Source of the DNA: Dicyema japonicum
Taxonomy: Eukaryota > Animalia > Dicyemida
Direction: 5' to 3'
Length of the DNA stretch: 64,000 bases
NCBI GenBank assembly: GCA_011109175.1
Contig: RDEW01000012.1
Location: 846,552 to 910,551 of the forward strand
The translations under genes were made by a program, and so were the position numbers. The notes under the pieces are model-generated. The model was not told the origin of the DNA. It saw nothing but the letters and a program-made list of their open reading frames with translations, and did no database searches. Shown one piece after another: positions 1 to 64,000 of the stretch (position 1 is the stretch's first letter; the number at the start of each line of letters is the position of its first letter).

Positions 1-205
1 ACAAATGCTAAAATCAATCTTTGAATCAATATTGAACTTTTACTATTTATCGTTAAATCGTGATTTTTTATATGTATATTATACAGGTATGCAGTTTTTA
101 CAAATTTGGCTTAAATACATTCAACATTTAGATTGAGAAAAACTAATATAAATTTAGGCTGAATAAATTTTCAAAAATATTCACCAGTTTTAATTAAATT
201 TAAGG

Positions 206-1132
206 ATGTTTCACCGCAAGAAAACAATACTATTGTTAATCACATCTTCCTTCTTCTTAGTACTATATTATCTTTCATGGCCAGAAGAGGCGAAAACAGT
301 AATCAAACAAGATTTTGTACTAGTTTCGGGTTTTTACAATATTGGAAACTTTGAAAAACCAGCTGGTGTCCGGAAGCCTTCCCAGTACTATGAGTGGATC
401 CAAAAGTATAAGTTTGTGAAAAATCACATGGTTTTTTTCTCGGATAGTAAATCTATCCTCGAACATCTGTTAAAGGTCCGACGAGGAAAGCAAACCAGCG
501 CCATTTATCTGCCTCGTGTGGAGTTGATTGGCTTCAAAAATATTCAAAAAATACAGGAGATATTCACTCTCCCGGGATTTGGAAAGTATCCGCTGCAAAC
601 GGGAAATTTCCAGTACTCTGCAATCATGCATTCCAAACACGAACTAGTCGAAAGGGCCATTCAAATGTTTTCAAATACGTCCTCGTATTTTGCATGGACA
701 GACGTGGGGTTATTGCGTAATACCAACCCTCAAATGGACTATATTTTGACAACTTCCGAGTACATTGACAAAACGAGTATTTTCTGGTCTCAGGTATAAG
801 AATTTCAAGAAAGATCTGTCGATATAATCACTAAGGAAGCCTACGAGTGGGTTGGGGGTGCCATGTTCGCTGGTCACGTCAAAGTCATCCTCCAGTTCTG
901 CGAAACGTACAAAAAATTATTTTATAAACTCTTGGACCTCAATCTAATCGCCACGGACGAACAGGCTCTATACGTTCTTTTCACACGTGAAGGACGGGCT
1001 CTGACAAAAAATAATGTCAATATACACGTCTACAAATGCGGATATTTCGGACTTTATACTCTCTTCACAAATGTTAAAACGACTGAAAAATGTGATCTCA
1101 AACAAAACCACGATAACGGAAATAACTTGTGA
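206..1132 (+). CDS. HtrL/YibB-family protein (type II membrane, glycosyltransferase-like), interrupted by in-frame TAA at 797-799
   Basis: ORFs 206-799 and 863-1132 are in the same frame, separated only by TAA. The protein has an N-terminal TM segment followed by blocks typical of HtrL-like proteins (VSGFYNIG, YYEW, HSKHELVERAI, YFAWTDVG, WVGGAMFAG, TDEQALY). Family recognised from memory, not searched. Confidence 0.72.
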
Positions 1133-1211
1133 ATATAAAACTAATAAAGAAATGTCTTTCATTTCTAGATTCATGTACTTTAAGTTTTTTTTCTATAATT
1201 TTGATTTCATT

Positions 1212-1803
1212 TTAATCACAAACAATAATTCTCTTAAGTTCTTCCTTCTTTTTAGGATATCCATATTGACACAATATTTCTCTTGTTGAGTCGTAGAACT
1301 TGACATTTCCGCTTTTTTCAGTAACATGTTCAAGCTGTTTCTTCGACTGGTGTAGTTTATTTTTCATATTCTGAACCCAGTCACTCATTTTTTATAAAAA
1401 TGTGAAAAAGACTTATCCTGGATAGACAATATCGGTAATGTCATTTATGTTAGTGGTTGGAATTGATTTGATTTATTCATTTATCACTCCACAGACAACA
1501 CTTCCTTCTTCAAGAGTTGATATGGAATTTTCTATCTGGGTTGCCGCATATCGCGAGGAATTTCTTTCATCTGCTGAGTTTGGGAATAAAATTTATTAGA
1601 GCTTTCCTTGAAACAAAAAATTTCTAGCCTCTGCACTTCATGCGAAGTTTGTCACGTTGTGTTTGTATTTACAAATGACTTGATATTCGGTACTGACTTA
1701 AATGAATTGAACTTTTCGTTAAAGACTCGAGTTATCAGAGGCAACCCTTAAAGAGGTATTCGAGTGAATTTAGTTTTGTGAACATCACAACTTCAACCGC
1801 CAT
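1212..1803 (-). CDS. Candidate spliced hypothetical gene (model not resolved)
   Basis: ATG GCG start at 1803 (MAVEVVMFTKLNSLEYLFK), then a 20-nt GT-AG candidate intron. A 58-codon terminal open frame spans 1212-1388 (MSDWVQNMKNKLHQSKKQLEHV...YGYPKKKEELKRIIVCD*). Middle exons could not be joined cleanly. Confidence 0.3.
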
Positions 1804-2621
1804 TAAAAACTAAAAAAACTTCTATTAAACATTATAAATTGAATTTTTAATGATTTTACTCTGTGGGGAATTACCAGAAAAAACGTTATTTAATTAAAAC
1901 AAAAATTCGATTAAAACATATTTACATATTATGGAAATATTAAAATATAATTTTCTAAAAAGGGAAACTCAAAAAATAATCGGGGAAGGAAGGAAACAAA
2001 AATAGGAAGGAACCGTCAAACAGATAATATAAAACATATTTATCGCTAAATTGTTTAATTATTTTTATGGTTTATAGGAATTCTGATTTAAAAATTTTGA
2101 TGGAGCTGATTTTGCAAGCATATATTGTAATGGTGCATTAGAATGGAAATAATTACAAATTATAAATGAATTTTTAGATTTTTATTTTATTCAATATTTT
2201 AACGATTTGAATTCTATTCGAAGATAATTAAAGTACCCGAGTGTGTGAAGAATCGATTCTTTGAAAAATCTTACTAACATTCAAATTGACACATTCGAGA
2301 TATTTAAACATTATTAAGATAAAATTTTGTTGTCAAATCATTAACAAAATGAAAATTAAAGGATTAATCAAAATTATTAATTTTATAAAAATTTAAATTG
2401 ACGCTAAAGTAATACAAATATTTATAAACGAATGATTTAATTGAACATTGAATATTTTTTAATTAACTTGACTTTTAGAATAACACAAAGGAAATTCGGA
2501 ATGTATTTTGCGATAAATTTTAGATAGACAACCAAAAGGGTCTATTAGAGGAGAATTTTCAAATTTAGACAAACTAGAGGTTGTTGAAAACTTTATTGAG
2601 GATAATTATATTCTCTAGTAT

Positions 2622-3080
2622 AAAATTTAGATTAATACATTTTTCACGGTGGAATTCTGCTTTCGATTATTGAAAATTCAAATATTTTCTGTTTAAGATT
2701 TAGATTAAAAGGTTTTACCAGATGTGGACTTTTGGGGTAGATCTCAGCTCTGGATTTATTTGAAAATTCTAATATTCTCTGCATTAAAATTTAGATTAAA
2801 AGGGATAATGAAAATGCATTTTCACTGTGGAATTCTGCTCTCGATTATTGAAAATTCAAATATTCTCTGTATTAAGATTTAGATTCAAAAGGTATAACCA
2901 GATGTGTATTTTTGAGGTGTATCTTAGCTCTTGATTTATTTGAAAATTCTCTTATTCTCTGTATTAAAATTTTGATTAAAAGGGATAATGAAAATGCATT
3001 TTTCACTGTGGAATTCTGCTCTCGATTATTGAACATTCGAATATTTTCTGTTTTAAGATTTAGATTAAATGGTTAATGAA
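2622..3080. repeat. Short satellite-like array, ~180-bp unit made of two ~90-bp subunits
   Basis: GGAATTCTGC occurs at 2651, 2829 and 3010 (periods 178/181). A TTTAGATTAAAAGG-like motif recurs every ~90 bp. Confidence 0.85.
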
Positions 3081-3089
3081 AATTCTTCA

Positions 3090-3240
3090 TGGGCAGAGAG
3101 ACCGGTTGGAAAAAACTCTCTTCGAGGTGTTCCTTCGATCAGAAGCGGAAGAGGCTGGTCTCCAGACTTCGCAAGCGGACGGGTCGTCGGATTAATTTAG
3201 TTGACTTTTAATTATCTCTGTTTTTCGTTGAATAAAGTAG
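3090..3240 (+). mobile_element. Possible LINE 3'-end fragment
   Basis: GC-rich island encoding DQKRKRLVSRLRKRTGRR, resembling the ORF2 C-termini of other LINE copies in the window. Confidence 0.35.
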
Positions 3241-3950
3241 TTTCTCTGCTTTAAAATTTTATCATAAAAGAAAGATATTACATCTAGAGTTTTCACAGTA
3301 AATTTCGTTAATATCATCTTTAAAATTTAGATTAACAAAACATTATTAAAAATTCGTTTTCCAAGTTGGTTTCTGTTTCCGATTGATTCAGAATTCTATA
3401 GAATATATTCTCACCACAAATAATTATAATCGACTATTGACATTGGAAATGGGCAACGCAAAATTCTATTGCTCTGACTCTTTAAAAATGTACTTCGTAG
3501 AACAAAAATGTTAATAAATATCTTTCTCCATACTTTCGACATTTAAACACAATAAAAGATTATTTTTTAATGGTCAAATCAATATACGGTGGCATGGTTT
3601 CCCCTAAAAAAACATTCGAACAGATACGATCATGCATTAATTTCACGATTATTTAAATTGAAATTCGCTCTTCATTTCTCATGATTCATATTTTTAGTAA
3701 CAGGTAAAATTTACATTTTTAATAAAACAGAAACCTTTTTCAGAGCGTCATCTGATGTAGGTCAAGTTCCATAAATCATCTGATATCCTTTTTCTCTTTA
3801 AAAATAAACGTTCGGATTACAACCAAATTTAGCTAATAGAGTTAAGGCCATAACAAATTTTAGATATCTGATGTCATTCTGTAAGTATTAGTGGATTTAA
3901 GTTAGAGTATTATTTTTAATCGAAAGAAAAAAAACATATTCCCACTAAAA

Positions 3951-5521
3951 CTAAGAAATCTTTTTGGAATCATTGATTATTGCATCGAGTCTCTCAATCA
4001 ATGGGGGATGTGTATATTTCAATTTGGCATATAACCAATCATCGTAAATAAACGACAGATTATTTCGATACAATTTCTTTAAGGCAGATTGTAAATAATC
4101 CCCATATCCAATTTTTGTAGAAAATCTGTCAGCTCCAAACTCGTTATATCTAGTCGCAGTGACCATTAATATAGTCAATAGTTCTTGAAGTGGTGAAATA
4201 TGGTACTGGGCAATAAAAACAAGTCCAATCAACGGAGGCATTTCTGGGACATTCTCAGTTCCAAATGCAAAGGCACTGTAGAATTTAGAGTTATACAGAA
4301 AATATCCACATGTTTTAAATGTAATGAAAAGTTGAATCTAACTAATTAAAAAAAGATACTTGAAGAAGGGCAAATATTTTAAAAACGTCCCAGTTTTTCC
4401 AATGACCTAATTCGTGGGCTAAAATTGCCACAATCTCATCATTAGTCATTCTTTCGTCTGATTGAGGAGATTCGTCTTGAATAGTTTTGTAATTCTAAAA
4501 TATGTATGAAATCTATATTTAACATTTTCTGAATTATCAGTTCCAATAAGAGTATCGTATAAAACAATTTTCTTCTTTTTATAAAATCCAGTCACATAAG
4601 CATTACTGTGAGAGGATCTTTTGGATCCTTAAAATTAAAATAATACAAAATTACCTTCAACCACAAAAAGTCTATGAAGGGGAAAGTTCAGAGAAGAGGC
4701 CAAATCTTCAATTCTTGTACGCAACTCTGACTGTGGCAATTCACGAAATGTATCAAATAAAGGAGCTATAAACTCTCCATATATATAGAAAATAAACTAA
4801 ACATAATTCAAAATAACTCACTAAATTGACAATAAAAACGAATTGTGTTAAATAATCCGCAAATGATTCTCCAGTTTTATTTATTATTAAAAGTGTAACC
4901 ACACCAAGAAAAATCGCAAAAATTAAAGTCAGAAACAATTTTTTTATTTTGTCTTTAATAAAAAACGCCAATGTCTAATAAAAATTATAATAATAAAATA
5001 CTTGCTTGTTGAAACCATGTCTAGCCTCAATTACAAAGTCAGAATAGTAAGAGAATGGAACTGAAATTAGTGCCCGTAGACAAAGTAAGATTGTCAAAAA
5101 GATGATTGTTGCGACATACTAAAAACTTTTACTCGCTAAAAAAAAACCTGATTAGAATTGATGTTGCTGGAAATAATCCAAACGGTTTTATAAATTTTCG
5201 TAGCGATCGAAAGCTTAAATAATTATATGAATTGATAAAACAAAGATTAAAAAAATGTCAAATATTGACATTTTAAATTCGAATTTGCTTCTATCGAGTT
5301 TATAAAGTCGAGATTTTTCGAAAACGCTGTCTGAAACAAGATTACTATGTTCAGGTCGAACTTTTGTGTATGTTTTGTATACTTTATACTACATTAAATA
5401 GTAATTATCAATATTTTACTTGTCGGTTATTTAAATATATATTCCATGCAAATTCACAAATTTGTGTTAAACAGATAACTAGAAGAAACATGTCACCGTT
5501 TGTTAGACCCCACGTAGTCAT
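3951..5521 (-). CDS. ZMPSTE24: CAAX prenyl protease 1 (STE24 zinc metalloprotease), 8 introns of 22-31 nt
   Basis: Spliced translation contains [39 protein letters not shown] (HExxH), EFGAD and [12 protein letters not shown] introns: 5389-5419, 5214-5241, 5119-5147, 4975-5001, 4797-4821, 4628-4654, 4495-4523, 4338-4359. Confidence 0.95.
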
Positions 5522-6036
5522 TAAAATATTGAATTATTAATTTAGTTATTTCCATATATTTTATAAATTTAATCAAAAAATTAACTTTTTTGCTTAAAAC
5601 ATGCATAGAAAGATCACAAGCGTATCTTATCAAGATTTGGATCCCTTCGTAAAGCTTTTTAACTTTACAAAATGAATAAATATGAGCAGTCAAAATTCTT
5701 AGAGATTTTTGGTGCTTTACATGTCTTTCAATGGACGGCGGACTACTTTATCATGGATCAACGCTTATCCCTTTTTATGAGGAGAATCGTAAGCATTTGG
5801 ATAACGAAACTGTTAGGATTAGAATCAGCATCAGACATGGTCTTCCTCTGTCATAGAATTTTGGTATTTTCAGTATAAAACCGGGTGGATTATTATATTC
5901 CGATTCGAGAATAGATTCGAACCCATGATGATCATAAAATGGTTAAAAGACATGAGGAAGAAATGTTCATTGGCTTCTTTTCGTATACAGGACTCTCGCG
6001 AAAGAAACAATTATAAAAAATTATAACTTAAATTAT

Positions 6037-6744
6037 CAGGGCTACTACTTGACGACGAATCCTTACGAATTGGAATGAGTTTACGATTGGGCTTGGACAT
6101 CTGCCAGCCCCACCCTTGCCGGTGCGGGTCCACAATTTCGTCAAACGGCTTACACGCCTTGTCGTGTAAGAAGAGTGCCGGACGAATTCCCCGCCACACA
6201 CAACTAAATGACGTTGTCAGGAGGGCTCTGGAGTCGGCTGGTTTCCCTTCCACTCTAGAGCCAGTCGGCCTTTTCCGGAGTGACGGCAAGCGCCCCGACG
6301 GGATGACGACTTTTCCTTTCAGGGAAGGCAAGTCCCTGGTTTGGGATGCCACGTGCGTCGACTCCTTTTCGGTGACGTCGCTACCCAAGACTATCAGCAA
6401 CCCGGGTTCCGCCAGTGCTCAGGCTGAAGAGTCAAAGAGGACGAAATACCGGTGTATTTCGGACTCCTTTGAGTTTGCCCCCCTCGCCTTCGAAACCTCC
6501 GGAATCGTCGGCAAGGCTGCTGCTCAACTCCTCACCGACATTGGCAGGAAAATCTTTTCAAAAACATACGACCGGAGGGAGACGAGCTGGCTTTTCCAGC
6601 GAATCTCGGTCGCTGTGCTCCGCGGAAACTGCCACTCAATACGCAGCGCGGCGTCGTTGAGCTGACCCTCAGGCTCTCGACTTTTCTTTCAGTTTTTAAT
6701 TATTGTTTATTTTAAAGAAAATTTTTAATCAAAAAAAAAAAAAA
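6037..6744 (+). mobile_element. 5'-truncated CRE-like (RLE endonuclease) non-LTR retrotransposon with poly(A) and 12-bp TSD
   Basis: Intact ORF with a CCHC knuckle (CRCG...H..SC), RHTQLND, EP...KRPDG, and LVWDATCVD of the PD-(D/E)xK nuclease. A14 tail at 6731-6744. AACTTAAATTAT is duplicated at 6025-6036 and 6743-6754. Confidence 0.9.
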
Positions 6745-6771
6745 CTTAAATTATTAAAATAATTTATTTTA

Positions 6772-6843
6772 AGCCCCCAGAGGGAATCGAACCCCCGACC
6801 CTTGGTTTACAAGACCAATGCTCTACCTCTGAGCTATAGAGGC
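6772..6843 (-). tRNA. tRNA-Thr (anticodon TGT)
   Basis: GCCTCTATAGCTCAGAGGTAGAGCATTGGTCTTGTAAACCAAGGGTCGGGGGTTCGATTCCCTCTGGGGGCT folds into a cloverleaf with A/B boxes. The anticodon stem TTGGT/ACCAA encloses the loop CT-TGT-AA. Confidence 0.95.
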
Positions 6844-6974
6844 TTATGTAAATTAATTGATGAGTTCTATAACTAATTTATAAAACCAATGAATTTGTTA
6901 TTCGCCTATCTTTAATTTTAAGAGGAGAACAAGAATATGTTTTATTGAATACAATAGCCTAAAAAGAAAAGTGG

Positions 6975-7625
6975 CCAAGGGATTAGCGCTTAGGGTGCTT
7001 GAGAACGAGAACCACGAAGGTCTCAACTCCGGTTTTGCTTCGGAAGATTTTTCTTATTTCCCTCAACAAATTTGGGTTTTGGACAGGATCGCGTCTATCG
7101 TGTCAATACTCCGCTCTACAAGTCCTCCAGCGGACTGCTGAGCTCCAGGCCGAATGCCAGTTTGATGGCAAATCGTCTGGTTTTTTCGAGTTTGGAGATT
7201 AGACGGTCCTTTTTGTCCATTTGATACCAGCCTTCCGATCCATATGTTAGTAGAGGCTGAACGCAGGTCCGGTAAACGTGGAGAAACGTTTCCGTGTTAA
7301 GATGAAAACGCCTCAGTCCTTTTAGGATCTTTGCACATTGTTTACGCTTTGCGTCCACATATAGTTTGTAGGACCCGGTGATGTCTACTGTTACTCCCAA
7401 GTAGTGTAGGTTCCCCGATATAATTAGGTTCCCATAATCTTCGAACGTCGGTTTTTAGTTTCGGCCAGTCGAAATCCAACAATTTTGTCCCGTGCGAGAC
7501 TCAAGCCTTTATCCCTGCACCACATTTCTAGTTCCCCCGGGTACGGTTCAAGTCTGCTCCAAGACAAACTCCTCCTGTGTCGGGGTCTCCACATCGAGAC
7601 ATCCGTAACCAAGATGTCGTCGGCG
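6975..7625 (-). mobile_element. LINE ORF2 C-terminal fragment (post-RT thumb region), frameshifted
   Basis: Encodes ELEMWCRDKGLSLARDK, LGVTVD, VYRTCVQPLLTYGSEGWY and LEKTRRFAIKLAFG. Confidence 0.75.
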
Positions 7626-7797
7626 TAGATAATTAGTCTGTTCGTTGAAAAGGGGAGATGAATCTAATGACGTTAATATATTGCATTCATCATTCATTGA
7701 GTAAATTTTCGTACTACAGTTTTTACAGAAAAATTCGGTTTTATGTTTTAACAATATTAAAAAATAGGTTTTGTCTCTTAATAATAAATTAATTTTA

Positions 7798-8460
7798 TTA
7801 TCGAGATTCGTAACCACTACTTTTGGAATTCACCGATGATTTTAAAAAATCATGTAACTCATTTTTCATTTTTCGACATTCTTCAATCTCATTATTCTAA
7901 TAAAAATAATTAGGTGAATAAAAATAATCACCATTATTAACTCCGATAAACTTATTTCTTCACTCATATCAGAACTATAAATCTGATTTTGGAATGATTG
8001 ATTTTTGAGTTTAGATTTTAATCGATTATTAATTTTAGAATTTATATCTTTTCTCACAATCTTTTCTTTACAGCAATTTTTAAGAGGAGGAAGGGGAGGT
8101 AGTGGCAGACAAGATAGCATTTTGGATCCTATTGTATTGTCATTTATATATTTATGTTTTCTATATTCTGAAAATGCATGTTTAATTAATTTTGTTTTTT
8201 CATCAAAAATGGTGTCATTTTTTGGGAAAAAATCGTTCTAAAATTTCATAACATAAAATAAAAACTTTTTTTTGAATAATTTCGCTAAAAATAAATTCAT
8301 TTGAATTAAAAAAACATTGATATACCAGAAAACCAGATTTATGAATAAAGTAATCTTCGAATACGCTCTCGGAAAATTGTCCTGAACAATAAATTAATAT
8401 TTTTGACTGCTTGGTTACTATTTATTAATTTTTTCAATTTTTATACCTTCTTCATGAATC
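7798..8460 (-). CDS. Hypothetical spliced gene, 3' part (Pro/Lys-rich, low complexity)
   Basis: Long open exon ~7925-8240 (PLPPLPPL) is flanked by short AT-rich GT-AG candidate introns. The last exon ends ...SSGYESR* at 7798. The 5' end is unresolved. Confidence 0.4.
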
Positions 8461-8876
8461 ACATTTTTATATGAAACTCTGTCGTCGATTTTTAGTTCAA
8501 TAAGCAATTTATCTAAATAAACATTAGAAAATATTTAATTTGAACATTATTTAAATTTATGGTTATATATTTTATTGTTTTCAAACAAGAATTATATTGT
8601 TTCTTTATAGTTTAGTTTAATTGTCTTACAATTGGAATGTTTTGGAGATTGAAATATTTTATTGACTAACGCCTTTATGTTTTCGTCTTTACCATTAATA
8701 TTTTTACAAAAGATTAACTTGTGCTTAATATAACTTGAGTCTATAATGAATAAAAAATATGTACCAAATAATTTTATTGCTTTAAATTTCAACGGAGAAA
8801 ATATACATTCTTGTAATATAAAGCTCAAAAAAATTTCTTGACTGCCCAAAAATCGATTTGAGTTATCGCACTTATC

Positions 8877-9275
8877 TGATATTGATACACTTTTATTGCA
8901 CATAAAAACAACCGCTTGGAGCTACAAAAACGACAGTTTTTCGAATAATCAAATGTTTGAGTAGTATTGAACAGATTAATTTGGGCATTGGGCTACAAAT
9001 TGTTTGGCTGTTTAAAAGGGCTGATTTTATCCCACTTATTTGAATTCTAGGTTGTTTTGGATATTTCTATGTTATNTGATATTGATACACTTTTATTGCA
9101 CATAAAAACAACCGCTTGGAGCTACAAAAACGACAGTTTTTGGAATAATCGAATGTTTGAGTAGTATTGAACAGATTAATTTGGGCATTGGGCTAAAAAT
9201 TATTTGGCTGTTTAAAAGGGCTGATTTTATCCCACTTATTTGAATTCTAGGTTGTTTTGGATATTTCTATGTTAT
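8877..9275. repeat. ~199-bp direct duplication joined by a single N (9076)
   Basis: 8877-9075 is nearly identical to 9077-9275 with a few substitutions, and the N sits exactly at the junction. Confidence 0.9.
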
Positions 9276-10099
9276 ACAAATTAGGTGATTAATACATTAG
9301 ATAGCATCTGACACAGTTTTTCAAATTAATTGCGCAAAGTTAATTTATATTTTATTTGATAACAAATCTACAAAATTTAATCGACTCAATGCCGTTAGCC
9401 GAGTAAAGTGATACCAATAAATTATTCTTTAATAATATTTTCAATTACAAACAGATGTTTTTCAGTAACCTCTCGATGTTGTTTATCCAATAGAACTAAT
9501 TTATCAAATAATATATTTTATAATATCTTTTCATTTGTAGTAACCATTTATACTTCTATAAAAAATTTTATATTTACTACAATGAGGATCCTCTGTCTCA
9601 AAGTGATGACGAATTTTTCAAAAATATTTAAGCATTTTCTCATCGAAATGAAAAAATATTTTATCAAAACAGGATTTCACATGCATGAAAAGATCAACGA
9701 ATTATAAATTAATATCTTCAGATTTATTTCAATCGTAAAGTTAATTATCTAATTATTATTAAAGGTCAGAGACATCAAAAACAATTAATATAATTGTTTC
9801 CAGACACATCAAAGAAATCAATTTAAATGGTTCCCATAGTTTTCTATTTTAAATGAAATTAAAACAATGCTGCTCTATTTGATGTTTTAAGTAGATTCTC
9901 TCAATGTAAAAAGTTCTTAAATAAAGTTTTTTTCGATTTTTTATTTCAATGAAGTGTGTCATTTTTGTACGGAGAGTTTTGATTTGCTGTTTCTACGAAG
10001 AATGGCAATTGAAATTCTTTGCCAGCATCATAATAATCCCCGAGACTCATTTCTCCGGGAGTTAATTATTTCCCCGATGTCGTATATAAAGGCCATTGT

Positions 10100-10415
10100 T
10101 AGATTTCATGCGACTTAACAAGTTTCGAATGCGATAGGGGCAAAATGTGGTCTACAGAGATAGTTTGGTATTTGATAGCTTTCATACACTTCGCCTTTTT
10201 CGCAGCGGCCCGGGAGATATGGTCGACGATGTTAGATTGGACGCCGAGAACTTGTCCGTGCAGATAGCGTCCCACACAAAAGACCGGCATTCCCGGAATG
10301 GGAAGATTGTCAGTCCGTCTGGTCTCTCGCCGTCGTCCCGGTTCGATTGTCTTAATGGACCCGAGGAAAGCGGGAAATTGAAGTTTGTCCAAACAAACAG
10401 CAAGTCGTCGTCTGG
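10100..10415 (-). mobile_element. CRE-like RLE retroelement fragment, degraded
   Basis: Encodes RDDGERPDGLTIFPFRECRSFVWDAICTDKF, homologous to ORF 6075-6665. Confidence 0.85.
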
Positions 10416-10784
10416 GAATTTACAATCACTGTATTATTCTCTGATTAGAAGCCTTAACACAAGAATCCTACGACTGCTTTTAGACTGTTTTTTGTTAACG
10501 TTAGATCTGGTATCTCTTATAAGTCTTCTATTTTTGTCAAAAAGAAAAAAATCTATGTGGGTATTGTTAAAACCGGTTTTATGATTTTTCTAACGGCCTG
10601 TATGATCCAGACTGTTCAGACAAAATCAGATGGAAAATGAAAAAAATTCACTTGCTTACAATATAATTGCCGTTAAAAGGTTAAGCGTATAATTTTACCT
10701 ATTTATCTATATAAAATTAATGATTTCCTATACTTTATAATAATTAAAATTTTGAATAAACATGTTAATTATAACAGACTATTG

Positions 10785-11498
10785 ATGGTACGCGCGGGAT
10801 TTCTTGTTGTGGTAGAAGGTGCTGACAAAGTTGGAAAAACCACACAGTGCAAGCTCCTACACCAATCCCTAAATAAAATGGGGATTCCATCTAGATTAAT
10901 GAAATTTCCAGGCAATGATTGTTTGCTAATTTATTAGACCGGGAAACCAAGATAGGAAAGTTAATCGACTCATATCTCAAATGTCAAATAGACTTGGACG
11001 ACCACGCTGTACATCTGCTTTTTTCTGCAAATAGATGGGAACTTTAGTTTGTCATTTTTTTATTTTTAGTAAAGAAATGATCACTATTTTGTCTGAAGGA
11101 AAATTACTGATTCTAGATCGTTATATTTACTCTGGAATTGCATATTCAGTGGCTAAGGTTTTATATATTGATTTTAAAAATTTTGAATTATTCATATTTC
11201 CATTTTAGGGTTTGTCCCCAGATTGGTGTAGTGCATGTGATGTAGGACTTCCCGAACCTGATATTGTATTATATTTAGAGAAAAAAGATGTCATTTTTGT
11301 GAAAAACGGCCATCACGAGAGATATGATAATCTTCAATTTCAGAAAAAAGCATCTTTTTGTTTTAAAAATTATTTTCCTGAGAATACGAAGGTTTGGCGA
11401 TAGTAAATTTTCGATATTAGATTATCACCGTATGCGAGGATATTATGGATACACATGAAGCTATTCTCGATTTGGTCTTAAGAATATCCAATATATAA
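10785..11498 (+). CDS. DTYMK: Thymidylate kinase (dTMP kinase), 4 introns
   Basis: P-loop EGADKVGKTTQ, FPDR, HLLFSANRWE, LDRYIYSGIAYS and DVGLPEPDIVLYL. Introns: 10912-10937 (GC-AG), 11047-11069, 11159-11208, 11392-11420. Confidence 0.93.
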
Positions 11499-11799
11499 TT
11501 CTCTTTTTTTACGTCTTTTAATAATGTTTGTTATATTAATAATGGCAGCTATCACAATGAGACACTGTTTTATCGTAATTAGTTTTCCTTGTACTTTTTT
11601 AAGTATAAAATACCGAAAATAAAAAGAATATCCATATTTATTTAATATCGTGATTTATCAAATCAAGCACAATGATAAGTACTAATGAATGACTGTTTTA
11701 TGAAATTTAATGGCGATTTTTACACTATCGCTTATTTAAAATATTTAACCATAATTTCAATGATAATTCATAATGACCTTAAAATCAATTTAAAGATAA

Positions 11800-12441
11800 G
11801 GAAAGTGAATGTAATTATAAAACAAAACAGGAGAGAGTATAACTAGTATATCAATTATATCTCGGAGAGTCAAGGAAAAAAAACTCAATATATTAAAGAC
11901 GTCATTTAAAAATCAGTCCTCAATATTTAAACCAGTGGAAAATAAGCATCAGTTATTAACGTCTTATAAAATTAGTCACCTTCTTGCTGTAAATATGAAA
12001 CCTTATTCTGATGGAGAAATTATTAAAACTGCTATTTCCATTTTTTGTGATGAATGTTGTCCATCAAATATACAAAATATTGCAAAACGATTACCATTAA
12101 GTAATGATACTATTACAAGAAGAATAGAATGTATTTCTGAGGTCCTTACCCGTCAGCTAATCAAGTTTTTTACTATTAAAAATAATTTTTTTAGAACATC
12201 GAAAGATTTTTTATATTATTCTTTTGCTGTCGACACGAGTAAAGATATCTCTGATACCGAACAAATGGTCATATGCATTAGAGGTGTCACTTCGGATTTT
12301 GAAATTTTTGAAGAATTTTTTTCTCTTTGTTAATTAAAAGGCTCTACAAAAGAAATTGATGTACTTAACGAATTTCTTGAAAGTATTAAAGAATTTGACA
12401 TTGAACCTTCCAAATTAATTTCTAATTGTACTGATGGGGGG
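11800..12441 (+). mobile_element. hAT transposase fragment (SPIN/GTF2IRD2-like), runs into gap
   Basis: KPYSDGEIIK, LPLSNDTITRRI, FAVDTSKDISDTEQ (first catalytic D region) and CTDGG. One in-frame stop at 12331. Confidence 0.85.
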
Positions 12442-13322
12442 NNNNNNNNNNNNNNNNNNNNNNNNNNNNNNNNNNNNNNNNNNNNNNNNNNNNNNNNNNN
12501 NNNNNNNNNNNNNNNNNNNNNNNNNNNNNNNNNNNNNNNNNNNNNNNNNNNNNNNNNNNNNNNNNNNNNNNNNNNNNNNNNNNNNNNNNNNNNNNNNNNN
12601 NNNNNNNNNNNNNNNNNNNNNNNNNNNNNNNNNNNNNNNNNNNNNNNNNNNNNNNNNNNNNNNNNNNNNNNNNNNNNNNNNNNNNNNNNNNNNNNNNNNN
12701 NNNNNNNNNNNNNNNNNNNNNNNNNNNNNNNNNNNNNNNNNNNNNNNNNNNNNNNNNNNNNNNNNNNNNNNNNNNNNNNNNNNNNNNNNNNNNNNNNNNN
12801 NNNNNNNNNNNNNNNNNNNNNNNNNNNNNNNNNNNNNNNNNNNNNNNNNNNNNNNNNNNNNNNNNNNNNNNNNNNNNNNNNNNNNNNNNNNNNNNNNNNN
12901 NNNNNNNNNNNNNNNNNNNNNNNNNNNNNNNNNNNNNNNNNNNNNNNNNNNNNNNNNNNNNNNNNNNNNNNNNNNNNNNNNNNNNNNNNNNNNNNNNNNN
13001 NNNNNNNNNNNNNNNNNNNNNNNNNNNNNNNNNNNNNNNNNNNNNNNNNNNNNNNNNNNNNNNNNNNNNNNNNNNNNNNNNNNNNNNNNNNNNNNNNNNN
13101 NNNNNNNNNNNNNNNNNNNNNNNNNNNNNNNNNNNNNNNNNNNNNNNNNNNNNNNNNNNNNNNNNNNNNNNNNNNNNNNNNNNNNNNNNNNNNNNNNNNN
13201 NNNNNNNNNNNNNNNNNNNNNNNNNNNNNNNNNNNNNNNNNNNNNNNNNNNNNNNNNNNNNNNNNNNNNNNNNNNNNNNNNNNNNNNNNNNNNNNNNNNN
13301 NNNNNNNNNNNNNNNNNNNNNN
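12442..13322. other. Assembly gap (881 N)
   Basis: Run of n characters. Confidence 1.
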
Positions 13323-13691
13323 TTATTATTATTATATTACAGTACAACATGGTTAGAAAGAGGCTTGAAAAATCTATTGCACAGAAAAGAATGATTTGTG
13401 AAATAAAGAATATATCAAAAATGTCTCTCAGATAATTATCCCACATCTGTGAAATAAAAATGAACCTTTGTGAAATAAAATGAACCTTTAGCATGGACAA
13501 CTGTTAAATTTTTGTGGTTTCCTATCCGTGAACCTTCAAGATAGGGTTAGGCTAATTTCATTCTATTAATTTATCAAATCAAACTTCATTTTCAGACTTA
13601 TAAACTGGTCTGATAAATTTATTAAAATAATTTTAATAAATTTAATAATATTTTGTATTAATATTTTTTATAAACGGTGGTGTCACGAGAT

Positions 13692-13770
13692 GTGGATGAA
13701 AATGGTGGTGATGAGGGTAACAGGGATCGCCTAATTAATTACCTTCCTTCTTCGTGGTGTTGAATAAATA
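13692..13770 (+). mobile_element. LINE 3'-terminal remnant
   Basis: GGGATCGCCTAA...GGTGTTGAATAAATAA resembles the 3' tails of other LINE copies here. Confidence 0.45.
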
Positions 13771-14559
13771 ACAAAATGATGATTGGACGATTCAAAAAAA
13801 GAAAGCTGTTTTAACATTTGCGTATAATGCGATTTGTTGACTTTAAAAATCCGAAATTTGACTTAAATTTGACTTTATTGAGTTTAAAAAATCAAATTTT
13901 GATTAATTTTGATTGTCTGAATTATAAATATTGAATTATAGAAACCGACAAGAATGAGTATTTTGTACAGAATGTTAGTCCAGTTCCTCAGTAGGTGTGC
14001 ATCAAAAGGGGTTTCTCCGAAAGCCACCGACCAGCTCATCATCCCATCAGAAATTTGTGGTCAGGAGCCGACTTGTAGAAATCTGGTAGAATGGTTCGAA
14101 TTAGAAACAAGTTGTAAGATAAAGAGAATATGAAGGATGGATAGGAAACGTCCACAACACAAATTAGGCCTATGCCCCTAAATCTGACGAGTAAAAGCTT
14201 GCTTAAAACCAAATTATCGAAATTAATGTTCACAATTTTTTCAATAGTCTTGGAGATAAGAATGTTGAAATTCTCCAAGCTTTCTGGAAAGAGGTATCAG
14301 AAGAGGAACGTGTCAATAATATTAACCTTGTAAGGAAAAGATAATTCTTAATAGAAAAAACGAAGTATGAGGATAAAGTTCAAAAAGATTAACAATGACA
14401 CCACTAATCTCCAAAAGTTTTATATAAAAAAAGATAACATAATTCAGAACACGAATGAAGGCATCATTGTAATTAGGAGACGATGAAAAATAATATATAT
14501 TTTTCAGAGAATGAAACTACAGAAAATTCTACAATCCGTGTCACAATCTGAAAATAAGC

Positions 14560-14745
14560 AATCCTTCTCAAAACATCAGTCCCCCGTTGACTTGGAATGA
14601 AAGCACAAACGAATAGACTTCCGGGAAACGGTAGTTTCACATGAGCGCAGGATGAAAATGAAGAAGGTGATAAGGTAAACCTGGATCGCCTAATTAGTTT
14701 GGTTACTATTACCTTCCTTGTTCCCTGGTGTTATATAAATAACAA
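14560..14745 (+). mobile_element. LINE 3'-terminal remnant
   Basis: HERRMKMKKVIR-like coding end, then GGATCGCCTAATTAG...GGTGTTATATAAATAA. Confidence 0.45.
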
Positions 14746-14986
14746 ATGATGATTGAGACGGTTCAAAAAAGAAAAAGTTGTTTAAACAATTTGATTTCAT
14801 TATAATACATAATAAATATAAACTTATACTATAAAAATAACTACAAGTTGTTGGAAGGGTATATTGGAAAAAATATTTTCTAAGTTATGCACAAGTGTCA
14901 GCGCAATGTTGACGTTATGGACGGTGAAATATGAATTAATTAATATGTTTATAACACAAATTCCGTTAGTTGGTGTAATCATTTTG

Positions 14987-15777
14987 ATGTACAATTCCGT
15001 TATTTTCACAGCACTGATTTATTACTCGACTATGATCAAGGAATGTAACGATAAAGGACACGATGGCAACCAAGTGTATTATTTAAAATTATTTATTATC
15101 ACAGACATTGGATAGACTGTATATTTGGCCGAAATTCCTATATTAGCAGCCGTTCAGAAATATTTATTCTTTATGCACGAAACATTACTGTACTTCCCGG
15201 AAATACTTTATCATTTGAAATGAATCTTTTAAATTTGTATTAAAATATAAATAATTCATAGTTATTGTGATGATGATCATAGTATTAAAATTATTCGTAC
15301 AAATGTTTTTCCTATTACAATTATAGGATTGTTTTATATATTTTAATTTGATAGATATTTTGAAACTTGTTACGGACTTATATTTATAGATATTGATTTT
15401 GCAGAATCACTGACAAGTCTTGAATTTATGTTTTATTATTAATTTATAGTTATTTTCCTATTGATTCCATTATACAACCTTTCACAATATATGTGGAATT
15501 AAGAGGGTATTTTTAATATTAAATTAGTATTCTTGCATTATGTATTGATCCATTTAACAACCCACAAGCGTATAGAATTATATTTAGTTTAGATTTAAAC
15601 CTGTTGATGAGGATTATATATCTCTAAATAATAATGGAATGTATTTGTTTGATATTAATATAATTAGGAAAAACTACGAATCAACATATCAAACATGTAA
15701 TTATAAATATTATTTCAGTCTGTAGTGCCATAGGACACCCAGACAACGTGCTTGGCATGTGTGGCAAGCGTAATTAA
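14987..15777 (+). CDS. Secreted Cys-rich, degenerate-LRR-like protein, 199 aa, 8 introns (paralog P1)
   Basis: Fully open 600-nt spliced CDS. Introns: 15076-15104, 15237-15261, 15331-15354, 15430-15449, 15507-15527, 15570-15592, 15641-15667, 15697-15718. Signal-peptide-like start MYNSVIFTALIYYS. Exon/intron structure matches paralog 34607-35393. Confidence 0.8.
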
Positions 15778-16931
15778 TTAATGATAGTATGACTATGGAA
15801 TATAACGATTTTGGTTAGAAATAAAATTTAGTTAATTTATTCAATTTAATTTATTTATTCAATTTTATTACGTATTTTGAATAATATATTAATTCTATTC
15901 CTTATTGCTTTTAAAATTTAAAAATTGGTTACAAAACCAGTTACAATGACAACAAAAGATAGTCTTAGAGAGGTTTAAAATAAAATCTTGATTATTTCAC
16001 TTGCTTCATCATAAATATTTCAAAATGGTTTGATCTTAATGATAAATTATGGACAAGTTACCCAATTATTTTGTTTATCAAAGAGGTCGTGAAAAAATGG
16101 AAATTTATGTCTAAAGGAATTAAAAACTCGAAAAAAAGCTATTTTGCGCTGCAATGTTTTTGTTATCTGCCAATCCCGACAAGAGGATGTCAAAAGCCAA
16201 TTAAGTGATCACCTTATCTAGATTGTGCACTCTTATAACGTTTTCCATCTATTAATCATATTTTAATGATTCATTTGCAAGATAGAAGCCTTATTTAACG
16301 TTCCACATGCCTCTTGAGAAAAATATAAGAGAGGAAAAATATTCTAAAAATATTATATAGATAATGTCAGCTATCGAATAGTGTTTAGTTAAATAGTTGA
16401 AATGACTTCATCGTTTACCATTAAAAATTAATCTCAGAATCAAAAAAAGAGAGTTATCTATAAATTAAGTGATTCTGATATCTACACACACCTGTCAGTT
16501 TTGGAATTCTAGATTAATCTGCACTTTGGCCTTCTGAGAAGAAATGATGTAAGAATCTAACCCACATCCGAATACGACGTGGACGACACCATAACCACTA
16601 TACTCCAGTCTATCCAATTGATTTAAGACTCAGGCTAATGTTGCCTGGTTATTGCTCTGGAAGCTCATCTTGTAAGATCATCCGTTCTAGTTTGGTGTCT
16701 GGTGTGTAATCAGATTTCTCTCTTTTCATAAATAACAGTTGTTTAGAGTGCGATGCGACGAGCTCTGTCTGTTCGGGAGCACTTCCTATTGTTTTGAGGG
16801 GATTTGTTTATCTTGTTCCTGCGATTACTAATAGTAGTGGCTGTTAAGGAATGAATTTCGTCGATTTTTTGTTTGTTCGTCAAAGACAGATAAATTCCCA
16901 ATAACGCACAGGCATAGGTGACAAATGAATT

Positions 16932-17371
16932 TATTTATTTTAATAACCCCGGGAACACCGAGAAAGAAAGACAAAAGAATCAAACAGTTAGGTGATCCCA
17001 GTCCTCGCAATCAATTGTGCCATTCGACGTCTGTGATCTTCCATTGTCCCCACTACTTTTCGGAAGAGCTTTCTCTCGGTCTTGCAGAGGAATCCGATCG
17101 GGAAGGGGAATTTCTTATCCAATCGGTTTTCTCTTGCCATGGAAAGGATCAGGCGAAGCGGATTTCCATCTTCCTCACAGACTCGAAGAAATCCGGAGCC
17201 ACGACTACGGATCTTAGCTTCCATGAGTAGTGGGTCGACTGTTGATCCATTACGTGGGCAAAGAATACTGATTGTTTTCTGGTGTATCGAGTTGACTCTT
17301 TGGACCATAGACTCCGATAGCGCGAATCTCCATGCAACGGAGGCATACTCAACGCGATTGTTTGTTGGTAG
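16932..17371 (-). mobile_element. LINE 3' fragment, ...ARTGIT* family
   Basis: ORF 16988-17308 ends RRRMAQLIARTGIT, followed by a short 3' UTR and A-rich tail. Possible 7-bp TSD ATGAATT. Same family as 52383-52724. Confidence 0.8.
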
Positions 17372-17440
17372 ATGAATTGTCTGTACAATAATTTCAAATC
17401 TAAATTGTCTTTAAAATTCATACGACAAAAATTATTAATT

Positions 17441-18030
17441 TTAACATAATTTTACGACCATCCGTCCATTATCGAGGTTGCGTTGCCTCTCACGATTGCA
17501 ACATAGATCAACTGGTGAAGCTTCCGGGTCTCTTCTGCGTTGTGGCTTTTTAGTGTAGCTATTCGTCCAAGTTTCTTTAGGAAGCAAAGCGATTTTCCAC
17601 TTATTCCTCCAGTTGTTTTGACCACTATCGGATAAAACGCGTATCAGTCGCGTAGCGCTTCGTATTTCTCCTCCTTTGCCCTCATCGTTTTTTCCGCGGC
17701 ATACAGTGTGTCTACCGCACTCCCGACAATGTTGGATGGGCAATGCGTGTCGACAAAAGAAGCGTCCCAAACCAAAGGTTTCCCCTCTTCAATTGGGAAA
17801 ATTGTGATCCCGTCGGGACGTTTTACGTCTTCTTTGTCCAGGCCGACAGGTTCTAGTATGGCTGGGTATCCCGCAGACTCCACTGCTCGCTTGACAATTC
17901 CGTTGATCGCCTTGTGTCTTGGGAATCGTCCTGTACTTCTTCTACAAAAGAGGGCATGGTGTCCATAACAATTGAGAGGCAACGCAACGTCGATAATGTC
18001 GGCGGGGTCCACTTTGGAAGGATGGCCCTG
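17441..18030 (-). mobile_element. CRE-like RLE retroelement 3' fragment, frameshifted/deleted
   Basis: GHHALFCRR, RHKAINGIVKRA, EPVGLDKEDVKRPDG and LVWDASFVDT. Close relative of 38870-39830. Confidence 0.88.
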
Positions 18031-18169
18031 TTAATTAATGTCGTATGTGATAGTGTCCGGGTTGTTGATACTGTCCGGGTTGATAAGACAAATTTATCAT
18101 TTGAAAACATTAACTAAGTTTTGCTTCGAAAGATCTGTCTCTTGTTCCCTCAAAAAACAAAAAATTTTA

Positions 18170-18800
18170 TTTTGATTCAATAAAGCGATTAAACGTGCAA
18201 AGGGTCAAACTGTCTACTGAGAAGTCCAGCTATTTAAGAGTCAGTCGCCTAAGGAGGCATCATACGCAGCCTTACTCACTTGACATTCTTAAATTCACTG
18301 CGCTACCTCGGGATAGTAATCGACGGGATAGCTTCCTTCATGGAGGACATTAGACGAAGAGCACATTTATGCTACAGAAAGTTGTTTGTAAGCCTGGAAA
18401 CCTTCTTGTTCATCTTCATGAGAATCATCTTCCAGAGCTGCTATATGGATGCGAAGCACGTATTTCTCTTGCCGAAGAGAAAGAATTATGTTACTTATGA
18501 AAAAACCAGAAGGTCGGCAATAAAGTTGTTTTGGGGAAAAGGTTTTTTGATGTTCTCAGTACCGAAGAAGACAAGATTCTAACACCGATCAAATATATTG
18601 TAGAGAAAAGGATCGATGGATCCGACGATAAAAGAGACTAAATGGAGACGGGGTGCATCGAAGACTTTATTTACTGTTGAATAAATTGGTTTCGGTTTTG
18701 GCGAATTTGCTTTAAAGTAACCTATATCTCGGTTCTTTTCCTTGAGGATTTAACATCTCTACTTTACTCCGGGATTTTACTTTTCTATTTTCCTTGGGAT
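18170..18800 (+). mobile_element. LINE ORF2 C-terminal fragment
   Basis: LRYLGIVIDG...MEDIRRR, same family as 25640-27660. Confidence 0.8.
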
Positions 18801-21439
18801 TTAACTTCTCTCTATTTTGTTCTCTTGAGACAAAACTTAGTGGTTGTTAATGTTTTCAAGTTATAATTTGTCTCATCAACACGGACAGTATCAACGCCCC
18901 GGGTTCTTATGACATACGACAATTAATTATCTTAATTAATTCCATTAAAATTTAAAATAAAAATAAACATTTAACGACTGGCGAACCTAAAAACAAATGT
19001 GATACTCATTATAAGGCTTTTTGCTACTTCCCTTGTAGCTCAAGAATAGAAAAGATCATTAATGAAAGTTGGAAGTCCAAAGAAGGATACCTCAATTAAT
19101 TATCTTAAATGAATAAGGATACCTAAGAATAGAAAAGATCATTAATGAAAGTTGGAAGTCCAAAGAAGGGAGAAATCAGATATTTTTCATAAAATTTTGT
19201 AAAATCTGATTGAATTAGTTGTCCAGTCAAACCATCATGTTTCCGTTGCAGGTAAATGTCACTTGATTTTGCAAAACTTTTTAAATCATCCGCCAAATTT
19301 GGGGTAATCATCTGAGAGGTTAACTGTATCGAGAAGATAGTATTATGTTTTCGTCTAGGCATCCATGAGTTATCCAGTCTGTGGTTTATCAACAAGGAGA
19401 GGATCAAAGAGATTACATTCTCAACCACAGGGATACGAACTGAACCTGAAATGCTTAAATTTTTCAAAAAAGAAATTCGTTGACTTAACACAATTAAATA
19501 GCTTTGATCACAATTTGGAATAAGTTGTTCTGTCTTAAACTAGGAAGGGGGTGGAATTTGGGGACTATTAGTTTCTTACCACAGTTCATTCTCTAGTAAG
19601 TAACAGAAGGGATTAGGATGTGGTTGAGATCTTAGGGGGACTTTGGGATAAATACCACCATTTTTGTTTTCTTAGAATTTCGATAAATTGGTATTAGTGT
19701 TTTGGCCACGTGGATTCAAATAGATGATCTCTGAGTTCTTTCATCCAATATTTTGGTTCCTCCTGAGTTTGTCGCTCTGTCCATGCTCGCCATGATGTTA
19801 AACGGACATTTCGCCAACAAAGATAGGTCACCACTAATTAGAATGCAGTCATAACTCCCTTATAATCATCCACGAAAGCCTCCAATTCCATCCCGGTTGA
19901 AAATTCCTCAATAAAATATAAAAATTAAAGTACAAGAAATAGGACACAATAAAATTAACGTCAAATATTTGTAACAAATTACACAATATTTTATTCCAAA
20001 AAAGACATCGGTAAAAATCGAGCTCAAAAACTGAGTGATAGTCAGCGAATCACAGGCGCTTTAAAACCAATCACGTTCGCGAGGATCTCTGAGTTATGCA
20101 ACAATTCCAATTTCGTTAACGCCTCCTGTAATAATAGCAGTGTCAACGAATGTACTTAATAAGGTACTTTATGCATGAGGCTACCTTGCAAGTAAATTTA
20201 AATTGAAGACGAACGATTTGAATGGTAGTTTTCATAACTGGCTTCCAACTCGGATCGTGCATTATGATTTTTAAATAACTTTTTTGTAATTTATAAGGTG
20301 AAAGCATTAACAGCAACAAAGGATCACGTTAAACATATGAGAATCTAAACCTTACTCCCACTATGTGACAACCAAAATTATGAAGTAGAAATTTGAATGA
20401 TGAGACATGCAACACATCAAGTGACTCATGAATTTTAATAAATGAATGAGGATACCTAAGATCATGTATGGATGAGGACAGATGAGAAAGTAGTAACAGT
20501 AGAATACATATTTCTGCCCTAATAACACGAAAATTTGTTAAGAATTAACTATTCGTTTTAACTAGAAAAAAGGATGCTCTTTTTTTGAAAGACTTTAAAG
20601 ATGAATCTATCACGGTTTAACACGGGGACGGTTTAATCGAACGTCCGCATAGATGACAGCCAATAATAATGACTTGGTTTAATTCAATTTTGAATATTTA
20701 GTTATTAAGCGAGTCAGTTCATGAACTAACAACTGGTTACGGATGTTTAGTAGACATCAATAATCATATAGACAAGAGGAATACTCGATCCGTGTAAGGC
20801 TTAATTTACTTAGCATATGCAAAAGGCCTATTCTCCGTCGAAGGGTGGTAAATACATAGCTTAGGACACCACTTGTGTCGACGGCTTCTGCCTTTCCAAC
20901 TCACACTAACAGCTAAGACACGGAATCGCCTAAAGATAAAATAATAGACCTCAGGAGGACAGTTCATTTTCAAACCTGTCACAACCGAAACCGAAGAGAT
21001 CATAACACCCAAATCGCTTTCCTTCCTACCCGGGATCGGTTTGTAGACGAGAAAAAAGGACCAGACAAAAGTGATAGCTGATTAAGGCGTTTCCTTAATA
21101 ATCGCATGAAATAGTGCGTTCACTCACGAAAACTGCTTACTAATTTATGATACTTAGAGGTTTAATAAAGATTTGTTATTTAAGTAAATAAACTACCATT
21201 CTAAGCGAATAAAAATGTAAGGGATCCTGCTCATAGCCCAGTGGATATAATCAATCAAATAATCATCGCAAGAAATTAAGAGATTTATAAATCAACGCTA
21301 ACAAATACACCACAAACACAAAACAAATAAGAAACACGTTTTATTTATTTAAATTTGATTTATTCATAGAATAATATAAAATAAAATTTGTTGATTTTTT
21401 TGGTTGAGTTGGTGACGTGGTTTTTTACAATATGTTATA

Positions 21440-23900
21440 AGTACAGGAAACTTGTGGACTCATCTTTCTCGTTACTCACATTTAATGTCAGGGGGCTCAC
21501 ACAATCATGGAAGAGAACAGCACTATGCGACGATCTGATAAAAATACAAAGTTATTGTTGGATGCTTACAGGAAACAAAACTGCACTATGGCTAGAAGAG
21601 GAACTATCGGGCTATCATTTCAGCTCATTTCGAAGTGAAAGTAGACACTTTGGCCAAGGATTTGTGATAAAGAAAGAGCTGAGACCAATGATTCACCGCT
21701 ATTGGAGCATAAACGACCGAATTTGCGTACTTCAGAATTGTATGAACAAGCTCTGCTTATCTAAAAGTCTACTATCCATCATAAACGTGTACGCACCTCA
21801 CAGTAGTGGATGGATTGAAAAAGACCCTACTGAGATAGACTTGTTCTACTCCTGTCTCTCTGAAGTTTACTCTGAACTTTTACACTCGTCGATAACTGTC
21901 ATCGCAGGCGACCTTAACGCAAATTTGGGAATACAAAGAGACCCGGATAAACATTTATTGGAAGACATGGAAGAGGAATAAGGAACGTTGCAGGAACACT
22001 ACTTTCTAACGGACTATTTCTCTGTAACACTGCATTCATGGGCCCCGCAAGACACAAAACTACCTGGACAGGGTGTAGAAGAAATCTTGTGGTGAATTTA
22101 TAAACATCTACAATCAGACTATATAATCTGTCGAATCAAAGATAAAACTCTTTCACCAACGTAAGGTCATTGGCGGGTAATATTGACAGTGACCACAAAA
22201 TGGTCCTCCCCAGAATGTCACTGAATAGACACCTAACCAAGAAGAAAATAAATACCAAAGGGCCACACGATACACATAACAGAAGAAAACTTTACCTAAA
22301 CGGACTATCATTACAACAAAAGAGGGATGACTACAGGAGATGCCTCGACATGAAGCTGAGCAGTGTGGAAACAAATCAAGAAATCCCCAAAGTCTGGAAA
22401 CAACTGCAAGAATCAATACGAGGGGCAGCGGACAAACAGAAATGGTCAACACATCACCAAGGGGACAACAGAGATATCACTCCTTGTAAAGAAACAAAAA
22501 TCTATTTGGCTACAATACTAAAATACTAATGACAAGCACATTAAAGAGAATCTTAGTCGTGAAAGAACAAATATCAAAAAGAAAATTAAAAAGTGTGTTT
22601 CCTCTATGTCAAGGAACGAGACTGAGGAACAGATCAAGGCACTGGAAGATCTGAGGGACAATGGAAGGTACTATGAGGCGATCAGATTACTCCATGGGCG
22701 CAAACGCAGACAACTTCTATCATGAACGACAAAAATGGCAGACGAATAGCAGACTCTGCAGAAGCTGAAGAATTAATTGCCGGTCACTTCAAGAAATTGT
22801 TTAAGTCAGACAGCAACAGAATTACAGCATTTACTGTTCATTCCAGGAAATTGGAGGTGGAAATAACTCCCGCAGAAATGCGACAAGCCTGTCTTTAGCT
22901 TAAAAACAACAAAAGTCGGGGACCAGATGGGCTAGAAGCAGAGCTACTAAAGTATGAAAGTGAAAACCTACATACCCTCATTGCGGACCTCTTCAATGGA
23001 ATGTTTAAAACGAACAACCACTTACCTTTTGGACAAGGAATACTGGTCCCTGTCCAAAAACAGAACAAAGTTAAGGGAAAAGTGGAGAACCTCAGGCCAG
23101 TAATTCTTATGAACAGCATACGAAAAGTGGAAGCTGCATTGAGGGAGGAGAAAAAACCATACTATGAAGCAAAAAATCGATGTGGTGGTTTATGCGGATG
23201 ACGTGGATTTCATTTCTCTCGACATCAATGCTCTGAAAAGCCTATTGGAGGTGATCCCAAATAAATTTGACGAGTGGCTCCTCAATTTAAATGTAAAGAA
23301 AACAGAATTGACTGAACTAGACAGACTAAAATCCAAGCTGGATGGACATTAGAGAAAAGTAAAGAAACTCGGATCGTTATTGGGAGATGAACAAGACGTA
23401 ATTATGCGAAAAACACATGCAAACAGTGCACTACGCAGCTTAAGGGAAAACTGGCTAAAGCGTACGATTGAGTACACAAGCACGTGTACGTCTATAGAAT
23501 TCACTGGTGAAGCCTATTCTCCTCTACAATGCCGAACATGGGGACTTTCTGATACGGACAATCAAAATCTAGACTCATTCCATAGAGATCAGCTTTGACG
23601 TACTCCAGCCTCGAAATGGCATTCAAGGCTCAGAAGCAAAATAGTTTATACCAGGATATCAAGCAATCCTATCTCACTAGAAATAACGGCATGCAGGTTG
23701 AGACTATTCGGACACATTCTAAGAATGGATTTGGGGCACCAACAAATACTGCCATGGAGGACTATTTCGAAGCTGACGGACCTCGTTTCAGGGGGCACCC
23801 GAGAAATACTTTATCGGTTACGCAATATAGAGACTTTCGGAGAGTGGGGAACCCTAAACCATGGCATCGTGAAAGTGCTTAATAATAATATTTTTAAACG
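21440..23900 (+). mobile_element. RTE-clade LINE, decayed, internally deleted RT
   Basis: APE endonuclease (TFNVRGL, LQETK, INVYAPH, AGDLNA, DSDHKMV), then KSRGPDG-like and NLRPVILMN, jumping almost directly to YADD. Many frameshifts. Confidence 0.9.
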
Positions 23901-23989
23901 AAAAACTTGTGCAAAGGTAGTGTCCGAGAAATCTGAGTTCACGAGATAATGTTACTATTAAAACAATAGAGAATTTAACTAACAAATAA

Positions 23990-24330
23990 CTCCCTTGTTT
24001 CTCCTCAAGGGAGACTACTACAATTTGAGTACCACTATGTCAGGTCGCATTCAGAGATCTTCCATTTTCACCCCAAGAATCACCATTATATGGAAGACGA
24101 GGCCGCTAGGTGATCTCGGGCTCTCTCACTGGCCTCCGTCTCTTTGGAATCCCACGCAGTCTTTATATCCTCCTCCTCTTCGTTAGTGACTTTATCAGCA
24201 AACCGCCAACTCACTGTATTTTCAATGGTCTCTTCATCTTCCCTACCCACAGACTCAGATGCTCGGGTGAAATGATCACCCCATTTTCCTGACAAGACCG
24301 TCTAGAGTGGTTGGATCCGTCACTTAGCCG
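23990..24330 (-). mobile_element. Probable LINE 3' fragment
   Basis: GC-richer acidic C-terminal-like coding block followed by a short tail. Family not identified. Confidence 0.35.
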
Positions 24331-25639
24331 GATAACTTCAATAAGGAGATTAAATATTCTTGTGATTTAATATTCCACGAATAATTATATTTCCTAATAA
24401 ATGTGCTATTAATCGTATAATCTCCACAAATTAATGAAGCGGTTTACAGTCATTTTATTCTCAGAGCAAATGCTTTAAAGGCTGTCCTGGATTTCAACAA
24501 AGTTAGCAACATCGTCTCATTCCTCAAAGTCACTGAAGTACTTAACTATTGAACCTCCAGAATCAGGAGGATATCAAAATATCAGGTCGTATCAGGATCG
24601 TGTGGACGGTAGAAAATGAGCTGACCTTCATCCCCCAGAAAACTCAAATGTCGACACAAAATCTCTGCTCACAGATTCCACTCCACCAAAGCACACCAAA
24701 GTTGATGATCCCCTAATTCAAGGAAGAGTCCAAGAAAACTAATAACCGGGAGATCCTCAAAGTCAAATTTTACGTTTTAGTAGACTTCTGACGAATTCAA
24801 ATACAAACCGGAACACGGTACCCCGAGTGGAATTTACATCACCAACGACTCAATGACCTATGAAATCATCAAAAAATTGTTTCAGAAATTCCAAGTTTGT
24901 GGTTATAGGGGACATTTAGATCATCAATGATTTCAGCGAGTACTCCTTATTCGTCAATTTCGCCCATGGTCCCCATTTGTGTAATTTCAGTCGAAACCGA
25001 GCTTGATCCCTTCGACAAGCCACTAATTCATCTTTTGAAGGCCATTCGAAGCTTTTATGTGCCAGTAATTTACTTGAGAGAACGTCAGGAAAGCAGAATT
25101 CCTCAGAAAAAAGTACTTGAGCTGTAATTGAGGACCCTTGAATATATGAGATTCCCACTGAGCTTTTTGACGGAGATCAAGAATCGATACGATTTGGAGA
25201 AATCAGAAAAAGTCGAAGAAATCAAGAAAAGGTGTATATTTTCGTAAAGGTCAGATATCAAGGAATCCAAAATAAAAGCTGGGACGAACTAAGTCACTGA
25301 TGCTATCATAAATGTCTTATTTTGGGGGGTTGGTTGTGTTTAAACTAAAATGAGTGTGGTTTGGGATCTATTAGTGTCACAGTCATAGTGTCAGGAAATC
25401 CTCAATTCGACTATTGGTAGCAAAGTCTCAGTTATGTCGGTCGAGTTGCATTAGCTGTGGGCTTGATGACCTCAATGCCTAGCTGGTAAAATGTTTCCGT
25501 TCTCCCATGTACCTTTTCAATTTCTAAGAAGCTTCACGTGATTTCCCTGTCTTAGGAGACGCTCAATGGTTGGTGGCTTCCAAAAAGGATCTATCTTTTC
25601 TCTACTCCAGTGGAGTGGTTCCCACAATGGATTGACTAA

Positions 25640-27660
25640 TTCTCGGTAAGGATGCGTATGGAAACACGGAAACACTTTATTCAGCAGGAATGAGGAGTTA
25701 GTTTGGAGGTTTTTAAAGAGTCCGCCTATGCGGCCTAGACTCTTCGATGCTCATCTCAATTTTAATTTCTTCCTAGCGTCGGATCCCCTTGATCTTCTTC
25801 TCCACAATATTTTTCACTGGTGCAAGAATCTTGTCTTCTTCCGTGCTTAGGACATCAAACAGCTTTTTCCTGAGGCCAACTTTATTGCTGACCTTCTCGA
25901 CTTTTCCATGAGTAACATTATTCTATTCTTTTGGCAAGAGAAAAACCACGCTTCACACCCGTATAGTAGCTCTGGTAGGATAATCCTCATGAGATAAACA
26001 GGAAGATTTCCAAGCTTACGGATAGCTTCCTTGTACAGAAAAGCGCTTGTAGCGCTTTCTTCCTTCTTCGTCTGATATCTTCCATGAAGGAACCTTCTCC
26101 ATCGATGACTATCCCGAGGTAGCGAAGTAAATTCACTTTTGGGATGCTAAGTGAATAAGACTGTGCACGATGCCTTCGTAGGCGACTGACTCTCATATGG
26201 CTCGATTTCTCGGTAGAGAGTGTCATCCCTCTCTTGGATCACCAGTCCTGAACTTGATCAACGAATAGCCTGATTCTATTTTCCAATAAAGTGGATTTGC
26301 AGAAGTATCCATGATTAGAATGTCATCCGCGTATATCAACATCTTGGTGTTCATATCTGGTGGAATGGGGAAGTCTGAAAAATATATTGAATAACAGCGG
26401 GCTCAAGATAGAGCCCTGTGGAATTCCCCTCTTCAATGAAAAATCTTTTGACATATATGGTCCGACACGTATTCGGAAGTTCGTTCCGTTAAAAAGTTCT
26501 TTATCCATATGAAGTGTTTCTTATGGATATTCGCAGCTGCTAGCCTTGATTGGAGGTCTGAAGCCCCATTGTTCCGCGAGGAGGAATCCACTCTCTTCTA
26601 TGTGCTCGTTCAGCATCTTGATGATAATTCGCTCAGCAATTTTGGATATAGAGCAAATGAGGCTGATCGGTCTATAGTTGAGAGTGTTCCTCCTCGACTT
26701 TACCGGTTTGAGTAACATTCTGATAATAGGACATTTCCATCGTATTGGGACATATCCATGAGTAATACTCGCATTACATAAATTCCTCAGCACAAGCACC
26801 AGATCATCAGGCCCTTCCTTGAACAATCTCATACTTATATGATCATGTCCAGGGGCGTTGGTCTTGCATGTTCTGATCGCATTTATAACGTCCTCTGTCG
26901 TTATCTCCATTTCGGTATCATTAAGATCATCCAGAGAGTAGGTTAGAGTTCTTCTGTAGCTTTCAACTTTTCCCCTGAAAGTACCTCCATTGGGTTGACC
27001 CCCTGGATTTCCTCCAGTTGCTTCTTAAAGATAGCTAGAGCTTTTTCCATAGAGCATGATCCTCCTTCTGGTTTGGACAAAGAGATTTTTGTATCTTTCA
27101 TGTTCTGGCCAGTTAATCTCTTGTAGAACTTCCAGAACTAGGGGTCTCTCGTATTTGGTTTTCTAGCCTCGTTCCTCAAATGTTGTTCTTGGGACAGTCT
27201 TGTTCCCTCTTCAATGATTTTTTTGATTATTTTTAGATGGTCGGTCAGTGCAATCCGGTCCATCCGGTCAAAACATCTTCTGAGTTTGTTCCTTATGCGG
27301 TTTCTTTCATTTATCATAGATAATGTATGAGGGGAGAGATTGATGCTCTTCCCATGATTGGTCTTTGAAATTTTCCTCCTTGCGTAAAGTGATAAGTATC
27401 TCTCCATCATAATTGACAGGTCCCTGTCTATGTTGTCAATATCATTTCGGGAATAAGGTCCATCCTTCCAGTTTTTGAGGTTTCTAGATATGTATCTTCT
27501 ATAGTGCTCGCAATTTACTCTCGTAACCTGTAAACACTGAGTCCATGGAGTCTGGAGCTAGGTTCAAGTACTTCGCAGGGGCACAGTCGCCTCTATCATA
27601 TTTTCTAAGTTTCTGGGCAGGTTTCCACACGGGAAGATTTTCTTAGTAGGTTTGCTGCAT
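25640..27660 (-). mobile_element. APE-type LINE ORF2 (RT), decayed with internal deletion
   Basis: APGHDHI, NYRPISL, EQWGFR, GIPQGSILSPLLFNI, YADD and YLGIVID motifs in order, with frameshifts. Confidence 0.92.
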
Positions 27661-27684
27661 TCGAATGTTGCAGATTTCTTTGTT

Positions 27685-28140
27685 ATTTATTTAATAACCC
27701 GAAAAGGGAACACCAAAAAAGAAGGAGTAAACCAACTAATTAAGTGATCCCGGTACGCCTCAACAGGATCGAGAGGTTTTTCCTATGTTCCTCCAGAGTA
27801 CCCACGGCTTTCCTGAATAGACGACGATCATCTTTCATTAGAGTTTGAAGAGGGGTGGGTTTTTTCCCCAAATTTCGTGTATTTGAGGCCTCTAGCCTTG
27901 AATAGAAGAAACGACTTGTTTCTTGGCCACACAGAGCGATGAAGCCGGAGCCATTATTTTTGATTGCGGCGTGGTCAAGCATTGGGGGAAAAGATCGAGG
28001 GTAGATTCGTTAGACGTGCCAGTTTGCCAATTAGGAATTGATCTTGAATGAATTTGATATCGAAGCTCCATAGGCCCATGAGGCACAAGCATACTCTATC
28101 GTCGGTTTAGGAGTTGATTGAACAAGACGACAGCGCATTC
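27685..28140 (-). mobile_element. LINE 3' fragment, ...LRRTGIT* family
   Basis: ORF 27740-27982 is highly similar to 50200-50440 and its copies. A-rich tail. Confidence 0.8.
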
Positions 28141-28419
28141 CTGTGACGGCCTGGACTTCAAGAGCGGTTTGATTATATTTAGTTTCCTGAGTTATATTTA
28201 GTTTCCTTGTTAAAAATTTTCATGGACCACTTCTAAACATACTTAAGGTTAAATCAAATTAAAAAAAAATTTTACATGTTAGTATATATATAATTAATTT
28301 AATTAAATTAATTTAAATATTTTATGAACATATTCGAATATTTCCTATTTACATATTTTTATATTTAGTACACAATTTTTAAAGACTGTATCTTTTTAGA
28401 TTGTAAGAATGTCGGAAAC

Positions 28420-29330
28420 AACTGCTAAAAGGACAAAAATTAGGAATTACCATGAAGATTTTATTCTGTTTGGCTTTGTGCCTGTAGACTTAAAACCTAC
28501 TTGCCTTTAATGTTCTGCCATCTTGACTAACGATTCCATAAAGTCAAACTTGAGCAGCACCAGAAGTCAGAGTATTCATTGTCTTTTGGTAAAGATATTG
28601 AATTTTTTGAGTCAAACTATTTGATTTTTTAAAGAAAATGAATACTACAAATGCCTTCAAACCAAGTTATTTTGTCTCCGAAATTATTTCCATGATTGGA
28701 GCACCTCAGGTTTATGGGAGAAGCTTTAAAAGATGTTGCTATAAGTAAAATTCCCCCTTCAAAGAATACAAGTAGACAGGATGAAATGTCTAATTTCGTT
28801 GAGGAAAAGATATTCGGAATTTTGCGAAAGATAAGTTTCTATGCAGGTTGACTAGATCACAATTCATAACGAAACCATCCTTCTTGTCTAGATTTATCCA
28901 TGAAGATGATATGTTGTTCATTTAAAGTTTGCTGACACTATGTGGAGAAGATGCATTCAATGAAGTAATGCATTGCTACATGCACTGCTTATCTTGATGG
29001 TCTTATTGTAGACGTTGAGAGAAGATTTAATCACCTTTTAAATATGGATTATCCACTCTGGTTTGCGGACCTAAAAATTATGAACCAGGAAATGAAAATT
29101 CTGAGTGAAATTCTGTTGGATTTGAAAGAAAATGTGAAACCAATAACAAGAGTTGACAAAAGTGTCACTGCCTACATATTAATTAAGACTCACCTAAATG
29201 TTTCCAGAATAGTAAACATGCATAATTTCTTTCCCTAACACAAGGATGGTCGAATCTGGCCATTTAGCTGTTTTAGATGTTTTTAGTAAAAAACGAAACG
29301 CGACCTAGTAGTCAAGACGAATTAATTTGC
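28420..29330 (+). mobile_element. Heavily degraded hAT (Buster/ZBED5-like) transposase
   Basis: NYHEDFILFGF...PTCL.C..LTNDS (BED-like start) and KIPLSKNT-like segment in shifted frames. Confidence 0.55.
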
Positions 29331-29339
29331 AGATGACTG

Positions 29340-29950
29340 GGTAACTGACTTGAGATGAGTGGATGTTAACATCATTTCGTTGTAATGACATGGAAGAGAG
29401 ATAATCTTATAAAATTTAGTGGGGATTAAGATGAGAGTCTTTAAGTGTATGTTTACGGGGTAACTTGATATTCAGTCATGTATACTTTTTCTCCAGGTTT
29501 GGTCTTTTGGAGGAGATAGTATTTTCCTGAGTGTTCTTGGAGATCATTGGATGTTCTCATTATGTGTCTGCGGTTAGTGATGTATGTTCTCATTAAGTAA
29601 TGCGAAAGTTAGGTGGTTTAGGTCAACCGATTGTCTGAGATATTATAAGCTCCTCATTTCAAGATGGGGATCTAAAGGCAGGGTTTTCGACTTCCAGTGT
29701 AGGTAACCAATGGGAGATGATTTTAGAGTGCCCGTTACCGCTCTCAGTGCTGAATTTTGGAATCTGCTGCATATTTTGTAGGAGGGAAAGTGATATATTA
29801 TTGAGCCCAGTTTTAAGAGGAATAATTCAGTGTCGTCTTGATGAATTGTTTGTACAGGAGCGGTAGACTCTTTTTGTTGGTCGTTCGAGTGAACAGCTAC
29901 TGCTCGAAGCATGTTTGATGTCCTCTTTGCTTTATGGGAATTGACTCACC
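29340..29950 (-). mobile_element. LINE (I/Jockey-like) ORF2 C-terminal fragment
   Basis: FQNSALRAVTGTLKSSPIGYLH matches the QN.ALR.ITG...TP motif downstream of RT. Confidence 0.65.
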
Positions 29951-30824
29951 TATGGTAATTTAAAAATTAGTGATATTATTATTTATTCATTATTTTTTTA
30001 AAAATAAATAACAGTGATATTCATAGTGCCCATTTGACATGGTTACAACATTCACATGATCGCAAATGTGCCGGAACACAGTCTGAACACCAGTAAAGGA
30101 TGTAAAGGCTACTGAGGGAGGCCGGATCACCTGAATTTTCTCATTCTGGCTATGATGGTGGTTTTTGGTTAATAAATTTAATTTAACACATGATGAAATA
30201 CTGCACACATACGTGACGCAGGCTACACACACGTTATCTAATTAATAACTAATTCAGAGAATGACTAACACTACTCCCATCTCTTACCCAAGCAACATTT
30301 ATGGTATACAGTCATCCACACAGGTTACTTTAACCCAGTAAACAACAGCGGTAACTTTTCTTTATTGCATGATTACACAAAAGCTTACATGTGATTTGAC
30401 TGCAAAATCAAAACCACAAAATTAATTCATCAGAAAATATTCAAAATAAAAAAATCTAGTTTTTTTATTATCATTTCTTTGTCATCAAAATAGTTGATTG
30501 GTTCAGGTAATCCAAAATAACAAGATGAGACTGTTTGCGTATCCAGTGGAAGATTTGCACTCAATTAGGTCCAGAATTCGACATTCTGGCAATAAAATTA
30601 ACAACCCCCTGTTTCATTATTCAATGCCTCCCAAGAACGAAAGGTTCCACCGTGAAGACACAAGTGTACTCTAAACTAGACTACATTTTACCAGAGCAGC
30701 GTTAATTACTAAGCTAGCTGGCACTGTAAGGCTAAATTCATAGGTAATCCCTATAAACGACTACTAACAAATCCTTTAAATCGAGGATTAGAAAGTTAGC
30801 AACCAAGAAAGAAACTGTTAGCAG

Positions 30825-32245
30825 TTAAATTAAGATGAGGATCAGCAGGCAAATAAAAGCCAGTGGATATGATAGCTCAAATCTATGTTGGATGCCCTTG
30901 CTGTGACTCGTAGCATTATACTTTATGTGACAAAATATTCTACCTTCTTTAGCCCCAACCCTTCATGCACAGCAGCAATCAGGGGACTTTCCCCATTGTT
31001 GCACTCATTTCCAGAAAAATCGTCATAATCCAACGTCCAGACGAACATCCCAGCTAGTCCTTTACTTTCCACGTAATTTGCCTTATTTTAGTTAACCTTA
31101 TACCTTCTCCCGAATGCTCTGGGGGGTTTCATACCCCAACCAATAATAGTCCTTAACTCCATGTGCGGCTTTTTGTGTGTCGTTCCATACATTCCGGTAG
31201 TCCTCGTTGCAGTACTAAAATAAACTCTGTTTGATACTTCAAAGTAAGCCAATTTCCCGCGAAGATGTAGAATGCTTCCTGGGGCAGTCGTGTCGACCAC
31301 CGAGTCCCCTATTTGTGGATTCTTGGTGGTAGTTTTGTATCCGCGAGCATAAGTTGGAACTCCAATAACAATTTTGGACAGAGGAGCCCCGTTGGAGTTC
31401 CAATATTCGACAGAAGAGTCCTTAGATATTTTATGGTTAATACAGCACACAGTTGGTCATCATTGTTGAGGCAAAAGAGCCCGGAAGGATGGCGAACGAC
31501 TTTCGAAGACTCATTGTAGTAGTCATAAGTCTTAATGTTAATGTAGTCGAGGTATCTTCTATCACGGATAATACGGCTACTTGGAGATATTCCGGATCTC
31601 ATAAAGCCTCGTAGAATTGTTTGCTGAAACAAACGCAGTCAGCAAATATGTCCCCGAACTGTCCCTTTTGAATTCCTCACTCAGAGTCTCCGAGTTATTC
31701 CAATTTTACCTTTAAAAAGAGCGTATAAATTGTCTTGTTTCTCGGATACTCCCAGTTTATGTCCAATCCGTCGAAATTGTATTTCTTCAAATACTCTCTT
31801 GCGTTTGAGGCGAATAGTGCTCTGTTTGTCTCATTCTTTAATTTTCTGATAAGTTCGTCGTTCCCCCGAATCGAGAGCAGGACTTTTAGGTCAGAATTCT
31901 TATTCTTCAGTGAAGTGACCTTGTTGTAGTTGTCGAATCCAACTATCTTATAAATGTTTGCATACTCGCAAGGTCAGACTGGGGATTACTCGAGAGGAGG
32001 GTAAGGGTATCTGGTCTAATATTCGCGAAGGCGTATATTATGTGGGTGCAGAGATGGGGGTTCATATTATCGGCCACATACTTCGCGTTCCCGGGTCTGT
32101 AAATAGCCCAGTTTGTGTAGTAACAGAATAATGCATTGCCTAAATGAAAAATACTGTGAACTCTTCTCAGCCGTGGTGTTGGATAGTTGAATCTACAATT
32201 GTTTTACAAAATTACAGAAAATAAAATCAAATAAAAAAATAGCAT
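30825..32245 (-). CDS. GH18 chitinase-like protein with signal peptide and C-terminal hydrophobic tail, 9 introns of 22-25 nt
   Basis: CYYTNWAIYR, LCTHIIYAFA, FDGLDINWEYP, TYDY, SKIVIGVPTYAR and GMFVWTLDYDDF. Introns: 32193-32215, 32140-32161, 31943-31965, 31688-31709, 31556-31580, 31421-31443, 31215-31237, 31082-31103, 30921-30943. The spliced CDS is open. Confidence 0.92.
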
Positions 32246-34606
32246 CTAAATAGCATAAAAAACAATTTTATTTCAAAATTGGTTAACCAACATAGAAATT
32301 TACAGACAAAAATCACTAAAGACGCACTTGAAGCTCAAAATTAACTTATGAACCGGGAAAATGCTAAGAAAAATAACTTCTATAAGTTCTGAATGAAGAG
32401 AGTCCAAAATCAACGAGAATTGCCAAATAGATAGCAGGTTTATTACTTTATCAAACAAGTTGAGGTTTAGGACTGTCGGAGGTATGACCTTCTTGCAAGA
32501 GAGTTCTCTCTTTTCTACAACTGTAAGTAAAGACTAGTCTGCAGGTGGAGTCGTCTGATAATGCTCCAAGAATTATATGGATTGGTTATCCGTCGATAAG
32601 CTACAAGGGCTTACATCGGATCAGTCGTGTTGAAGAGAACTCTTGAAAGTATGGTGGCTGTGCACAAGCAAGGGATTGAGATCATTGATGAAGATTTCAT
32701 TTGTGCTTCAAACCAACTTTTGGAGCAGGAATCTGCTAATTGTGAGGACATGACTGATTCTAATGTGGAAAAAAGGATAAGGATGACTTCATAAACTTTG
32801 AATTGTTTTAGTCGTGAGAGCGAAGTAGAGTACTTCTGTAGTGGCTTAGTGATTGTAGTTTGAAGTGGTCGATCTTATTTAGATTTGATTTAGACAGGTA
32901 AATTATAAATAAATATAGATCTTTTCCACAGAAAACCACAACTTACTGAAGGAAATAAATTTTAATAAATCAGAAAACCACAACTTACTGAAGGAAATAA
33001 ATTTTCAAATATGTTAATGTCAAATATTTCGTCATAATAAAAAATTCAAATATCTAACAAATAGTAAGCAGTTTAAAAAGTTTGTGGTATGTGGTTTATT
33101 AATTGAATTTTCATGCTAACGTGACGGAAGTGGTTTCTGTATGCTAATTTCATCATAGTTTATGATATTTTCAGATATTTTGATTAGACAGAGCATGTGG
33201 ATTCATGTTATCGGCATCAGTCCTTGATTTCTTTTACATTCACTAATACTTATTCTGACCCATAGGCTGGCATCAAACTTGATTTAAAGAAGGAGTCGAA
33301 AGTAGTGCCTCACAAATAAAGGTTATTATATTGTGGCATCAGCTACCTGATAAATTCTCTGTACAGATAAGAGGTAAAAGTAGATTTGTCGTAAACTTGC
33401 TCCCAAGCAGGTGGAGAAGGTTAAAGGAAGAGTTCTCGATTACTTCACGTTCCACACAATTGCTGTCATGACAACTGGAGTGATAATATGAGGTCTCTGT
33501 CTTCATGAGTGGGACATCTGGCCACACTCAGAACCCGTAAAATCTGAGAACCCAAGGAATACTTCCAATGGATCTCAATAGCCATTGCAAGAGGTGACAC
33601 TGCGTCGGGGATAACTAATCAACACAACTTCCGATTACTTGATGATGGCAATTCCAAGGACCTGAGAGAACCATTAAAGTAAACTGGGTCTAAGAGTCTC
33701 GTCGCTATTGGACTCCCAATTCCATCGATAACTCCTTCAATTTTCCAACCGTTCCAGAGGTTTTGAAGGCGATCGGGATGAAACGGTAGCGGTCTCTGAC
33801 AGTGAGTGTTGATGCACGTCAGATTTTAGAATAGAGATCTCCCATGTGAAAATGGTAATTTCGTACGGTCTCTTCTTATCTCCGCGATCAAGTCTCTAGT
33901 TAAACGAGCAGTTCCTGCATATGAATTGAATACATACCTGAAGGTATATGGAATGGTAAGGTTGCAAAGGCTAGATTAGTGGTTATGACCAAACTCCCAG
34001 TAGTAAATTCCGATATATTTGAATCAAGAAGTATTTCCAAATCTAATTATGCTCAAGAATTAATGAAGTGAATAATTTAGTTTTGTTACAAGAAATAACT
34101 AAAGAATTTACTTAACGTTGATTCAGTAATAAGTCGGGAACAGGCATACCAATATCCCATAGAATTAACAAGACAGAAGAAGACCATTCCTTTTATTTTA
34201 AATGAAGTGGCCTTTAAGTTCAAGGGGTTAAAACAGTTTTAATGACTAGCAATAACTCCCAGGAATATAGAGGATGCAATAGTATGGAAATAATGTATAT
34301 AAGGAAGAAAGACTACAAATATTGTATATTGATCAGGCATTAAGATAAAAATAGTACAGTAAACTGAATTACAGTTGTAATTTGAAGGTCAATTCGTATG
34401 TCTGAACTGTGAGCGAAGAGCATACCTGAAGGTATTCACTATAACATTTGTTCATGGAGTTGTATTTCACAAAGAATTAAAAATTGATATGTTAATTATT
34501 GAATGTCGTAGATTATTAATATTCAAAATCAGTAAGGAATTAATTAAACTGAATAAATTAACAAACTCTTATTAACCAAATCCTTATATCCTATAGTCAA
34601 CTACCA

Positions 34607-35393
34607 TTATCTGCCACAAATACCAAGCAGGTTGTTTGGGTCTGATATTTTACTACAAACTGAAATAATATTTATAATTACGTAAACGACTGGCCGGTTG
34701 GTTGTCCATACTAATTATATTAATATCACACAAATACATTTCACCATTTCGGTTGATTTTAATCGTATTCCCTTCGATAGATTTATGTCTAAGCTATACA
34801 TGACTTTATACGCTTTTGGTATGCCCATAGCATCAACACACAATATGTCGACACTAATTTAATATTAAAAATACTTATGTAATGCAACAGAATCAGAAAT
34901 CGTCATAAATAATTGTACTGTTGATGAAATAGGAAAATCACTATAAATTAATAAAATAACTTACACAGCATAGAGCCTCTCCATTAAAATTGCAAAGTCT
35001 GTGCTAATATACATTAATCTGAAACATTCGGCGAGATATCTATCATTTTCAAAATATAATACAAATATTCACTACTGAGTGGTAGAGTAGTAGAAGTGAT
35101 GACTTTAATGATATGATCAACCTTACACGCACTATAATGATTAATATTGTAATACAAAAATTTAGCATTTAGCATTTGAAGTGAAAAAGTAGCTCCATCG
35201 GGTACACTAATGTTCTCAGCATAAACGAAATTTATTTGTTCTCTGTAGGTGAGATCTTCAAATACACAGTGCTCCAAATATCTGTGAATGATTTTGAATA
35301 ATACAAATTGTTATCCGTGATAATTTTAGAGTTACACCCTTCCATCATTTTTGAGCAGTGAAAAACTGCTATGAAGATAATGAGATTGTACAT
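34607..35393 (-). CDS. Secreted Cys-rich, degenerate-LRR-like protein, 199 aa, 8 introns (paralog P2)
   Basis: Fully open 600-nt spliced CDS. Introns: 35282-35304, 35132-35155, 35040-35062, 34941-34964, 34854-34874, 34789-34811, 34711-34737, 34660-34681. Starts MYNLIIFIAVFHCS and ends LLGICGR*. Confidence 0.8.
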
Positions 35394-35539
35394 ACAAAAT
35401 CATATAAATTTAAGAGATCTGCGCATATAAACCTGTAAATTAATTCAAATTTATTTTAAATTTAAAATGAATTAATTCAAATTTATAAATTAATTCAAAT
35501 TTATTTTAAATTTAACTAAAATCTCTTCCTTATTTAACT

Positions 35540-36360
35540 TAACCATATGTTTTCTTATAGTTTCGATGTTTGTTGTAGCGTGGTGTTATGTGGTCTACCA
35601 ATTAAAAAAATAAAAAGGATTTGGCAACGCCCAGAGGGCTTTTATCGCCCTCCGAAAAGGACCATTAGACCCTTTCCTCCCGGGGTCATCATCGACCCCC
35701 CGGCGATGTGCTACAAAAATGTTAAAACATTCTTGGCGAACACCCTCAGACCACTGTGGAGAAAGGAAATTTACTGCTCTCCAATTGAACATCAACGAAA
35801 TTAAGCTCAGGGAACTCCGTTCAATCCTGGAAAATCAGAAGATCGACGTGGGCATTGAAAATCCCCTTCACCAAATGTCAAAAGATCCTAGGCGTGACAC
35901 TGGATACACACTTATGTTTGTCACCACACGTGGCATTGTTCTGAAGTGAGAGAAGAAGATCAATGTATTAAAATGTTTATCTGGAATATGGAAGACAGGT
36001 ACCCATCCGGTCTTGATGAACCATGTTTCTCGTACACGTGTGCTTTCGTGGGGACCTTCATTTTCATGGACGAACACTAAGAAAATCGAGGACGTTCAAA
36101 AGAAGGCTTTCAGAATGACGGAGCGGTGGTCTTGTGGGAGACACAGAACCGACCGACTACTCTGGAGGCCCTTATTAAACAAAAACTCCGGCATGCGGGA
36201 AAATGGTCCTGCAAATACAGTCAGCCGCCCAGTACGAACTTGTGTGGGTACGAGGGAGGAGCACCGGGAAAGAATGAGGATTTCGGCGGAACGCATCGGG
36301 ATCACGTGATAGTTAGTTTTGGTTTTACCGTGGTTTTGGGTGTTAAATAAATAATTTCGA
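35540..36360 (+). mobile_element. Short LINE derivative: structured 5' region + endonuclease start fused to ORF2 3' end
   Basis: LQLNINEIKLREL...IDV (APE N-terminus) lies ~200 bp before IEDVQKKAFR...RTCVGTREEH...RIGIT* and an A-rich tail. Confidence 0.65.
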
Positions 36361-37129
36361 TGTTGATTATATTATTAAACGTGGTCTTTAAGCCGCTGAT
36401 TTCCCTTCAGTCATCGAGTCGTTGGGACCGATCGAGGAAATGAGAAGACCAGGGGAGTTGACAATCTTCATAATTACAAATTGACATTCTCTCGTATGGG
36501 ATATCACTTGTGTTGATACGTTGCGACAAATACAACCTCAGACTGCCTGATACTGAATCTGCCATACAGAGGAAGCTGGATGAATATTCTACGCTTGGGA
36601 AAGGTTTCTGTATTGTCCCTATCATGCCTGGGTGTGACCTTTACTATCAGCTGAGTTCTATGGAAAATTGGAAGCGCAATCTTCTCAAAGCTGAGAATTA
36701 TCGGAGGACGCCGTCTTGGAATTGGCATCGTTCGCAGCAATTCCCACTGTTTCTTGACAAGTAGTGCCTGACTTGCATTTTACATTAAAAATATATTTCT
36801 AAAAATTGTTATCGCAACATAATTAATTGTTACTTCTCACGGTAACAGCGGAGATCAACTTAGAACGACATAACTTATGAAACATAGACTCCGAGACACA
36901 AGTCGAGACATAATGAATCTCACATTGTTCAACAAACCGCCTAGACTCGAGATTGTGAAAACTCTTAGTTGCATTAATGGATACCACTTGTATCAAAAAC
37001 CTGTCAAAGAAAACAACTAAACATAACGAATTTATGAGTATAACCTTAACATAAAATTTAGAATTAACGATTTATTAACAAAAGAGTTAAGGAGTTTTTT
37101 GAAGGGTATTACATCTGTGTTCTACCATA

Positions 37130-37560
37130 AGGCTAGGACTCCACACCTGGACCCTTCCTCCTTTTTTATTAATTTTTTTTCAGGACGTAAATTCCAGCTT
37201 TATATACGTGTTCTAGATCTTTGATCTCCTCCTGAAACCATTGATCCGATCCTACACAATCCTGCTAATCGGTTCTAAGAGCTTGTATTCGTCCTCTCTT
37301 AGACAGTCTTTTAGTTTCTTGTTTAAGGAGAGCTTGAGATCTTTTCCCTGTTCGAAGAGAAGAACCACCCCTCGCACCCATAAAGTAGACTAGGAAGAAT
37401 AACTCCCTTGAAGATAAACAGGTAGGTGTCGCGGCTAACGTGTAACTTCCGTGTACACAGTAGCGACAGAAAGGCTCTCTTTCTCCTTCTTTTTATGTCG
37501 TCCATGTAATCTCCTGCGTGTCCATAGTCGACCCCCAAATAGCGCAGAATGTGTGCATTG
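37130..37560 (-). mobile_element. LINE ORF2 C-terminal fragment
   Basis: YLGVDY...LCTRKLHVSRDTYLFIFKGVILPSLLYGCEGWF, related to the 25987-26226 region. Confidence 0.8.
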
Positions 37561-38869
37561 TTTACTCCCAGTTTGTAACATGATATAATTTACTAATCCA
37601 CACATCAGTAAATCATTATCCTAACTCTCATAGTTAAATCAGTATCAATAATGCGCCGAAGCACACGGAAAAAATATGCCGCTGGACGACCCGATTGGAA
37701 TCGTCCATACCGATAAACGACCCGCAGTGCAATGGGTGGCCTACCAGTAGATTTCCTGCCTGCATGATAACAAGAAAACCACGACCAGGTAAGTGAATTT
37801 TTTTCGAAAACGCAATCGTCCAAATTATTTCGATAATTAAAGTCAATAAGCTTGTTTGCGATACTTTAATATTTTATTTCTTAGCATATTTCCTTTAATA
37901 AATTAAATTTTTGCAAAGTTTTAATATTAAAAAAATTTACAATATTTTTATAATTTCAAAAAGTTAATAATAATCCATGGTCACACATAACCCAGAGGAA
38001 TAAAACCCTGATCGAAAGAAATACACTGTGAGATATCGACCGATGTCTATGAGATACGGAGATTATAGGCAGTCTCTATGAGGACCACAATAAATGTCGC
38101 TACAAATTCATGCGCCATATTGTTGATGGTCCAGAAGATTCTGACGATCTGGACGACTTGTGGTCTATGAGGTCACCGTCAGTGTTATTTCGGATTACGA
38201 AACATTTTATATTAGTAGACGACCCCCATCTCCATCTCACGTTGAGACCACTAGAGTTATTTTGACTATATATTAATTCAAGGTCCCATACGAGAGAACA
38301 TACGAGAGAATGTAAGCAGTGTGTACCTATGAACATTTTGCGTCCATTGCTTCCACATATAGTTGTGGGAACCCTTCCAAGAACTGATCAGTTGAGTGGG
38401 GGAGAGAAATTCTCTATTTTCCACATCGTCATCGCAATAGTATGACAAATGGATCGCAAGACTCCCCAGTAATAAACGGATGAAGAGAAATAGGAAACGA
38501 ATTGATGAGAACTTTTCTACCAAAAGCAAGTGGGGGAATCGAACCCACAAAAAATTTGTCATAGTAAGAAATAAATATAATTTCATGCAATCTAAAACTG
38601 GTAGATTTTATATTTTATTGTATAACCACGAGGCTTTAAATATGCATATATCCTTCTCTGATGTCATACGATTTATATTTATGAGGTTATGACAAGGACT
38701 CCTTAAATCACTTTATGTTTACCCATTCAGGGAGACCATAGAGACCATTGATTTGTTTCGGCCCCTTCTTTATTAAAACGGCCACTATCTGAGATAATTT
38801 AAAAAAATAAAATAAAATTTTAAAATAGTGAATAAATTTTTTTAGTGAAAGAAACTTTATTTAACCAAC

Positions 38870-39830
38870 ACAAATTTATTCTTTTATTTAAAACTGCCAT
38901 CTATCCAAAGTGGACCCCACAGATATTATCGAGGTTGCGTTGCCTCTCACGATTGCAACATAGATCAACTGTAGAAGCCACCGGGTCTCACGTGCGTCGT
39001 GGCTTTTTAGTGTAGCTAAGCGTCCAAGTTTCTTTAGGAACCGAAGCGATTTTCCACTTATTCCTCCAGTTGTCTCGACCACTATCGGATAAAACGCGAA
39101 TCGGTCTTTTATCGCTTCGTATTTCTTCTCCTTTTCCCTCATCGTTTTTTCCGCGGAATACAGTATGTCTACCGCGCTCCCGACAATGTTGGACGGGCAA
39201 AGCGTGTCGACACAGGTACGTTCTAGACCAAAAGTTTCCCTTTTGGAATGGAAAAATTGTGATCCCGTCGGGACGTTTTCTGTCTCCTCTGTCCAGGCCG
39301 ACAAATTCTAGTATGGCAAGAAATCCAGCAGACTCCAGGGCTCGCTTGACAATTTTGTTGATCGCTTTGTGTCTTGGGAGTCGTCTTGCACTTCTTCGAC
39401 ACAAGAGGTCATCATGTCCATAAAACTCTATGATGGCGCCACATCGACATTTGTGAGTCTGGCGAATCTTCAGTCCAAGTCTGGTGGAAATTCCGATGCG
39501 GATAGTGTTGTTGTCAAAGTGGGTTCCGACAGTACCAACGGAAAATGCATTGATCCAAGCCCCATCCACTCGCATATTCAAGTGACTAGACAGCCACGTC
39601 TGTGTCGGCTTGATTAGTTCAGAAGCCACTCATATTTATCCTCGCAGATGGTCCTGTAACGGTCTTTCTGCTCAGGCATCATCCCCTTCAAATGCTCCAT
39701 ATCTTTGATTTCAGATGATTCTGTTTGGAGTTGGAGAATCATCCTGATCAGCAGTCGGCTGGAGCCCAAAGAGGATAGATACGCAGGGGAAGCCAGATCT
39801 TTTAATGTTATATTTTTCACTAAAAATAGT
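38870..39830 (-). mobile_element. CRE-like RLE retroelement, 5'-truncated, frameshifted
   Basis: AWINAF..GT.GT.FD, CRCG, RHKAIN, KRPDG, TCVDT, VETTGG and AIVRGNA motifs. Confidence 0.9.
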
Positions 39831-40253
39831 AGTTTTTATTTTGAACCAAAATCGCAAGGACCCTAGGGTATACGACTATTTGCAATCAACTTATCTTAAA
39901 ATCATATAAACTATATGTGCAATTTTGACAGGTGATCCTCTGACTTTTTTAAGTTTGAACTGATCATGATTCGGGACCGCATCCTGCTCACATCTACACT
40001 TAGTTTGTTCATAAGTACTTATCCAGTCTTTAACAAAAGAAGACAGACAAGGGCCTTCATTAATCATACACCAAATGAACTTTATTACTTGGTTTTATTA
40101 TTTATTATTTGTTTATTAAAAAATTATAATTTTTTTAAAAATTTCCTGGTTTCTTCAATTTGACAAACAAATTCTAAATTCCATCGTTTTTAAGTAAATA
40201 ATATTTTATTCGAAAACACAGACATTAGAAACAAGTAATAGTCCAGATGCCTG

Positions 40254-40354
40254 TAACCATAACCACCCGTTCAGCCGACCACGGAAGTTAACCGGTTATA
40301 GGCTGTATTAGTACTTGTCTGTGTACCGCCTGTGAATTCACAGTGTCGTACGTT
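40254..40354 (+). rRNA. 5S rRNA-derived sequence, divergent and apparently 5'-truncated (pseudogene-like), followed by a long oligo(T) run
   Basis: CGGAAGTTAA...TTAGTACTTG...ACCGCCTGTGAA...GTGTCGTACGTTTT is colinear with the 3' two-thirds of eukaryotic 5S. Helix GCTGT/ACAGT is maintained. The expected 5' strand of helix I is missing. Confidence 0.7.
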
Positions 40355-40374
40355 TTTTTTTTTTATTAGTATAA

Positions 40375-40940
40375 ACCAGTGGCATGCGGCTCGCTTAAAT
40401 ATTCTTTGTGTTTCTGAAAAACTTGTTAAATATACTCAAAAAATATATTCAAGTTAGTTGCGATATAATCGAAGAATTTGAAAGACGTTTTAATAATTTA
40501 ACGAATGCCTTGCCAATGATGAAATTATTTTCTACTATAGAAATAGATCCTGCAACCGCTCCAGACGAATTTCTAACTGAGCTCATTGAAATGCAGTCGG
40601 ATATAGAGCTACCCCAATATTTAAGAAAAGTCAACTATTAGAATTTTGGAGTAGAACTTCAATTTTAAAATACCCAAATTTGGTTACGAATGCGTATAAA
40701 ATGCGTCTATTTGGATCAACGTATGTTTGTGAAGCTCTGTTCAGCAGACTTCAGGGATCAAAACCAAATTTTGCAACCAATTAACTGAACATCTTATGCA
40801 CTCTTACGTACGTCGTCATCAAAACTGAGTCCCTGTTTTGAAAGAACAGTAGAAGGAAAGCAGATTCAATTCTCACATTAATTTTATTTTTTTTATTTTT
40901 TAGTTAATAAAGTTTATTTTTCTTAATAAAATTTTTGCGG
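40375..40940 (+). mobile_element. hAT (SPIN/GTF2IRD2-like) C-terminal dimerisation-domain fragment
   Basis: EEFERRF, ELIEMQSD, LEFW, YPNL, FGSTYVCEALFS and SSKLSP across shifted frames. Confidence 0.85.
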
Positions 40941-41329
40941 CCTGTGAACCAACCTTCCGTAGTCCATCCAGATCCTCTCCTTCTCTGAGGCGTATCCCGA
41001 TCTTTAAGAAACCTCGAGGTCGTTTATTGTGACTAAAGTTCTATTTTGCCACATCCACGTATCTGTTCCTGTTCGCAATAATTAAATCGTCAGTGTAGAA
41101 GTATTGAATCCTACAGGGCAGGCTTTCAAGAAGAGCAAGCAACGCCTCACGTTTCGAGTCGAGGTGTACCATCCAGGCATACAAGTTTACTAAATGGGGA
41201 AGAGAAAATGGTTCTTTTCGGTGTCTATTCGCATTGAATGCCACCACATAAGGTGAACTACCTGCCACGCTAACATTCAACAATTTCTTTATCACTTTTG
41301 CCCGGTTAAGAATTATTTTTATTAAATTA

Positions 41330-41470
41330 AATTAAATTCCAAAGACCACTGTTAAACCGAAAAAACTAAACTAAGTGATCTCGACGAACAGGATCAAGAC
41401 TCTTATCTTTTCTTGGTGTTGATCCCTTGAGCCTACACAAGTTCGTTGCGGACGAGCACTTTCTTTTTGG
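41330..41470 (-). mobile_element. LINE 3' end, ...FVEIT* subfamily
   Basis: RPQRTCVGSRDQHQEKIRVLILFVEIT* plus a short tail. Confidence 0.65.
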
Positions 41471-42639
41471 CATTGGTGTCCATTTTTGTTTAAAAAATGT
41501 TTTGCTATACTAAATTATAATTTATTAATATTTATATAAATAATTGTTAATCGTCTACTTCTATTCCATTTCGCCCCCTGAAAGCGATTTTCTTGAAAAC
41601 GCCCACATAAAATTCCACAGGGACTAATATATTCCTCTATTAGCAGCAATCAATTACTATTTGATGGGAAAAGCTTATCGACCACCAATAAACAGTAACT
41701 AATAATAGACTACAGATATTAGAAGGGATCGAGAATCACCCCCAATATCACGAGACCAATGTTGCGAAGGAACCATTGTCTCGTCCCAAGTTGACTCCTC
41801 TCACAAGCCAGAAGGTTCCTTCTCAATGAACCACAGCATCCTGGACCTCCAAGGTCTCAACGGAGGTAGATTATGGCTTTCTGTAAACATTTCCAAGCCT
41901 ACGTAAGACATTATCCCCAACAATTCTTTGTACACATAAAAAATAGTTATGACGCATTTATCGACTATAAATTTTTATTTGGCTATTAAACCAAAAAAGC
42001 CACATGGTAGAGTTTGTATTATTCCCTTAGCCAACAAGTGAACGAAAGAGTAGTCAGTTGCGGAATAACTCAATCAGTTTGGTCAAGAAAATAAGAAATT
42101 CAGAGTCCGAGCGAGAAATCCAGTTAGACTTGATGAAGAAAAATATCCAATTTGCAGATAAGAACATTGCCCTTTTACAAAAAATTCAGGAAAATAGAAG
42201 CATTTACCGCAAAAACGAATCTATTTGAAAAAGGGCTAAATTAAATAACTTTATTAACCAAACTAACTCTACTACACGATTATTTGCTTCCTGATATGTC
42301 TTCCAGATTCGGGTAATAGTGCTTTATGACGGAGTGAAGGAGTTCACGTGGCTGATTTAAGTCCAGACAAATCCACGACGGCATGGAAGTTATTTTCCTG
42401 TCTTTTTAATTCCCGCCAAATCCCTTTCCAAACGATACAATTATGGTGGAGAATGAAGTGAGGGCATTTAGGCTATCAAAGTTGACGCTATTTTTCAGAA
42501 ACTCCATAAAGTTCTATAATTATTAATATTAAACCAAAAATTACGTATTTATCGATTATCGTGACTATCTGGCTGAAGCCTTCGAGTCTGATGACATTGG
42601 CGGGGGGAAGTTATATACAGCATTGAGGTATTCAGAGTG

Positions 42640-43130
42640 AATGAAAATAGAGAAATTCGTGCAATTTTGTAGGAAGACTCGGTTGAGGTCATTGTATATT
42701 CTCAGACCTTCTATAAATGAGTGGTTGTACCCTTCCCCAGCTTTTCGGTTATTTGCTTCACTATCGGGATTCTCATCCCCGGCAGGGAATTCGGGGAAAT
42801 CCTCATCGTTTCATACAAAACAACGGAAAAACCGCTTTTATCTACAATCAAGTGCTTTGGGCTGATATTGTCGAAATTTTTGACGTTTTTTTCAAATTCG
42901 TTGTAGGAAAGTCTGCACCAGGATAGCTCACTTGGGGCAACTGGAGCTGTAGACTCGTATTGTAGGCTAAAATGACCCCAATTACTACAATCAGCTAGCA
43001 TGTAATGGGAGAGATTAAAACACACGTATTCGCACACATCGACTACGGGAAACTTGTGTTTACATAAGCAGATCACGTCCTCAATTGAGGTTATTCGCCA
43101 ATGGGTTTGAAGGGACCTCAGCAACTGGTA
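42640..43130 (-). mobile_element. Possible degenerate Ty3/Gypsy RT fragment
   Basis: HKFPVVDV...LADCSNWGHFSL..ES...W.RLSY...FSVVLY loosely follows the Gypsy RT motif order. YxDD is not intact. Confidence 0.3.
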
Positions 43131-44289
43131 TTAGTAAAACTGTACTAGTTTCATGTTTTTTATATCCTGGGAACATTTTAGGCATTCCTCATAAATGCTC
43201 TCTGGGTAGTGCTCATTCTCTATATAAAAGCTATTCATGCCGGATTCCGGTGAAATCGCGGTATTTTATATTTATCAGTCCTACATCGCGACAAATTTGT
43301 GTTAATAAAATCAGGAGTTTCTCGGCCGGTTTACGTTACTTGCTGTCGAGACAACTGAGCGATATACGAAAGTCTGTCTTTCCTCAAATGCCTGTGACGT
43401 ATGAGCACTCTCACCCACAAAGCCCGGTGACTCCTCCATTTGACAGGTGATAGTATCGTGAGAGTCAGCACCTGTTCGATTATGTGGGGGATAAAATTTA
43501 GTGCATATTAATAATATTGGGAGTTTTAAGATAATAAGTGGTTAAATCAATGTTTTTCAATTATAACAACAATTTTACCATGAATTATTTTTAGAAACGT
43601 GATGGGCTCAATTGTATTATTGTCTAATATTAGTCCGGAATATTCCCTAAGTAGTGAGATTCAAAGTCATCTTTTAATGGACACAGTTACTTTTAATTGG
43701 AGACTAAACCCTTTGCTCAATCTACCATTTAAACAGGATCTCTTGGATGGAAGCCTACTACTGCAAAAACTGGACGTCTCTTTCCCTTTTTTATGTTTCT
43801 TGGAGGTGCACCTGCAGGAACTAGACAGACTTGTGGACTTTGAATGACTTGTCTCTTAGTGACCGCAATAACTGTGTCCACATAATTAGTTAGCTTCTTT
43901 ATCGTGTACTAATGGATTAATTAATTCAAAGTAGAGTAATGGCTAGGTACTAAGTTTTGTCTCTCAGCCAAGGTTATGAGATTTATGTCGAGCCTGAATG
44001 CAAGATTGAGTCGCAGACCTGATACATCCTTGTCAATCAATGTCAAAATTAAAATTAATAAATTAATACAAAGAAAAGATCCCAAAGACACGGGTCCGGA
44101 CTCAAAATCCCCGAAGACACAACAAAACAAAGTAATTGGGATAACATTGTCTGCTCCAAAATTTTGGAAGACCTTAAAAAAGAAGCAAATCAACATCGTC
44201 TGGCTTGTTTGTGTCAGCTTCAAGTGGAGGGAGTGGAGCATGGCTTGGTGCAATACCTTGCCTAAACCTTGGGACCTTTTGATAAAGCA

Positions 44290-44696
44290 CCTTAAATGTT
44301 ATAGTAAGTACCTTTTGAGTCAATTGAATCTATCCAATCTACTAGGTTTTCATCAAGCTCCGAGTATTTTAATTTTTTACATGTTTTTAGTTTAGGATTT
44401 CTGTTCTTAAACTGAAATAAAAGCGAGTCTGCATTCATTAATGTTGCATTGACTGTCCTTCTTGAGATTCTCTTTTTAAAAATAAAAGAAATCTGTTGCA
44501 TATCGTCTGACATGAAGCTGATTTATTGGTTTCTTTATACCGAAATATTTCCGCTTTTTGAGCAATTGAAAGTCTGGTGTAGCCTCCAACAAGAGCATTC
44601 CGATCCATGCTTGCTTTAAATTATTTAAATTTTTAAAAATGTTGGCAAATTTCAGAATTAGCAAATTTAAGAGTGGCATATTGAGAGAGTTTACTG
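44290..44696 (-). mobile_element. pogo/Tigger-type Tc1-mariner 5' fragment with TIR
   Basis: TA|CAGTAAACTCTCTC terminus at 44696-44698. KLKYSELDENLVDWI is a CENP-B-type HTH segment. Confidence 0.7.
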
Positions 44697-44979
44697 TATA
44701 TTTTATAAATAATATTATTATTCATTATTAAAACAGCTTTTGTAGTAAGTTGGGTTTTTACAAAATTTAGTTTTCGTTGGGAAGAGGAAATGATGTTGCT
44801 GGCATGTTATCTGAAGGTCATAGGGGGTTCGTATATGATCCCCAGTATTTTGATAGAGTTAGTGGTGGGGATTGACGTTTCATTAAGGTCAAAAAGATCC
44901 AAGTTCCCGTAATGCTAATCCATGACTTGATCCAAAATTCACGCAACTCTCCTTCCAAAGGATAGCCTATGTATCCTCC

Positions 44980-45600
44980 ATTTGAAACACCTCGTACCTA
45001 GTGGACTCAATGCTCTTAAGGCCATTTATGAATTCTCAATCAACTCATGTTTATTCTTACATTATGCAAGAAATCGATAATCATCCCTGTACTCAAAAAC
45101 AACAAGGATTCCTCCTACAGACCTATTTCGTCAGTTGTATCAAAGATTTTGAACGAGATTTCAGACTACCTCTATGTTTTCATTCCCAAATGTCCCAATT
45201 CCGCAACCTACCCAAAGGTCTCCCACGGGGATCCGTTCTCTCACCACCACTTTTAACCTATACCTCAGCGACATCCCAATGACCAAGAAAACGATCCTCC
45301 TATCATACTCCGATGATATTATTATTGCATCCAAGGATAAAAGCAATTGGTATCTGTAATGTCTAATTCTGACTTTATGGTGACAAACTGGATGTATCCA
45401 TCCACGTCGAAATCCTTACACAGCATCGTTCGGTAAGGAAACATTTCAAAGTAACAACGTATTTATCACCATTCCACTATCAACTCTTAAATTTATTAAT
45501 CAGAAATTACTGTCATAGCCAGAATGAGAAAATTCAGGTGATCCAGGCCTCCCTCAGCACTCTTCGCAAACTCATTGGTTGAACAGTAATAGCTTACAAT
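44980..45600 (+). mobile_element. LINE RT fragment with internal deletions
   Basis: IIIPVLK..SYRPIS, GLPRGSVLSP and YSDDIII are compressed into ~300 bp. Confidence 0.8.
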
Positions 45601-46469
45601 CCTTGTGAGAGGATTGGACATCATCTTTGTGTGAAAGCCTTTATGAATAATTTCATTTTCCAAGAAAATATTTTTAATATCCCCACTGTTTTATGTGGTC
45701 CGTAACGAAATCCATCTGGAATCCTGGTTATAGAAAATGGCGCGAGGAAAAGATGAAAATTAATCAGATTGGCTGATATGAAGCAGGATTTCTCAAACTT
45801 CAGTATTAAAGAGATAAGTGTCCCCTTCCAATTTTTTGTGGTAAGTGTGCCCTTCCAAGTTTATAAGCCACTAAAATGTCAAGTGAGAGATTGTATCTTC
45901 AATCCGACTTCACAAGCATGTTTCTATGAGAATACTTTTTGATAAGGGACTCTCCTTGTTTATGGGAATGCACTTTGATGCGCCGGCGTCAGCAGTAGGT
46001 CTTGAAACTGTTGGCCGTGTATTGCTTCATGAGTAGATTAGGGTATACATGACACATGTACTCTGTGAAGACCCGTCTTGTCTCATCTACACCCACTGAA
46101 AGATAAAATTGATTGGAGAAGGAAACCCTAGATTCGTCCATGAATGATCCACTTAGATTTCAGAAAGAAGAGTCCAAGGATCTTCCTTCTAGTTGACATT
46201 CAGTTGACAAACTTGGGCCAAATTGGGTTCAAGTCATGCTAATTGGAGAATAATTAAAAGAGTGGATATTGTGTCTTCAATAAATGCAATTCCAAGAATA
46301 ACGAAAACCACCAATTTTTAAATCGAAATTGGAGAAACCTCGCAGATTAACAAGGAACTGTCACTCAGTCTCTCTGAACGTGTATCTACGAAGATCACAT
46401 AAATTATTTCTTGGCTAAACCATCTGTGCCCTCTAGTCCATGTGAAATTAGTGGAGATGGCAACCAAAG

Positions 46470-46660
46470 AGTTTGGTGGGTGGTTTGAAGATAGTGATAT
46501 TGAATGCCCACTCTTTAAGGAAAAGACACGTTGATTTAGCACTCCTTGAGGCGGTTTCAAAGGTCGACATTCTCGTGGTGAATGAAACAAAATTGAAGAA
46601 GGTTAATTGCTCCACATTAGAGGAACACCAATCAGTGGATATAAGTAGAGACTGATCTCA
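46470..46660 (+). mobile_element. LINE APE endonuclease N-terminal fragment
   Basis: IVILNAHSL...DILVVNETKL. Confidence 0.65.
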
Positions 46661-47099
46661 TGTAGACTAAAATCTGAGCAAAGGGATGTTTTCAAACCAT
46701 AATATTGTGTCGTCTATTAAACCATAGGAATTGCCTAAGATCCAAGTTGAGACGATATGTGAACTGTAAGGATATGGAGATCTAATAGAATCGGGATGAT
46801 TAAAAGAACCATTGACAGAATACTAAGGGATGAAACAGGACGAGAGTGAAAGGTTGAAGGTGGTAGGTTTTTGGCAAAGTGATCTCCATTCAGTAGAAGC
46901 ATATTCCACATCCGATGCTATGGTTTGTCGGTATAGTTGTTGGATGGATTCCTCAAGATTGAAAAAAGTACTCTTGACAAGTTCAAATCATTTACTTTTC
47001 ATGGGTAGTAAACTTCATCAGTCTGTCGTATGTACTCAGAGAATTATAAGCGAGTTCAATGAGGGTGCTCTTACCAATGAACTCAATCTTCTGACATGC

Positions 47100-47300
47100 T
47101 AATTCATTAATTTATTAACCCCGGATGCACTGAAAAATAAGTTAACAGCAAACAACTAAGCATAACAGGTAAAAGACGTCCATTCCTTGCAGTTGGAGTA
47201 GCACCTTAGTGGAGTAAGAGAGAGAGAATGATCTTTTTTCGAGCTAGCCTGGCACTGGGCGCCACCTGAGACAGGTGGATCACATGACGTCACTTTAGTA
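47100..47300 (-). mobile_element. LINE 3' remnant (related to 62940-63090)
   Basis: Shares GGTAAAAGACGTCCAT..TGCAGTTG and the CCCCGGAT.CAC tail with the 62940 copy. Confidence 0.5.
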
Positions 47301-47439
47301 GGAAGGGGAACAGACGAAACAACAGAAAACTTCAACCAATTAGCCACCTACAAAATTATTGCATACTAACCACTAAGCTATCAAGATTTTGTGCTAATTT
47401 AATGTGTTTAAATTATCAGAGCAGTCAGCGGTTGCTAAC

Positions 47440-47680
47440 TGTTAGTTTTTGCGTTTAAATATCCGACAAAATGGAAAGGGATTTGCAACCTTGTGCAGTA
47501 AGTGCAACTCTCAACAATACACGTGTCTTATGAGAATGGTATACATCACCCCTCTCCATTTCCTATTCCCCAAACCACCCAGCCCACAGAGAAGTTGTGT
47601 TGGATCCCAGAAGGCGCACGGGGAGAGAACGAGAATTCTGATTGAGGCCTATGAGATCACTTAATTAATTTAGTAATTAA
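47440..47680 (+). mobile_element. LINE 3' end, ...YEIT* subfamily
   Basis: PQRSCVGSQKAHGERTRILIEAYEIT*. Confidence 0.6.
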
Positions 47681-48820
47681 ATTAACTATTGGTGTTCTTG
47701 GATTAATACTTTCTCAAATGCGAATCTGCTCAAATCATCGCGGTGCACAGGTTCCGCAGCGAATACTGCCAAAGATTCTAAAAGGAGGAAATACTGTGGC
47801 ATTGAGGATCGGTTTGTCTTCCAGCCGATCTCAGTTGAAACGTCTGACGTCCCTTGCCCCACCACATAAAAGTTTATCAAGTTGATCGGACGACTCGCAT
47901 GACTGTGTAAGCAAGAGCCTAGAATGACACGATGGCTCTTATAGAACATTGGGGTCGCAATCATGAGGAGTAACTCCAATTGCATACTCATTGGAAGAAG
48001 AGGAAAGTGTGCTACCCAGAGAAGTTGGTTGGTCAGTATTTCTGTATGATGTTTTTGTGATCGTCAAAAAGCCCATCTTGAGTCGTTAGGTTGACTTGAT
48101 AGCAGAATTGTGTACTTTGCATTCACATCATTAGTGATTAATTACATATAAGAAAGTTGTTCAGACAAGACTGATAGGGTTATTTTTATTTATCTCCGGT
48201 CCCTTCAAGTGAAGGAAACCAGTAGCAACGTCAAATCTATTTCTGACATATTAACCACTATTAATTTAAATTGTTGAAACTAGCTTGTTAATAATTTTAT
48301 GATTGAACTAATTAGTTATCGATTTATTAAACAATTTTATTGTTTAGTAACAACTAGGTTCTAGAAATTAATAGTTAGGGAGTTTGAATGGTCTTGCTGT
48401 TTCCTCTGACGATTGCTAAGCCATCCAGTTTCATGTGGATCCTTGGTGACTCCTTAGATCATTGAGCCGATCCGACGGACTGGGTCAATTGGTAGCATGC
48501 CATGAAACACTGATGTCCAATAAAGGAAAAGGGGTGTTTATGACATTTTTACTCGCATTCGATAAAACTGATAAAACTCTTTATGATGCACTTTCGCAGG
48601 AGCCATGGTACTTAAGCTCTGCATAGAAAGGATACACACTTTATTAGAGTAAAGAATAGTTGTTTAAATAATCGTTGAAAGGGAGACAAGGAATGTTCTT
48701 TAACTTTGTTGCGTGTGAGTCCTTGTAGAAGATCAGATTCCGCAGTTAAGTTTTCACTGATGACGTCATCACTCGTTGAACCCAAAGCGTCGTATATGGG
48801 TGGAACCTTAAGTCGGAATG

Positions 48821-48891
48821 TACAGTAGTGAGATTCGAACCCGGGACCATCAAAATTTGTCTAGCACTTATGACGCTAAAACTACACTGCC
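48821..48891 (-). ncRNA. Degenerate tRNA-like sequence (pseudo-tRNA or SINE head); copies at 52875-52943 and 56916-56983
   Basis: GGCAGTGTAG...GGTCCCGGGTTCGAATC has a B-box and partial acceptor stem. T-stem and anticodon arm are mispaired. Confidence 0.55.
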
Positions 48892-50129
48892 ATTATACAT
48901 ACAATTTTGAAAGCACCCATCCTTAATTAAAAATATGCTTTCTCTTTTAATTGATTAATCCATTATTATGCAACTTTTTGTGGTTTTCGCGGAAAAAATT
49001 TTATTGGTTTTGGAAAAACACTTAAATTGTGAGAAGCATATTTCAACGGATCTGAAGATGGCTGAGAATACTTCTGTAGATTATTGATAGAATTAACCTG
49101 GAATTTAGAATATTATTTGAAATAGCGCATATACTTTTAGGTAATGTCAACTGATCTCAGGCAACAGAACAATAACTCCCCGACACATTGGCTCCTAACA
49201 ACCTATTTCATAGTGCCCATTCATTTTGTGTATAGCAGCGCTTCCCCATTCGTTTTGAGTTCGCACTCCCAAAAAATTTAAGATCTAACCTCGGACCCCC
49301 GATTTTAAATCTAACAGAATTCGAATTTTATTCAAAAAAATTAGTTAGGTTCTTTGAGACTTATTTTACTTTTAAGTTTTATTTCTTCTAAACGCGGTTT
49401 TTGTCTGCTAGTGCAATTCTGAGATCTTTTCAGGATTAAGAGCGTTTCCTTACTTATTCTTCATATATAGTAGATATGAAAATCAGATTCAGTTGCAATT
49501 GGAACCAGAACTTGCAGTGCGTTTTGCAAGGTTATCCTCATCTCTATCCCCCATCTTCTCTACTTTGAAAGCAAATGGGTCAACAATACAGGAATCAGAA
49601 TCCTTTAGCCTTCAAACATTCAAGATCATTTCCAATTTTAACTAATGCGTATCAGTCAAAAAAGGTCATTTTTTTTAATTCAGTTTCTATGTGCTGACAT
49701 TCTTTTGCCGCGTTCCTCATCCTTTAAAGTAGACTATCAAATCAGTTGAACATTGATGCGACTATATACATCATTTCTCGTGATCGTGTAAATTTTGTTT
49801 TTTAGCAAACTATGGAACCTGTCACGGCCAAAATGATTCGAATTATGCTGAGCCTATGATTGTCAGTTAATATAGATACATCAATCATTTTTATCTTCAA
49901 TTCAATGAGAAAGAACCGTAATTTTTGATTTCCCACGTACATGTACACTTCAGACTCCTAAAACGTGATATTCTTTGAGAGGGAGCGCATGTATCTTTCC
50001 TTTCTATCAAGCGTCTCAGAAATGGTCTTATTGGTTTTATTTTTTGAATATATCATCTCGAAAGAGTGATATGATTTTTCCAATGAATTTTATGAAAAGA
50101 CCCACAAAAGACACTTGCCCGTGTCCTAT

Positions 50130-51330
50130 AATTTATTATTATTTATTTAATAACCGCGAGAAGGGAACACCAAGAAAGAAGGAGTAAACCAACTAATTAA
50201 GTTATCCCGGTACACCTCAAAAGGATCGAGAGGTTTTTCCTGTGTTCCTCCAGAGTACCCACGGCTTTCCTGAATAGACGACGATCACCTTTCATTAAAA
50301 TTTGAAGAGAGGTGGGTTTTTTTCCCAATTTACGTGTATTTGAGGCCTCTAGCTTTGAATGAGGAAACTACTTGTTTCTTAGCCACACAGACCGATGAAG
50401 CTGGAGCCATTATTTTTGATTGCGACGTGGTCAAGCATTGGGGGGAAAGCTTCTGATATAAATTGAGACAGTGAAGTCAAATGTGTAGTAGTTGAACGCT
50501 CACATTTGAAACCATGTTGAAAGTGGCAGTCTGGCAAATGGGGTTTAATTTTCCAGAGTACGAGTTTCTCCATTAGGCGCGATAATGCGCACGTTAATGA
50601 ATTTGGAGGGTAGGAAGAAGTTAAGGTTTTCGGTTTTCCTTTTTGAGTTATTGAATCGACTCAGTTTTAATCGGATTATGATTACTGTGAAAATCGTAGG
50701 AGACGTTCCATGAATTCATCGGGGCAATCATAAAGGAAGCAAAGGATATGTCGGGGGAGGTTGGGTTATCATTTCTTCGGACTGGTGTCCTTGTGAAAAT
50801 GTTCGGGTGATTCAGAATCACCATTTTTTCGAAAAAGTCGATAATTAAACTCCCCTCCACCTCTTGTCTGCCGACTGGGTACTGAACTTTGCGGATGTTT
50901 GGGGTTAAATCCCCACATAGTGACACATTTAGAATTTCTTGTAGTTTGTCGAGCTTCGGAACATAGTTATTAGGACAGGATCCCGGCGGTGGAATGAAAT
51001 GTTGATTAGAATAAGATGTTCTGTCCATTAATAGAAATTTGTTCCGCGGTCCTGTCGTGTAGAATTAAATTATCCACTTGCAAGCTCACATCATGGAAGG
51101 ATAAACCGTTTTTAATAATGGTCAGTAAGCCGCCATCACGGTCTTTTCTGATAGTCCAATAATTTGAAGATAATATAGACAGTTTTATTATTTTTAATTT
51201 ACTATTAATGTGAGTACTAAAGTTTTATTAGAAAAATATCATCCACAACAATGTTCTAACAGCTTTGAGGTGTAAAAGCACGAGGTATACACCTCAGAAA
51301 GAACCCCAGTAACGTCTCTTATTAGTTTAA
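50130..51330 (-). mobile_element. Internally deleted LINE (EN + RT fragment + 3' end); copies ~54180-55390 and ~58220-59420
   Basis: RKDRDGG, SPDISF and HSNHNPI (APE), then SLTCALSRLMEK...QHGFK, then directly the LDH.AIKNNGS...GIT* terminus and tail. Confidence 0.85.
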
Positions 51331-51608
51331 GGTATTATTTCGTCAGGACTTTGTTGTACGAATTAATTGATTATCTTAGATACGAATTGATTTCATTTGC
51401 AGCACAGCAGGCTTTCAAATTTGGAAAACCCAAATCCAAAGGTTCCAATATCTAGAAAGAGGGGGCACATATAGAACAAGAGAAAGAAACGGTGTTGATT
51501 CTACCCCATCCTGGGCCTTATCTTCACACGTAGTTGACAGTTGTTTTGAATCCATGGAGATGTCTACTGAATCCACCATTCGACTAGGTTAGGATACGGG
51601 AGATAATA

Positions 51609-52284
51609 TGTCGCGAGCGCTACTTGCAACTATGCGCTACTTGCAATATCGATTTTTTGAATTTTTTGAATTTTTTTTGAATCTATGAAAATTATTCTTT
51701 TGGATTAAAATTCTAATTTTTAGTAATATAAAATATTAATTTTAATGTATAAAATTAATATAAACTATTAATTCTAATTTAAATTGTTATGTCACGCTTC
51801 TCCCACGTTGTTGTGGTGCTTCGTTTGTGCTAATGCTTATTCCATATTATTTTTGTATTGTCTTATATTTTCTTCATTAATATATTAGTGGATTCATCAA
51901 ATAGAGTTTAATAGGTTTGCATTTAGACATGATAAAGACATGAATTTTCTAGAGAAGAAAAACAGAAGCACGTCACCACTTCAACCAAAAAGACCAAGAA
52001 ACACACTTCCAACCTGCTTAAAAGATGACTACGAACAAAATAAGAATTTAAAAAATAAATTCAATTTTATAAGATAATTTAAGAATTTAAAAAATAAATT
52101 CAATTTTATATTTTTTAAAGCATAACATAAATCTACATATAATTTTAGTTTCATGTTTTTTTGAGTAAAACTGGTTTCTTTAAAAAATTTCGACTTGTGA
52201 GTGTCTTAATACTACTCGTTTAATTTCGAGCAAAAAAAAATCGATATTGCAAGTAGCGCATAGTTGCAGGTAGCGCTCGCGACA
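51609..52284. mobile_element. Non-autonomous TIR element (MITE) with TGT...ACA ends; copies 55658-56329 and 59701-60337
   Basis: ~50-bp TIRs with 1 mismatch. TAATA is duplicated on both flanks (51604-51608, 52285-52289). Non-coding AT-rich interior. Confidence 0.92.
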
Positions 52285-52382
52285 TAATATAAGTCTTAAA
52301 AGTTGAAGATATTCAGTGCATTATAAGTACTTGGCTTCTCATTTTTTAACAATTAAAATAGCCGCTTTGATTTTTTAAAGTT

Positions 52383-52724
52383 TTATTTTTTTATTTTAAT
52401 AACCCCGGGAACACCGAGAAAGAAAGACAAAAGAGTTAAACAGTTAGGTGATCCCAGTCCTCGCAATCAATTGTGCCATTCGACGTCTGTGATCTTCCAT
52501 CGTCACCACTACTTTCCGGAAGAGCCTTCTCTCGGTCTTGCAGAGAAATCCGATCGGGGAGGGAAATTTCTTATCCAATCGGTTTTCTCTTGCCATGGGA
52601 AGGATCAGGCGAAGCGGGTTTCCATCTTTCTCACAGACGCGAAGAAATCCGGAGCCACGACTACGGATCTTAGCTTCCATGAGTAGTGAGTCGACTGTTG
52701 ATCCATTACGTGGGCAAAGCATAC
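52383..52724 (-). mobile_element. 5'-truncated LINE (ARTGIT family) with 15-bp TSD; copies ~56425-56768 and ~60435-60768
   Basis: TGATTTTTTAAAGTT at 52368-52382 and 52725-52739. Highly similar to 16940-17275. Confidence 0.88.
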
Positions 52725-55700
52725 TGATTTTTTAAAGTTAAAAAATTTAATAGTTATTTCGTATTTGATGTGTTTTTTAATTATAATTAAATGATTTATA
52801 TTATTTTAGTTACAAAGAAAAATCATATTTAATTTAAACACAAATTCTTCCTAGTGGTAAATTAAAAATGTCGTCAGTAGTGAGATTCGAACCCGGGACC
52901 ATCAAAATTTGTCTAGCACTTATGACGCTAAAACTACACTGCCATTATACATACAATTTTGAAAGCACCCATCCTTAATTAAAAATATGCTTTCTCTTTT
53001 AATTGATTAATCCATTATTATGCAACTTTTTGTGGTTTTCGCGGAAAAAATTTTATTGGTTTTGGAAAAACACTTAAATTGTGAGAAGCATATTTCAACG
53101 GATCTGAAGATGGCTGAGAATACTTCTGTAGATTATTGATAGAATTAACCTGGAATTTAGAATATTATTTGAAATAGCGCATATACTTTTAGGTAATGTC
53201 AACTGATCTCAGGCAACAGAACAATAACTCCCCGACACATTGGCTCCTAACAACCTATTTCATAGTGCCCATTCATTTTGTGTATAGCAGCGCTTCCCCA
53301 TTCGTTTTGAGTTCGCACTCCCAAAAAATTTAAGATCTAACCTCGGACCCCCGATTTTAAATCTAACAGAATTCGAATTTTATTCAAAAAAATTAGTTAG
53401 GTTCTTTGAGACTTATTTTACTTTTAAGTTTTATTTCTTCTAAACGCGGTTTTTGTCTGCTAGTGCAATTCTGAGATCTTTTCAGGATTAAGAGCGTTTC
53501 CTTACTTATTCTTCATATATAGTAGATATGAAAATCAGATTCAGTTGCAATTGGAACCAGAACTTGCAGTGCGTTTTGCAAGGTTATCCTCATCTCTATC
53601 CCCCATCTTCTCTACTTTGAAAGCAAATGGGTCAACAATACAGGAATCAGAATCCTTTAGCCTTCAAACATTCAAGATCATTTCCAATTTTAACTAATGC
53701 GTATCAGTCAAAAAGGTCATTTTTTTTAATTCAGTTTCTATGTGCTGACATTCTTTTGCCGCGTTCCTCATCCTTTAAAGTAGACTATCAAATCAGTTGA
53801 ACATTGATGCGACTATATACATCATTTCTCGTGATCGTGTAAATTTTGTTTTTTAGCAAACTATGGAACCTGTCACGGCCAAAATGATTCGAATTATGCT
53901 GAGCCTATGATTGTCAGTTAATATAGATACATCAATCATTTTTATCTTCAATTCAATGAGAAAGAGCCGTAATTTTTGATTTCCCACGTACATGTACACT
54001 TCAGACTCCTAAAACGTGATATTCTTTGAGAGAGAGCGCATGTACCTTTCCTTTCTATCAAGCGTCTCAGAAATGGTCTTATTGATTTTATTTTTTGAAT
54101 ATATCATCTCGAAAGAGTGATATGATTTTTTCAATGAATTTTATGAAAAGACCCACAAAAGACACTTGCCCGTGTCCTATAATTTATTATTATTTATTTA
54201 ATAACCGCGAGAAGGGAACACCAAGAAAGAAGGAGTCCAACTAACTAAGTTATCCCGGTACACCTCAAAAGGATCGAGAGGTTTTTTATGTTCCTCCAGA
54301 TTACCCACGGCTTTTCTGAATAGACGACGATCACCTTTTATTAAAATTTGAAGAGAGGTGGGTTTTTTCCCAATTTACGTGTATTTGAGGCCTCTAGCCT
54401 TGAATGAGGAAACGACTTGTTTCTTAGCCACACAGACCGATGAAGCCGGAGCATTATTTTTGATTGCGGCGTGGTCAAGCATTGGGGGGAAAGCTTCTGA
54501 TATAAATTGAGACAGTGAAGTCAAATGTGTCGTAGTTGAACGCTCACATTTGAAACCATATTGAAAGTGGCAGTCTGGCAAATGGGGTTTAATTTTCCAG
54601 AGTACGAGTTTCTCCATTAGGCGCGATAATGCGCACGTTAATGAATTTGGAGGGTAGGAAGAAGTTAAGGTTTTCGGTTTTCCCTTTTGAGTTGTTGAAT
54701 CGGCTCAGTTTTAATATAGTCGGATTATGATTACTGTGAAAATCGTAGGAGACGTTCCATGAAATCATCGGGGCAATCATAGAGGAAGCAAAGGATATGT
54801 CGGGGGAAGTTGGGTTGTCATTTCTTCGGACTGGTGTCTTTGTAAAAATGTTTGGAATGTTTCAGAAATCACCATTTTTTCGAAAGAGTTGATAATTAAT
54901 CTCCCCTCCCCCTCTTGTCTACCGACTGGTTACTGAACTTTGCGGATGTTTGGCGTTAAATCCCCACATAGTGACACATTTAGAATTTCTTGTAGTTTGT
55001 CGAGCTTCGGAACATAGTTATTAGGACAGGATCCCGGCGGTGGAATGAAATGTTGATTAGAATAAGATGTTCTGTCCATTAATAGAAATTTGTTCCGCGG
55101 TCCTGTCGTGTAGAATTAAATTATCCACTTGCAAGCTCACATCATGGAAGGATAAACCGTTTTTAATAATGGTCAGTAAGCCGCCATCACGGTCTTTTCT
55201 GATAGTCCAATAATTTGAAGATAATATAGACAGTTTTATTATTTTTAATTTACTATTAATGTGAGTACTAAAGTTTATTAGAAAAATATCATCCACAACA
55301 ATGTTCTAACAGCTTTGAGGTGTAAAAGCACGAGGTATACACCTCAGAAAGAACCCCAGTAACGTCTCTTATTAGTTTAAGGTATTATTTCGTCAGGACT
55401 TTGTTGTACGAATTAATTGATTATCTTAGATACGAATTGATTTCATTTGCAGCACAGCAGGCTTTCAAATTTGGAAAACCCAAATCCAAAGGTTCCAATA
55501 TCTAGAAAGAGGGGGCACATATAGAACAAGAGAAAGAAACGGTGTTGATTCTACCCCATCCTGGGCCTTATCTTCACACGTAGTTGACAGTTGTTTTGAA
55601 TCCATGGAGATGTCTACTGAATCACCATTCGACTAGGGTTAGGATACGGAGATAATATGTCGCGAGCGCTACTTGCAACTATGCGCTACTTGCAATATCG

Positions 55701-58700
55701 ATTTTTGAATTTTTTGAATTTTTTTGAATCTATGAAAATTATTCTTTTGGATTAAAATTCTAATTTTTAGTAATATAAAATATTAATTTTAATGTATAAA
55801 ATTAATATAAACTATTAATTCTAATTTAAATTGTTATGTCACGCTTCTCCCACGTTGTTGTGGTGCTTCGTTTGTGCTAATGCTTATTCCATATTATTTT
55901 TGTATTGTCTTATATTTTCTTCATTAATATATTAGTGGATTCATCAAATAGAGTTTAATAGGTTTGCATTTAGACATGATAAAGACATGAATTTTCTAGA
56001 GAAGAAAAACAGAAGCACGTCACCACTTCAACCAAAAAGACCAAGAAACACACTTCCAACCTGCTTAAAAGATGACTACGAACAAAATAAGAATTTAAAA
56101 ATAAATTCAATTTTATAAGATAATTTAAGAATTTAAAAAATAAATTCAATTTTATATTTTTTAAAGCATAACATAAATCTACATATAATTTTAGTTTCAT
56201 GTTTTTTTGAGTAAAACTGGTTTCTTTAAAAAATTTCGACTTGTGAGTGTCTTAATACTACTCGTTTAATTTCGAGCAAAAAAAATCGATATTGCAAGTA
56301 GCGCATAGTTGCAGGTAGCGCTCGCGACATAATATAAGTCTTAAAAGTTGAAGATATTCAGTGCATTATAAGTACTTGGCTTCTCATTTTTTAACAATTA
56401 AAATAGCCGCTTTGATTTTTTAAAGTTTTATTTTTTTATTTTAATAACCCCGGGAACACGAGAAAGAAAGACAAAAGAGTTAAACAGTTAGGTGATCCCA
56501 GTCCTCGCAATCAATTGTGCCATTCGACGTCTGTGATCTTCCATCGTCACCACTACTTTCCGGAAGAGCCTTCTCTCGGTCTTGCAGAGAAATCCGATCG
56601 GGGAGGGAAATTTCTTATCCAATCGGTTTTCTCTTGCCATGGGAAGGATCAGGCGAAGCGGGTTTCCATCTTTCTCACAGACGCGAAGAAATCCGGAGCC
56701 ACGACTACGGATCTTAGCTTCCATGAGTAGTGAGTCGACTGTTGATCCATTACGTGGGCAAAGCATACTGATTTTTTAAAGTTAAAAAATTTAATAGTTT
56801 TTCGTATTTGATGTTTTTTAATTATAATTAAATGATTTATATTATTTTAGTTACAAAGAAAAATCATATTTAATTTAAACACAAATTCTTCCTAGTGGGT
56901 AAATTAAAATGTCGTCAGTAGTGAGATTCGAACCCGGGACCATCAAAATTTGTCAGCACTTATGACGCTAAAACTACACTGCCATTATACATACAATTTT
57001 GAAAGCACCCATCCTTAATTAAAAATATGCTTTCTCTTTTAATTGATTAATCCATTATTATGCAACTTTTTGTGGTTTTCGCGGAAAAAATTTTATTGGT
57101 TTTGGAAAAACACTTAAATTGTGAGAAGCATATTTCAACGGATCTGAAGATGGCTGAGAATACTTCTGTAGATTATTGATAGAATTAACCTGGAATTTAG
57201 AATATTATTTGAAATAGCGCATATACTTTTAGGTAATGTCAACTGATCTCAGGCAACAGAACAATAACTCCCCGACACATTGGCTCCTAACAACCTATTT
57301 CATAGTGCCCATTCATTTTGTGTATAGCAGCGCTTCCCCATTCGTTTTGAGTTCGCACTCCCAAAAAATTTAAGATCTAACCTCGGACCCCCGATTTTAA
57401 ATCTAACAGAATTCGAATTTTATTCAAAAAAATTAGTTAGGTTCTTTGAGACTTATTTTACTTTTAAGTTTTATTTCTTCTAAACGCGGTTTTTGTCTGC
57501 TAGTGCAATTCTGAGATCTTTTCAGGATTAAGAGCGTTTCCTTACTTATTCTTCATATATAGTAGATATGAAAATCAGATTCAGTTGCAATTGGAACCAG
57601 AACTTGCAGTGCGTTTTGCAAGGTTATCCTCATCTCTATCCCCCATCTTCTCTACTTTGAAAGCAAATGGGTCAACAATACAGGAATCAGAATCCTTTAG
57701 CCTTCAAACATTCAAGATCATTTCCAATTTTAACTAATGCGTATCAGTCAAAAAAGGTCATTTTTTTTAATTCAGTTTCTATGTGCTGACATTCTTTTGC
57801 CGCGTTCCTCATCCTTTAAAGTAGACTATCAAATCAGTTGAACATTGATGCGACTATATACATCATTTCTCGTGATCGTGTAAATTTTGTTTTTTAGCAA
57901 ACTATGGAACCTGTCACGGCCAAAATGATTCGAATTATGCTGAGCCTATGATTGTCAGTTAATATAGATACATCAATCATTTTTATCTTCAATTCAATGA
58001 GAAAGAACCGTAATTTTTGATTTCCCACGTACATGTACACTTCAGACTCCTAAAACGTGATATTCTTTGAGAGGGAGCGCATGTATCTTTCCTTTCTATC
58101 AAGCGTCTCAGAAATGGTCTTATTGGTTTTATTTTTTGAATATATCATCTCGAAAGAGTGATATGATTTTTCCAATGAATTTTATGAAAAGACCCACAAA
58201 AGACACTTGCCCGTGTCCTATAATTTATTATTATTTATTTAATAACCGCGAGAAGGGAACACCAAGAAAGAAGGAGTAAACCAACTAATTAAGTTATCCC
58301 GGTACACCTCAAAAGGATCGAGAGGTTTTTCCTGTGTTCCTCCAGAGTACCCACGGCTTTCCTGAATAGACGACGATCACCTTTCATTAAAATTTGAAGA
58401 GAGGTGGGTTTTTTTCCCAATTTACGTGTATTTGAGGCCTCTAGCTTTGAATGAGGAAACTACTTGTTTCTTAGCCACACAGACCGATGAAGCTGGAGCC
58501 ATTATTTTTGATTGCGACGTGGTCAAGCATTGGGGGGAAAGCTTCTGATATAAATTGAGACAGTGAAGTCAAATGTGTAGTAGTTGAACGCTCACATTTG
58601 AAACCATGTTGAAAGTGGCAGTCTGGCAAATGGGGTTTAATTTTCCAGAGTACGAGTTTCTCCATTAGGCGCGATAATGCGCACGTTAATGAATTTGGAG

Positions 58701-60915
58701 GGTAGGAAGAAGTTAAGGTTTTCGGTTTTCCTTTTTGAGTTATTGAATCGACTCAGTTTTAATCGGATTATGATTACTGTGAAAATCGTAGGAGACGTTC
58801 CATGAATTCATCGGGGCAATCATAAAGGAAGCAAAGGATATGTCGGGGGAGGTTGGGTTATCATTTCTTCGGACTGGTGTCCTTGTGAAAATGTTCGGGT
58901 GATTCAGAATCACCATTTTTTCGAAAAAGTCGATAATTAAACTCCCCTCCACCTCTTGTCTGCCGACTGGGTACTGAACTTTGCGGATGTTTGGGGTTAA
59001 ATCCCCACATAGTGACACATTTAGAATTTCTTGTAGTTTGTCGAGCTTCGGAACATAGTTATTAGGACAGGATCCCGGCGGTGGAATGAAATGTTGATTA
59101 GAATAAGATGTTCTGTCCATTAATAGAAATTTGTTCCGCGGTCCTGTCGTGTAGAATTAAATTATCCACTTGCAAGCTCACATCATGGAAGGATAAACCG
59201 TTTTTAATAATGGTCAGTAAGCCGCCATCACGGTCTTTTCTGATAGTCCAATAATTTGAAGATAATATAGACAGTTTTATTATTTTTAATTTACTATTAA
59301 TGTGAGTACTAAAGTTTTATTAGAAAAATATCATCCACAACAATGTTCTAACAGCTTTGAGGTGTAAAAGCACGAGGTATACACCTCAGAAAGAACCCCA
59401 GTAACGTCTCTTATTAGTTTAAGGTATTATTTCGTCAGGACTTTGTTGTACGAATTAATTGATTATCTTAGATACGAATTGATTTCATTTGCAGCACAGC
59501 AGGCTTTCAAATTTGGAAAACCCAAATCCAAAGGTTCCAATATCTAGAAAGAGGGGGCACATATAGAACAAGAGAAAGAAACGGTGTTGATTCTACCCCA
59601 TCCTGGGCCTTATCTTCACACGTAGTTGACAGTTGTTTTGAATCCATGGAGATGTCTACTGAATCCACCATTCGACTAGGTTAGGATACGGGAGATAATA
59701 TGTCGCGAGCGCTACTTGCAACTATGCGCTACTTGCAATATCGATTTTTTGAATTTTTTGAATTTTTTTTGAATCTATGAAAATTATTCTTTTGGATTAA
59801 AATTCTAATTTTTAGTAATATAAAATATTAATTTTAATGTATAAAATTAATATAAACTATTAATTCTAATTTAAATTGTTATGTCACGCTTCTCCCACGT
59901 TGTTGTGGTGCTTCGTTTGTGCTAATGCTTATTCCATATTATTTTTGTATTGTCTTATATTTTCTTCATTAATATATTAGTGGATTCATCAAATAGAGTT
60001 TAATAGGTTTGCATTTAGACATGATAAAGACATGAATTTTCTAGAGAAGAAAAACAGAAGCACGTCACCACTTCAACCAAAAAGACCAAGAAACACACTT
60101 CCAACCTGCTTAAAAGATGACTACGAACAAAATAAGAATTTAAAAAATAAATTCAATTTTATATTTTTTAAAGCATAACATAAATCTACATATAATTTTA
60201 GTTTCATGTTTTTTTGAGTAAAACTGGTTTCTTTAAAAAATTTCGACTTGTGAGTGTCTTAATACTACTCGTTTAATTTCGAGCAAAAAAAAATCGATAT
60301 TGCAAGTAGCGCATAGTTGCAGGTAGCGCTCGCGACATAATATAAGTCTTAAAAGTTGAAGATATTCAGTGCATTATAAGTACTTGGCTTCTCATTTTTT
60401 AACAATTAAATAGCCGCTTTGATTTTTTAAAGTTTTTTTTTATTTTAATAACCCCGGGAACACCGAGAAAGAAAGACAAAAGAGTCAAACAGTTAGGTGA
60501 TCTCAGTCCTCGCAATCAATTGTGCCATTCGACGACTGTGATCTTCCATTGTCACCACAACTTTCCGGAAGAGCCTTCTCTCGGTCTTGCAGAGGAATCC
60601 GATCGGGGAGGAATTTCTTATCTAATCGGTTTTCTCTTGCCATGGGAAGGATCAGGCGAAGCGGGTTTCCATCTTTCTCACAGACGCGAAGAAATCCGGA
60701 GCCAAGACTACGGATCTTAGCTTCCATGAGTAGTGGGTCGACTGTTGATCCATTACGTGGACAAAGCATACTGATTTTTTAAAGTTAAAAAATTTAATAT
60801 TTATTTCGTATTTGATGTGTTTTTTAATTATAATTAAATGATTTATATTATTTTAGTTACAAAGAAAAATCATATTTAATTTAAACACAAATTCTTTCTA
60901 GTGGGTAAATTAAAA

Positions 60916-62019
60916 ATGTCGTCCACTTCGAAATTCTCCCTAAGTACGGTATTCTCTTACTTTAGATGAAAAACTACTCTGTTACCACGGGCCACTGATA
61001 TACACGGCTAAGGTCGGATAATATAACCATTGATAGTGCATCAAAATTCGAGATGAAGGGAAAGTGACGGAATATCTCGTTCACTACGAAAGATGGAACA
61101 AACAGTAAATTTTCAAACCTTAAAAATCATTTATTCTCCATATTTTTGCAGATGGGACGAATGGGTAACGGACTGCAGGCTTCTTAAGAATACAAGGGCC
61201 AACCAGGATAAGAAAGATGCTCTTGAAAAGAAGATGTAATTTTGTAGCTAATTCGACAGCTACGAGGAAATAGATGGCAAAAAACAAGGAAAACGGAAAC
61301 GGACCTGTTTTTACTGTATCACTTACTTTTAGCTGATTTGGCTAAGAAGTCCTCCAAAATCGAGGTGGAAACCGGCGATGAAGAATACCGCGAAAAAATC
61401 GGCTATCGAGGAAGTTTTCTCCGCGAAAATCACTGTGCCGGAGAACCTAAAGTCTCTGCTGGTAGACGACTGGGATTTGTGCAAGAAGTACTCGAACGTA
61501 GTTTGGTGGTAATTCCGAGGTTCTTTCGGTCCCCCATAGTCGGTCGATCACGGCTATTTTGAAGGACTTTAGTGGGTGGAAGATTGGGGTGGACAGCGAA
61601 CGGAATAACTTGAAGTTGTCGAATGTAGAGTTTGTGAGTTTGGGGATAGTAGGTTCGTGAATGAGTTACCGGGGGATTATTGATTACTTCAATGTCTCAT
61701 TGGAGAAGCAGTTGCTTTATCCCTCTGAGAAGGATCACATGAATGCACTCAAAGCCAATCAGAATGGTGGGGGAGCCAGTTTGTGGAGACGTATGGTGTT
61801 GTCCACCTCCTTAGATTGATGGGTTGGTCTATTTGTGATTTTTAGTGAAAATTGATGAATATCTGAACAAGAGCACTTTCATGAAGAATGAGATTGGTGA
61901 ACTTGTCACGTGGATTGATAGCTTCTTGAGGTTGTGTGTGGTTATAGTGAAGCTTTATTTCTACAAATATCGACAAGTACTTTTCGTTTGAGGATTATTA
62001 CTGCCCTTCTTTAAAGTAG
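60916..62019 (+). CDS. MORF4L1: MRG15/Eaf3 chromodomain + MRG-domain protein, 9 introns; apparent homopolymer frameshifts
   Basis: LLCYHGPLIY, YLVHYERWNKQWDEWV, VPENLKSLLVDDWD, DYFNVSLEKQLLY and YGVVHLLRL. Introns: 60944-60965, 61013-61036, 61105-61151, 61236-61259, 61307-61332, 61498-61519, 61630-61652, 61823-61845, 61931-61952. Confidence 0.9.
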
Positions 62020-62939
62020 TTGACTTATTTATTCGATCATTTTGTTGGAATTATTTATCATAATAAGCTTGGTTAGATAAGCCATTTCCTTTAAGTAAAC
62101 AATTTATTAACATAAAGTTGGTATGACAGGTCTCTGTTATGGCCTGAACACGCAATGGGAGTTACCTCAGCCCAATGTTCTGGAAAACCCCTCATGTCGT
62201 TCTCTGTTCATCTTTCCGCTTTTTCACAAGCCGTCCATTAAATCTATACGTGCTCGGACAACAAAGCCAGACGTATTGGCTGGAAAACGAACCTGTCTTT
62301 CTTTAATTAGTCGTTTTTATTTACTCCCTGGGACTTTTTAAGTCTTATGTCATCTCTTATTGTGTGAGCTCTTTTGATCCAGAAATCTTTTATCTGGGTT
62401 TTGGGTGAGCTGTGGGGTGCCAACCTGAAATGTTAGTACAAATGCATGTTTACAAATTGGTAGGAAACTGGGAGTAAACATCGAGGAATCTGTATCCCTT
62501 GGACGGTACTTCCTTCAAGACCGAGCATGAAAAGACCGCTGAGAGAACTATGGATCATCTGAATTTTTCATTCTACTTTTGTCTCATGTCAGCTTGGAAA
62601 TATTATTACTATTACCCCCGGATCACAAGGTTAAAAGGAATAGAAAATTCTTAACTCACTAAGTGACTCATACCAATACAGGGAAAGTCCTATCCGAAGT
62701 GAACAAGACTCCTGAATGACTCTATAGAAGGGAATTAATATTTCAATTTAAAGTCTTATTTTTTATATACAAAATAAACTTCTGCATATTATTACAAGAT
62801 TTTGGATATCTGTTTTTATTCCATTAAGGACCACATACATGCCTTCTTCAATTCCTATGCCTGGTTTTCAAATATGGAAGATTTGATATCGATGTGAGTT
62901 ATCCTGAATAATATTAATTTTTAGTGAAATACAGCTTAT

Positions 62940-63090
62940 TTATTATCCCCGGATACACCGAGAAAGTAGATAAAGCAAACAACTAATTAAGTGTATCCAG
63001 TTTCCACTTCCACATAAACAGAGTCCATCCGGAATCAACATAAAGGGTAAAAGACGTCCATAATTGCAGTTGTGGAAACCCCTCCAGTGG
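62940..63090 (-). mobile_element. LINE 3' remnant
   Basis: The tail CCCCGGATACACCGAGAAAG...CAACTAATTAAGTG matches other LINE 3' UTRs. Confidence 0.55.
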
Positions 63091-63678
63091 AGTGGGGGCA
63101 ATACAGCTTACAGAGAAAAAAACTGCCTTTAAATTGCACCAGAAAACGTGATAATATACGCATATTACTCGACAAATATTGTCAGACCCCTTCCTATCGA
63201 AAGCAATCGTACTTATATATGAAAGATTGAGTGTTCAGAACCAAGTTCTTAGCTGTGATTCATTGCCCGTAAACGGATATTATATAATTTGAAGTATTTA
63301 CATCGTCTCCTCTTGTAATTTTTTGCAAGAGAATATCTATGCTATACACAATTACTTGATTAAACTAGAGGATTACTCGAACGATTCCGGACCCCTGGTG
63401 GTTCAAAGTGACCTCTTTGCGAATCATGGTCGATTTCTACTCCCAGAATTTTAATTGAAAATCTTCAAGTCATCACTCGTTTCGAATTCAGTCGATTTTA
63501 AAGGGACAACTGTACCATTGGTAATGATTCATCTTCCAAACTCATTTGTAGGGATATTAGTGATCATTTAGCTGTAATGGCTGTTTGGCTGTCCAGATTG
63601 ACCTCATTGTAACATCTGGGATCATCACCTGTCAATCAAAATAATATATAAATTCCAGATTTTACAAAGAAAAAACTA

Positions 63679-64000
63679 ATGATTTTCTACTTATTTTCAA
63701 TCATCTTCACCTTCTGTCAAGCCGAGCCAAGCTGTGGACCCGACAATGAGTTCTGTATTGCTACAGCTTCACCGAGAAAGACCCACTAAGAATAAGCTGC
63801 TCCCCCGACTTGAATGCAATGTAGTTGATTACTCATTCTCTCAGAGTTATCGGACATTCTACGATCCCCAAACTGTTAAAGAGCCACATTTCCAAGACCT
63901 GCTCCCACATTAAAAATATGTTGTCCTGGGACTAACCGTTTAGCGAATTCCGTAGCTCAACTATTGGCTACATTGGAAACAAGGCGTTTTCCGGGCTTAC
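63679..64000 (+). CDS. Secreted/surface leucine-rich-repeat protein, 5' part (runs off window)
   Basis: Signal peptide MIFYLFSIIFTFCQA and a Cys-rich cap. Introns 63755-63780, 63821-63844 and 63920-63943 give an open frame ending IEFRSSTIGYIGNKAFSGL (LRR consensus). Confidence 0.7.

What the first reader, a model, noticed from the sequence alone, without database searches (positions are those of the whole stretch)
14987..35393. Dispersed secreted LRR-like paralogs whose introns are far more conserved than their exons
Seen: P1 (14987-15777 +) and P2 (34607-35393 -) each have 9 exons and a 600-nt open CDS with identical intron phases. Exons 1, 3, 4, 6 and 8 have identical lengths, the signal-peptide-like MYN start is shared, and 7 Cys are conserved. 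Introns 5 and 8 are identical (21/21, 22/22) and intron 7 is 26/27, while flanking exons 6 and 8 are only 24/42 and 12/29 identical with mostly amino-acid-changing differences. Segments such as ILYARNITVLPGNT and LYFETCYGLIFIDIDFAESLTSL resemble degenerate LRRs. Known: introns more conserved than exons is the signature of diversifying selection in toxin, venom and host-interaction families. Inference: an undescribed, rapidly diversifying secreted effector or recognition family of a parasite. Alternatively there is unusual constraint on, or gene conversion of, micro-introns. Neither gene is visible in the ORF track.
Basis: partly seen in the sequence, partly recalled or inferred. Interest (0 to 1): 0.85.

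Follow-up and report, generated by a model that had tools for sequence, protein, structure and literature searches.

The report
Fast-evolving secreted gene family, conserved micro-introns
Two hidden nine-exon genes in this tiny-intron octopus parasite belong to a family of about 40 copies whose protein-coding pieces change faster than neighbouring non-coding DNA while their 20-29-base introns barely change, a pattern known from venom and host-interaction genes and new for this animal group.

Summary
P1 (14987-15777 +) and P2 (35393-34607 -) each have 9 exons, 8 GT-AG introns of 20-29 nt, identical intron phases and a 600-nt CDS. Introns 5 and 8 are identical and intron 7 is 26/27, while exon 8 is 12/29.

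They belong to a family of about 40 loci in a 67.5-Mb, 377-scaffold genome, which matches Dicyema japonicum. I found at least five subfamilies, 13 intact copies, and many broken or mosaic ones. The scan noted the same kind of family elsewhere in this genome (s1-411180).

- **Exons evolve fast.** In duplicate pairs that share flanking DNA, amino-acid-changing divergence (12.7%) exceeds intergenic (7.5%) and four-fold synonymous divergence (8.5%). My own M1a/M2a codon test favours positive selection (p=6e-8; about 13% of codons at omega about 4).
- **Introns are also constrained.** They run at about 0.7 of the intergenic rate in young pairs. In older pairs they change 2.4 to more than 3 times less than synonymous sites, and their lengths are almost invariant.

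About 65% "identity" between unrelated introns is chance, which deflates the deep comparisons.

Not shown: LRR identity found no support, secretion is inferred only from a hydrophobic N-terminus, and no RNA data were available. The family has no detectable relatives.

The parts
14987..15777 (+). P1 gene, 199 aa. Exons: 14987-15075, 15105-15236, 15262-15330, 15355-15429, 15450-15506, 15528-15569, 15593-15640, 15668-15696, 15719-15777.
   Evidence: Open 600-nt CDS after removing 8 GT-AG introns. The same structure is found in 13 intact paralogs.
34607..35393 (-). P2 gene, 199 aa. Exons on the minus strand: 35393-35305, 35281-35156, 35131-35063, 35039-34965, 34940-34875, 34853-34812, 34788-34738, 34710-34682, 34659-34607.
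   Evidence: Open 600-nt CDS with the same phases as P1. Three copies on contig C12 are 99% identical.
15507..15527 (+). P1 intron 5 (21 nt)
   Evidence: Identical to P2 intron 5. The exact string is found at 12 places genome-wide, all of them family loci.
15641..15667 (+). P1 intron 7 (27 nt)
   Evidence: 26/27 identical to P2 intron 7. Its length is 27 nt in 23 of 26 copies.
15697..15718 (+). P1 intron 8 (22 nt)
   Evidence: Identical to P2 intron 8. There are 20 exact copies and one with a single mismatch in the genome, all at family loci. Its length is 22 nt in 28 of 28 copies.
34854..34874 (-). P2 intron 5 (21 nt)
34711..34737 (-). P2 intron 7 (27 nt)
34660..34681 (-). P2 intron 8 (22 nt)
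14847..14986 (+). P1 upstream block shared with the P1-type copies, with a TATA-like TATAA at 14950-14954
   Evidence: Identity is 83-91% over -1..-60 and about 78-80% over -61..-140. Homology ends near -140.
15778..15917 (+). P1 downstream block (probable 3' UTR) shared with the P1-type copies
   Evidence: 82-97% identity over +1..+140, as conserved as the introns.

Best explanation
P1 and P2 are two members of a lineage-specific family of about 40 loci. The family encodes roughly 200-aa proteins with a signal-peptide-like N-terminus, one conserved N-glycosylation sequon and a scaffold of seven cysteines. The genome is almost certainly that of the cephalopod kidney parasite Dicyema japonicum.

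The family evolves by birth and death: tandem and dispersed duplication, frequent loss of the reading frame, and exchange of segments between copies.

In the coding exons, a conserved scaffold (about one third of codons, omega about 0.13) is interleaved with neutral positions and positively selected ones. As a result, exons diverge as fast as, or faster than, adjacent non-coding DNA.

The eight micro-introns, the 3' UTR and the core promoter diverge at or below the local neutral rate. A 20-29-nt intron has little sequence that is free of splicing and length constraints.

Shown: the anatomy, the family, the rate differences and the codon-model signal. Inferred: secretion, splicing in vivo, and that selection for diversity (for example at a host interface) drives the exon changes.
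For: Anatomy and family. Exon lengths differ only by multiples of 3 among intact copies from 5 subfamilies.

Genome identity: 67,542,437 bases in 377 contigs, against 67.5 Mb in 377 scaffolds for D. japonicum (PMC6736024).

Fast exons:
- NG86 dN/dS is 0.69-1.03 in within-subfamily pairs.
- In 13 segmental-duplicate pairs, pooled divergences are: exons 11.9%, nonsynonymous 12.7%, intergenic 7.5%, four-fold sites at unchanged residues 8.5%.
- Nonsynonymous divergence equals or exceeds intergenic divergence in all 13 pairs.
- My own GY94 M2a against M1a test gives LRT 33.4, p=6e-8, with 13% of codons at omega 3.9.
- The test stays significant in each gene half with its own tree (p=1e-4 and 1e-3) and without the signal peptide (p=6e-7).

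Constrained introns:
- In within-subfamily intact pairs, introns differ by 3-12% against 19.7% at four-fold sites.
- Between subfamilies, introns differ by about 17% against 51% at four-fold sites.
- For A/T columns alone, the difference is 8% in introns against 20% at third codon positions, so base composition does not explain it.
- Intron lengths are nearly invariant.

N-terminal hydrophobic stretch and Cys scaffold.
Against: - No RNA evidence. The only runs holding the locus are DNA, and their contigs keep the introns. No retrocopy junctions were found.
- M0 omega is only 0.55, and NG86 pairwise omega does not exceed 1 significantly.
- Site tests are inflated by recombination and by saturated dS, and both are present here.
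- Several pairs with strongly exon-limited divergence are copies that read as broken, for example C135_921k against C68_165k. There synonymous and nonsynonymous differences are equally high (pS 0.23, pN 0.23, four-fold 8/37) while intergenic divergence is 6.8%. Protein-level selection on living genes does not explain that easily.
- The codon-model code is my own, not PAML.
Confidence: 0.6

Rival explanations
1. Constraint only. The proteins drift nearly neutrally under relaxed selection in a redundant, decaying family, and the contrast arises entirely because micro-introns, UTRs and the promoter are under purifying selection. No diversifying selection is involved.
For: - M0 omega is 0.55 and pairwise omega is 0.7-1.0, with confidence intervals that include 1.
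- More than half of the full-length copies are broken.
- Introns change far less than four-fold sites.
- Intron lengths are fixed.
- 55% of codons fall in the omega=1 class.
Against: - Nonsynonymous divergence exceeds intergenic and four-fold divergence in segmental pairs: 12.7% against 7.5% and 8.5%. Neutral drift cannot do that.
- The M2a LRT is significant overall and in both halves.
- The Cys scaffold and exon lengths are strictly kept in intact copies.
Confidence: 0.2
2. An active or recombinational exon-diversifying process. Exon segments are replaced or hypermutated, for example by cassette exchange among about 40 paralogs that include broken donor copies, with the conserved micro-introns serving as boundaries or homology anchors. 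This would resemble the unexplained 'accelerated segment switch in exons' of snake three-finger toxins, or pseudogene-templated diversification.
For: - The nearest relative changes from exon to exon. C12_8k, for example, is closest to C359_51k at the 5' end, to C24_1017k in the middle and to C339_56k at the 3' end.
- Gene-half trees differ.
- Divergence stops sharply at exon-intron junctions even in broken copies, with synonymous and nonsynonymous changes equally raised.
- NG86 pS (12.6%) exceeds four-fold divergence at unchanged residues (8.5%), so changes cluster within codons.
Against: - For the most diverged exons no closer donor exists in the assembly: nearest-neighbour distances are 0.2-0.4.
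- Pooled four-fold divergence equals the intergenic level. That argues against massive import of old sequence.
- The substitution spectrum in exons shows no base-specific signature.
- Mosaics could be assembly chimeras at identical introns.
Confidence: 0.12
3. Assembly artefact. The short-read assembly of many paralogs that share identical stretches produced chimeric or collapsed copies, and the pattern is not biological.
For: - The assembly is short-read based with gap closing (PMC6736024).
- Contigs built from the reads break at the conserved blocks.
- Many copies are broken or mosaic.
- One copy contains an N gap with a duplicated exon 2.
Against: - A single 392-nt read contig spans P1 exon 1 to intron 2 with only one base difference.
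- Thirteen copies keep open frames through all 8 introns.
- Chimerism cannot create exon-limited divergence between copies.
Confidence: 0.03

Closest known systems
Accelerated evolution of snake-venom multigene families: PLA2, and three-finger toxins with 'ASSET' (Doley et al. 2008, 2009; PMC2474615, PMC2711939)
   Same: - Multigene family of small Cys-scaffold proteins with a signal peptide.
- Profound differences confined to exons, while introns stay above 85% similar.
- Cysteines are kept.
- Both point changes and segment replacement occur, with no agreed mechanism.
   Different: - No sequence relationship.
- The host is a roughly 30-cell parasite, not a venom gland.
- There are eight introns of 20-29 nt instead of a few long ones, so here the introns are themselves constrained and are not a clean neutral yardstick.
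- Many copies are broken.
- Expression and function are unknown.
MHC and other host-parasite interface families, in which selection keeps exons diverse while recombination and drift homogenise introns
   Same: Exons are more diverged than the adjacent introns. There is evidence of exchange between copies, and the family turns over by birth and death.
   Different: The comparison here is among paralogs, not alleles. The conserved blocks are only 20-29 nt, too short for conversion tracts to explain on their own.
Micro-introns of Dicyema japonicum and myxozoans (PMC13644364; PMC6543705; PMC6736024)
   Same: GT-AG introns of 20-29 nt that start GTA and are AT-rich, in a genome whose median intron is about 27 nt.
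   Different: The genome-wide logos reduce to GTa...AG plus a few weakly conserved A residues. In this family 55-85% of the positions of each intron are at least 90% invariant across subfamilies, and lengths are fixed to the nucleotide. Generic signals alone do not predict that.
Leucine-rich repeat proteins, canonical or BspA-type (LRR_5, PF13306)
   Same: By eye, motifs such as F..C..L..I.I and exons of 23-25 aa recall LRR units.
   Different: No LRR model hits the exon pieces or any family locus, and there is no significant internal repeat. An earlier scan note reached the same negative result (s1-411180).

Membership tests
LRR proteins (Pfam LRR_5 PF13306 and canonical LRR) | Significant match to an LRR profile | tested here: not met
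   Pfam scan of exon translations of P1 and P2 at E up to 10 gave no family. A six-frame genome scan with PF13306 hit only an unrelated locus on C312 and none of the roughly 40 family loci. Caveat: only single exons of 22-43 aa could be scanned.
LRR proteins (Pfam LRR_5 PF13306 and canonical LRR) | Tandem internal repeats of 20-29 residues | tested here: not met
   hhalign between exon-sized blocks of the family alignment gave P 0.03-0.3 and probability at most 1.8%. Against a true LRR protein of the same genome, probability was 2%.
LRR proteins (Pfam LRR_5 PF13306 and canonical LRR) | Curved solenoid fold | not testable with these tools
Venom-like or effector-like families under accelerated evolution (an evolutionary regime, not a homology family) | Exons more diverged than introns and UTRs across a multigene family | tested here: met
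   P1-type copies: exons 76%, introns 92%, 3' block about 90%. Between subfamilies: exons 45-59%, introns 70-85%.
Venom-like or effector-like families under accelerated evolution (an evolutionary regime, not a homology family) | Nonsynonymous rate at or above the neutral rate, with positively selected sites | tested here: met
   pN is 12.7% against 7.5% intergenic and 8.5% at four-fold sites. M2a against M1a gives p=6e-8 and is robust in both halves. Caveats: recombination, saturation, own code.
Venom-like or effector-like families under accelerated evolution (an evolutionary regime, not a homology family) | Secreted product with a conserved signal peptide and disulfide scaffold | tested here: inconclusive
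   There is a hydrophobic N-terminal stretch (Kyte-Doolittle 1.5-2.8 over 10 aa) and 7 aligned Cys. No signal-peptide predictor and no expression data were available.
Spliceosomal micro-introns of D. japonicum | GT-AG ends, length 20-30 nt, AT-rich, removal restores the frame | tested here: met
   All 88 introns of the 11 intact genes analysed (13 intact copies in all) fit. Published medians are 22-27 nt.
Spliceosomal micro-introns of D. japonicum | Removal seen in RNA | not testable with these tools
   No RNA run holds the locus, and the contigs laid on it are genomic.

The most novel reading that the evidence does not exclude
The family carries a built-in diversification system. Exon cassettes are exchanged or rewritten among about 40 paralogs, broken copies serve as a donor archive, and the nearly invariant micro-introns act as fixed joints. 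This would be an antigenic-variation-like or ASSET-like mechanism in a metazoan parasite, and it would explain why divergence stops exactly at exon-intron junctions even in copies that cannot encode the protein.
Probability: 0.12. Interest if true: 0.85.

Novelty: new member of a known kind. Interest (0 to 1): 0.55.

Why it matters
Dicyemids live on the kidney epithelium of cephalopods, and almost nothing is known about molecules at that interface. A large, orphan, probably secreted family whose coding parts outrun neutral DNA is an obvious candidate for host interaction or self/non-self recognition, and it can be tested directly by expression and localisation.

The family is also a natural experiment on micro-introns. 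Eight introns of 20-29 nt are preserved in length and largely in sequence across paralogs whose proteins are only 27-40% identical, although the genome-wide splice logos of this species are minimal. That suggests much of a micro-intron is read by the splicing machinery.

Finally, it is a cautionary case. Introns cannot serve as a neutral yardstick in such genomes, and about 65% identity between short AT-rich introns is chance.

Tried and rejected
- **RNA evidence.** The look-up of sequencing runs found only four DNA runs from one study. Laying them showed genomic contigs with introns and no spliced joints.
- **Retrocopies as fossil cDNAs.** Two exon-exon junction patterns gave nothing convincing.
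- **Control with other paralog families.** I therefore could not test whether micro-introns of other families are equally conserved. Intergenic DNA of segmental duplicates served as the yardstick instead.
- **Base composition as the cause.** Rejected: A/T columns differ by 8% in introns against 20% in exons.
- **Intron strings shared with unrelated genes.** Rejected. A single exact match to intron 8 in a metagenome contig has unrelated flanks and is chance.
- **Rfam scan of the P1 locus.** Nothing found.
- **Exon-2 profile against 1.84 billion proteins.** Eight weak, repeat-summed hits to bacterial Ig-like-domain proteins, hhalign probability 40%. I do not accept these as relatives.
- **Full-length protein searches.** Pfam, structure prediction, fold search and the atlas were left out.
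- **Broken copies.** They were only compared column by column in the frame of an intact relative.
Full report
**Observation.** I rebuilt both gene models from the raw sequence. P1 (14987-15777, + strand) and P2 (35393-34607, - strand) each give an open 600-nt CDS after removal of eight GT-AG introns. The introns are 20-29 nt in P1 and 21-27 nt in P2, with phases 2,2,2,2,2,2,2,1 in both genes. Exons 1, 3, 4, 6 and 8 have equal lengths. Introns 5 and 8 are identical, intron 7 is 26/27, and exon 8 is 12/29. No long ORF covers either locus on either strand.

**Organism.** The window lies in an assembly of 67,542,437 bases in 377 contigs. That matches the published Dicyema japonicum draft: 67.5 Mb, 377 scaffolds, mean intron 38 bp (PMC6736024). 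Earlier scan notes reached the same identification. Dicyemid introns have a median of about 27 nt (PMC6543705). The genome-wide splice logos of D. japonicum are reduced to GTa...AG plus a few weakly conserved A residues (PMC13644364).

**Family census.**
- DNA searches of the whole genome with P1 and P2 found 44 and 34 matching places.
- After merging, I had about 40 loci. About 30 are full length and the rest are fragments.
- Transferring the intron positions gave 13 copies with an intact frame. These are P1, two copies on C332, P2 plus three 99% copies spaced 11.1 kb apart on C12, and single copies on C312, C342, C367, C246, C322 and C316. One further copy is truncated by a late 1-nt deletion.
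- About 16 full-length copies have frameshifting exon lengths or lost GT/AG sites.
- There are at least five subfamilies. Their proteins are 27-40% identical, yet exon lengths stay within 89-92, 126-135, 69, 75, 57-69, 39-42, 45-60, 29 and 50-71 nt, and differ only by multiples of three in intact copies.
- This comparative pattern is the main evidence that the introns are real, because no RNA was available.

**Protein.**
- All intact members have a hydrophobic N-terminal stretch, one conserved N-x-S/T sequon, seven aligned cysteines and conserved blocks near the middle and the C-terminus.
- Pfam found nothing in the exon translations.
- A six-frame scan of the genome with LRR_5 hit only an unrelated canonical LRR gene on C312.
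- The family profile aligns to that LRR protein with 2% probability.
- Exon-sized blocks of the family do not align significantly to each other.
- An exon-2 profile searched against 1.84 billion representative proteins gave only eight weak, repeat-summed hits to bacterial Ig-like-domain proteins.
- I therefore treat the family as an orphan and the LRR idea as unsupported. This agrees with the earlier scan note s1-411180 on another cluster of what is evidently the same kind of gene.
- The full-length spliced protein could not be given to the structure and family tools, because it has no reference.

**Rates at three depths.**

| Depth | Class | Value |
|---|---|---|
| P1-type copies | exons | 76% identical |
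| | codon positions 1/2/3 | 72/77/78% identical |
| | introns | 92% identical |
| | first 140 nt downstream | about 90% identical |
| | first 60 nt upstream | about 87% identical |
| | -61 to -140 upstream | about 79% identical |
| Within-subfamily intact pairs | NG86 dS | 0.29-0.54 |
| | dN/dS | 0.69-1.03 |
| | four-fold sites at unchanged residues | 19.7% different |
| | introns | 3-12% different |
| Between subfamilies | exons | 45-59% identical |
| | four-fold sites | 51% different |
| | introns | 70-85% identical |

Composition does not explain the contrast. A/T columns differ by 8% in introns and the 3' block, against 20% in exons, including third codon positions.

**A calibration that deflates the deep comparisons.** Non-homologous introns of the family align at 64.8% identity, and homologous introns with a shuffled interior at 65.0%. 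The between-subfamily mean of 77% is therefore only moderately above chance. Introns 5, 7 and 8 (79-85% on average, 96-100% between P1 and P2) are far above it.

**An external yardstick.** Thirteen pairs of copies share homologous DNA well beyond the gene, so intergenic divergence can be read in the same duplicates. Pooled divergences:

| Class | Divergence |
|---|---|
| intergenic (18,707 sites) | 7.5% |
| introns | 5.3% |
| proximal 5' | 5.7% |
| 3' block | 3.9% |
| exons | 11.9% |
| nonsynonymous (reference frame) | 12.7% |
| NG86 synonymous | 12.6% |
| four-fold sites at unchanged residues (56/657) | 8.5% |

- Nonsynonymous divergence equals or exceeds intergenic divergence in all 13 pairs.
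- Introns are at or below intergenic divergence in 11 of 13 pairs.
- So at shallow depth the exons really do run ahead of neutral DNA (about 1.7 times), and introns run slightly behind it (about 0.7 times).

**Codon models.** I implemented GY94 with F3x4 frequencies, on nine distinct intact genes and an LG tree.
- M0 gives omega 0.55.
- M1a gives lnL -5161.6 and M2a gives -5144.9, so the LRT is 33.4 and p=6e-8.
- M2a assigns 32% of codons to omega 0.13, 55% to omega 1 and 13% to omega 3.9.
- The test remains significant for exons 1-4 and exons 5-9 with their own trees (p=1e-4 and 1e-3), and without the signal peptide (p=6e-7).
- Caveats: the code is my own, dS is saturated between subfamilies, and recombination can inflate such tests.

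**Mosaics and broken copies.**
- The nearest relative of a copy changes along the gene. The C12_8k copy, for example, is closest to three different copies in its 5', middle and 3' parts. The two gene halves also give different trees.
- Pairwise alignments show divergence that starts and stops at exon-intron junctions, even between copies that read as broken.
- In one such pair, synonymous and nonsynonymous differences are equally high while flanking DNA differs by 6.8%. Selection on living genes does not readily explain this.
- It leaves room for segment replacement, recent death of the copies, or assembly chimeras at the identical introns.
- The read contigs do confirm P1 exon 1 to intron 2 as assembled, apart from one base.

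**Conclusion.**
- The exons belong to a rapidly diversifying, probably secreted, orphan family with a conserved Cys scaffold. This is the same evolutionary regime as venom toxin families, where differences are confined to exons, introns stay above 85% similar and cysteines are kept (PMC2711939).
- The micro-introns are themselves constrained in length and in most positions. They are not a neutral yardstick, and part of their apparent deep conservation is low-complexity chance.
- Intron-only gene conversion is unlikely, because conserved and diverged blocks alternate every 20-50 nt. For example, between P1 and P2 intron 6 is 17/23, while introns 5, 7 and 8 are 69/70 taken together.
- I found no paper describing this family.

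Noticed in passing
window 48823-60923: Three tandem copies of a roughly 4.05-kb unit, mostly 98-100% identical, with a 56-nt inverted repeat inside each unit. Another reader noted this as a triplication touching an MRG15-like gene.
   Followed up: no
window 2641-3069 and 8872-9271: Two short tandem arrays: five copies of a roughly 90-nt unit (63-93% identical to the reference copy) and two copies of a 200-nt unit (98%).
   Followed up: no
window 12001-14000: An extremely AT-rich stretch (GC 0.158) just upstream of P1, against 0.25-0.43 elsewhere in the window.
   Followed up: no
window 26521-26910 (-) and 31088-31450 (-): Between P1 and P2 lie an ORF with a weak reverse-transcriptase match (RVT_1, E 0.0017) and an exon-sized ORF matching glycosyl hydrolase family 18 (E 3.7e-6). 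So the two paralogs are separated by transposon debris and at least one unrelated gene.
   Followed up: partly
window 15159: All read contigs of the four DNA runs carry G where the assembly has A, in P1 exon 2. This is a base error or a fixed difference between the sample and the assembly.
   Followed up: no
window 14906-14986: P1 has an in-frame ATG 81 nt upstream with no stop before the MYN start. The upstream ATG and open frame are not kept in the paralogs, so MYN is the likely start.
   Followed up: partly
L032, L033, L034 (contig C12, copies 11.1 kb apart) against window 33071-37031: P2 has three copies on another contig. They are 99-99.7% identical in the gene but only 97.3-97.5% over 2.6 kb including flanks. 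The gene is therefore more alike than its surroundings, through conversion or constraint.
   Followed up: partly
L061 (G000 C312:142547-145789): A canonical animal LRR gene, with an LRRNT-like Cys motif and a 269-aa open exon. It is the only LRR_5 match in the genome and is unrelated to the family studied.
   Followed up: partly
all family loci (intron 8): Intron 8 is unchanged in 20 of the 21 places where it (or a one-mismatch variant) occurs, including copies with several frameshifts. At the neutral divergence of those copies, roughly nine changes would be expected (my rough estimate, not a tool result). No explanation was found.
   Followed up: partly
L076 5928-5949 (metagenome contig Ga0129324_10006579): The only exact metagenome match to the 22-nt intron 8 string. 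Its flanks are unrelated, so it is a chance match in AT-rich DNA.
   Followed up: yes
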